A stretch of DNA of 64,000 bases, from the IMG/VR virus record IMGVR_UViG_3300032227_000993. One strand, 5' to 3'. Shown piece after piece: positions 1 through 64,000 of this stretch. The notes under the pieces are model-generated. The model did not search any database. It was given only the letters and a program-made list of their open reading frames with translations, and was not told the origin of the DNA. The position numbers were made by a program, and so were the translations under genes. Every line of letters begins with the position of its first letter. Position 1 is the stretch's first letter. Origin of the DNA: a virus. Its lineage: Duplodnaviria; Caudoviricetes.

Positions 1-43
1 TTGCCATAGTAAATTTGCTCCTTGATCTACTATTTAGCTAAAT

Positions 44-685
44 CTAGCCGTGTAAGGCGCTCAAAAAATCTTTGGTTTTTTCAGTTACGACCCCAGTTAT
101 TTGTAGTGTAATTCTAGGATTATGCCCAGCATTGGCAGTTGAATGTGGAATATTTTGCCAGTCAAATGTGGTTACATCACCAGCTCGCCAGCCAGAATGT
201 ATGTAGTTGCCATAACTAAAAAAGTGGCCTGGTTCCCAATCTGTGAGTGCGATCATGACTCGCATAATTTTTGATGGATCTTCTGGATTCCATTTTTCTA
301 ATTTGTCTAGGTGTAGATTCCATACCTGCCCTGGACGTTGTATGTGAAGTCGCATCTTGCAGTTATCCATACCTAAAGATTCAGTAATTTTATTAAACGT
401 TTCTGGAACTTCCCAGGTTAAATCACCTACGATTAAATCTTTGCCGTAGCCATACTGTTCTAGATCATACTCTTCTTGGTCATATTCTTCGCTAGAGCGA
501 TCACTACCTTGCCCGCGAGTGCGCCATGTTTTAGGTTTGGCCAATTCCTTGATGGCTTCCAGCTCAGACAACCAAAATGGTTCTATGTTACCCAAGTAAG
601 TGACCTTGTCCTGCTCTGGATCAAATTTGGTATTATCAAAATGATACGTGCTACGCTGTTTAGTTAACTCCCAACTGCTTTTCAT
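44..685 (-). CDS. 2OG-Fe(II)/aspartyl-asparaginyl beta-hydroxylase-like cupin dioxygenase
   Basis: HxD motif (WNLHLD), distal His plus Arg (PHSTANAGHNPRITLQIT) typical of DSBH 2OG oxygenases. Confidence 0.6.
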   Translation of the reverse strand: MKSSWELTKQRSTYHFDNTKFDPEQDKVTYLGNIEPFWLSELEAIKELAKPKTWRTRGQGSDRSSEEYDQEEYDLEQYGYGKDLIVGDLTWEVPETFNKITESLGMDNCKMRLHIQRPGQVWNLHLDKLEKWNPEDPSKIMRVMIALTDWEPGHFFSYGNYIHSGWRAGDVTTFDWQNIPHSTANAGHNPRITLQITGVVTEKTKDFLSALHG

Positions 686-1299
686 ATTACTTTTACTCCC
701 AAGTCTGATTTACTGTAATCTTGAATATATTCTTCCGGTGCCGGTAATATGCCTAAGATGTGCGCCAGTGCAAAATTGTTTGGGGGCATCATGCCAGGAT
801 ATTTTGCCCACGCTTGTTGAATATCTCGATTTTGATCTGCGATAATTTTAGCCATTGTACGCAAATCTTTGTAATACTTATCATAACTAGGATAGGTAAT
901 ATCAAAATGCCCACACTTGACCCACCATCCCAGGCAAGCGTCGTCAGAACGATGTGCCAGTATGATGGGACAATCAGGCCAAGTGGCTTTAAGGTAGTCT
1001 ATGTTGTGAGCAAACACGTGACTCTTAATAATGCGTACACCTGTGCCTGTAAACGGAGCATCAAACATCTGCTCGCACTCTTCTTTACTATGCTGAGACA
1101 AATCCACAGGAACTTCAAACTCCATGCCAGGATCAAAGTAAGCACCCAAGTGCATTAATTCTAGTGTACCAGGAGCATCGTGCCAGTAAGTACGCTCTTC
1201 AGAATAGTCTGAACGATCTATGGAAGGACTATAGTAAATGTTTTTAATTAAAGAGCTCCATTTACTACCGGGAGCTCCTGCGCAAAAGATATACTTCAT
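682..1299 (-). CDS. Sulfotransferase-like P-loop protein
   Basis: N-terminal IFCAGAPGSKWSS loop resembles the PAPS-binding loop; start moved to ATG 1299, which overlaps the tctC stop (ATGA). Confidence 0.45.
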   Translation of the reverse strand: MKYIFCAGAPGSKWSSLIKNIYYSPSIDRSDYSEERTYWHDAPGTLELMHLGAYFDPGMEFEVPVDLSQHSKEECEQMFDAPFTGTGVRIIKSHVFAHNIDYLKATWPDCPIILAHRSDDACLGWWVKCGHFDITYPSYDKYYKDLRTMAKIIADQNRDIQQAWAKYPGMMPPNNFALAHILGILPAPEEYIQDYSKSDLGVKVI

Positions 1300-2252
1300 T
1301 CTGGTTTTATCTTTTTTGCTATTGGTTGCCAAACCTGTCTTAGTCTTACCATACTGGCTCTTACTCCTTCTGGAGTATGTTCAGCTGGTGTAACAAACAT
1401 CATATTTTCAGTAAACTTATCACTAGATTCTTTGCTGTTGATGGCCGGAATAAAATTAGCACGATACCATGCTTGTACATCTGCTGGTGTACCTTTGGGT
1501 AATACCATGTTCCAGCAACCATGTATGTTTAGTCCTGCTACATAATTTTTCATTAAGGGATATTTTTCAAGTCCTTTAATAGGAGTTTCATTGGCAATAC
1601 CAATCAACTTTAGTTTACCAGCTTGAACGTGTGGCCATCCAACCGCAATAGGAGTAACAGCAAATTCAGCGTGTCCGCCCATGACATCTAACAATGCTTG
1701 TGCTGGACCTTTGTACATAGCAGTAATAACTTCGTCACCGCCTTGTACTTTTAACCGGTCTACAAGATACTCAACAGCAAGTTTATGTCCACCGCCACCG
1801 ATGGCAAATGTAATAGGACGCTTCTTGGCCTTAATGTCACGAATTAAATCTTCGGGAGTGTTGACAGTACTTGTAGGTTTGGCAAAGAACGCTAGTGGAC
1901 TACGAGCAATATTTGCCACAGGTTCAAAATCCATGGCATTGTATTTTACTGCGTGTGGATACCAAATTTCTGCTGTGACCCAGTTGCTTTGGCAAGCCGG
2001 AACTGCTACAGTATATCCATCGGCTGGAACAGTATTAAAATGATTCATTGCTATGTTACCATCAACACCTGGACGATGTTCACTAACAAAGCTCGCTCCT
2101 GTTTTTTTCTCTACTTGAGCCGCTACAATACGAAAGCTAATTTCGTTACCTGCGCCAGGGCCATTTGGAAAAATTACAGTGATAGGTTTTTTTGGTTCCC
2201 AAGCAAATGCCAAGACAGGAATTAGTAATAGCGCCAGTAATACTTTTTTCAT
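1296..2252 (-). CDS. tctC: Bug/TctC-family tripartite tricarboxylate transporter substrate-binding protein
   Basis: Signal peptide (MKKVLLALLLIPVLAFA), WxPKKPITVIxPxGPGAGNE, ENRPG-like EHRPGVDGNIA, YKGPAQALLDVMGGH; 318 aa. Confidence 0.9.
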   Translation of the reverse strand: MKKVLLALLLIPVLAFAWEPKKPITVIFPNGPGAGNEISFRIVAAQVEKKTGASFVSEHRPGVDGNIAMNHFNTVPADGYTVAVPACQSNWVTAEIWYPHAVKYNAMDFEPVANIARSPLAFFAKPTSTVNTPEDLIRDIKAKKRPITFAIGGGGHKLAVEYLVDRLKVQGGDEVITAMYKGPAQALLDVMGGHAEFAVTPIAVGWPHVQAGKLKLIGIANETPIKGLEKYPLMKNYVAGLNIHGCWNMVLPKGTPADVQAWYRANFIPAINSKESSDKFTENMMFVTPAEHTPEGVRASMVRLRQVWQPIAKKIKPE

Positions 2253-2352
2253 AGGGGTCCTTAATAGTTGTTAAATAGTTATTAGAAAATTACAAAGAGA
2301 TCTAAATTTTTGCCTTTTTGTAAAAATATTTATCTAATTTACATAAAATACT

Positions 2353-3081
2353 ATGAATACTAAAATTTTTGCCTTAATTACTAAAAATTTAAACCTTGCG
2401 TTTAATTTACCAAAATATGCTGATATTACTATCGACAAAAATACTGTGGTAAATCAATTGCCGTGGACCCCTGCTAGATTTGCCAAGTTCAAAGACGCTA
2501 TGGAAGCAGAATTAAATATTGCGTCAGAATACCAAGGCACCATTGAGTCTATTGTTAAAGATTTAGATGTACGGTACAGTAATCGTTTTTTTGGCGAAAT
2601 TTGGCAGCCTAGAACCAATGACTACAATTACACCGGCTGGCAGTTGGTAGAGGAAATTAACAAACATGATCCAAAGGCCGTGTTAGATGTAGGTTGTGGG
2701 TATCATCCTTTTAAAAATCGTATTCCAAATTTAATTGGTATTGATCCGTACAATCATGCCGCTGAATATCAGGTAGATATTCTTGAATACAAAGTCAAGC
2801 CAGAATCTTATGATCATATCATTGCGTTGGGCTCAATTAACTTTAACTCAAAAGAAGATATTGAGGATAGATTTAGTCATTGTGTAAATTTATTACAACG
2901 TGGCGGTCGATTCTATTTGCGAGCCAATCCAGGAATCACACACAAAACTGGTCCTTATGTAGATATCTTTCCTTGGACGTTTGAAGTGGTCAACGAGTTT
3001 GCTGAAAAATACAATTTAAAATTAGATACCTTTCAGAAAGATTCAAACGATAGATTATTTTTTGTGTACACTAAACTTTAA
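2353..3081 (+). CDS. Class I SAM-dependent methyltransferase with an N-terminal ACP-like extension
   Basis: VLDVGCG motif I, IGIDP motif II, YDHIIALGSINF, LQRGGRFYLR. Confidence 0.8.
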   Translation: MNTKIFALITKNLNLAFNLPKYADITIDKNTVVNQLPWTPARFAKFKDAMEAELNIASEYQGTIESIVKDLDVRYSNRFFGEIWQPRTNDYNYTGWQLVEEINKHDPKAVLDVGCGYHPFKNRIPNLIGIDPYNHAAEYQVDILEYKVKPESYDHIIALGSINFNSKEDIEDRFSHCVNLLQRGGRFYLRANPGITHKTGPYVDIFPWTFEVVNEFAEKYNLKLDTFQKDSNDRLFFVYTKL

Positions 3082-3106
3082 ATGCCTAGGTCCACCATGG
3101 ATGTTT

Positions 3107-4060
3107 TTATTCAAAGCTCACTTTGATATCATGGCTAGGCATACCAAATTTTTTCAATAGTTCCTTACCTTCGATCACAGTACCCACTGGCATTCCACCC
3201 ATTTTTTCACTGTACTTGACTCCGTACTGGTCCAACCAAGCACGGAAGTTATCTGATTTAATAATATCTGATTTAACTGTAGGGCCAATGTCCATGGCCA
3301 GTTTGCCTGAGTAGCCCAGTTGTCCTGATACATCCCAGTTGGTAGGATCATCATAGTCATAGTAAGCGTGTATGAAATCTTTGCCTAGTATGTCACGACC
3401 TACCCATGTGTCAAACTCGTCGCTGTCAGTGAAGTATTTGTAGTCATCTTCGGTGTATTCGGTAAACGACCCTTCTAGCGTAACGTAGGGTCCTAGATCT
3501 GAATATGGATTACTATTGGTAACGTTGGCTATCAATTCTACTTGTTGAAATACTTGTTTAGGATTGTCAGGCTTGCGATCTGTTTTCATGTAAAACTCAG
3601 TATCGTGAACCATTGAGTTGATAATTTCAGTGAGATACAGTACACGGTCTAGCTGCTTTTCGGATACTGTAAAGTTGGACTCAAAACGATCAGACCACTT
3701 TAATATTTTCTTACCAGCAAAGTACTCACGATGTGCTGTGGTAAAACTACGATGTAGTTGATTGAGTAACTGTTGTCCGGCAGCGTCTTGACCAATCAAG
3801 CTGTCTGGGTTGACACAGTAAGGAAAGTTAATGTTGTAGCTATTAAGTTCGTCGATAATGGCAATAAATTTATCTGTTTGATTTTGTACATAGACAGTAT
3901 TTTGACCGCGGAATAAACCCAAGGGAGGGCCACTGCCTATCTCCGACTGGAATCTAGTGTGCAAGTGACGCAGTTGTTCAGTGTATTTTTCAACAAAAAG
4001 ATTTTGTACTAATTCAACACGTACTAGACCGTATTGAGTGTCCAAATTGATGTACTTCAT
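3107..4060 (-). CDS. Hypothetical phage protein
   Basis: Long ORF; likely start ATG 4060, 5 nt after a TAAATA hexamer. Confidence 0.65.
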   Translation of the reverse strand: MKYINLDTQYGLVRVELVQNLFVEKYTEQLRHLHTRFQSEIGSGPPLGLFRGQNTVYVQNQTDKFIAIIDELNSYNINFPYCVNPDSLIGQDAAGQQLLNQLHRSFTTAHREYFAGKKILKWSDRFESNFTVSEKQLDRVLYLTEIINSMVHDTEFYMKTDRKPDNPKQVFQQVELIANVTNSNPYSDLGPYVTLEGSFTEYTEDDYKYFTDSDEFDTWVGRDILGKDFIHAYYDYDDPTNWDVSGQLGYSGKLAMDIGPTVKSDIIKSDNFRAWLDQYGVKYSEKMGGMPVGTVIEGKELLKKFGMPSHDIKVSFE

Positions 4061-4123
4061 AAAGATATTTATGTATGGTTGTGCTGCCAATAAAAATACT
4101 AAATTAAAAGATTGTGACAATTT

Positions 4124-4894
4124 CTAGTGTAAGTTTTTCCATTGTGCTTCAGTGTACACTTTCATGTATCCGTTGCTTACATCTTTAGAATTTGCCCCTA
4201 CTTTGTAGTGACTAATAATTAAGTTAGGAGTATTATCGGCATAGTTTGATTGGATAGCTTGTTGGCTGTGATTCCATGCTTTTTGAACCCATGTATCATC
4301 CTTTAATTCGGCTATTTCCTTACCATCTATTCCGCGATGTATTTCCAAGCGTATGTTGTGTACTTCACCGTCGATAAAATCACAAGTGGCAATATAGTTG
4401 GCATGATAGTGTTCAAACCGATCAAACCAGCAGGCATCGCCGCCGTGCTCTAAAATAAACTGCTTGACATAATGGCCACCACCACCGACATTTAATCTCA
4501 ATCCTGAATTAGGTCTATTAATAAAAGTACCTATATGTGTGTAGCGGGTGCCAGCAGGTAGTTGGGGTAGTGAGTGTGGAGTTAATCCGCTTATTGCCCA
4601 CATAGTTTCTAGAGTAGTATCAAATGTACTAGGATATCCCAGTGCTTTAAAAATAGCCGGAGTACTTAACTGATTGTTTGTAACCTGATCTAAGTCGTAT
4701 TCTAGTATTACATCGCGGGTATCTATATTGATTAATTTAGTAACCAACTCTCTTGCGTATTCAGGAACAGTTAGTAAAGTTTCTGTATTAGCCAAAGCAA
4801 AATAACCCACAGCTTCAAGCGCACTATTCTTATTGTATTCGTATCCTGTTACTGGTGGTTGAGGCGGTAATGTATAAAAATAATCACAGCTCAT
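4124..4894 (-). CDS. Hypothetical phage protein
   Basis: ORF starting 1 nt after the upstream gene's stop (ATG 4894). Confidence 0.6.
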   Translation of the reverse strand: MSCDYFYTLPPQPPVTGYEYNKNSALEAVGYFALANTETLLTVPEYARELVTKLINIDTRDVILEYDLDQVTNNQLSTPAIFKALGYPSTFDTTLETMWAISGLTPHSLPQLPAGTRYTHIGTFINRPNSGLRLNVGGGGHYVKQFILEHGGDACWFDRFEHYHANYIATCDFIDGEVHNIRLEIHRGIDGKEIAELKDDTWVQKAWNHSQQAIQSNYADNTPNLIISHYKVGANSKDVSNGYMKVYTEAQWKNLH

Positions 4895-4895
4895 A

Positions 4896-5804
4896 TTAGC
4901 CAGCTGAATAGTAAGCCATACCAGCTCCGGTACTGGATGCGTCGCCTGTGATTGTGTAACTAGACGCAGCAATAGCATAGTTAGCACTAGGGTCTTTTAT
5001 TTCGTTAGTAAATGTGTATCCTAGAGAACTGCCTGGATCAAAAGCAATGTCCCCAGCGTTGACCACAGGTGCTATTTTGAAATAACTACCTGTTATTGGT
5101 GGCAGGAATGAAGCAATATTAGGTGGAGTAAATGTTGAAGTGTAAACAGCATTGCCTACAGTATATCGAGTATTACGAGTTTTGCCTGTATAGTTGTATA
5201 TACTATTGCCGCTGTCGTATCTACTAAAGGCCTGAACGCCATACATACCTATGGTAGCTCCGGTGGCAGAAGGATTAGTAATACTAGCAGAAAAAGAAGT
5301 AGTGTATGAAAGTGTTCCGTTGACCCATAAGTTAAGTGTGCCAGACGAGCGAGTTACTGCCAAATGGTTCCAGGTATTTTGTAGAATAAAGTTACTGTTA
5401 AGCGGATCAGCTGTGCCAGTGTTAACAACTGTGCCGTAGGCACCAGTGGTGCCTTTCATACTGGCTACCAACTGCCAATGTACTCCGTCCGTGCCGTAGG
5501 TAGCACTATTGTTTAGTAATCCTAACCCTAAGTCAGCATCAAAAATAGTATTGTTGCCACCCAAGGTCCAAATGCCTGTTAACTGTTGGGAGCCAGTAAA
5601 GTACGCCCAAGATTCAATACAAAAGTCACCTACACCAGGATACCAGGATGCCCAGGTGGTATTAGTAGTACTGCTATTGCTACCGGACATATACAAACTA
5701 CAACCTGGATTGGTAAATGGTTGGCTATTGTCCACCGACATCATCCATAATGCCGGAGGCGGATTAAACCCCTGTACATCAGAAAAGCTAGGACTAATAA
5801 GCAT
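4896..5804 (-). CDS. LamG/concanavalin-A-like lectin-domain virion protein
   Basis: GDFCIESWAYF...WNHLAVTRSSGTLNLWVNG...YTGKTRNTRYTVGNAVYTSTFTPP pattern of phage LamG domains. Confidence 0.8.
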   Translation of the reverse strand: MLISPSFSDVQGFNPPPALWMMSVDNSQPFTNPGCSLYMSGSNSSTTNTTWASWYPGVGDFCIESWAYFTGSQQLTGIWTLGGNNTIFDADLGLGLLNNSATYGTDGVHWQLVASMKGTTGAYGTVVNTGTADPLNSNFILQNTWNHLAVTRSSGTLNLWVNGTLSYTTSFSASITNPSATGATIGMYGVQAFSRYDSGNSIYNYTGKTRNTRYTVGNAVYTSTFTPPNIASFLPPITGSYFKIAPVVNAGDIAFDPGSSLGYTFTNEIKDPSANYAIAASSYTITGDASSTGAGMAYYSAG

Positions 5805-8800
5805 TATGTGTAATCCGTTGATGAACCTAACACCAACAAGTTACCACCATTGTTTAATATTGAGTAACTCAATGTATTAATAAATCCTGCGATGATTGGA
5901 GGCTGTACACCGTTGGTCCAACGTACTGCGGTATTGGCACCGTTGATCTGGAATGCATCGTATGGTGTGTACAACGGAGTGCTTGCGCCACCTGGATCCA
6001 ACAACAATGTTACCACAGCAACAGCTGAGTTAGAAATAGTCAAGTTAGCCAAGTTAACACCCCAGTTGGCTGTAGCGGCAGAAATATCTACATAAAAAAT
6101 TTGTGAACTTGTGCAATCATAACTGTTGACGGCATTACTTGTTACTGTAGAAGTAGCAAATGTAGTTACGGCGCTGGTTACAGGATTGTAAGTAAACTCT
6201 TTGGTGGTGGTGTTGTAGAACAACTGATTAGTAGTATTACCTGAATCGCTGCGAACATTATTAAAGAATACACTGGCATTACTAAATGTTGCCGCAGTAG
6301 AGTTAGCCACGGACATAGTGATGTTGCCATCACTACTAGAAATACTTACATTACTTGTACCGTTGCTGATAGAGTTAGCTGAACCGCCACCGCCTGCGCC
6401 GTATGTCAACTCTTTTGTAGTAGTGTTGTAGTAAACAGCGTTGGTTACGTTACCTGTATCGTTACGTACTGGCGCCGCATAGAAGCCGGAATTACTGGCA
6501 TTAACAGCGGTACCTGAACCGTTGAGGATAATGCTGTTGGCTACTTGTGTAGTTTGCCCTGCAAAACGACCAATAGCAATACTATTAATACCTTGGACGT
6601 TGGCGCCAGCACTAGTTCCAATAGCAACAGCGTTAGCACCTTGTGTGGTTAGGCCGGCTCCAGTACCAATAGCAACAGCAGAATTACCCTGAGTATTTCC
6701 TGCGGCGCTAGCTCCGATAGCAATACTTTGTGTGCCCTGTGCCCCAGCTGTGCCACAGGCTTGATAACCGATGGCAATGGCACCAGAGCCCGATCCAAAG
6801 TAACTAGTCTGGTAACCCATAGCAATAGCACCTGTGCCTGACCCACTAAAGGCAGCACTATCACCAATACTGATAGCTCTAGTTCCCGACGCTGTTCTAG
6901 CCGCGGTTGTTCCGATTGCTACTGCGCCTAACCCTTGGCTAGTTGCTCCAGCAAGTTGTCCAATAGCAATGGCAGTATTACCTTGACTGGTTCCAGCTGC
7001 ACCAAATCCAATTGCTACAGCATTTTGACCTTGTGTCCCTGCGCCAGCGTTTGCTCCAATAGCAACCGACTGTAGTCCTTGTGTTGTTGCTCCGGCATTG
7101 TAACCCATAGCCACTGCTTGTGTGCCTTGGGCTGCATTACCAGCAAGTGCTCCTACGGCCACAGCTCCTGAAGCTTGTGTGTTACCGCCAGCATTGGTTC
7201 CGATAGCAATACCGTTTTGAGCTTGTGAAGCGTAACCAGCATTAAAGCCCAAGGCAACTGTGTAAAGGCCTTGTGTTATTGCTCCAGCATTGTAACCTAC
7301 AGCAACAGCGTTGGCACTTTGTGTAGTGGTACCTGCTTGGAAACCAATAGCCACAGCAGTAGTGCCTTGTGTGTTACCGCCAGCTAAGTAACCAACAGCT
7401 ATTCCAAAATTGCCTTGTGTACTATTCCCAGCGGAATAACCAATGGCAACAGCGGCGCCACCTTGCGTATTAGCGGCAGCCTCTCTACCAATGGCAATAC
7501 TATTAATTCCTTGAGTGTTGGCGCCAGCATTTAGACCGATAGCAACAGAGTTGCCTCCTTGTGATGAATTTCCTGCCAAGCGACCAATAGCAACTGCTTG
7601 AGTACCTTGACTTGTTAAACCTGCTTGCCAACCTATAGCAATACTGCTAGCACCTTGCGTAGTTGCGCCCGCACCTTGACCAACAGCAACGCTTTGTGCG
7701 CCTTGTGTTGTAAGACCGGCTTGCCAACCAATACCAACAGCACCAGAGCCTTGACTGCTATTACCTGCCAGATAGCCAATGGCAATAGCCTGAGTACCTT
7801 GTGTATTGGCGCCAGCTTCGCGACCAATAGCAATGGCATTAACACTTTGAGAATTAGAAGCTGCCTGGAAGCCGATAGTAACAGTAGTATTTGATAAATT
7901 AAATGATTGTGTGCCAGTAATACCCATTGTAATGTTAGCATTTGCGGCGACCGTTACATTACTTGTACCGTTGGTTAAACTTGTTGGAGTTCCAGCCAAG
8001 CCAGTGAGTAGTGCTCCGTTACCAATAAAATAGTTGCCACTGATATTACCAGTGGCACTTACCAGACCAACCGCAGAAATATTGCCGCCTGTGACATTGC
8101 CTGTGGCACTTACTAGTCCACCGGTTCGAACATTGCCTCCTGTAACATTGCCTGTGGCACTTACCAAGCCAGCAGTAGTGATGTTACCTGAGATAACATT
8201 ACCTGTAGCACTTACTAATCCAGTGACAGTCAACCCTGTGTTGGCAAATACACCAACAATATTAGCAGTAGAGCCGCCACCAGCAATAACTTTGACTTCT
8301 TTGCCACTAGTGCCAGCACCAAGAATTAAGTTACCACCGTTGTCGCCTGCGCCATTGCCAAATGTGTACAAGTAAGCATCGTTGGCTCGGACACTGGTAC
8401 CAAGCGCATTAGCTGATAAGCCATCGTAGGTTGATGACGCAATACCCAAGTCAACATAATATGTTGTGTTGGTACCATTATCAGCAGTGGCCACGTAGTC
8501 TGCACTTGCGCCAGATCCAGAGTTGATATTCTGGAAGTTTAACTGTGCGTAATCAGGATAGTTAGCACTAAATTGTGTTACTGTAGCTGGCAAGTTGGCA
8601 AAGCCGCTTGAGATACCTGCGTATAGTGCGCCAAATCCAAACGAGTCGCCAAAGAAGCTACCTTGATTACCTGTGATTTGATTAATGTTGCCTGGTAGTG
8701 TTACATTGCCTGTGACTACCAAGTTACCAATAGTAGCGTTACCCGACACACCTAGGGTAGCACTATTAACAGCACCACTAACAGCCAGGGCTGATAAGTT

Positions 8801-11800
8801 GCCTAAACTGGTAATATTAGGTTGTGCGTTGGTGGTTAGTGTGCCGCCAATCGCGCCCGAGTAAGTTGGCAAGTAAGCGCCTACTTCGGTATTACCATAC
8901 ATACCGGTCAACTGACTACCGTTACCTAAGAAATATGATCCTGTTATATTACCAACAGCACTTAAATTGTTACTTACGGTCCAAGTATCAGTGGCACTGG
9001 CCCAAGTAAATGTAGCATATTCAGCATTGGCTGGTCCAACTCCAAAACCAGCACCGTTGGCATAAATTGCCGCGTTGGCATTATTGGCCACGTTGAATAC
9101 CAAGTCATTGATAGAAACGTTGTTACTATCAACAGTAGTTGTTGTTCCTTGAACTACTAGGTTACCAGTGATGAGAGCATTACCAGCTTGAATATTACCT
9201 GTGTAGGTTGGCAAGTAAGCTCCTACCTGTGTATTGCCATACATACCTGTAAGATTACTACCGTCACCAGTAAAATATCCACCGATAACATTACCTATGA
9301 CGACAGCGTTAGCTTCAACGTTAATACTGCCACCAAAATAGCCATCAAGTAAAGAGCCAATACTTTCGTTTGCTATGATATTGTTAGCACTAATATCGCC
9401 AGCGGTTGTGAATCCAGCTGTGTCGTTGCCAGATGCTAGATAAAGAGAAACGTCAGCATTGCCATAATTAGCTGGCAGTCCTGTAATGTTACTACCATCA
9501 CCATACAAGTAACTACTGACTAAATTGCCAGTGGTTACAATATTGCTAGTGGTACCGCTTTCTAAGAACGTAGAAACATTAGAGTTAGTATATACTTGAC
9601 CTTGTAAGGTTGTTACATTACTGGCAACGTTGGCAACATTGCTATCTGTATTTGCTAAACTTGTAGTTAGATTAGCCACGTTACTATTTGTATTAGCAAC
9701 ATTGGCATTTGTATTTGCTAAACTTGTTGTCAAGTTAGCTACGTTACTGTTTGTATTTGCTAAGTTATTGTTTGTAGTAGATAGATTTGTAGTTAAGTTG
9801 GCTACGTTGCTGTTAGTGTTAGCAACGTTGGCATTTGTGCTGACAATGGCATTGCCCAAGGCCGCGCCTTGAATCTCAACGTTGGCCAAGTCGGCATTAG
9901 TGTTAGCTAAACTTAATGTTAAATTAGCTACATTACTATTTGTATTAGCAACATTGGCATTTGTATTTGCTAAACTTGTTGTCAAATTAGCTACATTACC
10001 GTTTGTATTTGCTACATTACTATTAATGCCAATAATAGTATTACTGGTTGGCAAATACGCTTCAACATTGGCATTGCCATATCCGCCAGCGGCAGTTACT
10101 ACGTTTTGAACAAAACTTGTGGTTGCTACCAAGTTTGAATTATCCGAATTACCTTGTGTAGTTGCTATTAAGTTACCAGTTACTGTTAGATTGGATATGT
10201 TACCCGAGTAGGTAGGCAAGTAAGCAGCAACATCAGCATTGCTATAGCCAGCAGGTAAGCCAGAGATAAACGCACCGTTACCTAATAAGTAAGCACCACT
10301 AATATTGGCAGTGGTTGTAATGTTACCAGTGGTACTGATTATGGCATTGGTGCCTGCGCCCAAGAATGATTGTGTATTAGCGTTAGTGTAAACTTGACCT
10401 TGTAAAGTGGTAACGTTACTGGCTATGTTGGCAACATTACTGTTGGTATTGCCTTGTGCGATTGCTAGATTGGCAACATTGCCGTTTGTGTTAGCTACAT
10501 TGGAATTGATGCCAATGATAATGTTACTTGTTGGCAAGTAAGCTTCTACGTTGGCATTACCATAGGAGGCTGGAAGTCCTGTTAGCTGACTACCGTTACC
10601 AATAAAATAGTTGCCGGTCACATTACCAGTGGCACTTACTAATCCAGCTGTTAAAATATTGCCAGCAGATATGGTATTGCCAACTGTAGCAGTTTGTGTA
10701 GCGGCATTGTATGTAAAGCCAATGTCCGATCCAGCATTGCCATTATTGTTATATATTACCCAAGTGTTACTACCAGGAACAACTAAGTTACCTGAGATAT
10801 TACCTTGGAAGTTACCGATAAAAGTTGTGGCTGTGACTGTGTTGCTAACATTTATGTTTGTAGCATAGATGTTGCCAGTGGTGTTGGCATTGCCAAGATA
10901 TGCTGATACGTTAGCATTAGCATAAACTTGTCCTTGTAGTGTTGTTACATTAGATGCTACATTAGATACATTAGAATCTGTGTTAGCTAAACTTGTTGTT
11001 AAATTTGCTACGTTACTATTTGTATTAGCTACATTTGCATTTGTATTAGCAAGAGCGTTGACTCCTTCTGTTGTTGAGATCTGCAACTGAGAAATACTGT
11101 TGGTATTATTTGCAGTAACTAGTGTTAAGTTAGCTAAGTTACTGTTAGTATTAGCTACGTTAGCATTGATAGCAATAATTGTATTACTAGATGGTAAGTA
11201 TGCTTCAACGTTAGCATTACCATATGCGCCATTAATATTAGCTGCATTAATATTTGATAATAATGATCCATTACCAATAAAATAGTTAGCAGTTACATTG
11301 CCGCCAGCAACTATGTTACCAGCGGTTGAAAATTGACCAGCAGTAAGATTACCTGTGTATGTAGTCAAATAATCTGCTACATTAGCATTGCCATAGTTAC
11401 TAGCACCGGCGGCAGTAGTTTGAACTGTGCCGTCAGCAAAGGTGATCCCAGCGCCAGGAGTAGCATTAGACACAACAACATTACCAGCAATAATATTGGC
11501 AGTGGTGGCAATGTTGGCTGTTTGTGGAGCAGCTGTGTTAGAACTCAACACAACAGGAACGTTGTTAACTAATAAATCGTTGTTTGCGGTTAAACTTACA
11601 GGAATTGAATTCAAATAAATTGTGTTGTTACTTACCCACAAGTCTTTCCATTGATTAGTACTGTTACCCAAACTTAATGTCACATTAGAAGCAGGAATAA
11701 CGTTAGTGGTTACCGCTGTTAAATTTACATTGCCAGTAGTAATGCCAGTGAGTTGGCTACCATTACCAAGTATGTAATTTCCAGTGATGTTACCTGTAGC

Positions 11801-11836
11801 TGATACGCCTAAAATTCCGTTTAAATTAATTGACAT
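5804..11836 (-). CDS. Giant tail/hair fibre protein (2010 aa) with coiled-coil stalk and YadA-like head repeats
   Basis: GNVTG/GNITG beta repeats, [VL]AN[TL]xxx heptads, 27 tandem xAIAIGxxAG repeats. Confidence 0.85.
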   Translation of the reverse strand: MSINLNGILGVSATGNITGNYILGNGSQLTGITTGNVNLTAVTTNVIPASNVTLSLGNSTNQWKDLWVSNNTIYLNSIPVSLTANNDLLVNNVPVVLSSNTAAPQTANIATTANIIAGNVVVSNATPGAGITFADGTVQTTAAGASNYGNANVADYLTTYTGNLTAGQFSTAGNIVAGGNVTANYFIGNGSLLSNINAANINGAYGNANVEAYLPSSNTIIAINANVANTNSNLANLTLVTANNTNSISQLQISTTEGVNALANTNANVANTNSNVANLTTSLANTDSNVSNVASNVTTLQGQVYANANVSAYLGNANTTGNIYATNINVSNTVTATTFIGNFQGNISGNLVVPGSNTWVIYNNNGNAGSDIGFTYNAATQTATVGNTISAGNILTAGLVSATGNVTGNYFIGNGSQLTGLPASYGNANVEAYLPTSNIIIGINSNVANTNGNVANLAIAQGNTNSNVANIASNVTTLQGQVYTNANTQSFLGAGTNAIISTTGNITTTANISGAYLLGNGAFISGLPAGYSNADVAAYLPTYSGNISNLTVTGNLIATTQGNSDNSNLVATTSFVQNVVTAAGGYGNANVEAYLPTSNTIIGINSNVANTNGNVANLTTSLANTNANVANTNSNVANLTLSLANTNADLANVEIQGAALGNAIVSTNANVANTNSNVANLTTNLSTTNNNLANTNSNVANLTTSLANTNANVANTNSNVANLTTSLANTDSNVANVASNVTTLQGQVYTNSNVSTFLESGTTSNIVTTGNLVSSYLYGDGSNITGLPANYGNADVSLYLASGNDTAGFTTAGDISANNIIANESIGSLLDGYFGGSINVEANAVVIGNVIGGYFTGDGSNLTGMYGNTQVGAYLPTYTGNIQAGNALITGNLVVQGTTTTVDSNNVSINDLVFNVANNANAAIYANGAGFGVGPANAEYATFTWASATDTWTVSNNLSAVGNITGSYFLGNGSQLTGMYGNTEVGAYLPTYSGAIGGTLTTNAQPNITSLGNLSALAVSGAVNSATLGVSGNATIGNLVVTGNVTLPGNINQITGNQGSFFGDSFGFGALYAGISSGFANLPATVTQFSANYPDYAQLNFQNINSGSGASADYVATADNGTNTTYYVDLGIASSTYDGLSANALGTSVRANDAYLYTFGNGAGDNGGNLILGAGTSGKEVKVIAGGGSTANIVGVFANTGLTVTGLVSATGNVISGNITTAGLVSATGNVTGGNVRTGGLVSATGNVTGGNISAVGLVSATGNISGNYFIGNGALLTGLAGTPTSLTNGTSNVTVAANANITMGITGTQSFNLSNTTVTIGFQAASNSQSVNAIAIGREAGANTQGTQAIAIGYLAGNSSQGSGAVGIGWQAGLTTQGAQSVAVGQGAGATTQGASSIAIGWQAGLTSQGTQAVAIGRLAGNSSQGGNSVAIGLNAGANTQGINSIAIGREAAANTQGGAAVAIGYSAGNSTQGNFGIAVGYLAGGNTQGTTAVAIGFQAGTTTQSANAVAVGYNAGAITQGLYTVALGFNAGYASQAQNGIAIGTNAGGNTQASGAVAVGALAGNAAQGTQAVAMGYNAGATTQGLQSVAIGANAGAGTQGQNAVAIGFGAAGTSQGNTAIAIGQLAGATSQGLGAVAIGTTAARTASGTRAISIGDSAAFSGSGTGAIAMGYQTSYFGSGSGAIAIGYQACGTAGAQGTQSIAIGASAAGNTQGNSAVAIGTGAGLTTQGANAVAIGTSAGANVQGINSIAIGRFAGQTTQVANSIILNGSGTAVNASNSGFYAAPVRNDTGNVTNAVYYNTTTKELTYGAGGGGSANSISNGTSNVSISSSDGNITMSVANSTAATFSNASVFFNNVRSDSGNTTNQLFYNTTTKEFTYNPVTSAVTTFATSTVTSNAVNSYDCTSSQIFYVDISAATANWGVNLANLTISNSAVAVVTLLLDPGGASTPLYTPYDAFQINGANTAVRWTNGVQPPIIAGFINTLSYSILNNGGNLLVLGSSTDYT
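6539..7840 (-). repeat. 27 tandem ~48-bp (16-aa) YadA/Hep-Hag-like coding repeats
   Basis: Counted 26 units of 16 aa and one of 18 aa, consensus xAVAIGxxAGxxTQGx. Confidence 0.9.
9600..10030 (-). repeat. Tandem 21/42-bp coding repeats encoding ANTNSNVANLTTSL heptads (shorter copies near 10430-10520 and 10940-11180)
   Basis: Recurrent near-identical DNA blocks such as gtatttgctaaacttgttgtcaa; heptad periodicity. Confidence 0.85.
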
Positions 11837-11861
11837 TGCTTTTCCTGTTATTATTATTTAT

Positions 11862-12536
11862 TTATACTATACCCCAGTTGCCGTTGAGTGAGTCAACGAC
11901 TATTCCGTCTGGAATTGTTATGGGTCCTGCGCTCAAAGCATTGTAGCCTGGAGGAATTGTGTAATTTGCTGTTACTGTGTTGGCATTAAGAAACAAGGCA
12001 TTTTGTGCCACTACTAAATTGGCATCCACAGTATTGGTTACTGTAACGTTGCCAGCAACATCAACTCCGGTGGCATTTACTACAACAACATTACTAGTGC
12101 CATCTATGCTTACTGTAACATTGGCGTTGGCACCGGCAATATCAACATTGCTTGTACCATTAAAAATCCTATTGCTTGATACATTAATACCGGTTAAAAA
12201 AGCACCGTTACCTACGAAATAATTGCCTGTGACATTACCAGTTACAGCAACATTAGCGCCATCAAATGTAAAGTTAGTGGAGCCGCCAAATACGCCGTTG
12301 CCAGCATTAAACTGGACTGTGTTTGCTGATCCACCAGGAACGCCATTGCCTGATCCACCGCCGCCAACCAATATGCCGCCAGGTGTAGTGCCATCACTGA
12401 CATAGATAGCATTAGTTACAGGATCATACCAAAGGCGCTGTTCTTGTCCTACATAACTGGCCGAGTTGGCATTGTTATCTCTACTGGTAAAGAATCTTTG
12501 TATTGCTACTGGATCATTTGGAATATTGGCAGACAT
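11862..12536 (-). CDS. Fibre-associated virion protein
   Basis: PGGSANTVQFN and C-terminal NALSAGPITI...GNW modules shared with 47685..49208. Confidence 0.7.
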   Translation of the reverse strand: MSANIPNDPVAIQRFFTSRDNNANSASYVGQEQRLWYDPVTNAIYVSDGTTPGGILVGGGGSGNGVPGGSANTVQFNAGNGVFGGSTNFTFDGANVAVTGNVTGNYFVGNGAFLTGINVSSNRIFNGTSNVDIAGANANVTVSIDGTSNVVVVNATGVDVAGNVTVTNTVDANLVVAQNALFLNANTVTANYTIPPGYNALSAGPITIPDGIVVDSLNGNWGIV

Positions 12537-12547
12537 AAGGCTTCTCC

Positions 12548-12925
12548 TTAGTCATCCAACGGTTCGTCGTTAGTGAGTTCTTGTATCACTGCTGGATTAA
12601 GACCAGCGGCTCTACGTAAGGCAACAATTTCATCCTCTTTGATTGGAGTATCTGGAATTTCTTGTTCAGCGCCATAAGCATCTAATTCAGCTGTATGATC
12701 ATAAACATTGTCAACATCCACTGCTCGCTTGAGCAGTTCAATTTTTAACTGCAGCGGTGGAATCATAAGGCCATGGGGCTGTTCAGCTTCACCGCTAGGA
12801 TTGTCTACTTGGCCAGCGGCCTCAGGTTCTACCACAACTGCGGCTGGCTGTGCCTGGGTGTCTTGTCCGGTGCCATGCTGTTCGATTGTGTCGGCCAATG
12901 CTCTCAATATTTCTTCAAATCTCAT
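12548..12925 (-). CDS. Hypothetical acidic protein
   Basis: ORF tightly packed in operon. Confidence 0.6.
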   Translation of the reverse strand: MRFEEILRALADTIEQHGTGQDTQAQPAAVVVEPEAAGQVDNPSGEAEQPHGLMIPPLQLKIELLKRAVDVDNVYDHTAELDAYGAEQEIPDTPIKEDEIVALRRAAGLNPAVIQELTNDEPLDD

Positions 12926-12926
12926 T

Positions 12927-13460
12927 TTATCTTATCCCTGCGGCTGATTGTAATGCCTTGATAGCATCGTCTTCTTCGTAAATTACCTTGGTAGGTAAAC
13001 CAGCGGCCACACGCATTTCATTCATTGCTTCGTCGTGTGTCTCACGGTATGCTTTTGGCGATAGCGGTACCAATCGCTCAAATTCCTCTTGTGTAAAAGG
13101 TACTTGTTTGCCTTCGTAAATCATGGTCCAATCTTGTGGCTCAAACTCTGTTAAGGTGTTTAAATCTTCTAACAACTGTTGAACGTGTGCTCCGGCTGTG
13201 CTACGACGGCGAATTTCGACATAGACTAAAAAACGATTGGGTTTTATTTCACCTGGACTTTTGTCAGCATCAACCACAAAATCATAACCTTTTTCAAACC
13301 AGTTCATTAGGTCTTTGGCCGCTTGTCCATCACGAACAAAAAAGCTCACTACAATGATATCATCATCTTCGCCCATTTTGCTGGTAAATTCATCCACGTG
13401 AATTTCTGGTTTGAGCAATCCTTCTAGATCTTTGTATTGTAAGGTTTCAAATACAAGCAT
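12927..13460 (-). CDS. Hypothetical phage protein
   Basis: ORF tightly packed in operon. Confidence 0.65.
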   Translation of the reverse strand: MLVFETLQYKDLEGLLKPEIHVDEFTSKMGEDDDIIVVSFFVRDGQAAKDLMNWFEKGYDFVVDADKSPGEIKPNRFLVYVEIRRRSTAGAHVQQLLEDLNTLTEFEPQDWTMIYEGKQVPFTQEEFERLVPLSPKAYRETHDEAMNEMRVAAGLPTKVIYEEDDAIKALQSAAGIR

Positions 13461-13461
13461 A

Positions 13462-14061
13462 TTACATTCCTAACTTTTGTTCTGGTGCTGGCGCGGCATT
13501 GGTAGCCGGATCAGTAAGAGCATTGGCTCCTGGAGCTGCTGATGATTCAGTGTGACTATCATCATAGGCCGCATCTAAATCGCTTAGATCAACTTCTTGA
13601 TCTTCTAAATCAATACTGCCTGTACGAATGTCGCTCATCAAGCTCTTGGGCATAGAAATTTCAACCAACCAAATCTTCTTTTCAACAATGCGAGCTTTTT
13701 TAGTGCCCGGAATGTAATCAGATGGATCTTCAATTTTCATTGGGATTTTCATATTTGTGCGTTTGAATTTAACTTCACAATCAAACGGTAATAAACGAGT
13801 GCCGCCGCGAGGATCTGGCATTAGGTATTCTGGCCACATAAAAATGCAACTGACTTTGTATTTAGAAATAGTAGGACCCTGGACTAATTCACCAATGTCC
13901 CAATTTTTAAATGCGTAAACATCAAGCTGGTCTAGTACCCGCTCAAAATCAAGCAGAGTTAAAAGTGATCCCTCACTCATGTAGATGTTTTTGATGTTAT
14001 CACTAATCTGCCAGTAATCAGAATGATCTTTAAACAGTTCTTTATCGAAGTCTTTTGCCAT
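13462..14061 (-). CDS. Hypothetical phage protein
   Basis: Likely start ATG 14061, 7 nt after TAAATA. Confidence 0.65.
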   Translation of the reverse strand: MAKDFDKELFKDHSDYWQISDNIKNIYMSEGSLLTLLDFERVLDQLDVYAFKNWDIGELVQGPTISKYKVSCIFMWPEYLMPDPRGGTRLLPFDCEVKFKRTNMKIPMKIEDPSDYIPGTKKARIVEKKIWLVEISMPKSLMSDIRTGSIDLEDQEVDLSDLDAAYDDSHTESSAAPGANALTDPATNAAPAPEQKLGM

Positions 14062-14246
14062 GGTCAAGTATTTAGCCATATTAGCGCGATAGGGTTATTT
14101 TGATTTTTAGGGTATTACTGACACAGCTCTTTACTTAGCTGGTTAAAACAATAAATTACCGCCCATAAAACTTTATTTTTAACCCTGTAAATACTCTTGA
14201 CAGCACGAGGCTGTTGGAAGTAACTAACCCACTACACGGAGTATTA

Positions 14247-14981
14247 ATGAGTAGACATAAAGCAGTTAGTAAGACTCAAAAACGTCAAATGACAAATCAA
14301 GAAAACACAATACGCTTTGAAACAGCAAAACCAGTAAAACAGCGGCCCATTGATATTGTACCACGTACAAGGAATCAGGAACGCTTGGTATTGGCTCTGC
14401 AAGATAGTAGTCAGCATATTGTAGTGACAGCAGGACCAGCAGGAACCGGTAAAACTTATCTAGCAATGTTGGCTGCCGTACGAGCATTTAGAGCAGGAGA
14501 AGTAGACCGCATAGTACTAACACGCCCAGCGGTGGGTGTAGATGATGAGAAGCATGGCTTCTTACCAGGCGATTTAAACCAAAAGATGGATCCGTGGGTT
14601 CGCCCGCTAACAGACATACTGCGAGAGTATTATCGTCAGCAAGACATTGCTGCTATGATCGACGAGCAGAAAATTGAAATTGCGCCATTGGCATTTATGC
14701 GTGGCCGGACATTCAAAAACGCCTACATTATTGCTGACGAGATGCAAAATGCTACACCAGCACAATGTAAAATGCTAATGACCCGCATTGGGGAAAATAG
14801 TAAAATCGTCATCACTGGTGACGTGGAACAAACTGACCGTAACAAGGCTAACAATGGCCTGGCAGATTTATGCCAAAGATTGAAGGAAGGGGGTGTAAAA
14901 GGTATAGCAGTTTGCGATTTGGATAATCGCGACATACAGCGGCATAAGATTATTGATGCTGTGCTAGACCTTTACAGCTAG
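14247..14981 (+). CDS. phoH: PhoH-family ATPase
   Basis: GPAGTGKT Walker A, LTRPAV, GFLPGDL, APLAFMRGRTF, IADEMQN, ITGDVEQTD; RBS CGGAG before ATG 14247. Confidence 0.95.
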   Translation: MSRHKAVSKTQKRQMTNQENTIRFETAKPVKQRPIDIVPRTRNQERLVLALQDSSQHIVVTAGPAGTGKTYLAMLAAVRAFRAGEVDRIVLTRPAVGVDDEKHGFLPGDLNQKMDPWVRPLTDILREYYRQQDIAAMIDEQKIEIAPLAFMRGRTFKNAYIIADEMQNATPAQCKMLMTRIGENSKIVITGDVEQTDRNKANNGLADLCQRLKEGGVKGIAVCDLDNRDIQRHKIIDAVLDLYS

Positions 14982-15709
14982 CCTCTAACGGCTTTACGAA
15001 CTCGATCCGCTGTGAGTGTTTCTTCAAGTATTTGCTCATAGCGGCGTCGGTCGTATTCTAACTCGGGCAGTAGATAGCGATCTAAGAATTCTAAATGTAC
15101 GCTGCTCACTGGTTGTACTTCGCCCACATCTAACTCATTGAACTGACTGCCGTATCTAAAAGTAGACATAGGCTCCCAAATGTATTTAGAGGGATTTACC
15201 AAGTTATTTTTACTCCAAGATGAATCATAACTGAACAAATATTTGTATTTGGCACTATAATGTTCCAGCGCATAAGTTGTGGCCAATTGAGCCATTCTAC
15301 CACGAGTTTGATGCTGTTCCTCAAGTAGTAAATCATTATGTGTTTGAACCCACGCTAGTTCACTGGCACTACTGGCCCAAAAAGTTTTGTTTTTCCTGGT
15401 GGTAGCAAAGTTTCTACTGTATACTTTGTCTGTTTTTATGTCATCTATTAATTCTTGATTATCAAGATCCACTTGTAGATCTAATCGTGTACAGTTGGTC
15501 CATTGTATTACCCATAAGGTATCTTGTGGATTTGGTTCTTTTTCTAAGGCGTGTATCACCTGCGTGGCAATAAGTTCATTTCCAGAACCCATGGTTGATA
15601 GGTTGACCCACTCAATGTTTATTATCCGAGCCAGCAGTTCTGGCCACATAGGGTATATGTGATTACAGCCATAGCCGTCAGACACGGTGTACAGTTTTTT
15701 ATATCTCAT
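14978..15709 (-). CDS. Degenerate SGNH/GDSL-hydrolase-like protein
   Basis: LYTVSDG...WPELLA...NLSTMGSGNELI...VIQWTNCTR resembles SGNH blocks I-III; canonical GDS altered. Confidence 0.4.
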   Translation of the reverse strand: MRYKKLYTVSDGYGCNHIYPMWPELLARIINIEWVNLSTMGSGNELIATQVIHALEKEPNPQDTLWVIQWTNCTRLDLQVDLDNQELIDDIKTDKVYSRNFATTRKNKTFWASSASELAWVQTHNDLLLEEQHQTRGRMAQLATTYALEHYSAKYKYLFSYDSSWSKNNLVNPSKYIWEPMSTFRYGSQFNELDVGEVQPVSSVHLEFLDRYLLPELEYDRRRYEQILEETLTADRVRKAVRG

Positions 15710-16352
15710 GTGCTTCCTTAATTAAATCTTGATTGCGTTCCCGGTAGGTCATGACTGCTTGTTCAAATTGAGCACGGTCACCAGATAATCCCACAAAATG
15801 TTGGATAACATCAAAGATTTCACCGGGACGATCTAGTATTAAATCTGCCCATTCTATTTGTAAGTGTCGAGTATGTCGATAATTGGTCGCTGGCGGTCGA
15901 AATAGATAAAACTCTAATGATACTCCACTTTGTATTTTGGCCACAGCGGCTTTGGCGGCAAACTTTTGACTTACTGGATTATTCATGGTAATTTCTATCA
16001 AAGGTCTAGTATTAAGATATTGATCTATAAATTCAATGCTCATATCATTTGGATGAGCTAAAATAACATAATGATCGCCTTTAAACAAGTTTTTAGCTAC
16101 ATTGACTCTATATATTAATTCATCTGTATTTATACAAATACGGTAGTCATTTTTAAGAGCATGATTAAAAAAATCTCTGTAAACAGTTCGGCCTGTTTCT
16201 TTATGCTCTACTCTGGGTTTTGCTATTGAATCAATACTGTCAGTTAATGCGCTGGCTAGAAATTCGCCGGACAGGCCTGATGGGTACAGGATAATAAAGG
16301 CCGGTTGGCTATCTAACTCTTCGAGTGATGTAACATAATCTTTCCACGGCAT
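15699..16352 (-). CDS. Hypothetical protein, possibly sulfotransferase-like
   Basis: LYPSGLSGEFLAS loop and late IEWADL...IFDVIQHF pattern. Confidence 0.4.
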   Translation of the reverse strand: MPWKDYVTSLEELDSQPAFIILYPSGLSGEFLASALTDSIDSIAKPRVEHKETGRTVYRDFFNHALKNDYRICINTDELIYRVNVAKNLFKGDHYVILAHPNDMSIEFIDQYLNTRPLIEITMNNPVSQKFAAKAAVAKIQSGVSLEFYLFRPPATNYRHTRHLQIEWADLILDRPGEIFDVIQHFVGLSGDRAQFEQAVMTYRERNQDLIKEAHEI

Positions 16353-16366
16353 AACTAATCCTATTG

Positions 16367-16969
16367 TTAATTAGTTATCAATTCGTAGATATGCTTCCAA
16401 TTTTTTACAAGTGTAATATCAGGATGGTAATAAGTCATGTTGTGACCGTGTTCTAATAACAGACACTTTAAGCCGGCTTTGTATCCAGCTTCGGCATTTT
16501 CAATCTTGTCCTCAATCCAAAGACAACCGGTGCCTTCATACTCTTCAAGTGCCTCATCTTTAGGAGCTCCGGTATCTAAACACACAATACGTTCAAATGC
16601 TGTGTCGCCAAAAATTTTGTGTAAATTCATTTCACGCAATCTCTGTGCGTTGGGATCCAAACTAAGCGAGGTAATAGCATGGAATCTAAATCCGTGTTCT
16701 TCGTGTAGTCGCTTGATGTAGTAGGTAGCATCTCGCTGTGCTGGAAGGAATCCGATAGCGGCGCTTTCGTTAAAAATTCTAATAAGTTTGACCACTTGCT
16801 CACGAGTGATATTGTAGCGTATGCTCATATCGTAGTTTAACTTACTGCCTGGTACTTCTTCAAATCCGTGTTCTTGCATCCAGGTGTTAAATGCGTACTC
16901 CCAATCGAGCACACATCCGTCGATGTCAGTTAGGATAAGTTTTTTTAGGTTCTTGTATTTCGATTTCAT
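16367..16969 (-). CDS. HAD-family 5'(3')-deoxyribonucleotidase
   Basis: DIDGCVLDW motif I, ITS motif II, KDEAL, WIEDK motif IV. Confidence 0.8.
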   Translation of the reverse strand: MKSKYKNLKKLILTDIDGCVLDWEYAFNTWMQEHGFEEVPGSKLNYDMSIRYNITREQVVKLIRIFNESAAIGFLPAQRDATYYIKRLHEEHGFRFHAITSLSLDPNAQRLREMNLHKIFGDTAFERIVCLDTGAPKDEALEEYEGTGCLWIEDKIENAEAGYKAGLKCLLLEHGHNMTYYHPDITLVKNWKHIYELITN

Positions 16970-16975
16970 ATTACT

Positions 16976-17004
16976 ATTATACAATAATATGAATTTATTG
17001 TCAA
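16976..17004 (-). promoter_or_regulatory. Sigma70-type promoter
   Basis: TTGACA-N17-TATAAT; ATG 6 nt downstream. Confidence 0.85.
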
Positions 17005-17010
17005 CCTAGG

Positions 17011-17307
17011 TTAGTGGGCACTAACCTTGTCGGGTGGCGGCAACTCTTCGGGTAATTTGTGTCCATTTTCTTCAAACAAGCGTTCAAAGATGTTGGGGTA
17101 ATGTTCGTAGTAGGTACTAACCACATGGTCCCAATTTTTTGTAGCCACAGTATTGCCAACAGAACATTTTAGTACTTTGAGCTCTTTAAAATCCAAAATG
17201 ACATTTACTGTTTGCCAGTCTTTGGTTCGAACTTTATTGGCCACAATCATGGCTTCGTCAATCTTACCGTCGGGTTTGGTGTAATAAGTTAAAAACAAGT
17301 ATCTCAT
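17011..17307 (-). CDS. Hypothetical protein
   Basis: ORF overlapping the upstream stop (ATGA). Confidence 0.6.
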   Translation of the reverse strand: MRYLFLTYYTKPDGKIDEAMIVANKVRTKDWQTVNVILDFKELKVLKCSVGNTVATKNWDHVVSTYYEHYPNIFERLFEENGHKLPEELPPPDKVSAH

Positions 17308-18224
17308 AGTTGAGCCAATTCTGCCAGCGTTGCGCTGAGATTTATCTCTTGATCAGTCACTAGCGGTACATTGATAAGTCCGTTACGAATAATAATAATA
17401 GCTTGATCTTGTTTTATTTGGTCCTTGGCCCATAAATCCAAATTAGAATACATCCAAGTAAACATACTGTCCATGTCTTCTGTTGACGCTTGACTACAGA
17501 TAATTTTACGTGCTTCAGTAATTTTACCGGCTTTGAACAATGAGACTGCATCTAACTTCCAGTCTTTGACACTTTGATCATTTTCTCCAGGTTTGGCCAG
17601 TGTGCCTGTGGTACTATTGGCCTGTAGTAAATTTAAACATTTGCGCAGATCTGGATAGGTTGCTTTGACAAATGAGTCAAGCGTATCTATGTCAAACTCA
17701 ATTGCTTCGGTGAGCAGTACCTGTGCCACTCGGGCTGTAAATTCTGTGGTATCTGTTTTTTCTATGTGGAATCCTTGGCAACGACTATGTATTGCCGGCA
17801 TGATCTTGTTGGGATAGTTGCAAGTTAAAATAAAACGAACACTTTCAGAATAGTCTTCCATCAAGTTACGAAGTGCTGGCTGTACTGAAGTAGGGTTCAT
17901 GTAGTCGGCTTCGTCGATCAACACTACTTTAAATCGACCAAATGGCATGGTTTGACAAAAGCTGATCAGCTTGTCAACCCATTCAACTTTTCTGGCTTCT
18001 TTACTACCGTTGGCCGACATTACATCATACTCGTCTACACCAAGTTCGTTAATTAGCAATTTTGCCAGGGTAGTTTTGCCTGTGCCTGGACTGCCGGACA
18101 ATAGCAAATGTGGAATACTGCCTTGTTTGATCCACGTGGTTACTTGTTGTCGCTGACTGTCATCTGTAAACACATAGCCATCTACTGTGTTAGGGCGATA
18201 TGCTTCAGTCCATAGTTTTTTCAT
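17304..18224 (-). CDS. Sliding-clamp loader subunit (RFC/T4 gp44-like AAA+ ATPase)
   Basis: LWTEAYRP, GSPGTGKTT, IDEAD, FILTCNYPNKIMPAIHSRC, YPDLRK. Confidence 0.93.
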   Translation of the reverse strand: MKKLWTEAYRPNTVDGYVFTDDSQRQQVTTWIKQGSIPHLLLSGSPGTGKTTLAKLLINELGVDEYDVMSANGSKEARKVEWVDKLISFCQTMPFGRFKVVLIDEADYMNPTSVQPALRNLMEDYSESVRFILTCNYPNKIMPAIHSRCQGFHIEKTDTTEFTARVAQVLLTEAIEFDIDTLDSFVKATYPDLRKCLNLLQANSTTGTLAKPGENDQSVKDWKLDAVSLFKAGKITEARKIICSQASTEDMDSMFTWMYSNLDLWAKDQIKQDQAIIIIRNGLINVPLVTDQEINLSATLAELAQL

Positions 18225-18451
18225 TATTTTGCCTTGTAAGTTACTTTTATTCCGTTGTATGGAGCTTCGGTTGAATCGGTTGTTTCTAATAATTTTGTTT
18301 TAAACTTTTCTGCTAGATCGTGCGGCAAGCCCATAGTTTTCCAAATTTCGTTTGTTTCTTCATCATAGATATCAACCCATACAAAGTCATTTGTAACTCT
18401 AAAAACTGCAGTTTTGTTTCCAGCACCATCGATAAGTGTACAGTCGTTCAT
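18224..18451 (-). CDS. Hypothetical protein
   Basis: Translationally coupled ORF. Confidence 0.55.
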   Translation of the reverse strand: MNDCTLIDGAGNKTAVFRVTNDFVWVDIYDEETNEIWKTMGLPHDLAEKFKTKLLETTDSTEAPYNGIKVTYKAK

Positions 18452-18648
18452 TCTTTACCTTTGAGAGTTTCCTTGTCATATTTAGATACAAGTCGTTCTT
18501 CATTGTACACGTTTAAGTCGTTGTCGTCAATTGTTTTGGATGGTTGTGTTTTGCCAAAGATTTTAGCCCAGTTGGATTCAACTTGATCGTTGGGCACTAG
18601 ATTAGGTCTGCGACCGTAACCTTTACCGCCGTCCCCACTTAATGCCAT
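18448..18648 (-). CDS. Small phage protein (GGKG..RP..NW..IFGK type)
   Basis: Coupled ORF; motif familiar from large phages. Confidence 0.55.
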   Translation of the reverse strand: MALSGDGGKGYGRRPNLVPNDQVESNWAKIFGKTQPSKTIDDNDLNVYNEERLVSKYDKETLKGKE

Positions 18649-18833
18649 TACACCAACTCCTGACCGATCCCTAATAATTCAGCGATGACCAGCAGCCCAG
18701 CGGCCAATTGTATTTCATAATATGCTAGTGCTACGCAGGCAGCAATTCGAAAACCACTTTTTAAAAACACAATGGCTCTGTGTTTGATTGGATTTGATTG
18801 TGTCTGTAGTTTGCTTGGTCTAGTTAAGCCCAT
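18648..18833 (-). CDS. Small membrane protein
   Basis: Hydrophobic C-terminal half; coupled ORF. Confidence 0.5.
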   Translation of the reverse strand: MGLTRPSKLQTQSNPIKHRAIVFLKSGFRIAACVALAYYEIQLAAGLLVIAELLGIGQELV

Positions 18834-18854
18834 GATTAATTCCTTTAAAATGTA

Positions 18855-19259
18855 TTACATTGATTGTTTTTCAATGTGCAGTGCGGTTGAGAATGTTTCG
18901 TCCTCAGGACGAGCAGTTGGATCGTCTGATACCAATAAGATATCTTTTGGATCAATTTTACGAACTGTTTGCGGGCCGTTTTCATCTTCGATTTCTAAGC
19001 CGCGTGTCCAACGTCCGTGGGCAACCATGATCCAGTCGCCAGGTTTGACATTGTGTTGTTCAGGGCCAACAGCATACACACGGCCCCAGCGTGGGCGAAT
19101 ACCAGAGCCCTTGCCGTTGTCGTTTAGCAGCACAATACCACCATTAGTAATACGTTGATCAAACAGCATATCGTGTACAATAACATGGTCATGTATTGCT
19201 TGGAATTTTTCACGAGAAATCTTGTGCGGGGTGTACATTGTTTTTGTAGCAGTTGTCAT
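18855..19259 (-). CDS. groES: GroES-like co-chaperonin (gp31-like; no groEL in window)
   Basis: HDHVIV, mobile loop RITNGGIVL, GRVYAVGP, VKPGDWIMV, KDILLV. Confidence 0.8.
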   Translation of the reverse strand: MTTATKTMYTPHKISREKFQAIHDHVIVHDMLFDQRITNGGIVLLNDNGKGSGIRPRWGRVYAVGPEQHNVKPGDWIMVAHGRWTRGLEIEDENGPQTVRKIDPKDILLVSDDPTARPEDETFSTALHIEKQSM

Positions 19260-19267
19260 AGCGTCTC

Positions 19268-19750
19268 TTAGAGTTTACGAACGCCTTGAGCTTGTGCTCG
19301 TTCGCGTGGTGTTAGATCTAGTGTTTGTTTAACAGTTTTGGCTTTGGCCAAGGCTGCAGCCAATCCACCAGCTGGTATGGCTGATTGATCAATGGTCAAG
19401 TCCACCGGAGCCGGTGCGGCGGCAACAGCTATTTCGGGAACTGCGATATCCACGGGATTTTCTACCACAGGTTGATCAAACAGGATTTCTTCTTCTGGCT
19501 GTGCCACTCGTGATTGCTTGGCAGTCACGGTACTGGTATGTATAGGAGCATCCGACATATTGCTTTGACGTTGAACTTGGCGTTGAACTTGTCGGTTGCG
19601 ACTGTCAATCACTTTGTTTGCGCCGTCAAGGCGGTCTCCGCGGGCATTGACATTCATGTTGCCTACTGCGCGAACCATTTCATTTTGTAATGTAATTGAA
19701 CCCATGTCAACTATTTTACCCTGTGCTGTTCGGTACACTTTACTGGTCAT
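19268..19750 (-). CDS. Hypothetical phage protein
   Basis: ORF in operon. Confidence 0.6.
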   Translation of the reverse strand: MTSKVYRTAQGKIVDMGSITLQNEMVRAVGNMNVNARGDRLDGANKVIDSRNRQVQRQVQRQSNMSDAPIHTSTVTAKQSRVAQPEEEILFDQPVVENPVDIAVPEIAVAAAPAPVDLTIDQSAIPAGGLAAALAKAKTVKQTLDLTPRERAQAQGVRKL

Positions 19751-19777
19751 TTTATCTCTCCTGAGGTCTACTGGTAT

Positions 19778-20296
19778 TTAACGCAAAAATTCCGCTACAT
19801 CTAATTTATAGAACATAGAGTCAATTTTATGCACTTTTAACTTGTACAGTATGTAACTGGCCACAGAACTGCCACGTCCTACACCCCAAATAACCCGATT
19901 CTCAGTCATCACATCCACCAAGTATTTTAGATAGCGCAATAAATCAAACAAATTGCGTTCTTGGTACAGTAGTAATTCGGCACCTACTCTTTGTAGTTCT
20001 TGTTCAGAATCGCATAGGCCCAACACATAGGCCGCAATATCTAAATCTTTGTACTCCTGGGGCATATTCCACTGGGTCTGTTGTGCTGAATCCCAATCAA
20101 CCACACTCACAGGTTCGTCAGTGAATGTATGCGGAATCCAATTGGGGAATTCATCAACCAATTTGGAGATATTTTCTATGTTGACAGTATTGTCAACAAA
20201 CATACGATTTAATTCCACAGGTCGTCGCCCAGACATGAGTAAATCTACTATGTCTGATTCGTTGTAAATCTGTTCGCCAAACTTATTCTGTATCAT
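19778..20296 (-). CDS. dnaE: DNA polymerase III alpha (DnaE) fragment
   Basis: RVGAELLLYQERNLFDLLRYLKYLVD...WGVGRGSSVASYILYKLKVHKID matches the DnaE GRGS region; ends before the PDxDxD catalytic motif. Confidence 0.8.
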   Translation of the reverse strand: MIQNKFGEQIYNESDIVDLLMSGRRPVELNRMFVDNTVNIENISKLVDEFPNWIPHTFTDEPVSVVDWDSAQQTQWNMPQEYKDLDIAAYVLGLCDSEQELQRVGAELLLYQERNLFDLLRYLKYLVDVMTENRVIWGVGRGSSVASYILYKLKVHKIDSMFYKLDVAEFLR

Positions 20297-20903
20297 GTGA
20301 TTTTCTAAAATTAGCAAATACAATGGTATTACCTGATTCATCAAGTTCTTCTGTGTTATCTTCCATGTCGGGCCAGGCCAAATCTAATTCACGCCACACA
20401 CTACTTTTGTGTATGCTCAACACCTTGTCTGTGTCTATTAAATCACTGTCGCAATGTACCAAATCACAAGTTTCCCACCAGGCTGACGGATTGATATCAC
20501 TGATGTTTTCATTTTCACCATGTAGATAAACAATTCCATCGCCAATGGTAGAGCTCAATTCAACTTCGCCAATTAATAGCCGGCCTTCAACGATGGCTGT
20601 TAACTTGGAGTATAGCATGATTCCCACAAGTTGATCAACCGGTTCGGTTGGCATGGTAGTGATATTTAAGCCAGCCATCACATACAGTTGGCATTGTTCA
20701 ATTTCTTCATCACAGATAAAAATGGTATTTTCTAATTCGCCGTAGATAAAATGCTTGATACGGTTAAGTGCTACATTATGCTCAGCAGGGTCTTCTGTGG
20801 CTGTCATCATGTAAATCCTAACAGAATACTCGTTTAAGTGTAGACTGCCGTCGTAGTGTACTCCGGCCAAAAACTTTGTTGCGTATTGTATTCTTACATT
20901 CAT
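20283..20903 (-). CDS. Hypothetical protein, possible QueD-like T-fold
   Basis: Spacing of EYSVRI...IKHFI...MPTEPVDQL...LYSKL...EVELSS parallels QueD, but metal ligands are absent. Confidence 0.35.
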   Translation of the reverse strand: MNVRIQYATKFLAGVHYDGSLHLNEYSVRIYMMTATEDPAEHNVALNRIKHFIYGELENTIFICDEEIEQCQLYVMAGLNITTMPTEPVDQLVGIMLYSKLTAIVEGRLLIGEVELSSTIGDGIVYLHGENENISDINPSAWWETCDLVHCDSDLIDTDKVLSIHKSSVWRELDLAWPDMEDNTEELDESGNTIVFANFRKSHDTE

Positions 20904-21124
20904 GAGATATCAATCATTCCGTCAAAGTCTGTACCGGTTTGGGTTTTGCGTAGTTTTTCTTGGTATTTGTTTTGATAAGTTTCAATGGCCATACGCAATT
21001 GATTGCACAGATCGTGATTGCCCAAACGGTATGCTATTGATAGTTTTTTATTGAGTTCGGTTACCTTACCGCCAAGTTCTTCGGTAGTAAGGTCATCGAT
21101 GCTGGAGATTAACGGGTGTTCCAT
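20900..21124 (-). CDS. Hypothetical helical protein
   Basis: ORF downstream of a sigma70 promoter. Confidence 0.6.
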   Translation of the reverse strand: MEHPLISSIDDLTTEELGGKVTELNKKLSIAYRLGNHDLCNQLRMAIETYQNKYQEKLRKTQTGTDFDGMIDIS

Positions 21125-21130
21125 AGTCTA

Positions 21131-21159
21131 AGTATACTACAAGTAGACTGGAATGTCAA
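21131..21159 (-). promoter_or_regulatory. Sigma70-type promoter
   Basis: TTGACA-N17-TATACT; ATG 6 nt downstream. Confidence 0.8.
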
Positions 21160-21168
21160 CTACTTTGG

Positions 21169-22059
21169 TTAGGCAAATACTGCGCCGTTGTTGCCCACGC
21201 AATACCATTCGTTATTGACATATCTTAGTGTGACGCCTTCGCCGGGGTTATTAAATGTAATAGTACCAGAAGCGCCGTCGTTCCAACCTGCGTTGGCCAC
21301 AGTAACAACCATAGTACTAGTAGCACCACCGCCCATAAGTAGTTCTTTGACCTGTCCATACACACCATCGGCCAAGGTAGCTGTCCATGGTGTTGTTGGA
21401 ACAAATCTTGTGCCAGTCACAGCCAAACTGACAGCGGAACCAGTGGTGGCAAGCAATTCACCTGATGCGTTGTATGGCTGGAGCAACTGATTGGTTTCGT
21501 TGACCGTAATAGTGGTACCATTGTCAGTGCTGGTAAATGTAAATGTGTAAACTCCGGTGGCAGCAAAGGTGATAGTATTGGTGATTGCGTTCAAACCTTG
21601 GATACCAATGTTGTTTACGCTGACCGCTGCCGGCATGGTTACTGTATGAGCTACAGAATTTACTGTAATTTCTACAGATACAAAACCAAACTGTCCGGCC
21701 ACTGGCCAATTGCTAAATGCCAGGCTAATTGGAGCCGATGTGCCAACTGTGTAGATGTGACCAGCTGCATAATCAATAGGAACAGAGCCAGACAAATTAC
21801 CCAATGCCACACGAGTGGCCGCAAAATTAGCAATTAACGCATTGGTCAATGCTGAATTTAACATATCGTTGTTTAAAGTTGTACCTGTCAAGGCAGCCTT
21901 CAATACCACTTTGTTTTGTAGATCTGTAATTTCGTTAGCAGCAAATTGGAAATTTGTACTGGTATTGGTAAAATTATCACGGAAGCCCTGACTGTTGTTG
22001 TCTTGGCCTGCTACGGGATAAGCACCGTTTATATTATTTGGGTTGATGTTACTGGTCAT
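21169..22059 (-). CDS. Virion structural (tail/baseplate-associated) protein
   Basis: N-terminal YPVAGQDNNSQGFRDNF motif; beta-rich composition; structural context. Confidence 0.6.
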   Translation of the reverse strand: MTSNINPNNINGAYPVAGQDNNSQGFRDNFTNTSTNFQFAANEITDLQNKVVLKAALTGTTLNNDMLNSALTNALIANFAATRVALGNLSGSVPIDYAAGHIYTVGTSAPISLAFSNWPVAGQFGFVSVEITVNSVAHTVTMPAAVSVNNIGIQGLNAITNTITFAATGVYTFTFTSTDNGTTITVNETNQLLQPYNASGELLATTGSAVSLAVTGTRFVPTTPWTATLADGVYGQVKELLMGGGATSTMVVTVANAGWNDGASGTITFNNPGEGVTLRYVNNEWYCVGNNGAVFA

Positions 22060-22089
22060 TTTCTATCCTTGAATATTGCTATTATTTAG

Positions 22090-24894
22090 CTAATTTGTAG
22101 GCAACAATGTTAAAATATCTTTTCTTGGATACAGCAAATAACGATCAAATGCGTCGGTATTTGTGGTAATATCAGATGGGTCAACAAACTGCATGCTGTT
22201 TCCGTCAAATACAGTTGGTATTCCAGGAACCACAGTGATGTCCCAAAGGGCACCAACTCCAGTACCAAGCACATTGATGCCAGTGATGTCAGCATAGTCA
22301 TTGCCTGATGCAAACATATTTGCCGTACCATAACAGAATGCTGAAATAATAGCACCCGATCCAGACACAGTATTGACCACAAACATGACATCGTTCTCAG
22401 GACTTGTTCCGCCAACTGCGGTACCCAGCACTTTGATAATATTGCCCACAGCATAGCCTGTGCCGCCAGCACTATAGTTTTGTGTGGTTGTTCGATAATG
22501 ATATTGTCGATCAAATGTGGTCAGCAAGGGTGGGTGTGGAATCCATCGTGGTGTACTGGATACTGTTCCGCCAGAAACATACACGCCAGTACGATTACTA
22601 TTAAATGTAACCTGAGTTGATGTGCAAGAAGTAACATAGAATGTGCCGTTGAATATGGTTGGAATCACACCAGCAATCTTGATCATGTCGCCTGGGTTAA
22701 ACGGTGCGGCCAACGCAGAAAACGACACTACTGTTTCTGTACCGTTGGCAACAATATTGGTAATATTCAATGAGATTGTGTCCGGGTCCCAGTTGACAGT
22801 CATGGAACGATCTAACTCATATCTATCAGCCTTGAAGTCAACCAAGTTTAATCGGTCTGTGCCAAAATTTTGTTGAATGTTGTAGGCAATTTGTCCGGCA
22901 GCTCCAGGGTTAACATAAGCAATCACCCAGGCAGGAGTAAATCCTAATACTCGACCATCTGCTTGTTTACTTGTCATCCATTGTGGAAGTATGTTACTTA
23001 CCTGTCCCACAGAGTCAATAACTTGTACTCGCATATTGTCAAGTGCGTTGGGGAACACCGTATCAACTTCTTGCAGAGTGTTGGCATCCACTGGATAAGG
23101 TAATACTACTTCCTTGCCCACTGGTTGGCCGTCATTGTTGACCAAGTTATCAATGACTTCACTGTACACAACTTCATAAATTACATTGCCCAGGGCATCC
23201 AATGCCTGAGCTGTTTTAATGTTACCTAATACTAAATTTTTCCAGTAATGATTGATTACCAAGGCCTCTACATAAGCATCTATAGTGGCCGCAGTTAAAC
23301 CATAGGCATGGTTGTAAACAACATTTTTAGCAACGCCAAAATTTGGATCGTCATTGCGATAGATCAGTGCTGGTGGAAATATTGTTGTATTCAGCAACAA
23401 ACTGTTGACCAGTGCGCGATCATCATACGGAGGCATACATTCAATGTACAGATTGTTGTAGGGTTCTCCGTACACTTGATTCACACGAATTGTAAATGTT
23501 TTGTTGACACTGATTAGGCCATTGGCACTAAAAGCGTTGACAGTAAATGTGTAGCTTAGATCAAATGTTGTTGTGTTATTATCAAAAATAGTTGTGTTGT
23601 TATCCAAGCTAAAATTATCAAAAGACACTCGACCCACAATGTTGCCTGATGGCAGTAGGGTCAATCCCTGAGGAAGCCTTGAATTACTGCCCGATTTAAT
23701 TTGATATTGCAAAGCCAAGTTGGCAGTATTGGTAGCTGCCACATAAAATTCACTGGCAGAGCCGTTGTCAATAGATCCAAGATAAGACGGCGTCAACCAA
23801 GTGATGTTTGTGCTAATTGGCCCAACTGTTGTTAAACTGTACAGGTATGGACTGCTGATGATAGAAGGATTGTAATAATCGTACACTCGCACCGAGAAAT
23901 CGTATGTGAGTTCGGTCAGGCCCAGGTTTGGAATGGTTCCAAACAGCCAACCAGTTTCAGCGTTTAATTCAAGTCCAGGTGGCAAGTCAACACCCACATA
24001 GCCCAAGGTTGTAGTATTGATGGTAGAGCCAACAAATTGATAAGCAAAGTAATTGTCATTACGAACTGTGCCAATACTGCCTTGTGGATTTAATAATACT
24101 GGAGCTTCAGCAGAACTGATACTGGCAGTAAGGAATGTATTATCCGCAGTAATTTCAGTGGTAGATGCGTTGAAGACCGAGGTAGTCCATAAAAACATAC
24201 TAAAAGTTCTCAGCTGACTTGTACGGCCATCATTGAGTCTCAGGATAAATTCATAGTTGTAACTGGGACTATTGGTGTTGAAGTCAAATCCATATTGGTC
24301 AAATCCTTGGCCATTTCTACTAAAGCCAGCCAGTACAGAAATTACAGGGTTAAGTTCAATAAATCCAGAAATTAATCCGGCGTCACTAATGGTCAGCCCT
24401 GGGGGTAACTGTCCAGCAATCAAGGTAACAGGAGTGACTCCGGGAAGGGCATCAACCTGATACGCCAGTTGAAATCCGGGACTCAGTAATTCTCCAACAA
24501 AAAATTCTCCAAGTTCCCCAGGTGGAGTAATCCACTCAGGAGCAGCTTGTCCTGCCACAGTGATTGTAAATGTGCGATCAACCAGGCGATTAATCACAGT
24601 AACACCGCCTACTATTTTTGTAGTGTAGGCACGAATAGCAAATCTGCTGGTGATATCTACACCTTGGATGCTGACATCCTGCCCAGCAATAACAGTAGTG
24701 GATGGTATGCCAGTCAGTACGCCTGTGTTAGAATCGCAAACAATACCAGTAGGCAAACTGCCAGCGATGACTTGGTAATACACAGGATCGCCGCCGGGCT
24801 CATCAACAATAAGCGGAACTTGATAAAAAATTCCCTCAGGTACTGTGCCTAAGCTACCAGCAGGAGTAACCCAAATAGGCTGGACTGATGACAT
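22090..24894 (-). CDS. Baseplate/tail protein with repeated putative Ig (He_PIG-like) domains
   Basis: Repeated WxTPxGxLG and GxLPxGLTxxxxGxISG units. Confidence 0.7.
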   Translation of the reverse strand: MSSVQPIWVTPAGSLGTVPEGIFYQVPLIVDEPGGDPVYYQVIAGSLPTGIVCDSNTGVLTGIPSTTVIAGQDVSIQGVDITSRFAIRAYTTKIVGGVTVINRLVDRTFTITVAGQAAPEWITPPGELGEFFVGELLSPGFQLAYQVDALPGVTPVTLIAGQLPPGLTISDAGLISGFIELNPVISVLAGFSRNGQGFDQYGFDFNTNSPSYNYEFILRLNDGRTSQLRTFSMFLWTTSVFNASTTEITADNTFLTASISSAEAPVLLNPQGSIGTVRNDNYFAYQFVGSTINTTTLGYVGVDLPPGLELNAETGWLFGTIPNLGLTELTYDFSVRVYDYYNPSIISSPYLYSLTTVGPISTNITWLTPSYLGSIDNGSASEFYVAATNTANLALQYQIKSGSNSRLPQGLTLLPSGNIVGRVSFDNFSLDNNTTIFDNNTTTFDLSYTFTVNAFSANGLISVNKTFTIRVNQVYGEPYNNLYIECMPPYDDRALVNSLLLNTTIFPPALIYRNDDPNFGVAKNVVYNHAYGLTAATIDAYVEALVINHYWKNLVLGNIKTAQALDALGNVIYEVVYSEVIDNLVNNDGQPVGKEVVLPYPVDANTLQEVDTVFPNALDNMRVQVIDSVGQVSNILPQWMTSKQADGRVLGFTPAWVIAYVNPGAAGQIAYNIQQNFGTDRLNLVDFKADRYELDRSMTVNWDPDTISLNITNIVANGTETVVSFSALAAPFNPGDMIKIAGVIPTIFNGTFYVTSCTSTQVTFNSNRTGVYVSGGTVSSTPRWIPHPPLLTTFDRQYHYRTTTQNYSAGGTGYAVGNIIKVLGTAVGGTSPENDVMFVVNTVSGSGAIISAFCYGTANMFASGNDYADITGINVLGTGVGALWDITVVPGIPTVFDGNSMQFVDPSDITTNTDAFDRYLLYPRKDILTLLPTN

Positions 24895-24897
24895 AGA

Positions 24898-26970
24898 TTA
24901 AAGTCTTCCGACAACTATTTCAATAACACCTGTAGTGCCTGTAAACGACTCTAAGGCTTTACCAATAACTGAACCAAACACAGGGTTACGTTCAGCACGG
25001 GCGGTTCCATCGCCGTTGCTTACCATCATGGCTCCTTTGGTAACCGATCCAGTTACGCTGGTTGGAACACGTCCTGTTAAGGCCACTATTACCATGTTAG
25101 GATCTACCGCAGCAGTATTCATGATGTAGGCAGGGTTGGTACTTACCACACCAGCAACGGTTGGATCAAGATCTACTGTGCTTTGTGTAACCTCTGCTGT
25201 GCCGCCAAAACTCAACACAGTTCCTGGAGCATAGGGTGTATCAGCAATGTACACTTCGGCCAAGTCGGCATACACAGCAGACGTTGCTTGAGCAAACACA
25301 GTATTGAAGTAGTTGGTTGAGCTACCAATGTTACCTGTTAGGTTGGCTCCAGCATTTACAATGTTATTAACTGTGATAGTACCATTTCCAACTGATAAAT
25401 TACCAGCGGTAATATTGCCAGTGGCTGTGACAAATCCACCGGTTATCACGTTAGCGGCTGTTACGTTGCCACTTGAACTGATAGTGCCTGAGTTCAACGA
25501 TGTTAACGTGCCAACAGCGGTAATGGCTGTTTGACTTGCTGTGGCAATAGTGCCAACTAAACTGGCACCAGTTACATTGCCTGTTACAGATGAGCTGGAT
25601 CCAGTGATAATTCCACCCACTACACTGGCAGCCGCAACAGATCCGGTGGCACTAACCAGGCCAGCGGTAAGGATATTACCACCCGTGACGTTGCCCGTGG
25701 CACTGATCAATCCGCCAGTTAATACATTACCAGCAGTTACATTGGCAGTTGTGGTGACTGGTCCTGCCATGGATACCAAGTTACCTGTGTAGTTTGGAAG
25801 GTAAGCGGCCACTTGAGCATTGCCATAGCCGCCGGCAACAGTCACAGCATTGGTTACAAACGCTGTAGTGGCCAATTGAGTTGAGTTGGTTCCGTTGGCA
25901 GCCGTTACCGCTGATATATTGCCAGTTACAGTTAGGTTGCCAATGTTACCCGAAAAGGTTGGCAAGTAATTGGCCACATTTGAGTTGCCATAGTTAGATC
26001 CACTAAAAGGATTGCCGTTGGCATAAAAATAATTGTCAGTGTAGATACCACCTGTGGTGAATACAAAATTGCCAGTGACTAAATTACCACCTGTGACGTT
26101 GCCCGTGGCACTCAAAGATGCCAGCGTACCCACCGAAGTAATGTTGGGTTGAGCATTTGTTGTAACTGTGGCGGCTGTGCCAGCGCCGACAGCATAAGTG
26201 GCATTGGCCACGGTTCCAGAAATATTAGCAGCAGTAATTGATGTAAGTCTTGCGCCTGATCCGGCAAAATTATTGGCATTGACAATGTTGGCATTGACAT
26301 TGCCATTAGATGTTATTAAATTGGCAGTGACATTTGATGCTGTGATTGGACCGGTCAACAACGGGTCATAAACAGCGTTGGCCCAGTCAATGGTAGTGGT
26401 AGGTTCTGCGACCACATTGCTAAACAGATTCCACGTGCCTGTGAGGTAGTTGCGTACCAATCCTGTGTGTTGATAAACTCCTGGATTGAAACTGGCGACC
26501 AATCCCAAATCAACTGTGTTGGTGAAGTTGTTGGCGCCAATGTAAATTAATGGATCTGATACTACCAAACTTGTGATGTCATTGTAGGTGATGTTGCCAG
26601 AGATAATGGCATTACCAGTGACATTAAGATTACCGCCAATATTGGCATTACCAGTAGTGGTCAAAGTATTAGAACTTAACAATCCAGTGGCTAATAAATT
26701 ACTGCCGGATACGTTTCCGTTGCTGGTAAGTCTAGTGACTACAACACCAGTGGTTGTAAATACCGCAATATTGGCCACGTTTCCAACTGTGATGTTGGCG
26801 TTGCCGCTGGTTATTGGAATAGAAAAGTTAGTGGTTCCGCTGATAATAGCGTTGCCTGGGGTGCTAAAAAGCTGAGAAAAGTTATTGTTAACCTTTTCAA
26901 ATGCGGTCCGTATTGGATCGCCATCTCCGTCGTTTGGTGCCGCACCTACATCAATAATATATTGGGTCAT
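24898..26970 (-). CDS. Tail fibre protein with gp9/gp10-like N-terminus and a C-terminal chaperone/peptidase-like module
   Basis: IDVGAAPNDGDGDPIRTAFEKVNNNF; C-terminal YADLAEVY...VAGVVSTNPAYIMN...VALTGRVP...VIGKALE. Confidence 0.8.
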   Translation of the reverse strand: MTQYIIDVGAAPNDGDGDPIRTAFEKVNNNFSQLFSTPGNAIISGTTNFSIPITSGNANITVGNVANIAVFTTTGVVVTRLTSNGNVSGSNLLATGLLSSNTLTTTGNANIGGNLNVTGNAIISGNITYNDITSLVVSDPLIYIGANNFTNTVDLGLVASFNPGVYQHTGLVRNYLTGTWNLFSNVVAEPTTTIDWANAVYDPLLTGPITASNVTANLITSNGNVNANIVNANNFAGSGARLTSITAANISGTVANATYAVGAGTAATVTTNAQPNITSVGTLASLSATGNVTGGNLVTGNFVFTTGGIYTDNYFYANGNPFSGSNYGNSNVANYLPTFSGNIGNLTVTGNISAVTAANGTNSTQLATTAFVTNAVTVAGGYGNAQVAAYLPNYTGNLVSMAGPVTTTANVTAGNVLTGGLISATGNVTGGNILTAGLVSATGSVAAASVVGGIITGSSSSVTGNVTGASLVGTIATASQTAITAVGTLTSLNSGTISSSGNVTAANVITGGFVTATGNITAGNLSVGNGTITVNNIVNAGANLTGNIGSSTNYFNTVFAQATSAVYADLAEVYIADTPYAPGTVLSFGGTAEVTQSTVDLDPTVAGVVSTNPAYIMNTAAVDPNMVIVALTGRVPTSVTGSVTKGAMMVSNGDGTARAERNPVFGSVIGKALESFTGTTGVIEIVVGRL

Positions 26971-27036
26971 AGCTATAGAATCCTCGTATAGCTATTTAGC
27001 CAAGGATTAACTACAGCGGGTTTGGGTTATTTTGGC

Positions 27037-27363
27037 TTAGAAAGGGCTAAAACTACTGCCGCAACCGCAGGTAGTTGTGGCCTGCATGCCTGTTATTGTA
27101 AAGGAAGATCCATATGTGTCCTCTTTGTAGTCTACGGTAGCACCTTGTAAATAGCCGCCACTCATAGAATCCACAAGAACATGGATTCCGTCTTGTTCAA
27201 AGTCCCAATCATCTTCGGCTTGTTCTTCGTCTAGAGTAAATCCAGTCTGCATGCCTGAACAACCACCACCTTGAATAAACACCCGTAATTTAAGTTTAGG
27301 GTTCTTTTCTTCTGCTAAAATGTCTTTAATCTTGGTTGCTGCTGATTGTGTTATAGTAATCAT
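27037..27363 (-). CDS. erpA: A-type Fe-S carrier ErpA/IscA (HesB family)
   Basis: [12 protein letters not shown] and TTCGCGSSF; all three Cys present. Confidence 0.92.
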
Positions 27364-27364
27364 A

Positions 27365-27913
27365 TTAGATCCGTTCGGAACATACGTCCCAGTTGATAAT
27401 CTTCCAGATGTTATCTAGGTATTTTTCTTTGTCCCACTGGTATTCAAGGCTCCATGCATGCTCCCACCAGTCAACCAGTACACAGATATCTGTCCTAACC
27501 TGATGATTCGGGATGGTTTTAATCGTGCCCGATGTGCTAAGATATACCCAACCTGATCCCTGGATGGCCATGGCCACTTTTTTAAATTCAGCTTTGAAGT
27601 CTTCATATGTTTTAAAGTTTGATTCGATAAGTTCCAACACAGCGCCTCGTGGCTTGTTAGCACCTTTGGGTGCTTGTAGCTGTGGGAAAAACTTGTTGTG
27701 TAGGAAACTACCAGCACGATTAAAAGTGGCATCACCTTCGCCGGCATTGTAGCGTTTGGCGTAGCCTTTGGCTAGATGCTCGTAGTGATACTCGATTGTG
27801 GCAGCACTCATCACAGGCTCCAAGTCCTTGTGAGTGTAGGGCAATGGTGTAGTTTCCAGTTTGGCTGGAACTGTGCTGGCTTCTACTATGTTTATTGTTT
27901 CGCGGATATCCAT
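27365..27913 (-). CDS. sod: Fe/Mn superoxide dismutase (compact)
   Basis: LPY..DLEP, HYEH, LHN, QGSGW, DWWEHAW; all four metal ligands appear present. Confidence 0.9.
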
Positions 27914-27921
27914 ACTATTAC

Positions 27922-28140
27922 TTATCTACGGCGACTGATTCGGCCACGAGTTAAATCGTAAGGGCTAATTTCTACTTCTACAACGTCACCTTCTAATACC
28001 TTGATGTTATTTTGACGCATTCTACCAGACAAAGTAGCAAGAATTGGGGCTTCAAAATTCTCCAGCTTGACCCGATAATTGGTGTTGCGTAATACCTCAG
28101 TGATTACTCCGTCCAGTTTAATAATATTGTCTTTACTCAT
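27922..28140 (-). CDS. infA: Translation initiation factor IF-1
   Basis: 72 aa; YRVKLEN...LSGRMRQNNIKVLEGDVVEVEISPYDLTRGRI. Confidence 0.93.
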   Translation of the reverse strand: MSKDNIIKLDGVITEVLRNTNYRVKLENFEAPILATLSGRMRQNNIKVLEGDVVEVEISPYDLTRGRISRRR

Positions 28141-28155
28141 TAATATTACTTATCA

Positions 28156-28551
28156 TTAACGGCGCATACTACTAATATCTTTGGCTTCATCATCGCTAAA
28201 CACCGGTACAGCATTGCTTTTGTGCATGGTACCTATACCTTTAATACGGGTGCCTGTGTAGGTATTATCTTTGACTGCTACACACGGAACCCAACCAGTA
28301 TCGCGACTGGCAATATGCGGAGTTTCACGTCCAGGAGGAGTTTTGGGCATGAAGTCCGTCATAGTTTTGCGTGGAGCATTGTGCGGGCCTGTGCTGAACT
28401 TAGGAGCCATCTTGTCAAACTCAACCAGCTTGCGATCCCATTCAGCTTGTCGTTTTTGTGCTAACTTCTTGGCCTCACTGCTGGCCCACTTACGCTTGCC
28501 TTTTTGTTTGCCTGTGGTACTAAGCCACGGACCTTCAAGATGCATAGTCAT
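28156..28551 (-). CDS. Conserved T4-like phage hypothetical protein
   Basis: YTGTRIKGIGTMHKSNAVPVF motif; RBS GAGGAG before ATG 28551. Confidence 0.65.
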   Translation of the reverse strand: MTMHLEGPWLSTTGKQKGKRKWASSEAKKLAQKRQAEWDRKLVEFDKMAPKFSTGPHNAPRKTMTDFMPKTPPGRETPHIASRDTGWVPCVAVKDNTYTGTRIKGIGTMHKSNAVPVFSDDEAKDISSMRR

Positions 28552-28555
28552 AGTA

Positions 28556-29308
28556 TTACTCCTCAACCGTTGGACAGTTAGTCATGTTAATGGTGGTTAA
28601 ATGCTCGTTTGGTACACACAACATATTTTGGTAATCAACAATGTAATAAGAATAATTTTCAATGGGACTCAGTGCCTGCTTGATTTCTTTGGCGCCTGTG
28701 ATAAAGTATTCTACCCAGATGTAAGGGCGATACTTGGCAATAGATCCGAGTCCACCTGTCAGGGCTGGTATTTCAAAGCCCTCAACATCTAGCTTGATAA
28801 AATCCAACCTTGGTAACGCCATAGCATCGATACTGATAATGTCCACTACACGATCATTCATCCACCCATCTTCATCCACTGTAGTTTCATCCGATAACGA
28901 AACTGTACCAAAGTCTTGGGCTACACTATAATCTACCGCAGGTAATTGAGCTACACCTGGTTCTTTGCCAAGTCCATAATTATGTAAGAATACATTGTCT
29001 AGTCCATTAAGGGCTAGGCTGCCACTCAAGGCGTTGAACAATTGACGCTGAGGTTCAAAGCCTATGACTCTTCCACCTCGCGGTTTAATGCGCTGAGCCA
29101 CAGGCACAGTAAAGAATCCAATATTGGTACCACCATCCACCACAACACAATCATTGGGTAAGGTAGCTATGATGGCAAAGATATTGGCCAGTTCATCTTC
29201 GATGTGAGTGCGCCCGGTCTTGACCAGGGCCTCAGCTTGAAATGCGCAGGTACGGGCCACAATAAACTTGCCGTACACGCTGTCCAGTACTACAAAGTTA
29301 TCAATCAT
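28556..29308 (-). CDS. FkbM-family methyltransferase
   Basis: VVDGGTNIGFFT, VIGFEPQ, LDFIKLDVEGFE. Confidence 0.88.
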   Translation of the reverse strand: MIDNFVVLDSVYGKFIVARTCAFQAEALVKTGRTHIEDELANIFAIIATLPNDCVVVDGGTNIGFFTVPVAQRIKPRGGRVIGFEPQRQLFNALSGSLALNGLDNVFLHNYGLGKEPGVAQLPAVDYSVAQDFGTVSLSDETTVDEDGWMNDRVVDIISIDAMALPRLDFIKLDVEGFEIPALTGGLGSIAKYRPYIWVEYFITGAKEIKQALSPIENYSYYIVDYQNMLCVPNEHLTTINMTNCPTVEE

Positions 29309-29336
29309 CTAAGTCGCTATTGTTAATCATACTACT

Positions 29337-29366
29337 ATTTTAACAAATTACGAATTATTTGTCAAC
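29337..29366 (-). promoter_or_regulatory. Sigma70-type promoter
   Basis: TTGACA-N18-TAAAAT. Confidence 0.65.
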
Positions 29367-30038
29367 CTCTCCGTAGAACAAGTGTTGTCCTGTGCGCTTT
29401 ATGTATGTTTTGGACTTGGCCCAAATAGGACGGATTCCAGCAGCATGAAAGTACATGGCCTTGTTGTATTTGGCGTGATATTCCGGATACTCGCCGTCGG
29501 CTAAGCGTTGGGCAATTTCGCGACTTTCTATCCAGCGTTCGTCATCGGACTTGGGCTTTTTTGCGTAGCCTGAACATACCCAAGAGAATTGGCAAACTGG
29601 AACCTGTTCGGTAACTGTGTGTACAGTTGTTACTTTTTCTGGAGGACCAAAATACCCTACACGGATCATTTCAGTTTTCTTGACTTCCTTGGTTTTGGTA
29701 ACAACTGTGCGAGCCTTGACAACATCACAAACTGATTTACCAAAGCGTGGATCTTGGGCACGGTTGAGAGTAACAATGCCTACGGCGATTTTGCCTTCTG
29801 TGGGTTCTCCACGTGACTCATAAAATATGTTACGAGCCAAACACTCTACATCTCGGTCTGACAGGAATGGAGTGGCGATTAAGTTAACAGTACGCTCTAC
29901 AAAACTTGTAGCTTGTTCTACCACTTGACCGCTAAATGTTGTGTTGTCTGCCAACACAATCGTTTCTTGTTTTACTTCTGCTGCTTGAACTACGGTAACG
30001 CCTACTGCTAATAATAACGATAATAAGATATTCTTCAT
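29355..30038 (-). CDS. Cell wall hydrolase (SleB/Hydrolase_2 family) with signal peptide
   Basis: CLARNIFYESRGE, AVGIVTLNR, CQFSWVC, AMYFHA; RBS GAGGA before ATG 30038. Confidence 0.9.
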   Translation of the reverse strand: MKNILLSLLLAVGVTVVQAAEVKQETIVLADNTTFSGQVVEQATSFVERTVNLIATPFLSDRDVECLARNIFYESRGEPTEGKIAVGIVTLNRAQDPRFGKSVCDVVKARTVVTKTKEVKKTEMIRVGYFGPPEKVTTVHTVTEQVPVCQFSWVCSGYAKKPKSDDERWIESREIAQRLADGEYPEYHAKYNKAMYFHAAGIRPIWAKSKTYIKRTGQHLFYGEVDK

Positions 30039-30044
30039 TGTCGT

Positions 30045-30310
30045 TCCTCTACAGCAATACTGTGCTGTTCCAGCGGAGCCCCCAATGGGCGCATTGACAA
30101 TAATGGTATGTGGAGAATCGTTAGATAACGAGACCTCGGCCTTCTTTGGCATTTACTCTTTTGTGTATCAACATCAATACACAATACCATATTGTCAACG
30201 AAGAGACGTTCCGACGGTCTCTTTCGAAACAGACAACAAAATCATTGTCTGGTGCGTGACTTAGATTTGTATTCCGGACAAGCCCGTCCGGCACTACTGT
30301 TATTCTATTA
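30045..30310 (-). ncRNA. Candidate highly structured 5' leader RNA upstream of the cell wall hydrolase
   Basis: At least six stems found by eye, including an 18-bp long-range helix (30094-30112 with 30180-30198); TAAGTA hexamer at 30318-30323. Confidence 0.6.
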
Positions 30311-30390
30311 CTAATAATACTTAGTGAGTTTTTACATTCATTGTATATTAAGTTAATGTTTTGTTAATTTTTTACCATAATATGCTACTA

Positions 30391-30972
30391 TTATCTATCT
30401 TCGGCCTTTAATGCGGCCCACATAGCGGTTTTTTCTTTAAGGTCAGCTTCTAACTTACGATATTGGTCGCCTACCTCTTTTAATTCTGTCCATTCTTTTT
30501 CTAATTCAGTGTTTGGAACTAGTATGTTTAATCTTTCTTCCAAGGCTTGTAGTGTGTCTACTAAACTTTTTCCGTTGATGTTGATGTCGGCATCTTTACC
30601 TTCAAGGTTTAACTTGCCGCCGGTTATGGTATTACTAGCCCAAGGGCTTCCGCCCCCAGTACCAGTGGTATATGTGTATCCAGATCCAGTACTAAGGTTG
30701 TTAGCGGAAATAGAAGTGTTGGCGTACCTGGGCGCCACTGTAACTGATGTTGGTGTGTAAGTAGCTGTAGCGGCTGGGCTACTGATAATTACTGTACCCG
30801 AACCTGCGTTAGGAGGTACTGCCCCGTAGCCTGGGTGTAAGGATCCAGACTTTATTGCTGGCAATGGTCCAGCGGTTATGGTTCCTGTGTAGTAGCCTGG
30901 GTCTTCTGTGGTCACAGTTTCTGTTCCGTCACAGTTGTAGCTAATGTCGTATTTTTTTTCCGTAAGATCCAT
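30391..30972 (-). CDS. Hypothetical low-complexity Thr/Gly-rich protein with C-terminal coiled coil
   Basis: ORF; KDADININGKSL...ERLNILVPN module. Confidence 0.6.
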   Translation of the reverse strand: MDLTEKKYDISYNCDGTETVTTEDPGYYTGTITAGPLPAIKSGSLHPGYGAVPPNAGSGTVIISSPAATATYTPTSVTVAPRYANTSISANNLSTGSGYTYTTGTGGGSPWASNTITGGKLNLEGKDADININGKSLVDTLQALEERLNILVPNTELEKEWTELKEVGDQYRKLEADLKEKTAMWAALKAEDR

Positions 30973-31118
30973 GTGCCATCTTTGTTATCAATCCATTCAA
31001 GTGTGTCGCCGACTTCCCAGCCGGCGGCTTCGCACACTTCATCGCCAAGATCCAAAATTAAGTCACCTGTTGCTGGATCCTTGACAATAGTTCTAGTCCA
31101 ATTACTTGGCTGTGGCAA
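30912..31118 (-). CDS. AbrB/MazE-like DNA-binding protein
   Basis: DPATGDLILDLGDEVCEAAGWEVGDTLEW swapped-hairpin pattern. Confidence 0.65.
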   Translation of the reverse strand: MPQPSNWTRTIVKDPATGDLILDLGDEVCEAAGWEVGDTLEWIDNKDGTWILRKKNTTLATTVTEQKL

Positions 31119-31293
31119 GTGCTTCTTTCTCAGCAGTAATTTCTTTACGACGCTCTTTGATGCCTTTGCTCATTTCTTGTAAGGCCTTGCGAGCACGGGC
31201 GGCTGCAGCTTTTACACCTTTGCCTGTAAACTTTTCGTTTTCTGCGATGTAATTATTAAATGCTGTTACGATTGCGTCATGTTGTTGTGACAT
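31102..31293 (-). CDS. Histone H1-like (Hc1-type) basic protein
   Basis: KFTGKGVKAAAARARKALQEMSKGIKERRKEI. Confidence 0.65.
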   Translation of the reverse strand: MSQQHDAIVTAFNNYIAENEKFTGKGVKAAAARARKALQEMSKGIKERRKEITAEKEALATAK

Positions 31294-31333
31294 TGTTATT
31301 TCCTTTATAATTAAAATGTGTACTACAAGTTTA

Positions 31334-31361
31334 ATTATACACGATTTTTATCGTATGTCAA
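31334..31361 (-). promoter_or_regulatory. Sigma70-type promoter
   Basis: TTGACA-N16-TATAAT. Confidence 0.65.
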
Positions 31362-31370
31362 ATTTTTAGG

Positions 31371-31613
31371 CTAGAACGAAATGTGTCGTTTTAGGTAAGT
31401 ATCCCATATTAGGATATTATCCCAAGATTGGTTCCAGGTAACCACAAAGATCATTAGTGTATTATGATCAAAGATGTGCATCTTGTTGTCGTCAACTCGA
31501 CATTGTATTGACTTACTGGTATTAGACCATTTTTGTAAGTGATTGCGGGCTTCTGTGTCCCGCATGATGATGGTGTACAATGGGTCACCATTCTTATATA
31601 TTGGCAAGGTCAT
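31371..31613 (-). CDS. Hypothetical protein
   Basis: ORF directly after upstream stop. Confidence 0.55.
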   Translation of the reverse strand: MTLPIYKNGDPLYTIIMRDTEARNHLQKWSNTSKSIQCRVDDNKMHIFDHNTLMIFVVTWNQSWDNILIWDTYLKRHISF

Positions 31614-31616
31614 TAA

Positions 31617-32375
31617 TTATTTACGCTCAATATCTTCTTCTCGGCAGTTGGTACCATATTGTATTTCTATTATGCGGCAAGGAGATCCAAATGGATTAGT
31701 TAACTGATGCCACGCGCCTACCTGTATTTTGTATTCTTGGTGTGTGCTTAATAGCATTGGCGGTAATTGGTATCCATCTTCGGTAATGGTATTAACTGCG
31801 CAGGCACCTTCCTCTACTATCCAGTACTCAGCTCGTTCATTGTGCTTTTGCATACTCAAGCTCTTACCTGAGTCTACTGTAAGTTCTTTAACTTTCATGC
31901 CAGGTGCTTCGTGTAGTACTCGATAGTAACCCCATTGACGTTCGGTCTTGGGTGCTTTCCATTCTTGTAAAATCCAACTGCTACTATTGGCCTTGTCCTC
32001 ACCGCCTACCCCAAATACAAATTCTACACCAGGTACACTCATTTCTGGAATGTTGTCTTGTGTACGATCACCGCCATTGGCAAAAATAATATGCGCCTCT
32101 GGATAATGAGCGCGAACCTGTTCCAACAAGTGACAAGCGGTACCGTCACTGTCATCAAAAGTGTAAACTTCTTCAACTGCGGCTAGATTGTTGACTACGC
32201 ATAAGCGTTCAGTCCAGGGCATGAAAGCACGGCCCTTTTTACGGGCCAGCCACTCGTCGCTGTTAATACCTACAATTAACATATCGCCCAGCAAACGTGC
32301 TTGTTTGATCAATTTAATGTGACCTGAGTGTAACGGATCGAATCCGCCACTACATACTACAATTTTTGTTTTCAT
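31617..32375 (-). CDS. Bifunctional cytidylyltransferase-like (HIGH) plus mannose-6-phosphate-isomerase-type cupin
   Basis: SGGFDPLHSGH, IFANGGDR; ERQWGYYRVL, SLSMQKHNERAEYW, WHQLTN, IIEIQYG. Confidence 0.85.
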   Translation of the reverse strand: MKTKIVVCSGGFDPLHSGHIKLIKQARLLGDMLIVGINSDEWLARKKGRAFMPWTERLCVVNNLAAVEEVYTFDDSDGTACHLLEQVRAHYPEAHIIFANGGDRTQDNIPEMSVPGVEFVFGVGGEDKANSSSWILQEWKAPKTERQWGYYRVLHEAPGMKVKELTVDSGKSLSMQKHNERAEYWIVEEGACAVNTITEDGYQLPPMLLSTHQEYKIQVGAWHQLTNPFGSPCRIIEIQYGTNCREEDIERK

Positions 32376-32617
32376 TAATGTATAATTTTATTAGGACTTT
32401 CGTCTGGTAAAGAATTTAGTGCTTTGATGTACTTAGTAAACTTTTCATCTAATTCAATGATGTCATCGTCTTGGTCGGCCGCTCTTTCATTGCTCACGCC
32501 AATCAATCGCATGAGTCCGCCCATATGGATGTAATTAATGCCGTGCTTTTGTAGCACCAACATAATCTCCATGATTAGTTTGCGAGCTTCCCACTCTAGA
32601 TCTTTATCATCTGCCAT
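32375..32617 (-). CDS. Hypothetical protein
   Basis: ATG 32617, 5 nt after TAAATT. Confidence 0.55.
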   Translation of the reverse strand: MADDKDLEWEARKLIMEIMLVLQKHGINYIHMGGLMRLIGVSNERAADQDDDIIELDEKFTKYIKALNSLPDESPNKIIH

Positions 32618-32657
32618 ACTATAATTTAGCACAGAAGATTTTAAAGATAAAAATTGG

Positions 32658-34073
32658 TCAGCGGGCCAGCAAGTCCGGTAGTACTAGTTTATGTACTGTA
32701 ACTGTAGATGTGGCCACTTGCTGTGGTTCTAGGGCTGTTACCTTGGGAGCATTAGCGTCACGCTCAAAGTTACCAGCTACTACTTCTAAGTCCTGTACCG
32801 TTAAGTTGCCGGCCAATTGCTTGAGCTTTAGTGTAGCGGCTAGGTAAGTGTATTTGGCCTGTGCTAAATCTTTCTGGGCTGTAACCAGGACTTTTTCAGC
32901 CAATAGTACATCAACTGAAATACGCTCACCGGCCTGTACACTTTTACGCATGGCCTTGGTTAATTCGCTACCGGATTCAACAGCACGTTCTAATGCTGCT
33001 ACCTTTTGACGGCTGGATACCACTAGGTCATATTGCCGACGTAATTCTGTAATCACACGACTGCGAACAGCTTCTGTATCAGCTTGTGCTTTTTCCCAAT
33101 TGGCATTGGCCTGTTTAGTTAGACCATATGTTTGTCCGCCGTTGCTCAATTGCCAAGTTGCTTGTACACCAACCATGGTGCTGTTGGCAGTTTGGTTAAT
33201 GGTAGAAACATAGTAAGAACTTTGTTGGTTGTATTGCGCAATAGCAGAGATGACCGGCGCATTGTTGCTTATCTGTTTGTTGTATTCTTGTTTGGCCGCT
33301 TCTTCGCTATTTTTGGCCGCAGCAATCTCTGCGTTGTTAGATAACGCTGTGTCTTGCCATTGGTCAAATGTCATTGCGACCGGAGAAACTTTAAAGTTTG
33401 TGCTTAATTTTTTAACTTCGGCAGCCGAGTTTAATTTAACACCCATCATTGCTTCTAGTTTACGACGAGCATTTTCTAAGTTGTCTTTGGCTTCGATAAC
33501 CTGTACATCAGCTAACTCAAAACTTGCCTTGGTTTCTAGCACTTCGGTCACTGTGCCATCACCGGCCCGAAGTCTACGTTCATTGATGGTCACTTGCTCT
33601 CGGTACGCATCACGTTGTGCTGTGTAGTAAGTAATTTGATCACGATAAAATAATACTTCTGTGTAGGCCTGTGTAGTACGCACCAATAACTCTTGTGAGT
33701 TGTGTACAAACTTGGACCGGGCCATGTCTGCTTGTGCGTAGCCTTGTTTGGCACTGGCCCAGGCATTCAAGTTGATCAATGCTTGTGTAAGTTGTACACC
33801 ACCGTTGGTACTTGGATAGGTCATGTTATTTGTTGAATAACCTGTTTGACTAATCCTAGTGGCGTTGCTTGCTTGATAAAAGTTAGCAGATATCTGTGGT
33901 AACAAACCAGCACGACCAATAATCTTGTTAGCATCTCCGGCTTCAAACTCTTTGGTCGCTACCTTGTATGCTGGATCGTTCACAAGGGCTAGGTCATATG
34001 CCTGCATCAAATCTAGGGCATTGGCATTAGACATTAGCAACGCGGTTGATACAGCTAACAGTGACTTCTTCAT
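32658..34073 (-). CDS. prtF: TolC-family type I secretion outer-membrane protein (PrtF/AprF-like)
   Basis: Signal peptide; LMQAYDLALVNDP, GRAGLLPQIS, two-repeat OEP pattern, GERISVDVLLAE. Confidence 0.92.
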   Translation of the reverse strand: MKKSLLAVSTALLMSNANALDLMQAYDLALVNDPAYKVATKEFEAGDANKIIGRAGLLPQISANFYQASNATRISQTGYSTNNMTYPSTNGGVQLTQALINLNAWASAKQGYAQADMARSKFVHNSQELLVRTTQAYTEVLFYRDQITYYTAQRDAYREQVTINERRLRAGDGTVTEVLETKASFELADVQVIEAKDNLENARRKLEAMMGVKLNSAAEVKKLSTNFKVSPVAMTFDQWQDTALSNNAEIAAAKNSEEAAKQEYNKQISNNAPVISAIAQYNQQSSYYVSTINQTANSTMVGVQATWQLSNGGQTYGLTKQANANWEKAQADTEAVRSRVITELRRQYDLVVSSRQKVAALERAVESGSELTKAMRKSVQAGERISVDVLLAEKVLVTAQKDLAQAKYTYLAATLKLKQLAGNLTVQDLEVVAGNFERDANAPKVTALEPQQVATSTVTVHKLVLPDLLAR

Positions 34074-34074
34074 A

Positions 34075-35073
34075 TTATTCCTCGCGTAGTGCTGAATGAG
34101 CACGGTCTACAACAGGTTTAAACAAATAGGATAATAATGTGCGTTCACCAGTTACCACAAACACTTCAGTTGGCATACCCGGACGTACTTGATTACTTGC
34201 TAATAACTTCTTACCAGCAGGAGTTACCTCTACTTGTATCTTGTAATAAGACATTCCTGACTTGGGATCTTGTGTAGTATTGGCCGCTACCCTAGTAACT
34301 GTTGCTGGAATACTAGGAGTGGTACTTTGATTAAATGCCGGAAACATTACTTCAACTGGAAGACCCTTGTGTACCTTGTCAATCATGTTGGTCGGCAAGT
34401 GTGCTTCTACTACCAAGGGCATATTTTGCGGGACCACTTCCATTACCTTGGTACCTGCTTGGATAACTGCGCCTGGATTGTACACTTCCAAATTGGCCAC
34501 TGTACCACTCACCGGAGCCTTGAGTTCTGCGTTGGCAAGATCAAAGTCACTAGCTGGTAGTTTGGCCTGTTCTTCGGCCAAGGCTGAACTGACCTGCGAA
34601 TAGTTGCGTTCTGCGTCAATCAACTTGTTGCGTGACATATAACCGTCTTTGGCCAGTTCACGATAACCTGCTAACTGTTCTTTGATCAAGACCAGTTGGC
34701 GTTGTTTACTAGCAATAGATTCACGGAGTGCTGTGTTCTGTGCTGTTTGCTGTGTAGCGTTCATACGAGCTAGGACTTGTCCTGCCACGACTTGGTCGCC
34801 TTCTTTGACCAGGATTTCTTTAACGATGCCGCCTTGTGCTGACTGGATAGTTTGACGATGACCGTCTGTGATGACTACGCCTGCGGCTGGTACACCTTTG
34901 TCTAACGGAGCAAGACCTGCCCACAGCATAAAGCCGCCAAATCCTACAGCTACAACCAACATACCAACACGAGCGTAATGTGTTTCATCTTGCTCGATAT
35001 CTTTGTTAACAGTAGCTTCTGCTACCACATTAAACTTGTGTTTGAGCCAGTTTTTAGATTGTGTTTTTAACAT
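34075..35073 (-). CDS. prtE: HlyD-family type I secretion membrane fusion protein (PrtE/AprE-like; short)
   Basis: N-terminal TM (FGGFMLWAGLAPLD), GGIVKEILVKEGDQV, LKAPVSGTV, RPGMPTEVFVVTGERTLLSYLFKP. Confidence 0.92.
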   Translation of the reverse strand: MLKTQSKNWLKHKFNVVAEATVNKDIEQDETHYARVGMLVVAVGFGGFMLWAGLAPLDKGVPAAGVVITDGHRQTIQSAQGGIVKEILVKEGDQVVAGQVLARMNATQQTAQNTALRESIASKQRQLVLIKEQLAGYRELAKDGYMSRNKLIDAERNYSQVSSALAEEQAKLPASDFDLANAELKAPVSGTVANLEVYNPGAVIQAGTKVMEVVPQNMPLVVEAHLPTNMIDKVHKGLPVEVMFPAFNQSTTPSIPATVTRVAANTTQDPKSGMSYYKIQVEVTPAGKKLLASNQVRPGMPTEVFVVTGERTLLSYLFKPVVDRAHSALREE

Positions 35074-35077
35074 ATTA

Positions 35078-36778
35078 TTACTCACTTGGTTGTGCCTCAC
35101 GGTTTAAATTCATAATGTCCGACAATACCTTGTCTGTGGTACCAAATGCTGTCATCATACCGCCGTGTAAGACCATTAGCTGTGTGGTCTCTTGGATAAT
35201 GTCCGGACGATGTGTGATCAATACAACTGTAGTGCCAGCCAAACGCAACTGTCTAATGGCGTTTGTCAAGGCTGACTCACCCACTTGGTCCAAGTTTGAA
35301 TTGGGTTCGTCTAGAACAACCAAAGCTGGATCATTGTAAAGAGCACGGGCCAGGGCTACACGTTGTTTCTCTCCGCCTGATAGACCTGTACCATCTACGC
35401 CAATTGTAGTATCGTAACCGTTGGGCATACGCAAGATCATATCGTGTACTCCAGCCAGTGTTGCGGCTTTAACTACTGCTTGAGAATCAATGTTGCCAAA
35501 CCTAGCAATGTTCTCACTGATAGTACCAGCAAATAGCTCAATGTCTTGTGGCAAGTAACCAATGTTGGGTCCTAACTCATCCTTGTTCCACTTGCTAATA
35601 TCCGCACCATCTAGTCGTACTGTACCAATTGTTGGAGCACCAATGCCTACCAACAACCTAGCTAATGTAGATTTACCTGCGCCCGACTGACCAATAATGC
35701 CCAAGCAATCACCTGCGTCAATACCAAAGTTCAAGTTCTTTAATACTGCAGCTGTGGTACCTACTGGCGCCGCTGTTACGCCTTCTACATTCAATCGACC
35801 TACGGGTTTAGGTAATGTCATGCCCGGCCTACGAGCTGGGTTTTTAGATAACAATAGATCCAGTCGCTTGTAGGCACTGACCACGCCAGCCCATTGACGC
35901 CATACTCCAATGATTTGTTCTACTGGGGCAAGTGTACGTCCCAACAAAATACTAGCAGCAATCATCATACCCGAAGTTACTTGGCCTTTGATCACTAGCC
36001 ATGCTGCTACACCAAGTATCAAACTCTGTGCCGCGGTGCGAACAAATTTGGTAACAGCCGCAATCTTGTGAGCTCGTTGGCTAGCAGTTTGTTGCAAGGA
36101 TAAAAACTTGCTGTGTTCACTGTACCAACGTTGGCGCATATTAGGTAACATACCCATGGCATCGATCACTTCTGCGTTACGCAACGTATTACCAGCCATG
36201 TTGGTAGATCTCACACTGGCATCACTTGCTTCAGTCAAGGCCTTGTGAGATACCAACTCGTTAATCCAAGCAAGACCTACCAGCAATATTGTACTCAGTA
36301 AAGCAAATACGCCTAGCCATGGATTAAAAATAAAGATAATAGCAAGATAAATTGGAAACCAAGGAGCGTCAAAAAACGCAAACACACCTGTGCCAGTTAC
36401 AAACTGCCTGATAGTGCTCAAGTCATTCAAGGCTTGTCCAGCATTTACTCCATCTTTGGTCAAGTTCTGTTCAAACGCCGCGGTGTAAACACGTTGATTT
36501 AATTCAACGTCTATCTTGGCACCTACTCGTAACACGACCATGCTGCGAAAATATTCAATAACAGAAGTTAGTGCGTAAAGACCTGCGGCCATCACAGTAA
36601 GCATGACCAATGTGTATTGATTATGACTTGCTAACACTCTATCATAAACTTCCATCATGTACATGGATGGAACCAAAAGCAAAATGTTAATTACCACAGT
36701 AAAGATACCGATAGCATAAAACACCTGCTTGAATTTGTAAAGTGTTTGAACTATTTCGTTTTGATTATTTTCGCGCAT
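35078..36778 (-). CDS. prtD: PrtD/AprD-family type I secretion ABC transporter
   Basis: SMYMMEVYDRVL, FFDAPWFP, Walker A GQSGAGKST, YLPQD, LSGGEKQR, LDEPNSNLD, ITHR. Confidence 0.95.
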   Translation of the reverse strand: MRENNQNEIVQTLYKFKQVFYAIGIFTVVINILLLVPSMYMMEVYDRVLASHNQYTLVMLTVMAAGLYALTSVIEYFRSMVVLRVGAKIDVELNQRVYTAAFEQNLTKDGVNAGQALNDLSTIRQFVTGTGVFAFFDAPWFPIYLAIIFIFNPWLGVFALLSTILLVGLAWINELVSHKALTEASDASVRSTNMAGNTLRNAEVIDAMGMLPNMRQRWYSEHSKFLSLQQTASQRAHKIAAVTKFVRTAAQSLILGVAAWLVIKGQVTSGMMIAASILLGRTLAPVEQIIGVWRQWAGVVSAYKRLDLLLSKNPARRPGMTLPKPVGRLNVEGVTAAPVGTTAAVLKNLNFGIDAGDCLGIIGQSGAGKSTLARLLVGIGAPTIGTVRLDGADISKWNKDELGPNIGYLPQDIELFAGTISENIARFGNIDSQAVVKAATLAGVHDMILRMPNGYDTTIGVDGTGLSGGEKQRVALARALYNDPALVVLDEPNSNLDQVGESALTNAIRQLRLAGTTVVLITHRPDIIQETTQLMVLHGGMMTAFGTTDKVLSDIMNLNREAQPSE

Positions 36779-36790
36779 GATTGTCTTCTA

Positions 36791-37882
36791 TTAAAGAGCA
36801 TTAAGGGTAGCGGCAATTTGTCCTGACACTGGACTAGACCATAAGTCAACACCCAATCTGGCCATTTGCTGATAGCCGGGACCACTGGTAACATACCAAG
36901 GATCATATTCACCAATGGTAACACCCTTGACTCCAGCATTTTTTGACACATTGACAAAGGCCTGATAAGCCATTACCTGCTCTTGATGATTGGTTTGTAT
37001 GCTATTGAGCGCACCTGGGTTAGAAAGGAATAACTGCCATGCTGATGTGCCTGTGCCTACGCCGGCTTGTGCTTCATCGTTGTAGTGGGCAATAAATGTT
37101 TTGTTACCATAAGCATCGGCCATATTTTTTAACAGTTGTGCGTGACCTGTAGCGTTCCAACCTGCTTCGATTTGTGCCACACTAGTGCCGGTACCGATGG
37201 GTGGTTTGACTTGATAATCTACAATATTGACCATGCCAAACACTGAGTTATTGTAAAATGCTTCGTAGCCAACTGGTCCGCTGTAGGCAGATTTAACTGC
37301 GGCGATCACTGGGGCAAAATATGCTTGAGCATTGGCACCAGTATCAAATCCCAAGTTATTACTGCCAACAAAAAAGCCATCTACCTTGTGTGCTTGTGCT
37401 TGTGCCGCAAGACCTTTGTCATAAGCCGCTACGTTGGCCCATACTTGGCTGGCACTAACCCCGGCAGCCAACGGTGAGCTTGAAGTAAACGCAGGGTCAG
37501 CTGCGTTGACTGATCCGTCTGGGTTAACACCAATGTCCACACTGGCCTTGATGTAAACTTTAAGACCAATATTTTTAGCATAGTCTACAATAGACCAAAA
37601 GTCTTTTGGTAACGGATGGCCAGCACTATCAATGCTGCCATCTTTGGCGTTGACGGAAACCTGAGCGGCCATGGTCACAGTATTGTACCCTTCGGCCTTT
37701 AGCTGTGCCAACTTTGGGTTGATGTTACCGGCTGTATTGGCTCCGCCCATTTCGTAACGTATATCTAAGTAAGTATTTTTAATTGCCATTCCTGGACTCC
37801 CTGTTTGAGGACCGGCCGAAGAACCTCCGCCGCTGCTACCACCCCCAAAAAGACTTCCAAAGAAATCAAAAAAACCGGACAT
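36791..37882 (-). CDS. Putative T1SS cargo: GH113/clan GH-A-like TIM-barrel protein, apparently non-catalytic
   Basis: LKAEGYNTVTM, IVDYAKNIGLKVYIK, AQAHKVDGFFVGSN, VIAAVKSAYSGPVGY follow GH113 order; 13 nt upstream of prtD. Confidence 0.55.
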   Translation of the reverse strand: MSGFFDFFGSLFGGGSSGGGSSAGPQTGSPGMAIKNTYLDIRYEMGGANTAGNINPKLAQLKAEGYNTVTMAAQVSVNAKDGSIDSAGHPLPKDFWSIVDYAKNIGLKVYIKASVDIGVNPDGSVNAADPAFTSSSPLAAGVSASQVWANVAAYDKGLAAQAQAHKVDGFFVGSNNLGFDTGANAQAYFAPVIAAVKSAYSGPVGYEAFYNNSVFGMVNIVDYQVKPPIGTGTSVAQIEAGWNATGHAQLLKNMADAYGNKTFIAHYNDEAQAGVGTGTSAWQLFLSNPGALNSIQTNHQEQVMAYQAFVNVSKNAGVKGVTIGEYDPWYVTSGPGYQQMARLGVDLWSSPVSGQIAATLNAL

Positions 37883-37902
37883 GATAGTTCCTTCATTGTT
37901 TG

Positions 37903-37927
37903 AAACGGGGGCCTAAGCCCCCTGTTT
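37903..37927 (-). terminator. GC hairpin (weak terminator or mRNA stabiliser) at the head of the T1SS operon
   Basis: GGGGGC-CTAA-GCCCCC with only a short U-tract. Confidence 0.55.
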
Positions 37928-37928
37928 G

Positions 37929-38261
37929 TTAAGCTGCAACCTTGGCTTTTGCTTTGGTTGCTACCTTGGCACCTGCGACTTTGATTTCGCCTTTCTTAGC
38001 GATCTTGGTCTTTTCTGCTAGTTTAGCAGATACTGCGTAACCTGCGTCACCTAAGGTAAATGCTTCACCTTGGGCTTGTAGATACTGTAGTGCCTCGAGC
38101 TTGGTCATTGGCTGTGGAAGCTCAATGAGATTGATGTTAGTACAATTATTTTTGTTAAGGATCTTGATACGAGCTACCAAGTCATTAGCAAAACGAGCCT
38201 TGACTGTACCGTCAGGGTTAGTTGCTGTACCTGCTACTGTAAACATTTTTTCTGATGCCAT
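37929..38261 (-). CDS. Hypothetical basic phage protein
   Basis: ORF with Lys/Ala-rich tail, downstream of a sigma70 promoter. Confidence 0.65.
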   Translation of the reverse strand: MASEKMFTVAGTATNPDGTVKARFANDLVARIKILNKNNCTNINLIELPQPMTKLEALQYLQAQGEAFTLGDAGYAVSAKLAEKTKIAKKGEIKVAGAKVATKAKAKVAA

Positions 38262-38328
38262 TTTGTGTTGCCTTTCTAAGTTGCCTATTAAGTTGATTTA
38301 AACTGCCTTTACTACAAACTACACCACT

Positions 38329-38357
38329 ATTGTAGCTGAATTCGATTATGATGTCAA
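38329..38357 (-). promoter_or_regulatory. Sigma70-type promoter
   Basis: TTGACA-N17-TACAAT. Confidence 0.8.
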
Positions 38358-38390
38358 CCACTTTAGTTCTTTTGGTTATCCAAACCGACC

Positions 38391-45204: not shown

Positions 45205-45854
45205 TAGTCCCAAAGCGCCTCAAAGTACCGACCAAATAATCTAAATCCGTTTGCCTTTCGAGCCTGCCAAGCATCATGCCCGGCTTTGTCATACTTGATC
45301 TTGCCAAAGTCTGTTTCCCATGGTGCCTTGTCATAATCACAATCACTATGATCAAAGAACTTGCCATCAGCATCATCGATTGTTTTTTGTTCAAAGGCCC
45401 AGATCATTTCATTGAGTACCCAGTCCCAACGCTCGTGTAAGGTAGAGTCTTCGTTGTCGATAGAGTGTAACTCGTTGGTATTAAATCCACGATCTTTAAG
45501 CTTCTTTTTACGCCGCTTGTACGCTTCAGATTGCAAGTGTACCGGCACGTCTTCGTCGTCAACCATGGGGCTGCCGTGTTTGGCTTTTTGTAGTAACTTT
45601 AGACTAGGCAAAATGATATCGGCCAGTGTATGATCTAAACTCCATATGTCCCAGCGGTCGATCTTGACATACACAATACGTGGGTGAATCTTATCCAGGA
45701 ACCATTGCCATGCTTCACACACAGGACCAACCAGCTTGTTAAAACGTTTGACCCAGGGCTCGTCATAATCTATTTCGCGCCAAAAGCATAACTTCTCTGC
45801 GATACTGTAGGGGCTGACCCAGTGGTTCCTGTATTTGCTAGTCCAAACTTTCAT
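45204..45854 (-). CDS. Conserved phage hypothetical protein
   Basis: KIDRWDIWSLDHTLADIILPSLKLL...KHGSP...RWDWVLNEMIWAF...GFRLFGRYFEALWD. Confidence 0.7.
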   Translation of the reverse strand: MKVWTSKYRNHWVSPYSIAEKLCFWREIDYDEPWVKRFNKLVGPVCEAWQWFLDKIHPRIVYVKIDRWDIWSLDHTLADIILPSLKLLQKAKHGSPMVDDEDVPVHLQSEAYKRRKKKLKDRGFNTNELHSIDNEDSTLHERWDWVLNEMIWAFEQKTIDDADGKFFDHSDCDYDKAPWETDFGKIKYDKAGHDAWQARKANGFRLFGRYFEALWD

Positions 45855-46036
45855 TACCAACTCCCGTCATCTATCCATACACGAATGGTCAAACATAACC
45901 ATCTAACTGATCCAGACCACTCGTTTGGTCCGCACCATTCATTGTAATCTCTTTGTGCTCGGGGGAGCAGGGGCCAGTGAATAGGATTCAGCGTGAATAC
46001 GACTGCAGCGCCTGAATACTTAAACCATGCTATCAT
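45854..46036 (-). CDS. Small hypothetical protein
   Basis: Coupled ORF. Confidence 0.5.
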   Translation of the reverse strand: MIAWFKYSGAAVVFTLNPIHWPLLPRAQRDYNEWCGPNEWSGSVRWLCLTIRVWIDDGSW

Positions 46037-46407
46037 ATGACCAGTGCTCCAATGATGCCCACGTAGGTCAAGTAATGTAGTCCTTGGTCAGCACCCAAGT
46101 AAACCCAAAATTCATGATCCTTTGGAGTGTACCTTTGGCTAAGATTGGTTTTGACCCAGTCGATATGATAGTGTACCAGGCCGTCGATCAGGCCAAATAC
46201 CACCGCGGCCACATGAGCATCCAATCTCCAAGGCAACACCACGAGTAAAACTATCATGGTGCCCACAGCGTGTTCAGCCGCATGAGCCAGGCCGCCGGCT
46301 GCTCCATAGGAGCCTTTGTCCTTGAGCATTTTACCATTTTGTAATACAAAATCACAGATAAAATGTTTGACACCAAATAGTGCCAGTAAGATTATTATGG
46401 TTGTCAT
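46033..46407 (-). CDS. DUF3307-like membrane protein
   Basis: HFICDFVLQ, H..EH, HYHIDWVK, LGADQGLH. Confidence 0.75.
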   Translation of the reverse strand: MTTIIILLALFGVKHFICDFVLQNGKMLKDKGSYGAAGGLAHAAEHAVGTMIVLLVVLPWRLDAHVAAVVFGLIDGLVHYHIDWVKTNLSQRYTPKDHEFWVYLGADQGLHYLTYVGIIGALVI

Positions 46408-46748
46408 TTACTTACAAGTTCCTCAAATTCTTTGATAATTTCTGGATCAGTGTTGTTGGCAATAACTGCTACTCGGTCTGGATATGCTATCTTAAATGCT
46501 TCTAACATGGCATTGATATCTTTACCTTGACAAACAAACTGATGGTCTTCTTTGCGATAACAATAGTATGTATCATTGTCTTTTTCTACCACGATACAAA
46601 TAAAAGAGTCTGATACATTTTTGATAGCGGCATGAATGTGTTGATCCAAGGTATTCATGACCAACTTGATACGATAGGCCAGATACAGCATTACCAAGCC
46701 TGCGCCTAACAAAATACCCACCGCAATCGCCACAATTGATTCGCTCAT
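46404..46748 (-). CDS. Membrane-anchored hypothetical protein
   Basis: N-terminal TM helix; FVCQGKD motif. Confidence 0.55.
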   Translation of the reverse strand: MSESIVAIAVGILLGAGLVMLYLAYRIKLVMNTLDQHIHAAIKNVSDSFICIVVEKDNDTYYCYRKEDHQFVCQGKDINAMLEAFKIAYPDRVAVIANNTDPEIIKEFEELVSK

Positions 46749-47173
46749 TTTATCTGTCTTTCTTTAAAATATTCTTCGTGTTGTACCCAACGGTTACCCT
46801 TTAAAAATCCCCACTCTCTCAGTTGCGGACCCGGAAAAAACATGGTCCAGCAGTCTACCCCGGGTTCCAGCTCAATTCTGTGATAATCAGTGCTGTGTCC
46901 AAAACGCACCTGTCCAGCACCCTTCCATTGTGGAGTTGGATTGTGTCGAGTGTATTCCCAATAACCGCCACGCAAGATAATGGTCATGTAAGGCCACGGG
47001 TGATCATGCAGGTCATCTGGGTCCGATTTAAGGAACTTGTGCACAAACACATTAAACGGGAACCAAGAACGATCTTTGAGGAAAATGTAGTATCTTTCCA
47101 AATAGGGTTCGTTATCTTCGCGATCCAAAATAACACGATGGCGACCTAAACGCTGGAATAGTTTCTTAAGCAT
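46745..47173 (-). CDS. Cupin-like conserved phage protein
   Basis: YLERYY, HKFLKSDPDDLHDHPW, YHRIEL, REWGF. Confidence 0.6.
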   Translation of the reverse strand: MLKKLFQRLGRHRVILDREDNEPYLERYYIFLKDRSWFPFNVFVHKFLKSDPDDLHDHPWPYMTIILRGGYWEYTRHNPTPQWKGAGQVRFGHSTDYHRIELEPGVDCWTMFFPGPQLREWGFLKGNRWVQHEEYFKERQIK

Positions 47174-47179
47174 ACAGCT

Positions 47180-47208
47180 ATTGTACAGCCTATTGATTTG
47201 TTTGTCAA
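47180..47208 (-). promoter_or_regulatory. Sigma70-type promoter
   Basis: TTGACA-N17-TACAAT; ATG 6 nt downstream. Confidence 0.8.
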
Positions 47209-47272
47209 GGCGAAGCGGGCCTTGCACCCGCTTCTAATCGTTAAACACTACCGAATGGAGTGTTTGGGATGA

Positions 47273-47545
47273 TTATACTAAGCCAACAGCAAGAGCTTTG
47301 TAACCAGCAGCGATCAATTGACGACTTGGCTTGGTCAATGCGTATTCTGTTACTTGTACGCCATTGCCAGCTTTACGGCTGATAGTTGCCACAGCAAAAC
47401 CGTTGGCACGAATACGGCTGATTTCTGCGCCTAAATTCTTAACGCCAAAACGTTTTTGAGCAGAACTAGCTGTCAAAGTGTCGCCTTGTTGCAATGCTAC
47501 TTGTACCTTGAAGGTCTTGGTTTCTTTTGAATATTGATATTTCAT
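47273..47545 (-). CDS. Winged helix-turn-helix-like DNA-binding protein
   Basis: LQQGDTLTASSAQKRFGVKNLGAEISRIRANGFAV. Confidence 0.55.
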   Translation of the reverse strand: MKYQYSKETKTFKVQVALQQGDTLTASSAQKRFGVKNLGAEISRIRANGFAVATISRKAGNGVQVTEYALTKPSRQLIAAGYKALAVGLV

Positions 47546-47596
47546 CGTTTTTCCTTTAAGTTAATAAACGTAGCTGTTTTTACGCAGCATACGCAT

Positions 47597-47625
47597 AGTA
47601 TACACTACCCTGCTGTAAAACACAA
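47597..47625 (-). promoter_or_regulatory. Sigma70-type promoter, divergent from the fibre cluster
   Basis: TTGTGT-N17-TATACT. Confidence 0.5.
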
Positions 47626-47684
47626 CATGGTTAGGTTAAGCATTTTACCATAAATAACTAAAATGGCTAACAAGGATCTCCTAA

Positions 47685-49208
47685 ATGTCTCAATACGTAA
47701 TTAACATCGGCGCAGCGGCAAACGACGGCACGGGCGACCCGTTACGCCTGGCTTTTAACGACACAAATTTAAACTTTGATCAAATTTTTGCGGCTGGTCC
47801 TGTGGACAGCAACATCCAAATTGCCAACAATACCATCCTTACCACCAATACCAATGGTAATTTGATCTTGGCCACCAACGGCACGGGCACCATTAGAGCT
47901 GCGGCCAACTTCCTTCCAGATATCGCAAATGTCCGGATGATCGGAACTGCTTCTAATCGTTTTAACACCATTTACGCACAGTATCTTAATGTATTGAGCA
48001 CCACGGTTTCTGGTAATTTGACTGTTTCCGGCAACTTGTTTGTGACCGGCAACACCATCACTGTGAATCAAGCCAACCTAAACGTGGCCAATACCCTGAT
48101 TACTCTGGCCGCAGGTGCCAACACAGCGGCTCAGGCCAATGGTGGCGGTATTTTCTTGGCCGGTGCCAATGCCAACATCACCTATTCACAGCTGACCGAT
48201 TCTTGGAATATGAATATTGCACTGGCTGTCAGCGACACAGTCACAGCCACTGCCTTTGTTGGTGATGGTTCACAGTTGTCCAATATCAACTCGGTAATCA
48301 ATGCCAACGACTTGATAGGCGATACGCTATCTGCCAACGTGCTGGACAGTTCGCTGGTGTCAGTTGGCGTATTGAATTCGTTATCAGTACAGGGTAATAT
48401 TGTTTCGTCTGGCAACATCAACGGCACACTATTTGGTGACGGCGGTAATATTTCCAACATCACCGGTGCCATTGTCACTGGTAATGTGCCTTCAGCCAAC
48501 TTCGCCTACTATGCGTCCACAGCAGGCACAGCCAATCTGGCCTATGTGGCTCAACAAGCAACCAATGCCGACGATGCGCTTCGTGCTATTGTAGCTGTTC
48601 GTGCCAATGTGGCCAATTTTGCCTTGCAAAGCGCCAATGCCAACGTGGCCAACTTGGCGCTTTACTCTTACACATCCAACACAGCCAACGTGGCCGGTAC
48701 CGCATATCAGTTGGCACCCACTGCCAATCTATCATTAACCGGCAACGTGGTCATTGGAGGCAACATCACTGCTGGTGGTATTAAAACCAACGGTTATTAC
48801 TATGCCAATGGCGCACCTTTTACCAGTGGTAACTCTACTCCAGGTGGCAACACCGGTCAAGTACAATTCAACAACGCAGGGGCATTTGATGGCGACTCAG
48901 GCTTGACTTACTCACCAAGCCTAAACACCTTGACAGTCAGCAATACTGTGGCCACTACAAACTTGACGTCAGTCAACATCCAAGCCACTGACGCTACTAT
49001 CTATGCCAACGTGGTTGCCAATGTTGTGTTGGCCACAAACGATGTGTATGGCAAAAGATTAACAGCAACAAACGGCATGGTTCTTAACGCAAGGACCATC
49101 ACTGAGGATTATGAATTAGACGGATACAACGCTGGTAGCGTGGGCCCGATCACGATTGCGTCTGGAGTTGTTGTAGACATTACAGATGGCAACTGGGTAA
49201 TATCCTAA
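47685..49208 (+). CDS. Tail fibre protein with gp9/gp10-like N-terminus
   Basis: INIGAAANDGTGDPLRLAFNDTNLNF; C-terminus shared with 11862..12536; TAAATA at 47646. Confidence 0.8.
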   Translation: MSQYVINIGAAANDGTGDPLRLAFNDTNLNFDQIFAAGPVDSNIQIANNTILTTNTNGNLILATNGTGTIRAAANFLPDIANVRMIGTASNRFNTIYAQYLNVLSTTVSGNLTVSGNLFVTGNTITVNQANLNVANTLITLAAGANTAAQANGGGIFLAGANANITYSQLTDSWNMNIALAVSDTVTATAFVGDGSQLSNINSVINANDLIGDTLSANVLDSSLVSVGVLNSLSVQGNIVSSGNINGTLFGDGGNISNITGAIVTGNVPSANFAYYASTAGTANLAYVAQQATNADDALRAIVAVRANVANFALQSANANVANLALYSYTSNTANVAGTAYQLAPTANLSLTGNVVIGGNITAGGIKTNGYYYANGAPFTSGNSTPGGNTGQVQFNNAGAFDGDSGLTYSPSLNTLTVSNTVATTNLTSVNIQATDATIYANVVANVVLATNDVYGKRLTATNGMVLNARTITEDYELDGYNAGSVGPITIASGVVVDITDGNWVIS

Positions 49209-49255
49209 TAGCAAATAACGGTAAATATTAAAAAATACAGGAATAGGACTTAAAA

Positions 49256-52200
49256 ATGACAATTAGACTCGACAGTGACTTAGGAATAAGCGCAACTGGT
49301 AATATTACTACAGATAATTATTTTATTGGTAATGGATCGCAACTCACAGGCATTGCTGCTTCGTATGGCAACGCCAATGTAACGACCTTACTAAGCGGTG
49401 GTACATTCACCGGCAATATTATTCCAGCTGGCAATGCTACACAGAGCCTGGGTAATGCCACTAATCAATGGAAAGACTTATGGGTCAGCAATGCCACTAT
49501 CTACATCAACAGTATTCCCTTGGGAGTAGGCAACACAGGTGTGCTACAGTTCGACGGTAACGATATTGTCACGTCCGGTCCTAATGTAATTAACACAGGT
49601 AATGTTGAAACTTCAGGTGATGTGATTGGAGGCAATTTGGTCATAGCCACTGGTGGGTTGACCTTTGCTGATGGGTCTGTACAAACAAGTGCTTACGGCA
49701 ATGCCAATGTTGAAGCCTATTTGCCTTCAAGCAATACTATTATCAGTATCAACAGTAATATTGCCAATACAAACAGTAATGTTGCTAATTTGTCATTAGA
49801 AGTAGCTAATCTTGCTACCTCAAGTTCTTTGGCCAACACCAACGCCAATGTGGCCAACTTGACTACAGATTTAGGCAATACCAATAGCAACGTGACCAAC
49901 TTATCTAATGCGTTGGGCAATACCAATGGCAATGTGGCCAACCTTGTTACTATCACAACCAACACAGATAGTAATGTGGCCAATTTGACTACAGATTTGG
50001 CCAATACCAATAGTAATGTTAGTAATTTAACCAGCACCGTTAGTGACCAAGGCAATGCCATTGCTAACTTGCAAGGCTCAACTTATTCTAATGCCAATGC
50101 TTCGGGTTTCTTGGCAGCCTTTGGGTCCAACACAATCAGTACCACGGGCAATATCACTGTTGGCGATGTTACTTTGAATAACCTTTACTCGCCCAACTAT
50201 TTTGCTAATGCCATAGCGTTTGCTAATGCTACTGGTTATGTCACTACCAGTAGTTTATTCAAGTACAATCCTGGCACAGAAGTCCTCACAGTAGGCGCCA
50301 TATCTACCACAGGTAACATCACTGGCAATTACATTATTGGCAATGGTAGCTTGTTGTCTAACATCACTGGTGCCAATGTAACAGGTGAAGTGGCTGTGGC
50401 CAACACAGTGAGCAATCCTACACAATCAAATATTACAGCCTTAGGCACTATAACATCGTTGACTGCCAATGGCATACAAGTTAACGGACAGTTTACTGCC
50501 AATGGCAACGCACAGTTTAACGACAATGTTTACTTTGCCGGCAATGTTTCTCTTGCTGGTAATATTACACAGATTAGTGGTAACTCGGGTCAGTTCTTTG
50601 GAAACACAGTAACAGGTTTTGACGCCCTCTATGCTGGCTTACCTTCTGGTTACACATTGTTGCCGCAGGAAGTAATTAACTTTACTACTAACTACGATGG
50701 CTACTCACAAGTGTTGGCTCGTAATATTAATACAGGTTCACAATCAACTACAGACTTTGTGGCAACATCTGACAACGGTACTGACGTTGCTAACTTTGTT
50801 GACTTAGGTGTTGCTGGATCAGGGTACAACGGCGCAGTAGCCAATAATAGTTTAGGAACTTCTGTATTCCCTAACGACTCTTACCTGTATGCTCAAGGCA
50901 ATACCAACGGTGGTAACTTAATTCTAGGTTCTAACCAAGCCAACGGTGTTGTTCGTATTATTGCTAACGGTCAAAGTAATATTGCCAATGTTGTTGCTAC
51001 ATTTAGCAGTAGCGGTATTAAACTTCCTGATACAATAACTATTGGTCCTGACTCAGGTAACTCCTACTTAACATTAGACAGATTTGGTATTACTGCTAAT
51101 ACACAAATGGTTCTAGCGGCGGCCAACGCATCCAGCGGCAACAACTCGTCAGTCTTGTTTGACAAAAACGGTGGCGGCATTACCTTACAGTTAGAAACTA
51201 ATGTTGGTCCTTCCCAAGCACTATGGAGATTCTACTCTGGTAACTTGACATTCCCAGATGGCTCCTCACAAACTACAGCATACGGCAATGCCAATGTAGC
51301 CGCTTACTTGCCAACATACACTGGCAACTTAACTGCTGGTAATCTTTTTGCTGGCGCCAACGGAGCAGTCTTAAACGACGGCGCTACTACTACATTTACA
51401 GGTGGCTGGAATGGCGCCAACGGCTACATTGGTGGCATTTCGATGCAGGCCATTGGCGATATAACTATCGAAGCCGCTAATCAGTTAACAGTATCAGCCG
51501 GCAATACAGCATACTTTACTGTTACATCTGGAAACGGCGTTTCTCTTGAAAGTAATCTTGTAGCAACTAACGGAAATTACAACATCACTGGATTTGATAC
51601 TGTTAGTGCTAACATTATTAGTGCTACTGGTAATATTACTGCTCGATCTGGAACCGCGTTTACTGAAATATCACCTGCGTACATACAGTTAGGCAACGAG
51701 CAAGGAGCTACACCGTATATTGATTTTAATAGTAGTACTGCTCTTGGCGATTACGATTCAAGAATTATTGCATCAGGCGGCAGTAATATTGGTGTTCCTG
51801 GTCAAGGCAATTTGGAGATTATTGCCAGCACACTAACAATAACAGGTGCAAACTTATTAGCTACTGGAAACATTAGTGCTACTGGTAATATTACCGGTGA
51901 CTATGCCTTGTTTAACGATATTCAGTTAAACGACTTATCAGCTAATGCTATTTTGTACACAGATGCTAACCGAAACGTTTGGAATACAGACTTTAGTTAC
52001 GACTCTACCAATAACACAATGTCAGGTGGTAATATTAGTGTCACTGGAAATGTAACAGCTGGTTACTTTATTGGTGACGGTAGTTTATTAACTGGTTTAC
52101 CTGCTGGTTACAGCGATGCCAACGTGGTTACCTTGTTAAGTGCCTTTGGTAGCAACACAATATCTACATCGGGCAATGTTAGCACTGGTAATATTGTAAC

Positions 52201-52612
52201 AGGTACTGGCACAGGCGGTAACATCACAGGTGTTAACATCATGTCAGCCAACGTGTTTATTGGAGACGGTGGTAACTTAACTAACTTGCCTTCCTCTGGT
52301 CTAGTAGTTGACTCAATGACTTCGGGTGCTAACATTACTGCTTCAGTAAACGATACACAGTACAACGTAACAGCCTTAGCTGTAAGTGCTAACGTAACTG
52401 CTCCTACTGGTGTTGCGCAAGACGGTCAGAAGTTAACTTATCGTATCGTTGACAACGGTACTCCACAAGCATTATCATGGGATCCTATCTATCAAGTTAT
52501 TGGCGTTACATTGCCAACAACTACAGTAGCCAGCAAATATGTTTATGTTGGTGTAATTTACAACGATCAAGATACAACGTGGGATGTAGTATCAGTGGCA
52601 CAGCAGGCTTAA
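49256..52612 (+). CDS. Giant fibre protein (1118 aa), paralog of 5804..11836
   Basis: Shared SATGNIT, LGNATNQWKDLWVSN, ANTNSNV heptads, GQFFG..GFDALYAG, DFVATSDNG modules. Confidence 0.85.
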   Translation: MTIRLDSDLGISATGNITTDNYFIGNGSQLTGIAASYGNANVTTLLSGGTFTGNIIPAGNATQSLGNATNQWKDLWVSNATIYINSIPLGVGNTGVLQFDGNDIVTSGPNVINTGNVETSGDVIGGNLVIATGGLTFADGSVQTSAYGNANVEAYLPSSNTIISINSNIANTNSNVANLSLEVANLATSSSLANTNANVANLTTDLGNTNSNVTNLSNALGNTNGNVANLVTITTNTDSNVANLTTDLANTNSNVSNLTSTVSDQGNAIANLQGSTYSNANASGFLAAFGSNTISTTGNITVGDVTLNNLYSPNYFANAIAFANATGYVTTSSLFKYNPGTEVLTVGAISTTGNITGNYIIGNGSLLSNITGANVTGEVAVANTVSNPTQSNITALGTITSLTANGIQVNGQFTANGNAQFNDNVYFAGNVSLAGNITQISGNSGQFFGNTVTGFDALYAGLPSGYTLLPQEVINFTTNYDGYSQVLARNINTGSQSTTDFVATSDNGTDVANFVDLGVAGSGYNGAVANNSLGTSVFPNDSYLYAQGNTNGGNLILGSNQANGVVRIIANGQSNIANVVATFSSSGIKLPDTITIGPDSGNSYLTLDRFGITANTQMVLAAANASSGNNSSVLFDKNGGGITLQLETNVGPSQALWRFYSGNLTFPDGSSQTTAYGNANVAAYLPTYTGNLTAGNLFAGANGAVLNDGATTTFTGGWNGANGYIGGISMQAIGDITIEAANQLTVSAGNTAYFTVTSGNGVSLESNLVATNGNYNITGFDTVSANIISATGNITARSGTAFTEISPAYIQLGNEQGATPYIDFNSSTALGDYDSRIIASGGSNIGVPGQGNLEIIASTLTITGANLLATGNISATGNITGDYALFNDIQLNDLSANAILYTDANRNVWNTDFSYDSTNNTMSGGNISVTGNVTAGYFIGDGSLLTGLPAGYSDANVVTLLSAFGSNTISTSGNVSTGNIVTGTGTGGNITGVNIMSANVFIGDGGNLTNLPSSGLVVDSMTSGANITASVNDTQYNVTALAVSANVTAPTGVAQDGQKLTYRIVDNGTPQALSWDPIYQVIGVTLPTTTVASKYVYVGVIYNDQDTTWDVVSVAQQA

Positions 52613-52623
52613 CAGGATAACAC

Positions 52624-54633
52624 ATGGCAAGTAGATTTTGGGTAGGTGGAACAGGTACTTGGTCGGCAAGTAACACTACAAACTGGGCGGCAACGTCAGG
52701 CGGTGCTGGTGGACAGTCGGTACCTGGACCTAGCGATACAGTTACTTTTGACGGCGCTTCTGGAACTTCGTTTACTGTAACCATTGAATCGGGCTACAAT
52801 CCCTCAGTTACTAGTGTGGCCGGTGGCTCTGCTACTGTTACACTTGACATAAACAATCAAACGCTAACAGTACAAACATTTACCTTTAGCAACCCAACTA
52901 ATGTGGCTCGTACCCTAGCGTTTGGTTCAACTGGACAAATCACAGTCACCGGCAACGGGGCTTCAGTGTTTAGTGTACAGACTGATACCGGTCTCACTAC
53001 CACAGGGTCCAGAAATGTGGTCTTTACCTATAGCGGCGGTGTGGGCACTAGAACTATTGGTACCAATACATTTGCAAACCTTAATAGCAACAGCTTAAAC
53101 TATTACGTCCAGGGCGGTACTGATATAGTTACCTTTGGTGGAGCATCAGGGATCATAGTTAGAAATCTTGACATGACCGGTTTTAGTGGAACCTTTAGCA
53201 CTAACATTGTTCGGGCCGCTGGCAACGTGACCTTCAGTCCTACTATGACCCTTACTGCAGTTTCTACAACTTTTAACTTTTCAGGCAGTTCTGGTGCTAC
53301 ACAAACCTTTACCTCAGCTGGACTGAGTCTTCCTGTGGGAATTACTGTCAATCCTACCGGAGGTGGTACTGTGGTGTTTGCCGATGATGTTACTATGCCT
53401 GCTACTCAAACATTGACTTTATCATCTGGCACATTAAATCTCAACAATCGCACAGTTTCAGTTGGCAGATTTAACGCCAGCGGCGCTACAGCTAGAGCAT
53501 TAGCACTTGGCACTAGTAGTGTACTGAATATCACCGGTGACAATGTCACCGTATGGAATGCGGCAAACGCTACCAACTTTAGCTACACCGGTGTAGGAAG
53601 TGTAAACTTTACCTACAGCGGTAGTGCAGGAACACGTGGCATACAACACGGAACCACTGGTGGCGGAACAGTAGCAACAAAACCTCCTCCAATGTATGTT
53701 ACAGGCGGATCGGATATTTTAGATCCAAAGATTGCTGGCAGTTGGTACGGCGATATAGATTACACTGGGTACACTGGTGTATTAGCAAATCTACTAACAA
53801 ATATTGCTGGCAATTTAATACTTGGTACTGGCATGACTGCCAACGCTGGTGCTAATGCTTACACCTTCGCAGGTAATACTACACAAACTATTGTTACCAA
53901 CGGAGTTACTACAGATTTTCCCATAACTATTGCTCAGCCCGCCGGCGGCACGTTTTCACTTGGCGAGCCATTGGCAATCGGCAATGCTCGCACACTAACA
54001 ATAACTGCCGGCAACTTGGTTACCAATGGATACAACATTACCGCTGGTAAATTTGCTGGCACAGGCAGTAGCACTCGTATTATTAATATTAGTAATAGCA
54101 ATGTAACACTTAACAGTTCCGGTGTTCCTGTTTGGAATATGACCGCATCGGGTAATGCTACATTGCAAGCCGCTAACTCCACTATTATTTTTGCCAACAG
54201 TTCAACTACAGTTAGAAGCATAGCTTGCGGCAACGGGTTAACTTATGGCAACATGGTAATAAGCGGGGCTAATGTTGCTCAGTTTAATTTTAGTGGTAGT
54301 GGTACATTTAATACTATTTCAACAGATAAATCTGTAAACCAAGCTATCTACTTTGATTCAGATACTACTACTACAGTTACTAACTGGGACATAGTAGGAA
54401 CAGCCAATGCTACTGTAACTCTCTCAGCAACTGGAGTTACTCCATTTAATTTAGTTAAAGCAGGTGGTGGCACAGTTGATGTTAGTTATCATAATATCAG
54501 CTATTCAAATGCTAGTCCTAGCAACACTTGGTATGCGTTGTATACCAATAACAATACCAACGGCGGCACTAACACAGGTTGGATATTTGAACTGCCAGCG
54601 GCAACAAGTAGCAACTTCTTTTTAGTATTTTAA
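52624..54633 (+). CDS. Beta-helical virion/fibre protein
   Basis: RFWVGGTGTW...NWAATSGGAGG.SVP start; autotransporter-passenger-like repeats; GGTNTGWIF end. Confidence 0.7.
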   Translation: MASRFWVGGTGTWSASNTTNWAATSGGAGGQSVPGPSDTVTFDGASGTSFTVTIESGYNPSVTSVAGGSATVTLDINNQTLTVQTFTFSNPTNVARTLAFGSTGQITVTGNGASVFSVQTDTGLTTTGSRNVVFTYSGGVGTRTIGTNTFANLNSNSLNYYVQGGTDIVTFGGASGIIVRNLDMTGFSGTFSTNIVRAAGNVTFSPTMTLTAVSTTFNFSGSSGATQTFTSAGLSLPVGITVNPTGGGTVVFADDVTMPATQTLTLSSGTLNLNNRTVSVGRFNASGATARALALGTSSVLNITGDNVTVWNAANATNFSYTGVGSVNFTYSGSAGTRGIQHGTTGGGTVATKPPPMYVTGGSDILDPKIAGSWYGDIDYTGYTGVLANLLTNIAGNLILGTGMTANAGANAYTFAGNTTQTIVTNGVTTDFPITIAQPAGGTFSLGEPLAIGNARTLTITAGNLVTNGYNITAGKFAGTGSSTRIINISNSNVTLNSSGVPVWNMTASGNATLQAANSTIIFANSSTTVRSIACGNGLTYGNMVISGANVAQFNFSGSGTFNTISTDKSVNQAIYFDSDTTTTVTNWDIVGTANATVTLSATGVTPFNLVKAGGGTVDVSYHNISYSNASPSNTWYALYTNNNTNGGTNTGWIFELPAATSSNFFLVF

Positions 54634-54643
54634 GGCGAACAAC

Positions 54644-54784
54644 ATGGACATTATTATTGAAACAGGCGTAACTATAGAACAAGGTGTTAGTATTGGTCAG
54701 TTCGCTGTAAACATACCAGGTTACTTAGCTACACAAGACGATAACCAATTGGTCACCGAGAGTGGTGATAATTTAGTAACATAG
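54644..54784 (+). CDS. Small virion-associated protein (46 aa, not in ORF track)
   Basis: MDIIIETGVTIEQGVSIG...LATQDDNQLVTESGDNLVT. Confidence 0.55.
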   Translation: MDIIIETGVTIEQGVSIGQFAVNIPGYLATQDDNQLVTESGDNLVT

Positions 54785-54807
54785 AAATTAATTAAGGAAA
54801 GATTTAA

Positions 54808-64000: not shown

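What the first reader, a model, noticed from the sequence alone, without database searches (positions are those of the whole stretch)
30045..30310. Densely structured ~270-nt leader upstream of a cell wall hydrolase
Seen (plus-strand coordinates): CCGGAC/GTCCGG (30274-30291); CAGACAA/TTGTCTG (30230-30251); AAGAGAC/GTCTCTT (30201-30223); an 18-bp long-range helix with two single bulges (30094-30112 with 30180-30198) enclosing TCGTT/AACGA; a competing TGTGTAT/ATACACA hairpin that overlaps the long helix; a GCCC/GGGC hairpin (about 30078-30090); and ACAGCA/TGCTGT (30051-30068) abutting the AGAGGA RBS. A TAAGTA hexamer at 30318-30323 could define the 5' end. An in-frame upstream ATG (30152) lies inside the structure. 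Established: cell-wall-hydrolase genes are frequent targets of cis-regulatory RNAs (c-di-AMP and c-di-GMP riboswitches), and phage lysins are often translationally delayed by RNA structure. Inference: a novel riboswitch-like or timing element controlling a muralytic enzyme.
Basis: partly seen in the sequence, partly recalled or inferred. Interest (0 to 1): 0.65.

Follow-up and report, generated by a model that had tools for sequence, protein, structure and literature searches.

The report
Ornate RNA leader of phage endolysin
The long gap before this phage's exported cell-wall-cutting enzyme encodes a large folded RNA that matches no described RNA family, recurs before the same gene in over 100 uncultured lake-phage sequences, and most likely controls when that enzyme is made.

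Summary
Window 30039-30323 (minus strand) is the 5' leader of the SleB-type hydrolase gene (CDS 29355-30038).

- **Recurrence:** 117 viral and metagenome loci carry the element (84 unique cores). Every locus with a readable downstream gene has a SleB homologue (101 of 103), at 20-76% protein identity.
- **Conservation:** the leader is more conserved than the gene and shows no codon periodicity.
- **Structure:** covariation supports at least 8 helices and an H-type pseudoknot next to the ribosome-binding site. Paired cells are 92%, against 29-47% for slid controls, with 25 of 42 pairs changed on both sides. The commonest variant has a second pseudoknot in its 5' domain.
- **Strand:** G-U pairs outnumber A-C by 254 to 58, which places the RNA on the gene's strand.
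- **Known families:** Rfam 15 gives no match, so c-di-AMP and c-di-GMP riboswitch membership is ruled out.
- **5' edge:** an invariant TAAGTA box, probably a T4-type late promoter, marks the 5' edge.
- **Partner proteins:** all RNA-linked SleB proteins carry a signal peptide or membrane anchor.

Best reading: a new family of cis-acting translational control RNA for an exported endolysin. The trigger is unknown. This scan reached the same reading on another genome (e1-5912826).

The parts
30318..30323 (-). TAAGTA box, a probable phage late-type promoter element that marks the 5' edge of the leader. The transcription start is inferred at about 30311.
   Evidence: TAAGTA is found in 107 loci (85 unique), while the sequence upstream of it differs between loci. 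In relatives the first conserved helix starts about 8 nt after it. TAAATA and TAAGTA are enriched within 60 nt upstream of gene starts in this window, at 10 of 29 and 5 of 36 occurrences, against about 1 expected for each.
30039..30311 (-). Whole structured 5' leader RNA of the SleB gene (about 270 nt; the 5' end is inferred).
   Evidence: Fold z = -3.9. The leader aligns to relatives over its whole length. It shows no codon periodicity.
30274..30291 (-). 5'-domain hairpin CCGGAC/GUCCGG. It corresponds to pseudoknot stem S1 (CGG:CCG) of the commoner variant.
   Evidence: S1 covaries in type B.
30230..30251 (-). 5'-domain hairpin CAGACAA/UUGUCUG.
   Evidence: Relatives show compensatory changes, with CGGACAA/UUGUCCG and CGGAU/AUCCG.
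30201..30223 (-). P1 hairpin AAGAGAC/GUCUCUU with the invariant loop letters UCGG(A)A.
   Evidence: 99.8% of cells are paired and 4 of 7 pairs changed on both sides.
30184..30200 (-). 5' arm of the long-range helix P2 and its extension (CGUUGACAAUAUGGUAU).
   Evidence: It pairs with 30092-30109. One position runs through A-U, G-U and G-C across the three variants.
30162..30183 (-). P3 hairpin (UGUGUAU/AUACACA), variable in sequence between relatives.
   Evidence: All 5 tested pairs changed on both sides, and 95.7% of cells are paired.
30130..30161 (-). Near-invariant core: junction AAAGAGUAAAU, the small P4 hairpin (GCC...GGC), and CGAGGUCU.
   Evidence: The 22-29-nt core is kept in all 117 loci, but those loci were found by searching for this core. 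Infernal scores and the rest of the alignment confirm the hits. P4 switches between GGC/GCC and GCC/GGC.
30118..30131 (-). Window-specific insertion hairpin UCGUU/AACGA.
   Evidence: It is absent from L001 and L002 and from all other variants. It is not part of the conserved motif.
30092..30109 (-). 3' arm of the long-range helix P2 (AUACCAUUAUUGUCAAUG).
30078..30090 (-). P5 hairpin GCCC/GGGC.
   Evidence: All 5 pairs changed on both sides, and 91.7% of cells are paired.
30075..30078 (-). CUCC tract directly 5' of the pseudoknot, a possible anti-Shine-Dalgarno sequence.
   Evidence: It is the top predicted partner of the ribosome-binding site in 26 of 75 leaders. It can form 4 or more base pairs with the site in 52% of leaders, against 18% for other 5-mers. 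This is suggestive only.
30059..30074 (-). Pseudoknot stem P6: GCUG (30071-74) pairs with CAGU (30059-62), which lies in the P7 loop.
   Evidence: This stem was not part of the covariance model, yet 89% of cells are paired. Five covarying forms occur: GCUG/CAGU, GGUG/CACU, GCCG/CGGU, GCGG/CCGU and GCGU/ACGU.
30051..30068 (-). P7 hairpin ACAGCA/UGCUGU, which ends just before the ribosome-binding site.
   Evidence: All 5 pairs changed on both sides.
30045..30050 (-). Shine-Dalgarno sequence AGAGGA.
   Evidence: A ribosome-binding site sits at the same place in all loci.
29355..30038 (-). SleB-type cell wall hydrolase gene (227 aa) with an N-terminal signal peptide. It is the regulated gene.
   Evidence: Pfam PF07486, E = 6e-20. 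PHROG 938 'endolysin'. All 88 unique RNA-linked homologues have a hydrophobic N-terminus.

Best explanation
The interval is the 5' untranslated leader of the phage's exported SleB-type endolysin gene. It belongs to an undescribed family of large structured RNAs, with a shared core of about 190 nt and whole leaders of about 270-340 nt.

The RNA starts a few bases after a TAAGTA late-promoter-like box. It folds into a multi-helix core: the P1 hairpin, a long-range helix P2 that encloses P3 and P4 and a near-invariant junction, and the P5 hairpin. It ends in an H-type pseudoknot (P6/P7) that touches the Shine-Dalgarno sequence.

The most likely function is a cis-acting gate on translation of the hydrolase. 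The folded core would set whether the ribosome-binding site is free or is held by the adjacent CUCC tract and pseudoknot, and whether the start codon, which sits in a small hairpin with codons 5-6, is free. A trigger would shift this balance. The trigger is most likely a small molecule or ion that reports the state of the infected cell, and less likely a protein.

The enzyme carries its own export signal, so the time of its translation could set the time of cell-wall attack.

Shown: the RNA family, its fold, its strand, and its fixed link to exported SleB genes.
Inferred: the promoter, the regulatory role, and the trigger.
For: **Recurrence and linkage**
- 117 loci carry the element, with 84 unique cores.
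- 101 of 103 downstream ORFs of at least 60 aa are SleB homologues at 20-76% identity. The other 2 are cut by contig ends.
- Flanking genes differ between loci, with at least 5 upstream and at least 6 downstream families.

**Not coding**
- Column entropy by codon phase is 0.85/0.81/0.81 in the leader, against 0.96/0.88/1.48 in SleB.
- The leader is more conserved than the gene, at mean entropy 0.82 against 1.10.

**Covariation**
- On the MAFFT alignment, 92.5% of cells are paired and 22 of 38 pairs changed on both sides. None of 500 shuffles reached the observed values for four of five measures, and slid controls gave 29-47% paired.
- On the model-based alignment, 25 of 42 pairs changed on both sides. 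This includes pseudoknot stem P6, which the model did not contain.
- In the 5' domain of the common variant, 97.9% of cells are paired, with a second pseudoknot.

**Strand:** 254 G-U cells against 58 A-C cells.

**Single copy:** one hit in the window, at 123 bits and E about 1e-33.

**No known family:** no Rfam match.

**Position relative to translation signals**
- The ribosome-binding site directly follows P7 in all loci.
- Predicted ensembles pair the ribosome-binding site with the CUCC tract in 26 of 75 leaders, and pair the start codon with codons 5-6 in 51 of 75.

**Exported partner**
- All 88 unique RNA-linked SleB proteins have a signal peptide or membrane anchor.
- A distant SleB homologue without the RNA (L006) has no signal peptide and follows a multi-membrane-span, holin-like ORF.
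Against: - No mutually exclusive alternative structure is supported by covariation, so the switch itself is not demonstrated.
- The CUCC-to-ribosome-binding-site pairing is only about threefold enriched over background and cannot covary, because both sides are constrained.
- Mean predicted accessibility of the ribosome-binding site is intermediate, at 0.44.
- No ligand, protein partner or transcript end is known, and no host is cultured.
- The promoter role of TAAGTA rests only on motif position.
- The contrast between exported and cytoplasmic SleB rests on one or two RNA-less loci.
- The loci were collected with a pattern from the conserved core, so more divergent members, or members linked to other genes, could have been missed.
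Confidence: 0.65

Rival explanations
1. The RNA is a protein-binding operator. A phage or host RNA-binding protein would bind the leader and repress or activate SleB translation, with no small-molecule sensing. Candidates are a translational repressor, or a CsrA-like protein that recognises GGA motifs such as the invariant UCGGAA loop of P1 and the ribosome-binding site.
For: - The GGA-containing P1 loop is invariant in 83 of 84 sequences.
- Purine-rich GAGG and AGAG tracts recur in the leader.
- A conserved, very basic 136-aa protein (phrog_27048, function unknown) follows SleB in 27 of 57 loci.
- No alternative-structure switch was found.
Against: - A core of about 190 nt with seven helices and a pseudoknot is far larger than typical protein operators.
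- One member (L065) has GGC instead of GGA in the P1 loop.
- No candidate protein co-occurs in all loci.
Confidence: 0.2
2. The RNA is a constitutive structural leader. It would not switch but would act as a fixed device: an mRNA stabiliser, a ribosome standby or enhancer platform, or a brake that keeps translation of a dangerous exported enzyme low. Many copies use UUG start codons and a start-codon hairpin.
For: - UUG starts occur in about half of the loci.
- A start-codon hairpin is predicted in 51 of 75 leaders.
- No conserved alternative fold was found.
- Predicted accessibility is the same for long and short transcripts.
Against: Near-invariant unpaired junction nucleotides, kept across hosts whose SleB proteins are only about 30% identical, point to a specific binding pocket or tertiary fold. 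That is more than a simple brake or stabiliser would need.
Confidence: 0.1
3. The RNA acts as a molecule in its own right and merely sits next to SleB. It could be a trans-acting small RNA, or a self-cleaving or processing ribozyme that releases the SleB message.
For: - Its size and ornate fold resemble large stand-alone phage-associated RNAs.
- It has its own promoter-like box.
Against: - There is no terminator between the RNA and the gene, and the fold ends 1-3 nt before the ribosome-binding site in every locus.
- The RNA is never found without SleB.
- No known ribozyme model matches.
Confidence: 0.04
4. There is no functional RNA. The region would be a coding sequence (an upstream ORF or an N-terminal extension), a DNA-level element, or chance hairpins.
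For: - About a third of the common-variant copies have an open frame of about 360 nt across the leader.
- In this single window the plus strand folds even better than the minus strand, at z = -6.05.
Against: - There is no codon periodicity.
- The open frame is absent in most copies and falls in different registers.
- Compensatory changes occur in nearly every helix.
- G-U pairs outnumber A-C pairs by 254 to 58.
Confidence: 0.01

Closest known systems
c-di-AMP (ydaO/yuaA) riboswitch and other riboswitches upstream of cell-wall hydrolase genes
   Same: Both are large pseudoknotted RNAs in the 5' UTR of peptidoglycan hydrolase genes. Both are conserved beyond the gene they precede.
   Different: No covariance-model match, even at permissive thresholds. 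The helix layout is different. This RNA is phage-borne. No ligand is known, and control would be at translation, with no terminator.
Translational control of phage T4 lysozyme gene e by mRNA structure together with a late promoter
   Same: Both involve an endolysin gene, a T4-type late-promoter-like box, and RNA structure near the ribosome-binding site.
   Different: In T4 a single hairpin hides the ribosome-binding site in early transcripts, and the late promoter lies inside that hairpin. Here the box lies about 280 nt upstream of a conserved multi-helix fold. Predicted accessibility of the ribosome-binding site and start codon is the same for long and short transcripts.
Pseudoknot riboswitches that end at the ribosome-binding site (preQ1-II, SAM-II, SAM-V)
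   Same: Both have an H-type pseudoknot immediately at the Shine-Dalgarno sequence of the regulated gene.
   Different: Those aptamers are 50-80 nt and include the ribosome-binding site in the knot. Here the knot is the last part of a 190-nt core, and the ribosome-binding site lies just outside it.
Large ornate phage- or metagenome-associated RNAs (GOLLD, ROOL, HEARO)
   Same: All are big, multi-helix, pseudoknotted RNAs known mainly from uncultured sequences, including phages.
   Different: No model match. Those are stand-alone genes, often near tRNAs. This one is always a leader fused to one gene family.
Earlier finding of this scan, e1-5912826 (another genome)
   Same: It describes the same kind of object: a multiply pseudoknotted leader with no Rfam match before the SleB-type endolysin of uncultured freshwater jumbo phages.
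   Different: It is an AI note on other DNA and reports 350-430 nt. It is not independent evidence. My own counts give about 270-340 nt from the TAAGTA box to the start codon.

Membership tests
c-di-AMP riboswitch (ydaO, Rfam RF00379) | Match to the family covariance model | tested here: not met
   No hit at gathering score in the 64-kb window. No hit at E up to 10 in 29900-30500. No hit at E up to 1 in four relatives of other variants.
c-di-GMP-I and c-di-GMP-II riboswitches (RF01051, RF01786) | Match to the family covariance model | tested here: not met
   Same searches, no hit.
Riboswitch (generic definition) | Conserved structured domain with covariation in a 5' UTR | tested here: met
Riboswitch (generic definition) | Consistent association with one gene family | tested here: met
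   101 of 103 downstream ORFs are SleB homologues. Flanking genes vary.
Riboswitch (generic definition) | Expression platform with alternative pairing that covers the ribosome-binding site or forms a terminator | tested here: inconclusive
   There is no terminator. The CUCC tract is the top predicted partner of the ribosome-binding site in 26 of 75 leaders and is threefold enriched, but no covariation is possible at these positions.
Riboswitch (generic definition) | Direct, selective binding of a small molecule | not testable with these tools
   Needs in-line probing or a comparable binding assay.
T4 gene e-type early/late translational lock | A hairpin that hides the ribosome-binding site only in early read-through transcripts, with the late promoter inside that hairpin | tested here: not met
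   The late-type box is about 280 nt upstream of the ribosome-binding site. In 30 loci with an upstream sigma-70-type promoter, predicted unpaired probability is 0.35 (early) against 0.33 (late) for the ribosome-binding site, and 0.23 against 0.22 for the start codon.
Large stand-alone ornate RNAs (GOLLD, ROOL, HEARO, raiA) | Match to the family covariance model | tested here: not met
   No hit.
tRNA or tmRNA | ARAGORN detection | tested here: not met
   No tRNA or tmRNA genes in the window.
Hydrolase_2 / SleB cell wall hydrolase (the regulated gene) | Pfam PF07486 above the curated cut-off | tested here: met
   72.1 bits against a cut-off of 27, E = 6e-20. PHROG 938 'endolysin'.

The most novel reading that the evidence does not exclude
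A phage-encoded riboswitch of a new class that reads a small molecule of the infected cell and thereby sets the moment at which an exported endolysin is translated. The ligand could be a second messenger, a defence-system signal, or a cell-wall precursor. This would be a lysis clock run by an RNA sensor instead of by a holin.
Probability: 0.25. Interest if true: 0.9.

Novelty: new variant of a known kind. Interest (0 to 1): 0.7.

Why it matters
Lysis timing in phages is normally explained by holins and, in a few cases, by simple mRNA hairpins. Here a whole clade of uncultured lake phages keeps a large, doubly pseudoknotted RNA more tightly than the endolysin it precedes. The endolysin carries its own export signal, so its translation could be the step that decides when the cell wall is attacked.

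If the RNA senses a ligand or a protein, it would be a new class of regulatory RNA and a new way for a phage to time lysis. The motif has more than 80 distinct natural sequences and clear covariation, so it is ready for structure probing, ligand screens and structure determination.

Tried and rejected
1. **Known RNA families.** Rfam found nothing at gathering or permissive thresholds, in the window and in four relatives. The best hits were chance matches with E of 0.7 or more.
2. **tRNA or tmRNA.** None found.
3. **Close DNA relatives among cultured phages.** None found. SleB homologues there are at most 32% identical.
4. **Whole-genome search.** No genome is held for this window.
5. **Coding hypothesis.** Long open frames exist in about a third of the common-variant copies. 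They fall in different registers, are absent elsewhere, and show no codon periodicity. Rejected.
6. **The in-frame ATG at 30152 as the start codon.** Not conserved, and it would bury the signal peptide. Rejected.
7. **Genome-collection pattern hits.** The hits in GC-rich bacteria (Devosia and others) score 17 bits or less with the covariance model and lie in coding DNA, so they are chance matches to the 22-mer.
8. **T4 gene e-type early/late lock.** No predicted difference between transcripts.
9. **A 3-bp AGA/UCU helix proposed by RNAalifold, and a small GAU/AUC hairpin in the 5' domain.** Neither shows covariation.
10. **A long-range pairing of CAGCGGAGG with CCUCCGCUG that I first suspected.** It is superseded by P0 and P6, which covary.
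11. **Literature.** Three full-text searches found no description of this motif. The Melnitz phage paper concerns a glutamine riboswitch on a tmRNA gene (PMC9004378).

Full report
**Where and what.** The gene below the finding lies on the minus strand. Its real start is the ATG at 30038-30036, which opens a signal peptide (MKNILLSLLLAVGVTVVQA). The CDS runs to 29355. It is a Hydrolase_2/SleB cell wall hydrolase (PF07486, E = 6e-20; PHROG 938 'endolysin'). The upstream gene stops at 30391, which leaves a 352-nt gap. No whole genome is held for the window. The window carries virion genes, and the related sequences come from IMG/VR viral contigs of up to 176 kb. Earlier notes of this scan call the genome an uncultured freshwater jumbo phage; I did not test that.

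**Observation.** The minus-strand RNA folds better than shuffles, with z = -3.9. The plus strand also folds well, with z = -6.05, so a single sequence cannot assign the strand. Four corrections follow from comparison with relatives:
- The TGTGTAT/ATACACA hairpin is nested beside the long helix and does not compete with it.
- The TCGTT/AACGA hairpin is an insertion specific to this window.
- The ATG at 30152 is not conserved.
- A pseudoknot was missed.

**Relatives.** A protein-guided scan of viral contigs gave five loci whose SleB is 63-76% identical. Their upstream 300 nt aligns with the window in long invariant blocks, with visibly compensatory changes. A 29-nt pattern from the most conserved block found 18 viral contigs. 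All 18 have a SleB homologue just downstream, even where the protein is only about 30% identical.

A looser 22-nt pattern found at least 120 metagenome stretches and 24 genome stretches. Sorting by the flanking motif features gave 117 true elements with 84 unique cores. The GC-rich bacterial hits are chance matches inside coding DNA, at 17 bits or less with the covariance model.

Of 103 downstream ORFs with at least 60 residues, 101 hit the window's SleB. The other two are cut by contig ends. The ORF always starts 79-93 nt after the core, behind a ribosome-binding site. Flanking genes fall into at least five upstream and at least six downstream families. The constant unit is therefore RNA plus SleB.

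**Not coding.** About a third of the commonest variant has an open frame of about 360 nt across the leader. It falls in different registers and is absent from the rest and from this window. Column entropy shows no three-base periodicity in the leader (0.85/0.81/0.81), while SleB shows the usual third-position excess (0.96/0.88/1.48). The leader is also more conserved than the gene, at 0.82 against 1.10.

**Structure.** I wrote the helices by hand on a MAFFT alignment of the 84 cores (A3).
- 92.5% of cells are paired and 22 of 38 pairs changed on both sides.
- 255 cells carry double changes, against 76 in shuffles. None of 500 shuffles reached the observed values for four of five measures.
- Sliding the partners by 1-3 columns drops pairing to 29-47%.

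A covariance model built from this alignment, without the pseudoknot, gave these results (R1):
- It finds one copy in the window (30036-30226, 123 bits, E about 1e-33).
- It finds one copy in each of the 84 loci (90-211 bits).
- It finds none upstream of the distant SleB homologues L006-L008.

On the model-based alignment, pseudoknot stem P6 is paired in 89% of cells, although the model never saw it. The exceptions are one mis-registered variant. P6 occurs in five covarying forms: GCUG/CAGU, GGUG/CACU, GCCG/CGGU, GCGG/CCGU and GCGU/ACGU.

One position of the long helix P2 runs through A-U, G-U and G-C across the three variants. G-U cells outnumber A-C cells by 254 to 58, so pairing is 92.5% on the gene's strand and 86.3% on the other. 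The RNA is therefore read in the same direction as SleB.

**Architecture.** The shared core is P1, then P2 enclosing P3, the junction AGAGUA(A)AUG, P4 and CGAGGUCU, then P5, the P6/P7 pseudoknot, the ribosome-binding site and the start codon.

The region 5' of P1 differs between three variants:
- Type A, which includes this window and about five relatives, has two hairpins there. The second shows compensatory changes.
- Type B, with about 60 unique sequences, has a terminal helix P0 (GAGUAG/CUACUC, covarying to GAACAG/CUGUUC), a hairpin Pa, and a second H-type pseudoknot (S1 CGG:CCG, S2 GGCCAG:CUGGCC). In this domain 97.9% of cells are paired and 10 of 22 pairs changed on both sides.
- Type C keeps P0 with a different sequence.

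**5' edge.** TAAGTA is found in 107 loci, while the sequence upstream of it diverges. P0 begins about 8 nt after it. In this window TAAATA and TAAGTA are enriched just upstream of gene starts, at 10 of 29 and 5 of 36 occurrences within 60 nt, against about 1 expected for each. Earlier notes of this scan read TAAATA as a T4-type late promoter. I take TAAGTA as the probable late promoter of the leader-SleB transcript. This is an inference.

**How it may work.** No terminator lies between the RNA and the gene, and P7 ends 1-3 nt before the ribosome-binding site. Any control would therefore act on translation or on message stability.
- In ViennaRNA ensembles the ribosome-binding site is 44% unpaired on average. 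Its top partner is the (A/C)NUCC tract directly 5' of P6 in 26 of 75 leaders.
- That tract can form 4 or more base pairs with the ribosome-binding site in 52% of leaders, against 18% for other 5-mers.
- The start codon is predicted to pair with codons 5-6 in 51 of 75 leaders, for example UUGAA...UUCAA. The serine there is always UCA in the sequences inspected.
- About half of the genes start with UUG.

None of these features can be tested by covariation, so the switch is plausible but not shown.

All 88 unique RNA-linked SleB proteins have a hydrophobic N-terminus, either a signal peptide or a membrane anchor. The RNA-less homologue L006 has none and follows a multi-span, holin-like ORF. An enzyme that exports itself needs another brake, which fits control at translation. 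This contrast rests on very few RNA-less loci.

**Comparison with what is known.**
- Rfam 15 has no match for any variant. Membership of the c-di-AMP and c-di-GMP classes, and of the large ornate RNAs, is tested and not met.
- The T4 gene e lock is the closest functional analogue. Its defining layout is absent, and long and short transcripts are predicted to behave alike.
- Three literature searches found no description of the motif.
- This scan met the same RNA family on other genomes (e1-5912826, e1-5698839). Those are AI notes that agree with my reading but are not independent evidence.

**Verdict.** This is a real, strongly supported new family of structured RNA, fixed in front of an exported phage endolysin. 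A cis-regulatory role is likely, at about 0.65. A small-molecule trigger is possible, at about 0.25. No experimental data exist.

Noticed in passing
L004, L010, L013, L017 and 26 other loci, about 70-100 nt upstream of the TAAGTA box; window 30340-30367: In 30 of 69 loci a sigma-70-type promoter (TTGAC[AT]-N16-18-TA[TAC]AAT) lies upstream of the leader, with its inferred start exactly 60 nt before the TAAGTA box. The leader may therefore be transcribed from tandem early and late promoters. The window has only a weaker TTAACA-16-TACAAT match.
   Followed up: partly
window 30370-30385 (minus strand), and the same block in type B loci: A short block, CATATTATGGTAAAAA, just after the stop codon of the upstream gene, is shared with distant loci. 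In those loci it follows the sigma-70-type promoter. Its role is unknown.
   Followed up: no
leaders of L010, L022, L048, L061, L149, L169 and others; window 30035-30190: About a third of type B leaders have an open frame of about 360 nt through the whole RNA. It ends at a UGA that overlaps the SleB start (NUGA). The window has a 51-codon version that starts at the conserved AUGG of the junction. There is no codon periodicity. Ribosomes reading through the fold could still matter.
   Followed up: partly
L005:3712-4266 and L018 (downstream of the first SleB): A second SleB-type gene (185 aa, PHROG 938), with its own membrane anchor, follows the first in some loci.
   Followed up: partly
L017:1356-1664 and 12 other loci: A 103-107-aa ORF with a hydrophobic stretch overlaps the end of SleB by about 40 nt. 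It is a possible holin or spanin partner. It has no PHROG match.
   Followed up: partly
window 28156-29308: In 27 of 57 relatives SleB is followed directly by a very basic 136-aa protein (phrog_27048, function unknown). In this window an FkbM-type methyltransferase gene (28556-29308) sits between the two.
   Followed up: partly
L048 (contig CAZ... / CAITCX010000170.1, 2.4 kb, labelled as an uncultured Dehalococcoidia MAG): This is the only genome-collection hit with the full RNA (201 bits) plus SleB. It is a short contig in a sediment MAG and is probably phage DNA binned by mistake.
   Followed up: partly
window 41517-41610 (+): A weak covariance-model hit (9 bits, E = 0.2). I treated it as noise.
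   Followed up: no
window 27037-28140 and 31102-34103: Neighbouring genes include IF-1, Fe/Mn superoxide dismutase, an IscA-like protein, an Hc1 histone-like protein and a TolC-like protein. This is an unusual set for a phage. Earlier notes of the scan cover a type I secretion system here.
   Followed up: no

What the first reader, a model, noticed from the sequence alone, without database searches (positions are those of the whole stretch)
32658..37882. Phage-encoded complete type I secretion system with its own candidate cargo
Seen: four co-directional, tightly packed genes (gaps of 1-12 nt) encode a 363-aa candidate cargo, a full-length PrtD-type ABC transporter (Walker A/B, LSGGE signature and H-loop all intact), a HlyD-family adaptor and a TolC-family outer-membrane channel with a signal peptide. 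They sit among ordinary small phage genes with no integrase, IS or host housekeeping genes around them. Established: cargo-ABC-MFP-OMP is the layout of PrtDEF/AprDEF protease exporters and of S-layer exporters such as Caulobacter RsaA/RsaDEF and Serratia SlaA/LipBCD. A self-contained three-component T1SS is not a standard feature of lytic phage genomes. Inference: the infected cell is made to export a phage protein to its surface or surroundings. Possible roles are superinfection exclusion or receptor masking, anti-grazing coating, adhesion, or glycan binding. This is the strongest candidate for an undescribed system in the window.
Basis: partly seen in the sequence, partly recalled or inferred. 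Interest (0 to 1): 0.9.

Follow-up and report, generated by a model that had tools for sequence, protein, structure and literature searches.

The report
Jumbo phage carries a secretion system
A very large freshwater phage carries a complete three-part bacterial protein-export machine, captured from its host's relatives, next to a sugar-enzyme-like protein it probably exports; such a machine was not found in 50,697 sequenced phage records or in the papers searched.

Summary
Four co-directional minus-strand genes at 32658-37882 encode:
- a leaderless GH113-like TIM-barrel protein;
- a PrtD-type ABC exporter (TIGR01842, 744 bits against a cutoff of 510);
- a short HlyD/AprE adaptor;
- a TolC-family channel with a signal peptide.

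The contig is a jumbo phage. The identical ABC protein lies on a 361-kb contig, and the window carries a clamp loader, baseplate proteins, PhoH and an endolysin.

The 5.2-kb block is an accessory cassette. It sits between two conserved phage genes. At least eight related phage assemblies carry it, and eleven syntenic IMG/VR contigs lack it.

It came once from Burkholderiaceae-like bacteria, where the same T1SS also sits beside GH113-like genes. All four genes are under strong purifying selection between phages (dN/dS 0.04-0.17). Independent assemblies bridge both junctions, so this is not a chimera.

The cargo assignment is likely but not exclusive. The protein has no RTX repeats, and two close relatives keep an intact T1SS without the GH gene. 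The GH113 acid/base Glu is replaced by Asn175, while the presumed nucleophile Glu325 is invariant. A conserved 31-residue N-terminal tag is polymorphic.

Export itself was not tested. I found no precedent in 50,697 phage records or in the jumbo-phage literature searched.

The parts
38329..38357 (-). Sigma-70-like promoter (TTGACA-17-TACAAT, 11 of 12) upstream of the conserved 110-aa gene. It is a possible source of read-through transcription into the cassette.
   Evidence: This is a consensus match only; the number of such sites in the region is not above the shuffled expectation.
37929..38261 (-). Conserved 110-aa basic phage gene with a Lys/Ala-rich tail. It forms the left border of the insertion site and is present in relatives with and without the cassette.
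   Evidence: No Pfam or PHROG hit.
37907..37922 (-). GC-rich hairpin (GGGGGC-TTAG-GCCCCC) between the 110-aa gene and the cassette. Hairpins occupy the same position in several relatives, including cassette-less L100.
37790..37882 (-). 31-residue N-terminal tag of the GH-like protein: MSGFFDFFGSLFGGG followed by a Gly/Ser/Pro linker. It is conserved as a peptide but polymorphic: fused, cut off by a stop codon, or absent. The model predicts it disordered.
   Evidence: (run X3 contig skips 37800-37895).
36791..37789 (-). GH113-like (beta/alpha)8 barrel, 332 aa from Met32. It has no signal peptide and no Cys, pI 5.5. Asn175 occupies the acid/base position, Glu325 is invariant, and the C-terminus QIAxTLNAL is conserved. 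It is the probable T1SS substrate.
35078..36778 (-). PrtD-type T1SS ABC permease/ATPase, 566 aa, with all ATPase motifs intact.
34075..35073 (-). HlyD/AprE-family periplasmic adaptor, 332 aa, with an N-terminal TM anchor. It is about 80-120 residues shorter than typical adaptors, as in the bacterial sister systems.
32658..34073 (-). TolC-family outer-membrane channel, 471 aa, with a Sec signal peptide.
32375..32632 (-). Small conserved phage gene forming the right border of the insertion site. The likely start is ATG at 32617, directly after a TTTAAA-16-TATAGT promoter-like site.

Best explanation
The region is a 5.2-kb accessory cassette in a freshwater jumbo phage of about 361 kb. The phage lineage captured it once from a Burkholderiaceae-like betaproteobacterium and has kept it under selection.

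The cassette encodes a self-sufficient PrtD-type type I secretion system:
- an inner-membrane ABC exporter;
- a membrane-anchored adaptor with a shortened helical hairpin;
- its own TolC-like outer-membrane channel.

Directly upstream lies a leaderless, cysteine-free GH113-like barrel protein. This protein is most probably a substrate, recognised through its conserved uncleaved C-terminus and threaded out C-terminus first.

During infection the cell would assemble this extra channel and export the protein to the surface or the medium before lysis. There it would bind, trim or remodel a surface or matrix polysaccharide. Possible benefits are destroying or masking receptors, or loosening capsule and matrix for the progeny.

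Shown here: the gene content, the intact motifs, the phage context, the bacterial origin, the purifying selection, and the GH-T1SS linkage in both bacteria and phages.

Inferred: expression during infection, assembly in the host envelope, that the GH-like protein is a substrate, and its target and benefit.
For: Family membership. All three T1SS components score above the curated cutoffs.

Phage context.
- Hallmark phage genes lie in the window.
- The identical ABC protein sits on a 361,177-bp contig.
- L001 from IMG/VR is syntenic on both flanks at 74-79% nt identity.

Not a chimera.
- In run X2 one contig spans 31915-34222 and another spans 37511-38015.
- Run X1 has even depth across 29-41 kb.
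- GC and GC3 match the flanks.

Bacterial origin.
- In the ABC tree the phage clade has SH-aLRT 100. It is sister (93) to bacterial T1SS that carry GH113-like neighbours. Both sit inside a Polynucleobacter/Burkholderiaceae clade (99).
- The same ranking of relatives holds for the adaptor and the channel.
- The GH tree separates phage from bacterial sequences with a single split (97).

Selection. dN/dS is 0.04-0.17 with dS above 1 for all four genes between phages.

Cargo linkage.
- GH113-like genes flank the orthologous T1SS in three bacterial contigs and in at least seven phage assemblies.
- The protein has no signal peptide, 0-1 Cys and a conserved C-terminal tail.
- The fold matches extracellular mannanases, TM 0.65-0.75.

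Precedent. T1SS-secreted exopolysaccharide glycanases are known, such as PlyA and PlyB exported by PrsDE (PMC9298526, PMC2275737).

Weak hint of transcription. One freshwater metatranscriptome run holds 7% of the sampled words.
Against: - There is no RTX nonapeptide in the GH-like protein or in any frame of the window.
- T1SS C-terminal signals cannot be recognised from sequence.
- L096 is 96-98.5% identical to L001 at the nucleotide level but lacks exactly the GH gene. A 110-kb contig (ABC 93% identical to L001) also has ABC-adaptor-channel without it. The T1SS is intact in both.
- In the bacteria the closest GH orthologues are convergent to the T1SS operon rather than co-transcribed with it.
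- Eleven syntenic relatives lack the whole cassette, so it is dispensable.
- The acid/base residue is missing, so hydrolytic activity is uncertain.
- No expression or secretion data exist.
Confidence: 0.6

Rival explanations
1. The T1SS is functional in infection, but the neighbouring GH-like protein is not its substrate, or not its main one. The machine would export another phage or host protein. The GH-like protein would act inside the cell or be released only at lysis.
For: - The T1SS stays intact in two related phages that lack the GH gene.
- The GH-like protein has no RTX repeats.
- In the bacterial relatives RTX proteins sit next to the same T1SS and are more classical substrates.
Against: - No RTX motif occurs anywhere in the 64-kb window.
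- The GH-T1SS linkage is conserved in both bacteria and phages, and the two were co-transferred.
- A leaderless, Cys-free, low-charge protein with an extracellular-enzyme fold fits a secreted protein.
- L096 may simply carry a very recent deletion.
Confidence: 0.2
2. The tripartite pump exports something other than a protein, such as an oligosaccharide, polysaccharide, glycolipid or small molecule. The GH-like protein would be a processing partner.
For: - In the sister bacterial genome L007 the T1SS lies inside a polysaccharide-synthesis cluster with a flippase and two GT4 genes.
- A GT4, a nucleotidyltransferase-cupin and, in L001/L096, a polysaccharide-lyase lipoprotein lie near the cassette.
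Against: - The ABC scores 744 bits on the protein-exporter model TIGR01842. It scores far below the cutoffs on the glucan, lipid A and HepA exporter models.
- L007 also has a DUF4214-RTX protein next to its T1SS.
Confidence: 0.07
3. The cassette is neutral passenger DNA from a recent capture of host genes and has no role in the phage life cycle.
For: It is accessory and patchily distributed. L093 has a split adaptor gene of 65 + 282 aa.
Against: - dN/dS is 0.04-0.17 at near-saturated dS across three phage lineages for all four genes.
- The phage clade has a long stem branch of 0.35.
- Base composition has adjusted to that of the phage.
- ORFs are intact in at least eight assemblies.
Confidence: 0.05
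4. This is an assembly chimera, or the contig is bacterial (a prophage or a genomic island).
For: The genes are of clear bacterial descent.
Against: - The same junctions occur in independent assemblies from several studies: L001, L086, L087, L089, L093 and L094.
- Contigs of run X2 bridge both junctions.
- There is no compositional break.
- Phage structural and replication genes lie on both sides.
- Cassette-less relatives define a clean insertion point.
Confidence: 0.02

Closest known systems
PrtDEF / AprDEF / HasDEF-type type I secretion systems (ABC without an N-terminal C39 or CLD domain)
   Same: The three components are in the same order (ABC, adaptor, TolC-like channel). All score above the TIGR01842, TIGR01843 and TIGR01844 cutoffs. 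The substrate gene lies directly upstream and has no N-terminal leader.
   Different: - It is encoded by a phage.
- The candidate substrate is a GH113-like barrel without RTX repeats. Among classical substrates of this group only HasA lacks them (my own knowledge).
- The adaptor is about 80-120 residues shorter than usual.
Rhizobium leguminosarum PrsDE T1SS with its PlyA and PlyB exopolysaccharide glycanases and Rap proteins (PMC9298526, PMC2275737)
   Same: A T1SS that exports polysaccharide-processing proteins acting on the cell's own surface or matrix glycan. The bacterial relatives of this cassette sit in or near polysaccharide loci.
   Different: The cargo fold is unrelated. PlyA and PlyB were not compared here. 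PrsDE is chromosomal, and by my own knowledge it relies on a separately encoded TolC.
GH113 beta-1,4-mannanases (AxMan113A 5YLH/5YLI, BaMan113A 7DV7, AaManA 3CIV)
   Same: They are the best structural matches (TM 0.65-0.75, Foldseek E 5e-15 to 4e-11). Profile matches reach E 2e-9. A Glu is conserved at the end of strand 7.
   Different: - Sequence identity is only 14-17%.
- The Pfam score is 26.5 bits, just under the cutoff of 27.
- The acid/base Glu (GCE) aligns with Asn175 in SNN.
- The substrate is unknown.
Phage auxiliary genes (morons) and phage depolymerases
   Same: Host-derived accessory genes sit in a variable slot of a conserved phage backbone, and the candidate cargo has a polysaccharide-enzyme-like fold.
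   Different: By my own knowledge, known phage depolymerases are virion tailspikes or are released at lysis. Here a whole trans-envelope export machine is carried for delivery before lysis. I found no such case in the phage collection or in the literature searched.

Membership tests
Type I secretion system, PrtD group | Half-size ABC exporter (TMD + NBD) of the T1SS PrtD subfamily with intact ATPase motifs | tested here: met
   TIGR01842 scores 743.6 bits against cutoff 510.15, covering profile positions 2-543 of 544. Walker A, Q-loop, signature, Walker B and H-loop can all be read in the translation.
Type I secretion system, PrtD group | HlyD-family membrane-fusion adaptor with an N-terminal membrane anchor | tested here: met
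   TIGR01843 scores 277 bits against cutoff 208.65. The match comes in 3 stretches because the helical hairpin is shortened. The TM segment VGMLVVAVGFGGFMLWAGLA is present.
Type I secretion system, PrtD group | TolC-family outer-membrane channel | tested here: met
   TIGR01844 scores 258 bits against cutoff 225. There are two OEP repeats and a signal peptide.
Type I secretion system, PrtD group | Substrate with Ca-binding RTX nonapeptide repeats (GGxGxDxUx) | tested here: not met
   A regex scan of all six frames of the window found none. The GH-like protein has no HemolysinCabind hit. RTX repeats are not obligatory for substrates of this group.
Type I secretion system, PrtD group | Uncleaved C-terminal secretion signal on the substrate, and ATP-dependent one-step export | not testable with these tools
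   Only a conserved C-terminal tail (QIAxTLNAL) is seen.
Glycoside hydrolase family 113 (clan GH-A) | (beta/alpha)8 barrel most similar to GH113 structures | tested here: met
   The AF2 model has pLDDT 84.8. The top 15 Foldseek PDB hits are all GH113 mannanases.
Glycoside hydrolase family 113 (clan GH-A) | Sequence score above the Pfam PF22612 gathering threshold | tested here: inconclusive
   The score is 26.5 bits against cutoff 27. Several homologues carry the precomputed PF22612 hit.
Glycoside hydrolase family 113 (clan GH-A) | General acid/base Glu after strand 4 | tested here: not met
   The GCE motif of 5YLH and 7DV7 aligns with S-N175-N. The position is Asp in 3 bacterial orthologues, Ser in P0013, and Glu (TNE) only in the divergent bacterial paralogues.
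Glycoside hydrolase family 113 (clan GH-A) | Nucleophile Glu at the end of strand 7 | tested here: inconclusive
   Glu325 is invariant in 22 sequences and lies at the end of predicted strand 320-326. No residue-level structural superposition was available.
Phage accessory cassette (moron / auxiliary genes) | Present or absent at a fixed site in an otherwise syntenic phage backbone, and of cellular descent | tested here: met
   Eleven IMG/VR relatives join the 110-aa gene to the 85-aa gene directly. The phage clade is nested in bacterial T1SS.

The most novel reading that the evidence does not exclude
A clade of freshwater jumbo phages equips the infected cell with its own complete trans-envelope secretion machine. 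That would make it the first virus-encoded type I secretion system. The machine would export a phage glycan-acting or glycan-binding protein before lysis. Because T1SS substrates exit C-terminus first, the polymorphic N-terminal amphipathic tag would decide whether the protein stays tethered to the infected cell or is released. Phage populations would then switch between masking the surface of their own cell and remodelling the surrounding matrix.
Probability: 0.4. Interest if true: 0.85.

Novelty: new variant of a known kind. Interest (0 to 1): 0.72.

Why it matters
Phages are known to carry metabolic, defence and lysis genes. A whole secretion apparatus spanning both membranes, with its own outer-membrane channel, would be a different kind of host takeover: the virus would give the infected cell a new export route.

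If the GH113-like protein is exported before lysis, this is a new way for phages to deal with capsules, biofilm matrix or receptors. The enzyme would be actively secreted rather than mounted on the tail. It would also show that T1SS operons move as intact units between bacteria and viruses.

The natural polymorphisms offer ready-made comparisons for experiments: cassette present or absent, GH gene present or absent, N-terminal tag fused, cut off by a stop codon, or absent. The compact four-gene module, with an RTX-free cargo of about 330 aa, could also serve as a small secretion cassette.

Tried and rejected
- Complex prediction of the ABC with the GH-like protein. It gave no verdict (score 0.00), which is evidence neither for nor against binding.
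- Whole genome of the window: none is held.
- blastn of the cassette against phage records: no match.
- First genome-contig scan with the GH profile: only one peptide pattern was usable and it found no relatives.
- GH profile against 401 genomes of the Burkholderiaceae-level family. There were only 3 weak domain hits inside large proteins and no orthologues.
- Flanking direct or inverted repeats that would indicate a transposon or integration site: nothing beyond chance.
- Promoter scan: the number of sites is not above the shuffled expectation, and no clear promoter lies directly before the GH gene.
- Phage-database precedents were rejected as such. The only close ABC and TolC hit is the UNVERIFIED 'Pseudomonas phage Y12' record, whose region has 69% GC and an AprDEF-like ABC-adaptor-channel arrangement, so it is probably host DNA. 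The other TolC hits are Salmonella genome contigs, multi-contig 'Acinetobacter phage MD-2021a' assemblies, or fragments of about 2 kb.
- The S-layer and protease/lipase analogies for the cargo were rejected on the fold.
- The polysaccharide lyase next to the T1SS in L001/L096 was considered as a second cargo. It was rejected because it has a lipoprotein signal peptide.
- RNA evidence: one metatranscriptome holds 7% of the sampled words.
Full report
**1. Observation**

ORF listing and family scans confirm four co-directional minus-strand genes.

- 37882-36791 encodes a 363-aa protein. Its only Pfam hit is GH113 (PF22612), at 26.5 bits against a cutoff of 27.
- 36778-35078 encodes a 566-aa ABC exporter. 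It scores 743.6 bits on TIGR01842 (type_I_sec_PrtD, cutoff 510). It scores far below cutoff on the HlyB, LssB, MsbA, glucan-exporter and HepA models.
- The next ORF (35100-34075) is a HlyD-family adaptor: TIGR01843 at 277 bits against 209.
- The last (34103-32658) is a TolC-family protein: TIGR01844 at 258 bits against 225.

The translations suggest the true starts are ATG 35073 for the adaptor and ATG 34073 for the channel.
- The adaptor is then 332 aa, the same length as in relatives, with the TM helix VGMLVVAVGFGGFMLWAGLA.
- The channel is then 471 aa, with the signal peptide MKKSLLAVSTALLMSNANA.
- The intergenic gaps become 12, 4 and 1 nt.
- The ABC has every ATPase motif intact: GQSGAGKST with K369, Q411, LSGGE 466-470, D490-E491 and H523.

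**2. The window is a phage, and the cassette really lies in it**

Phage hallmarks in the window:
- a clamp loader (PHROG 168, E 3e-76), 52% identical to jumbo Pseudomonas phage PA5oct and its relatives;
- baseplate-wedge and virion structural proteins;
- PhoH;
- a DNA-polymerase-related protein;
- a SleB-type endolysin;
- an LPD29 protein.

The protein identical to the window's ABC is recorded on a contig of 361,177 bp. Unchecked first-stage notes on other windows of the same piece mention the capsid, a prohead-protease system and giant baseplate genes.

Evidence that the junctions are real:
- IMG/VR contig L001 is syntenic with window 26.9-41.6 kb at 74-79% nt identity across both junctions.
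- Further assemblies from other samples repeat the arrangement with phage genes on either side. These are L086, L087, L089, L090, L093, L094/L095 and L096.
- In laid public runs the probable source run has one contig of even depth across 29-41 kb.
- A second sample has contigs spanning 31915-34222 and 37511-38015, which bridge both junctions.
- The runs that hold the sequence are freshwater or lake metagenomes from five studies.
- GC is 45.1% in the cassette against 42.8% in the flanks, and GC3 (0.38-0.40) falls within the range of the other phage genes.

**3. It is an accessory cassette at a fixed site**

I used the neighbouring GT4 and endolysin genes as anchors in IMG/VR.

- Eleven distinct related contigs carry the conserved 110-aa gene (window 38261-37929) followed within a few hundred bases by the homologue of the 85-aa gene (window 32632-32375). 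They have no T1SS or GH gene between.
- These contigs are L100, L101, L102/L124, L110, L111, L112/L121, L113, L114, L119, L120 and L122.
- Some of them have a GT4 that is 90-94% identical to the window's. The cassette-bearing L001 has a GT4 only 68% identical.
- The distribution is therefore patchy. It fits loss, or exchange between phages.
- No flanking repeats or mobility genes were found.

**4. Origin**

Three bacterial metagenome contigs (L003, L004/L005, L092) carry the closest cellular relatives.
- They are clearly bacterial: they hold dnaX-ybaB-recR, RND pumps, porins and toxin-antitoxin genes.
- Identity to the window is 71% for the ABC, 57% for the adaptor, 57% for the channel and 63% for the GH-like protein.
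- In those bacteria the T1SS is flanked by two kinds of GH113-like gene. One is a divergent paralogue upstream that keeps a canonical N-E motif. The other is one or two copies of the phage-type orthologue downstream on the opposite strand. A small RTX protein is also present.

The ABC tree has 88 sequences.
- The phage sequences form one clade (SH-aLRT 100, stem length 0.35).
- That clade is sister (93) to these bacterial contigs.
- Both sit inside a clade (99) with Polynucleobacter/Burkholderiaceae MAGs.
- Every one of the 80 nearest genomes is a betaproteobacterium.

Other lines agree. The adaptor and channel rank the same relatives in the same order. The GH tree separates phage-context from bacterial-context sequences with one split (97). 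The database search shows a gap between phage ABCs (83-100% identity) and bacterial ones (72% or less). The simplest reading is a single capture of GH plus T1SS from a Burkholderiaceae-like host lineage with about 42-45% GC.

**5. Selection**

Between the three phage lineages compared (window, L001, L086), dN/dS is 0.04-0.10 for the GH gene, 0.05-0.11 for the ABC, 0.04-0.10 for the adaptor and 0.05-0.17 for the channel. dS is 1.2-4, which is near saturation. The genes have therefore been maintained as working genes inside phages for a long time. One assembly (L093) has the adaptor split into 65 + 282 aa. This is either a frameshift or a sequencing error.

**6. The candidate cargo**

Only 13 relatives were found among 5.8 billion clusters.

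Structure. The AF2 model (pLDDT 84.8; residues 1-30 disordered) is a (beta/alpha)8 barrel. Its 15 best PDB matches are all GH113 beta-mannanases, with TM 0.65-0.75.

Catalytic residues.
- Profile and pairwise alignments to 5YLH and 7DV7 place the GH113 acid/base Glu (GCE) on Asn175 of the motif G-S-N-N.
- The position is Asp in three bacterial orthologues and Ser in one outlier.
- It is Glu only in the divergent bacterial paralogues.
- Glu325, at the end of predicted strand 7, is invariant in all 22 sequences.
- So the protein is not simply 'dead'. It keeps the presumed nucleophile but lacks the usual acid/base.
- That fits three possibilities: a glycan-binding protein, a transglycosylase-like enzyme, or an enzyme with a relocated or substrate-supplied acid/base. 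I cannot tell which.

Properties expected of a T1SS substrate, though not specific to one:
- no Sec or Tat leader;
- no cysteine;
- few charged residues (pI 5.5);
- a strongly conserved C-terminal tail, QIA-x-TL-N/A-A/V-L.

There is no RTX nonapeptide in this protein or in any frame of the window.

**7. Two polymorphisms that bear on function**

(a) A 31-residue N-terminal tag (M-[SG]-x-F-D-F-[FL]-G-x-[LI]-F-G-G-G plus a Gly/Ser/Pro linker) precedes the conserved Met32.
- It is fused in frame in the window, L086, L089, L090 and L094.
- In L087, a strain 98% identical to the window, an in-frame TAA cuts it off.
- It is absent from L001, L088, L093 and one contig of run X3.
- It is absent from all bacterial orthologues.

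(b) The GH gene itself is dispensable.
- L096 matches L001 at 96-98.5% nt identity but lacks exactly L001 8978-9994, which is the GH gene.
- A 110-kb contig whose ABC is 93% identical to L001's also has ABC-adaptor-channel directly after the 109-aa gene.
- The T1SS ORFs are intact in both.
- So the T1SS is retained without this neighbour, at least for a while. The T1SS either has other substrates or uses, or these are recent losses.

**8. Surroundings**

- Near the cassette lie a metallophosphoesterase and a GT4 glycosyltransferase (41242-39338), a nucleotidyltransferase-cupin fusion (32375-31617) and an FkbM methyltransferase.
- In L001/L096 a polysaccharide-lyase lipoprotein sits directly after the channel gene.
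- In the sister bacterial genome L007 the T1SS is embedded in a polysaccharide-synthesis cluster. It holds a flippase and two GT4 genes, followed by a DUF4214-RTX protein.
- The recurrent theme is surface or matrix glycans.

**9. Mechanism proposed**

Shown: the phage carries a complete, selected T1SS, together with a linked leaderless GH113-like protein of bacterial descent.

Inferred:
- During infection the three components assemble in the host envelope. The phage's own channel makes them independent of the host TolC.
- The GH-like protein is exported C-terminus first, as established for T1SS (PMC4648471).
- It then acts on a surface or matrix polysaccharide.
- The benefit could be destroying or masking receptors on the infected cell and on debris, or loosening capsule or matrix for the progeny. 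I cannot discriminate between these.
- The N-terminal tag may act as a membrane-targeting or retention element. This is speculative.

**10. Comparison and novelty**

Mechanistically this is an ordinary member of the PrtD/AprD/HasD group of T1SS. The nearest functional analogy is PrsDE with the PlyA and PlyB glycanases (PMC9298526, PMC2275737). What is unusual is the carrier and the cargo.

Searches for a precedent:
- tblastn of the ABC and of the channel against 50,697 phage records found no credible phage case. Hits were an UNVERIFIED record with 69% GC AprDEF-like DNA, bacterial contigs filed as phage, and short fragments.
- IMG/VR yielded only the related contig.
- Three literature searches and four jumbo/huge-phage papers do not mention T1SS, TolC or HlyD in phages. 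The papers are PMC7824862, PMC13282480, PMC7162821 and PMC7318152.
- These searches are limited to the held library, so absence of a report is not proven.

**11. Verdict**

I class it as a new variant of a known kind, with interest 0.72.

First-stage notes on this stretch, read in another window or again, had also proposed the T1SS and the GH113-like passenger. My tests agree on the fold and the tag. They contradict the claim that both catalytic glutamates are missing.

Noticed in passing
window 37790-37882; L087 8414-8506; L001 8900-8990: The 31-aa N-terminal tag of the GH-like protein (MSGFFDFFGSLFGGG plus linker) is conserved as a peptide. It is fused, cut off by an in-frame TAA, or absent in close relatives. 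Met32 has its own AGGGAG-like ribosome-binding site, so long and short forms may both be made.
   Followed up: partly
L001 14185-15075; L096 4618-5421: A related phage carries a polysaccharide lyase (PF14099) with a lipoprotein signal peptide directly downstream of its TolC gene. The window has no homologue.
   Followed up: partly
L096 against L001 8978-9994: There is a clean presence/absence polymorphism of the GH gene between phages that are 96-98.5% identical at the nucleotide level. The T1SS is untouched.
   Followed up: yes
L093 11706-12703: The adaptor gene is split into 65 + 282 aa by a frameshift in one related assembly. This is either a pseudogene or an assembly error.
   Followed up: partly
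window 37929-38261 and 38329-38357: A conserved 110-aa basic protein with a Lys/Ala-rich histone-H1-like tail sits behind the best sigma-70-like promoter of the region (11 of 12 matches). A GC hairpin follows it. It has no family hit.
   Followed up: no
window 32617-32645: The 85-aa gene seems to start at an ATG only 2 nt after a TTTAAA-16-TATAGT promoter-like site, which would give a leaderless mRNA. Related contigs encode an IF-1 (eIF-1a family) gene nearby.
   Followed up: no
window 31617-32375: A fusion of a cytidylyltransferase-like nucleotidyltransferase with a mannose-6-phosphate-isomerase-type cupin. It is present in some cassette-less relatives (L110, L119, L120) but not in L001.
   Followed up: partly
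window 39338-41242: A metallophosphoesterase and a GT4 glycosyltransferase are conserved across the clade. I confirmed only the Pfam families.
   Followed up: partly
window 5804-11836: A 2010-aa protein with very low charge (pI 4.05), a YadA-head repeat and coiled-coil segments, probably a fibre. Short repeats from it recur at 51-52 kb and in L001.
   Followed up: no
L002 (OQ572413.1, 'Pseudomonas phage Y12', UNVERIFIED): This phage-database record contains 69% GC DNA with an AprDEF-like ABC-adaptor-channel arrangement, probably P. aeruginosa chromosome. The other TolC hits in the phage collection also look like bacterial contigs or fragments.
   Followed up: partly
L007 4558-18965: In the Burkholderiaceae MAG sister system the T1SS sits between a Wzx-like flippase with two GT4 genes and a 1121-aa DUF4214-RTX protein.
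   Followed up: partly

What the first reader, a model, noticed from the sequence alone, without database searches (positions are those of the whole stretch)
32658..37882. Phage-encoded complete type I secretion system with its own candidate cargo
Seen: four co-directional, tightly packed genes (gaps of 1-12 nt) encode a 363-aa candidate cargo, a full-length PrtD-type ABC transporter (Walker A/B, LSGGE signature and H-loop all intact), a HlyD-family adaptor and a TolC-family outer-membrane channel with a signal peptide. They sit among ordinary small phage genes with no integrase, IS or host housekeeping genes around them. Established: cargo-ABC-MFP-OMP is the layout of PrtDEF/AprDEF protease exporters and of S-layer exporters such as Caulobacter RsaA/RsaDEF and Serratia SlaA/LipBCD. 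A self-contained three-component T1SS is not a standard feature of lytic phage genomes. Inference: the infected cell is made to export a phage protein to its surface or surroundings. Possible roles are superinfection exclusion or receptor masking, anti-grazing coating, adhesion, or glycan binding. This is the strongest candidate for an undescribed system in the window.
Basis: partly seen in the sequence, partly recalled or inferred. Interest (0 to 1): 0.9.

Follow-up and report, generated by a model that had tools for sequence, protein, structure and literature searches.

The report
Jumbo phage carries its own secretion system
A 361-kb freshwater jumbo phage carries a complete three-part bacterial protein-export machine (type I secretion system) captured from a host-like bacterium, next to a sugar-cleaving-type enzyme that it probably pushes out of the infected cell; no phage-encoded system of this kind turned up in the cultured-phage records or papers searched.

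Summary
Four tightly packed minus-strand genes encode:
- a GH113-like TIM-barrel protein (36791-37882);
- a PrtD-type ABC exporter (35078-36778);
- a short HlyD/LipC-type adaptor (34075-35073);
- a TolC-type channel with a signal peptide (32658-34073).

All three machine parts score above NCBIfam's curated type I secretion system (T1SS) cut-offs.

The setting is a jumbo phage, not a chimera. The same module lies on several separately recorded contigs, the longest 361 kb. It sits collinearly in a conserved phage backbone in relatives that are 70-91% identical. Between phage copies all four genes give dN/dS of 0.05-0.2.

The phage ABC proteins form one clade. Its sister is an uncultured low-GC freshwater Burkholderiales lineage whose chromosomal T1SS locus carries the ortholog of the "cargo".

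The cargo call is plausible but unproven.
- For: it has no Sec signal; distant homologs are lipoproteins or RTX fusions; it lies next to T1SS genes in three lineages.
- Against: it has no RTX repeats, no separate C-terminal signal domain and no GH113 acid/base glutamate, and one 110-kb relative keeps the T1SS without an adjacent copy.

No phage T1SS was found in the literature searches. Only one cultured-phage record, an unverified one that looks bacterial, holds a closely similar T1SS.

The parts
36791..37882 (-). Candidate cargo: a GH113-like (beta/alpha)8 barrel protein of 363 aa. An alternative start at 37789 gives 332 aa.
   Evidence: - Pfam GH113 scores 26.5 bits, just under the cut-off of 27.
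- The AlphaFold model has pLDDT 91.
- The best solved-structure matches are GH113 beta-mannanases, TM 0.75-0.77.
- It has no Sec signal and no RTX repeats.
- It is 78-82% identical to the gene directly upstream of the ABC gene in related phage contigs.
37790..37882 (-). N-terminal 31-residue extension of the cargo: a short hydrophobic, amphipathic peptide (SGFFDFFGSLF) followed by a Gly/Ser-rich linker.
   Evidence: - The motif M-G-[IL]-F-D-F-L-G-x-[IL]-F-G-G plus a Gly/Ser linker is conserved in 7 of 15 family members. One of them is a divergent lineage, L160.
- It is disordered in the model.
- It is absent at the DNA level in L001.
- It occurs on no other protein of the window.
35078..36778 (-). 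PrtD-type T1SS ABC permease/ATPase, 566 aa, with no N-terminal C39 or C39-like domain.
   Evidence: - TIGR01842 scores 743.6 bits against a cut-off of 510 and covers the whole model.
- The motifs are intact.
- The best solved relative is Aquifex PrtD 5L22 at 513 bits.
- It belongs to a phage-only clade with 100/100 support.
34075..35073 (-). HlyD/LipC-type periplasmic adaptor, 332 aa, with an N-terminal membrane helix and a shortened alpha-hairpin.
   Evidence: - TIGR01843 scores 277 bits against a cut-off of 209, in 3 stretches.
- The best solved relative is Serratia LipC 5NEN. About 100 LipC hairpin residues (about 89-160 and 220-248) have no counterpart.
- The bacterial sister locus has the same short length, 337 aa.
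32658..34073 (-). TolC-family outer-membrane channel, 471 aa, with a cleavable signal peptide.
   Evidence: - TIGR01844 scores 258 bits against a cut-off of 225, with two OEP repeats.
- The signal peptide ends in ANA.
- It is 70-91% identical in related phage contigs.
37907..37922 (-). G+C-rich hairpin between the upstream 110-aa gene and the cargo gene.
   Evidence: - The stem is GGGGGC/GCCCCC.
- It is conserved in L001 with a changed loop base.
- The tail has few T residues, so it is at most a weak terminator or an RNA-processing or stabilising element. This reading is inference.

Best explanation
**What it is.** The window is part of a roughly 361-kb jumbo myovirus-like phage of an uncultured freshwater Burkholderiales host. 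An ancestor of this phage group captured a block from a host-like bacterial chromosome. The block was a PrtD/LipBCD-type type I secretion system (T1SS) plus the GH113-like gene lying next to it. The phage lineage has kept all four genes under purifying selection.

**Proposed mechanism (inferred).**
- During infection the phage makes its own ABC exporter, short adaptor and TolC-like channel.
- These form an ATP-driven conduit across both membranes that does not depend on the host's TolC.
- Through it the phage exports the GH113-like protein, which has no Sec signal, unfolded and C-terminus first.
- Outside the cell the protein folds into a TIM barrel. It then binds or cuts a surface or extracellular polysaccharide such as capsule, EPS, O-antigen or matrix.
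- The most likely pay-off is destruction or masking of the receptor glycan. That would give superinfection exclusion and keep progeny from being lost on infected cells and debris.
- An alternative pay-off is loosening of the capsule or matrix before lysis.

**The window's allele.** It carries an extra N-terminal amphipathic peptide plus a Gly/Ser linker. By analogy with the lipid-anchor plus poly-Gly linker of lipoprotein homologs, this may keep the enzyme tethered at the cell surface. The short forms would be released.

**Shown versus inferred.**
- Shown: gene content, family membership of the three machine parts, phage context, bacterial origin, conservation, selection, and the fold of the candidate cargo.
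- Inferred: that the system is assembled, that this protein is its cargo, the enzyme's substrate, and the benefit to the phage.

**My odds.**
- A real phage-borne intact T1SS: about 0.9.
- The GH113-like protein is a cargo: about 0.6.
- The stated ecological role: about 0.3.
- The confidence of 0.6 given for this explanation is for the core claim: a functional phage T1SS that exports this protein.
For: **Machine**
- All three parts pass the curated T1SS cut-offs.
- The ABC motifs are intact.
- The closest solved relatives are PrtD, LipB and LipC.

**Phage context**
- The T4-type clamp loader has its best hits, 52%, in PA5oct-like jumbo phages.
- A virion protein is shared with the Phosso, Atu_ph07 and RaK2 jumbo phages.
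- The window also holds baseplate-like proteins, an endolysin and PhoH.
- Most neighbouring genes have no family hit.

**Not a chimera**
- An identical arrangement lies on 4 contigs held under three separate sample records. These are a 361,177-bp scaffold, a 56-kb contig and a 13-kb contig; the fourth was collapsed as a similar place.
- In L001 and L088 24 ORFs match the window collinearly, and the flanking genes are about as divergent as the T1SS genes.

**Long residence and function**
- The phage ABC clade has 100/100 support and sits on a stem of 0.42.
- dN/dS is 0.05-0.2 for all four genes between phage copies.

**Origin**
- The sister clade (99/94 support) is the bacterial L087/L002 locus type.
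- That locus is ordered GH113-like, RTX protein, ABC, MFP of 337 aa, TolC, then the GH113-like ortholog.
- It lies between umuDC/phasin and dnaX-ybaB-recR.

**Cargo link**
- The GH gene lies directly upstream of the ABC gene in every phage-clade contig whose upstream DNA is held. These run from 84% to 100% ABC identity.
- The same arrangement is found in a divergent lineage, L160 (ABC 61%, cargo 50%).
- None of the close family members has a signal peptide. About 17 distant homologs are lipoproteins with poly-Gly linkers.
- About 13 distant homologs have one or more GGxGxD nonapeptides, and 9 of 50 scanned match Pfam HemolysinCabind. Several of these end in the acidic-plus-hydrophobic tail typical of T1SS substrates.
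- Glycanases exported by a T1SS are established for Rhizobium PrsDE with PlyA and PlyB (PMC9298526, PMC2275737).
Against: - The candidate cargo has no RTX repeats.
- It has no separate C-terminal domain. Its last helix is modelled at high confidence right to the C-terminus, and I read it as part of the barrel. Its tail, TLNAL, lacks the acidic-plus-hydrophobic motif seen in the RTX-fused homologs.
- A 110-kb relative keeps ABC, adaptor and TolC in the same context with no GH gene beside them.
- The donor locus also holds an RTX protein that looks like a more classical cargo.
- The GH113 acid/base Glu is replaced by N175, and that column is variable across the family. Hydrolytic activity is therefore uncertain.
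- The adaptor lacks about 100 hairpin residues relative to LipC. How the periplasm is spanned is unclear.
- In L088 the adaptor gene carries a 1-nt deletion. This is either a sequencing error or a sign that the gene is dispensable.
- No expression or export data exist.
- No capsid, portal or terminase gene lies inside this 64-kb window.
Confidence: 0.6

Rival explanations
1. The phage T1SS is real and functional, but its main cargo is something else. That could be another phage protein encoded elsewhere in the 361-kb genome, or a host RTX protein. The GH113-like protein would then be an accessory enzyme that stays inside the cell, for example held at the inner face of the membrane by its amphipathic N-terminus and acting on lipid-linked glycan precursors.
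For: - The 110-kb relative has the T1SS without an adjacent GH gene.
- The donor locus carries an RTX protein and a 496-aa unknown protein between the first GH gene and the ABC gene.
- The cargo candidate lacks RTX repeats and a recognisable C-terminal signal.
- The N-terminal peptide resembles an in-plane membrane anchor (reading of the sequence).
Against: - No RTX protein, and no other protein with the N-terminal motif, lies in the window or in the related phage loci.
- The wider family is extracytoplasmic, made up of lipoproteins and RTX fusions.
- Adjacency of the GH gene and the ABC gene recurs in three lineages.
- Only 64 kb of the genome could be read, so cargo encoded elsewhere cannot be excluded.
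Confidence: 0.22
2. The module is a passenger (moron) recently picked up from the host, with no role in the phage life cycle and possibly decaying.
For: - Its bacterial origin is clear.
- The module's GC content is slightly above the rest of the window, 45.1% against 42.8%.
- L088 has a frameshifted adaptor gene.
- One relative lacks the adjacent GH gene.
Against: - The phage clade sits on a long stem and has diversified down to 83% ABC identity while keeping gene order.
- dN/dS is 0.05-0.2 in all four genes.
- The module is present in contigs from several lakes and samples.
Confidence: 0.08
3. The stretch is bacterial. Either a host fragment was mis-joined into a phage contig, or the whole contig is a bacterial or plasmid element.
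For: - The genes are typical bacterial genes, with about 70% identical chromosomal relatives.
- No capsid or terminase gene lies inside the window.
- GenBank 'phage' records with T1SS genes look like host DNA.
Against: - The same junctions occur on four contigs from three separate sample records, and in divergent relatives with collinear phage flanks.
- Phage hallmark genes lie on both sides.
- The phage-specific ABC clade is shorter (562-566 aa) than its bacterial relatives (mostly 583-640 aa).
- Nearly all neighbouring genes lack family hits, unlike the bacterial contigs L002 and L087.
Confidence: 0.03
4. The three-part pump exports a small molecule or peptide, acting as an efflux or immunity pump like MacAB-TolC, rather than a protein.
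For: - ABC, adaptor and TolC tripartite pumps also serve efflux.
- The adaptor hairpin is as short as in efflux adaptors.
Against: - The ABC protein matches the protein-exporting PrtD subfamily over its full length, far above the cut-off. Its scores against efflux and lipid exporters are far below their cut-offs.
- The adaptor's best relatives are LipC and the AprE-type domains.
Confidence: 0.05

Closest known systems
Serratia marcescens LipBCD, Erwinia/Dickeya PrtDEF, Pseudomonas AprDEF and Aquifex PrtD: T1SS whose ABC protein lacks a C39 or C39-like domain
   Same: - Same three components, in the same ABC, adaptor, outer-membrane-protein gene order, with the candidate cargo gene alongside.
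- The ABC protein is a full-length TIGR01842 member, and its best solved relatives are PrtD 5L22 and the LipB nucleotide-binding domain.
- The adaptor's best solved relative is LipC 5NEN.
   Different: - It is encoded by a jumbo phage.
- The adaptor lacks about 100 hairpin residues.
- The candidate cargo is a GH113-like barrel with no RTX beta-roll, not a serralysin, lipase or S-layer protein.
Chromosomal T1SS locus of an uncultured low-GC freshwater Burkholderiales lineage (contigs L087 and L002)
   Same: - It is the sister clade of the phage ABC proteins.
- Identity to the window is ABC 71%, adaptor 57% and TolC 57%.
- It has the same short adaptor, 337 aa.
- It carries the ortholog of the phage cargo, 59-64% identical.
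   Different: - The bacterial locus has a second, only 26% identical GH113-like gene, an RTX protein and, in L087, a 496-aa unknown protein.
- Its cargo ortholog lies after TolC on the opposite strand.
- It has no N-terminal extension.
- Its ABC protein carries a longer C-terminal tail.
Rhizobium leguminosarum PrsDE T1SS with the EPS glycanases PlyA and PlyB and the Rap proteins
   Same: A T1SS that exports polysaccharide-cleaving enzymes and calcium-binding matrix proteins to remodel the cell's own exopolysaccharide (PMC9298526, PMC2275737, PMC3034196). This is the closest functional analogy for the donor locus and for the proposed phage use.
   Different: The enzyme fold and sequence family are different. 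The system is bacterial, not viral. No sequence relationship was tested here.
GH113 beta-1,4-mannanases (AaManA 3CIV/4CD7, AxMan113A 5YLH, BaMan113A 7DV7)
   Same: - Same (beta/alpha)8 clan GH-A fold, TM 0.75-0.77 on the target.
- Weak but consistent Pfam GH113 matches in 49 of 50 family members.
- A Glu (E325) sits at the end of the strand expected to carry the nucleophile.
   Different: - Identity is 13-18%.
- The Pfam score is just below the gathering cut-off.
- The acid/base Glu of the GCE motif aligns with N175, a variable column.
- The residues conserved instead are D40, R42, D129, D180, Y206 and Q302.
- It may be a separate, uncharacterised family with another substrate or chemistry.
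Phage polysaccharide depolymerases and receptor-destroying enzymes (tailspike or soluble forms)
   Same: If the proposed role is right, this is a phage enzyme acting on the host's surface glycan for the benefit of progeny. The comparison rests on inference and my own knowledge of the field.
   Different: Known depolymerases are virion parts or are released at lysis. Here the enzyme would be pumped out of the living infected cell through a phage-built channel.

Membership tests
Type I secretion system, PrtD/LipB group | ABC half-transporter of the T1SS PrtD subfamily, scoring above the curated cut-off | tested here: met
   TIGR01842 scores 743.6 bits against a cut-off of 510, covering model positions 2-543 of 544.
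Type I secretion system, PrtD/LipB group | Intact ATPase motifs: Walker A, signature, Walker B with catalytic Glu, and H-loop | tested here: met
   GQSGAGKST (K369), LSGGE, VLDE (D490, E491) and ITHRP (H523) were read in the translation. They are invariant in the alignment with bacterial relatives.
Type I secretion system, PrtD/LipB group | No N-terminal C39 peptidase or C39-like domain, which separates this group from the HlyB and bacteriocin groups | tested here: met
   The protein is 566 aa. The HlyB and LssB models match only from their positions 132-138 onward and fall below their cut-offs.
Type I secretion system, PrtD/LipB group | HlyD-family T1SS periplasmic adaptor | tested here: met
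   TIGR01843 scores 277 bits against a cut-off of 209. The AprE-type hairpin and barrel Pfam families also hit. The best solved relative is LipC, with about 100 hairpin residues missing.
Type I secretion system, PrtD/LipB group | TolC-family outer-membrane channel with a signal peptide | tested here: met
   TIGR01844 scores 258 bits against a cut-off of 225, with two OEP repeats. The signal peptide was read directly.
Type I secretion system, PrtD/LipB group | Substrate with an uncleaved C-terminal secretion signal | tested here: inconclusive
   - The C-terminus IAxTLNAL is conserved.
- It is modelled as a confident helix running to the protein's end, which I read as part of the barrel.
- It lacks the acidic-plus-hydrophobic tail of the RTX-fused homologs.
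- No predictor or assay was available.
Type I secretion system, PrtD/LipB group | RTX nonapeptide repeats in the substrate (typical, but not obligatory) | tested here: not met
   There is no GGxGxD motif in the candidate cargo or in any ORF of the window. Of 50 distant homologs scanned, 9 do carry HemolysinCabind repeats.
Type I secretion system, PrtD/LipB group | ATP-dependent one-step export shown experimentally | not testable with these tools
   This needs reconstitution with a tagged cargo and a Walker A mutant.
Glycoside hydrolase family 113 (clan GH-A) | (beta/alpha)8 fold like solved GH113 enzymes | tested here: met
   The model has pLDDT 91. The top 15 Foldseek matches are all GH113 mannanases, with E-values of 1e-11 to 1e-14.
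Glycoside hydrolase family 113 (clan GH-A) | Pfam PF22612 at or above the gathering score | tested here: not met
   The score is 26.5 bits against a cut-off of 27. The miss is marginal: 49 of 50 relatives match at E below 0.001.
Glycoside hydrolase family 113 (clan GH-A) | Acid/base Glu at the end of strand 4 (the GCE motif) | tested here: not met
   In the profile alignment to 5YLH the Glu of the GCE motif falls on N175. That column is N, F, G, L, Y or M across the family. That this Glu is the catalytic acid/base rests on my memory of the GH113 literature.
Glycoside hydrolase family 113 (clan GH-A) | Nucleophile Glu at the end of strand 7 | tested here: inconclusive
   E325 in GEYDPW ends strand 320-326 and is Glu in 35 of 50 relatives. 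No residue-level structural superposition was available.
Tailed jumbo phage | Phage hallmark genes flanking the module, with relatives among isolated jumbo phages | tested here: met
   - The clamp loader matches phrog_168 at 3e-76 and is 52% identical to PA5oct-like phages.
- The window holds virion, baseplate-like and tail-fibre-like proteins and an endolysin.
- The related contig is an IMG/VR viral genome.
Tailed jumbo phage | Major capsid, portal and terminase genes on the same molecule | not tested
   None lies in the 64-kb window. The rest of the 361-kb scaffold could not be read here.

The most novel reading that the evidence does not exclude
A virus builds its own complete trans-envelope secretion machine and uses it, before lysis, to pump out or surface-display a glycan-active enzyme that remodels the infected cell's surface or matrix. 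The enzyme would work as a receptor-destroying or matrix-loosening factor. Two allelic forms would exist, one tethered through an N-terminal amphipathic tag and one released. This would be the first virus-encoded secretion system with a dedicated cargo, and a new class of phage auxiliary function.
Probability: 0.4. Interest if true: 0.85.

Novelty: new variant of a known kind. Interest (0 to 1): 0.72.

Why it matters
**How phages normally reach the outside.** They rely on host export routes, virion-bound enzymes or lysis to act outside the cell. A phage lineage that keeps, under selection, a self-sufficient ABC, adaptor and TolC channel plus a candidate exported enzyme would show that large phages can reprogram the cell envelope and the extracellular space during infection.

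**Testable questions it opens**
- Which surface glycan does the enzyme target?
- Does export give superinfection exclusion or easier release of progeny?

**Other uses**
- It offers a compact, naturally minimised T1SS (566, 332 and 471 aa, with a short-hairpin adaptor) and an RTX-free cargo. Both bear on how substrates are recognised and how the periplasm is spanned.
- It is a clear, datable case of a multi-gene machine moving from host to virus.

Tried and rejected
**Searches that gave nothing**
- No whole genome is held for the window.
- Megablast of 30-41 kb against GenBank phages found nothing.
- A scan of 185,579 species genomes for the cargo family found no relative.
- No tRNA gene lies in the window.
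- Six literature searches, plus a text search of the 'huge phages' paper, found no phage-encoded T1SS. This shows only that it is absent from the library that is held.

**Phage records with T1SS genes**
- The tblastn hits to 'phage' records with ABC or TolC genes are short unannotated fragments, mislabelled bacterial contigs, or the UNVERIFIED Pseudomonas phage Y12 record.
- The Y12 region shows many long overlapping ORFs (which I take as a sign of high G+C; not computed) and a further efflux-type adaptor next to the T1SS.
- I did not count these as real phage T1SS. I did not prove Y12 to be host DNA.

**Host naming**
- Cluster look-ups gave no organism names.
- The nearest named genomes are Burkholderiales at 56-62% ABC identity.

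**Promoters and terminators.** The consensus scans were not above the shuffled expectation (24 against 18.7 expected, and 11 against 8.7). No promoter is claimed.

**Ideas considered and dropped**
- The 110-aa gene upstream as cargo: it has a Lys/Ala-rich, histone-like tail and looks cytoplasmic.
- The N-terminal extension as a double-glycine leader: the fit is poor and the ABC protein has no C39 peptidase domain.
- The cargo as a lysis enzyme: a T1SS bypasses the periplasm, and a separate endolysin gene is present.

Full report
**1. The observation**

ORF listing shows four co-directional minus-strand genes at 32658-37882.

Curated models identify the three machine parts:
- A PrtD-type T1SS ABC permease/ATPase: TIGR01842, 743.6 bits against a cut-off of 510.
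- A HlyD-family T1SS adaptor: TIGR01843, 277 bits against 209.
- A TolC-family T1SS outer-membrane protein: TIGR01844, 258 bits against 225.
- Pfam gives matching domains.

The ABC motifs are intact. They are Walker A GQSGAGKST (K369), signature LSGGE, Walker B VLDE and H-loop ITHRP. TolC has a signal peptide ending in ANA.

Relatives and independent gene calls place the adaptor start at 35073 (332 aa) and the TolC start at 34073 (471 aa). The intergenic gaps are then 12, 4 and 1 nt.

The closest solved relatives are Aquifex PrtD (5L22), the Serratia LipB nucleotide-binding domain and Serratia LipC. This is therefore a Lip/Prt-type system whose ABC protein has no C39 or C39-like domain. About 100 residues of the LipC alpha-hairpin have no counterpart in the adaptor.

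**2. Is it really in a phage?**

No whole genome is held for the window. The ABC protein is recorded on a 361,177-bp metagenome scaffold. It is also recorded, with the same neighbours, on a 56-kb contig and a 13-kb contig from other sample records. In all, 4 contigs carry it.

Phage features in the window:
- A T4-type clamp loader (phrog_168, 3e-76) whose best relatives are PA5oct-like Pseudomonas jumbo phages (52%), followed by Phosso, SCTP-2, Atu_ph07 and Erwinia jumbo phages.
- A 934-aa virion protein shared with Phosso, Atu_ph07 and RaK2.
- Baseplate-wedge-like proteins, an endolysin and PhoH.
- A 1118-aa protein whose last 80 residues are 54% identical to the tail fibre of a Methylophilaceae phage.
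- Most other genes have no Pfam hit. In the bacterial contigs discussed below, nearly every gene has one.

Two related contigs were compared with the window: L001 (IMG/VR, 42 kb) and L088 (JGI, 30 kb).
- They share 24 collinear ORFs with the window on both sides of the module.
- Their identities are in the same range as those of the T1SS genes.

A chimera or a bacterial contig is therefore very unlikely. No capsid, portal or terminase gene lies inside these 64 kb, and the rest of the scaffold could not be read.

**3. Origin and persistence**

Protein search shows a tight group of ABC proteins, 562-566 aa long and at least 83% identical. Identity then drops to 72% or less, mostly in longer (583-640 aa) bacterial proteins.

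A maximum-likelihood tree gives this picture:
- The phage sequences form one clade (100/100 support) on a long stem (0.42).
- Its sister (99/94 support) is a metagenomic bacterial clade.
- The whole group lies inside Burkholderiales.
- The nearest named genomes are 56-62% identical.

The sister clade is represented by contigs L087 (182 kb) and L002 (37 kb), which have about 45% GC.
- Their locus lies between umuDC/phasin and dnaX-ybaB-recR.
- The gene order is GH113-like, then a 496-aa unknown protein (L087 only), an RTX protein, ABC, a 337-aa adaptor, TolC and, on the other strand, a second GH113-like gene.
- That second gene is the ortholog of the phage 'cargo', 59-64% identical. The first GH113-like gene is only 26% identical.
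- The ABC, adaptor and TolC proteins are 71%, 57% and 57% identical to the window's.

The phage thus took the machine and its neighbouring enzyme from such a locus. It lost the RTX gene and moved the enzyme gene to the head of the operon.

Between phage copies dN/dS is 0.05-0.2 for all four genes. dS is near saturation, so these values are rough.

Contig names point to freshwater lakes, among them Trout Bog.

**4. The candidate cargo**

The family is tiny at close range, with 13 proteins among 5.8 billion. A profile search reaches 149 distant relatives.

The AlphaFold model is confident (pLDDT 91) and shows a (beta/alpha)8 barrel with a disordered N-terminal 31 residues. The 15 best solved-structure matches are all GH113 beta-mannanases, and the Atlas search agrees.

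It is not a clean GH113 member:
- Pfam scores 26.5 against a cut-off of 27.
- In a profile alignment to 5YLH the acid/base Glu of the GCE motif falls on N175, which is a variable column.
- The conserved residues are D40, R42, D129, D180, Y206, Q302, P328 and W329. E325 is Glu in 35 of 50 relatives and sits where the nucleophile is expected.
- The chemistry and the substrate are open.

Evidence that it is exported by the T1SS:
- It lies directly upstream of the ABC gene in every phage-clade contig whose upstream DNA is held, from 84% to 100% ABC identity.
- The same holds in a divergent lineage, L160 (ABC 61%, cargo 50%).
- Its ortholog flanks the bacterial T1SS.
- It has no signal peptide, while the wider family is extracytoplasmic.
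  - About 17 of roughly 60 distant homologs are lipoproteins with a poly-Gly linker after the lipobox cysteine.
  - About 13 carry at least one GGxGxD nonapeptide.
  - 9 of 50 scanned match Pfam HemolysinCabind, 8 match DUF4214 and one matches a serralysin C-terminal domain.
  - Several end in tails such as DDFIL or NDFTII.
- Glycanases exported by a T1SS are established for Rhizobium PrsDE with PlyA and PlyB (PMC9298526, PMC2275737).

Evidence against:
- It has no RTX repeats.
- It has no separate C-terminal domain.
- A 110-kb relative keeps the T1SS in the same context with no GH gene beside it.
- The donor locus has an RTX protein that could be the primary cargo.

**5. The N-terminal extension**

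The window's allele starts 31 codons upstream of the start used in L001, and L001 lacks this DNA.

The peptide M-G/S-[IL/F]-F-D-F-[LF]-G-x-[LI]-F-G-G followed by a Gly/Ser/Pro linker is conserved in 7 of 15 family members, including L160. It occurs on no other protein in the window.

Read as a helix it is amphipathic. That is my own reading of the sequence.

Its build, a hydrophobic element followed by a Gly-rich linker and then the barrel, mirrors the lipid anchor plus poly-Gly linker of the lipoprotein homologs.

T1SS substrates leave the cell C-terminus first; this is established knowledge, not tested here. An N-terminal anchor could therefore hold the enzyme at the surface. This is inference.

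**6. Mechanism proposed**

During infection the phage would assemble its own ABC, adaptor and TolC conduit and export the GH113-like protein. Outside the cell the protein would act on a surface or matrix polysaccharide. The likely benefit is receptor destruction or masking, or loosening of capsule or matrix before lysis.

My odds are:
- An intact phage-borne T1SS: about 0.9.
- The GH113-like protein is a cargo: about 0.6.
- The stated role: about 0.3.

Rival explanations are another cargo (0.22), a functionless passenger (0.08), small-molecule efflux (0.05) and an artefact or bacterial contig (0.03).

**7. Novelty**

- TolC homologs were found in only 6 of 50,697 GenBank phage records. None of the six looks like a genuine phage locus, and one is an UNVERIFIED, unannotated record.
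- A scan of IMG/VR for PrtD-type ABC genes found only this clade, one 12.7-kb contig that looks bacterial and one fragment.
- No paper describing a phage T1SS was found.
- The machine itself is an ordinary family member. What is new is the viral carrier, the RTX-free GH-like cargo candidate with an optional N-terminal tag, and the short adaptor.

Noticed in passing
Related 110-kb contig (ENA ERZ1426856); corresponds to window 32658-38261: This relative has ABC, adaptor and TolC in the same neighbourhood (metallophosphoesterase, GT4, LPD29 and the 109-aa gene), but the GH113-like gene is missing between the 109-aa gene and the ABC gene.
   Followed up: partly
L088:11706-12704 (JGI 3300071517): The adaptor gene carries a single-base deletion near codon 61 that splits it into 65-aa and 282-aa ORFs. 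This is either a sequencing error or decay of the gene in that phage.
   Followed up: partly
window 27037-28140 and 41920-42357, and the neighbouring rubredoxin-like gene listed: There is a cluster of redox and stress auxiliary genes around the module: Fe-superoxide dismutase, an IscA-like Fe-S protein, rubrerythrin and rubredoxin. Relatives add AhpC and AhpD-like (CMD) genes. An eIF-1a/IF1-like protein and an Hc1 histone-like protein (31102-31293) are also present.
   Followed up: no
window 31617-32375 and 39338-40333: Glycan-related genes flank the module. One is a 252-aa fusion of a nucleotidyltransferase (similar to RfaE domain II) with a cupin of the mannose-6-phosphate-isomerase C-terminal type. 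The other is a GT4 glycosyltransferase. GT4 is conserved in L001 and in the 110-kb relative, whereas the fusion gene is not. A link to the GH113-like protein is possible but was not tested.
   Followed up: partly
window 49256-52612: The last roughly 80 residues of a 1118-aa protein are 54% identical to the tail-fibre protein of Methylophilaceae phage P19250A. This hints at a freshwater betaproteobacterial host or a shared receptor-binding or chaperone module.
   Followed up: no
L004:9992-11704 (IMG/VR contig of 228 kb): A second, unrelated large viral contig encodes a 570-aa protein with a GH113-like domain (31% identical) fused to two DUF4214 domains. It lies near a GDP-mannose-dehydratase-type epimerase and a DegT aminotransferase, with no T1SS within 10 kb.
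   Followed up: partly
L001:3435-6425: Three radical-SAM genes lie on the opposite strand between GT4 and the LPD29 gene in this relative. The window has none at that position.
   Followed up: no
window 34075-35073: The T1SS adaptor is unusually short at 332 aa. About 100 residues of the LipC hairpin are absent, and the ABC protein has no large periplasmic domain. The bacterial sister locus shares this build. How such a system spans the periplasm is unexplained.
   Followed up: partly
window 5804-11836: A 2010-aa ORF has no PHROG hit, and no Pfam hit is on record for it. A 583-aa protein in L001 matches part of it at 37% identity.
   Followed up: no
GenBank OQ572413.1 (L089): The 'UNVERIFIED Pseudomonas phage Y12' record (61 kb, no annotation) holds an AprDEF-like T1SS. 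Its ABC protein is 54% identical and its TolC 38.5% identical to the window's. The region has many long overlapping ORFs and a further efflux-type adaptor, so it looks like bacterial DNA rather than a phage locus.
   Followed up: partly
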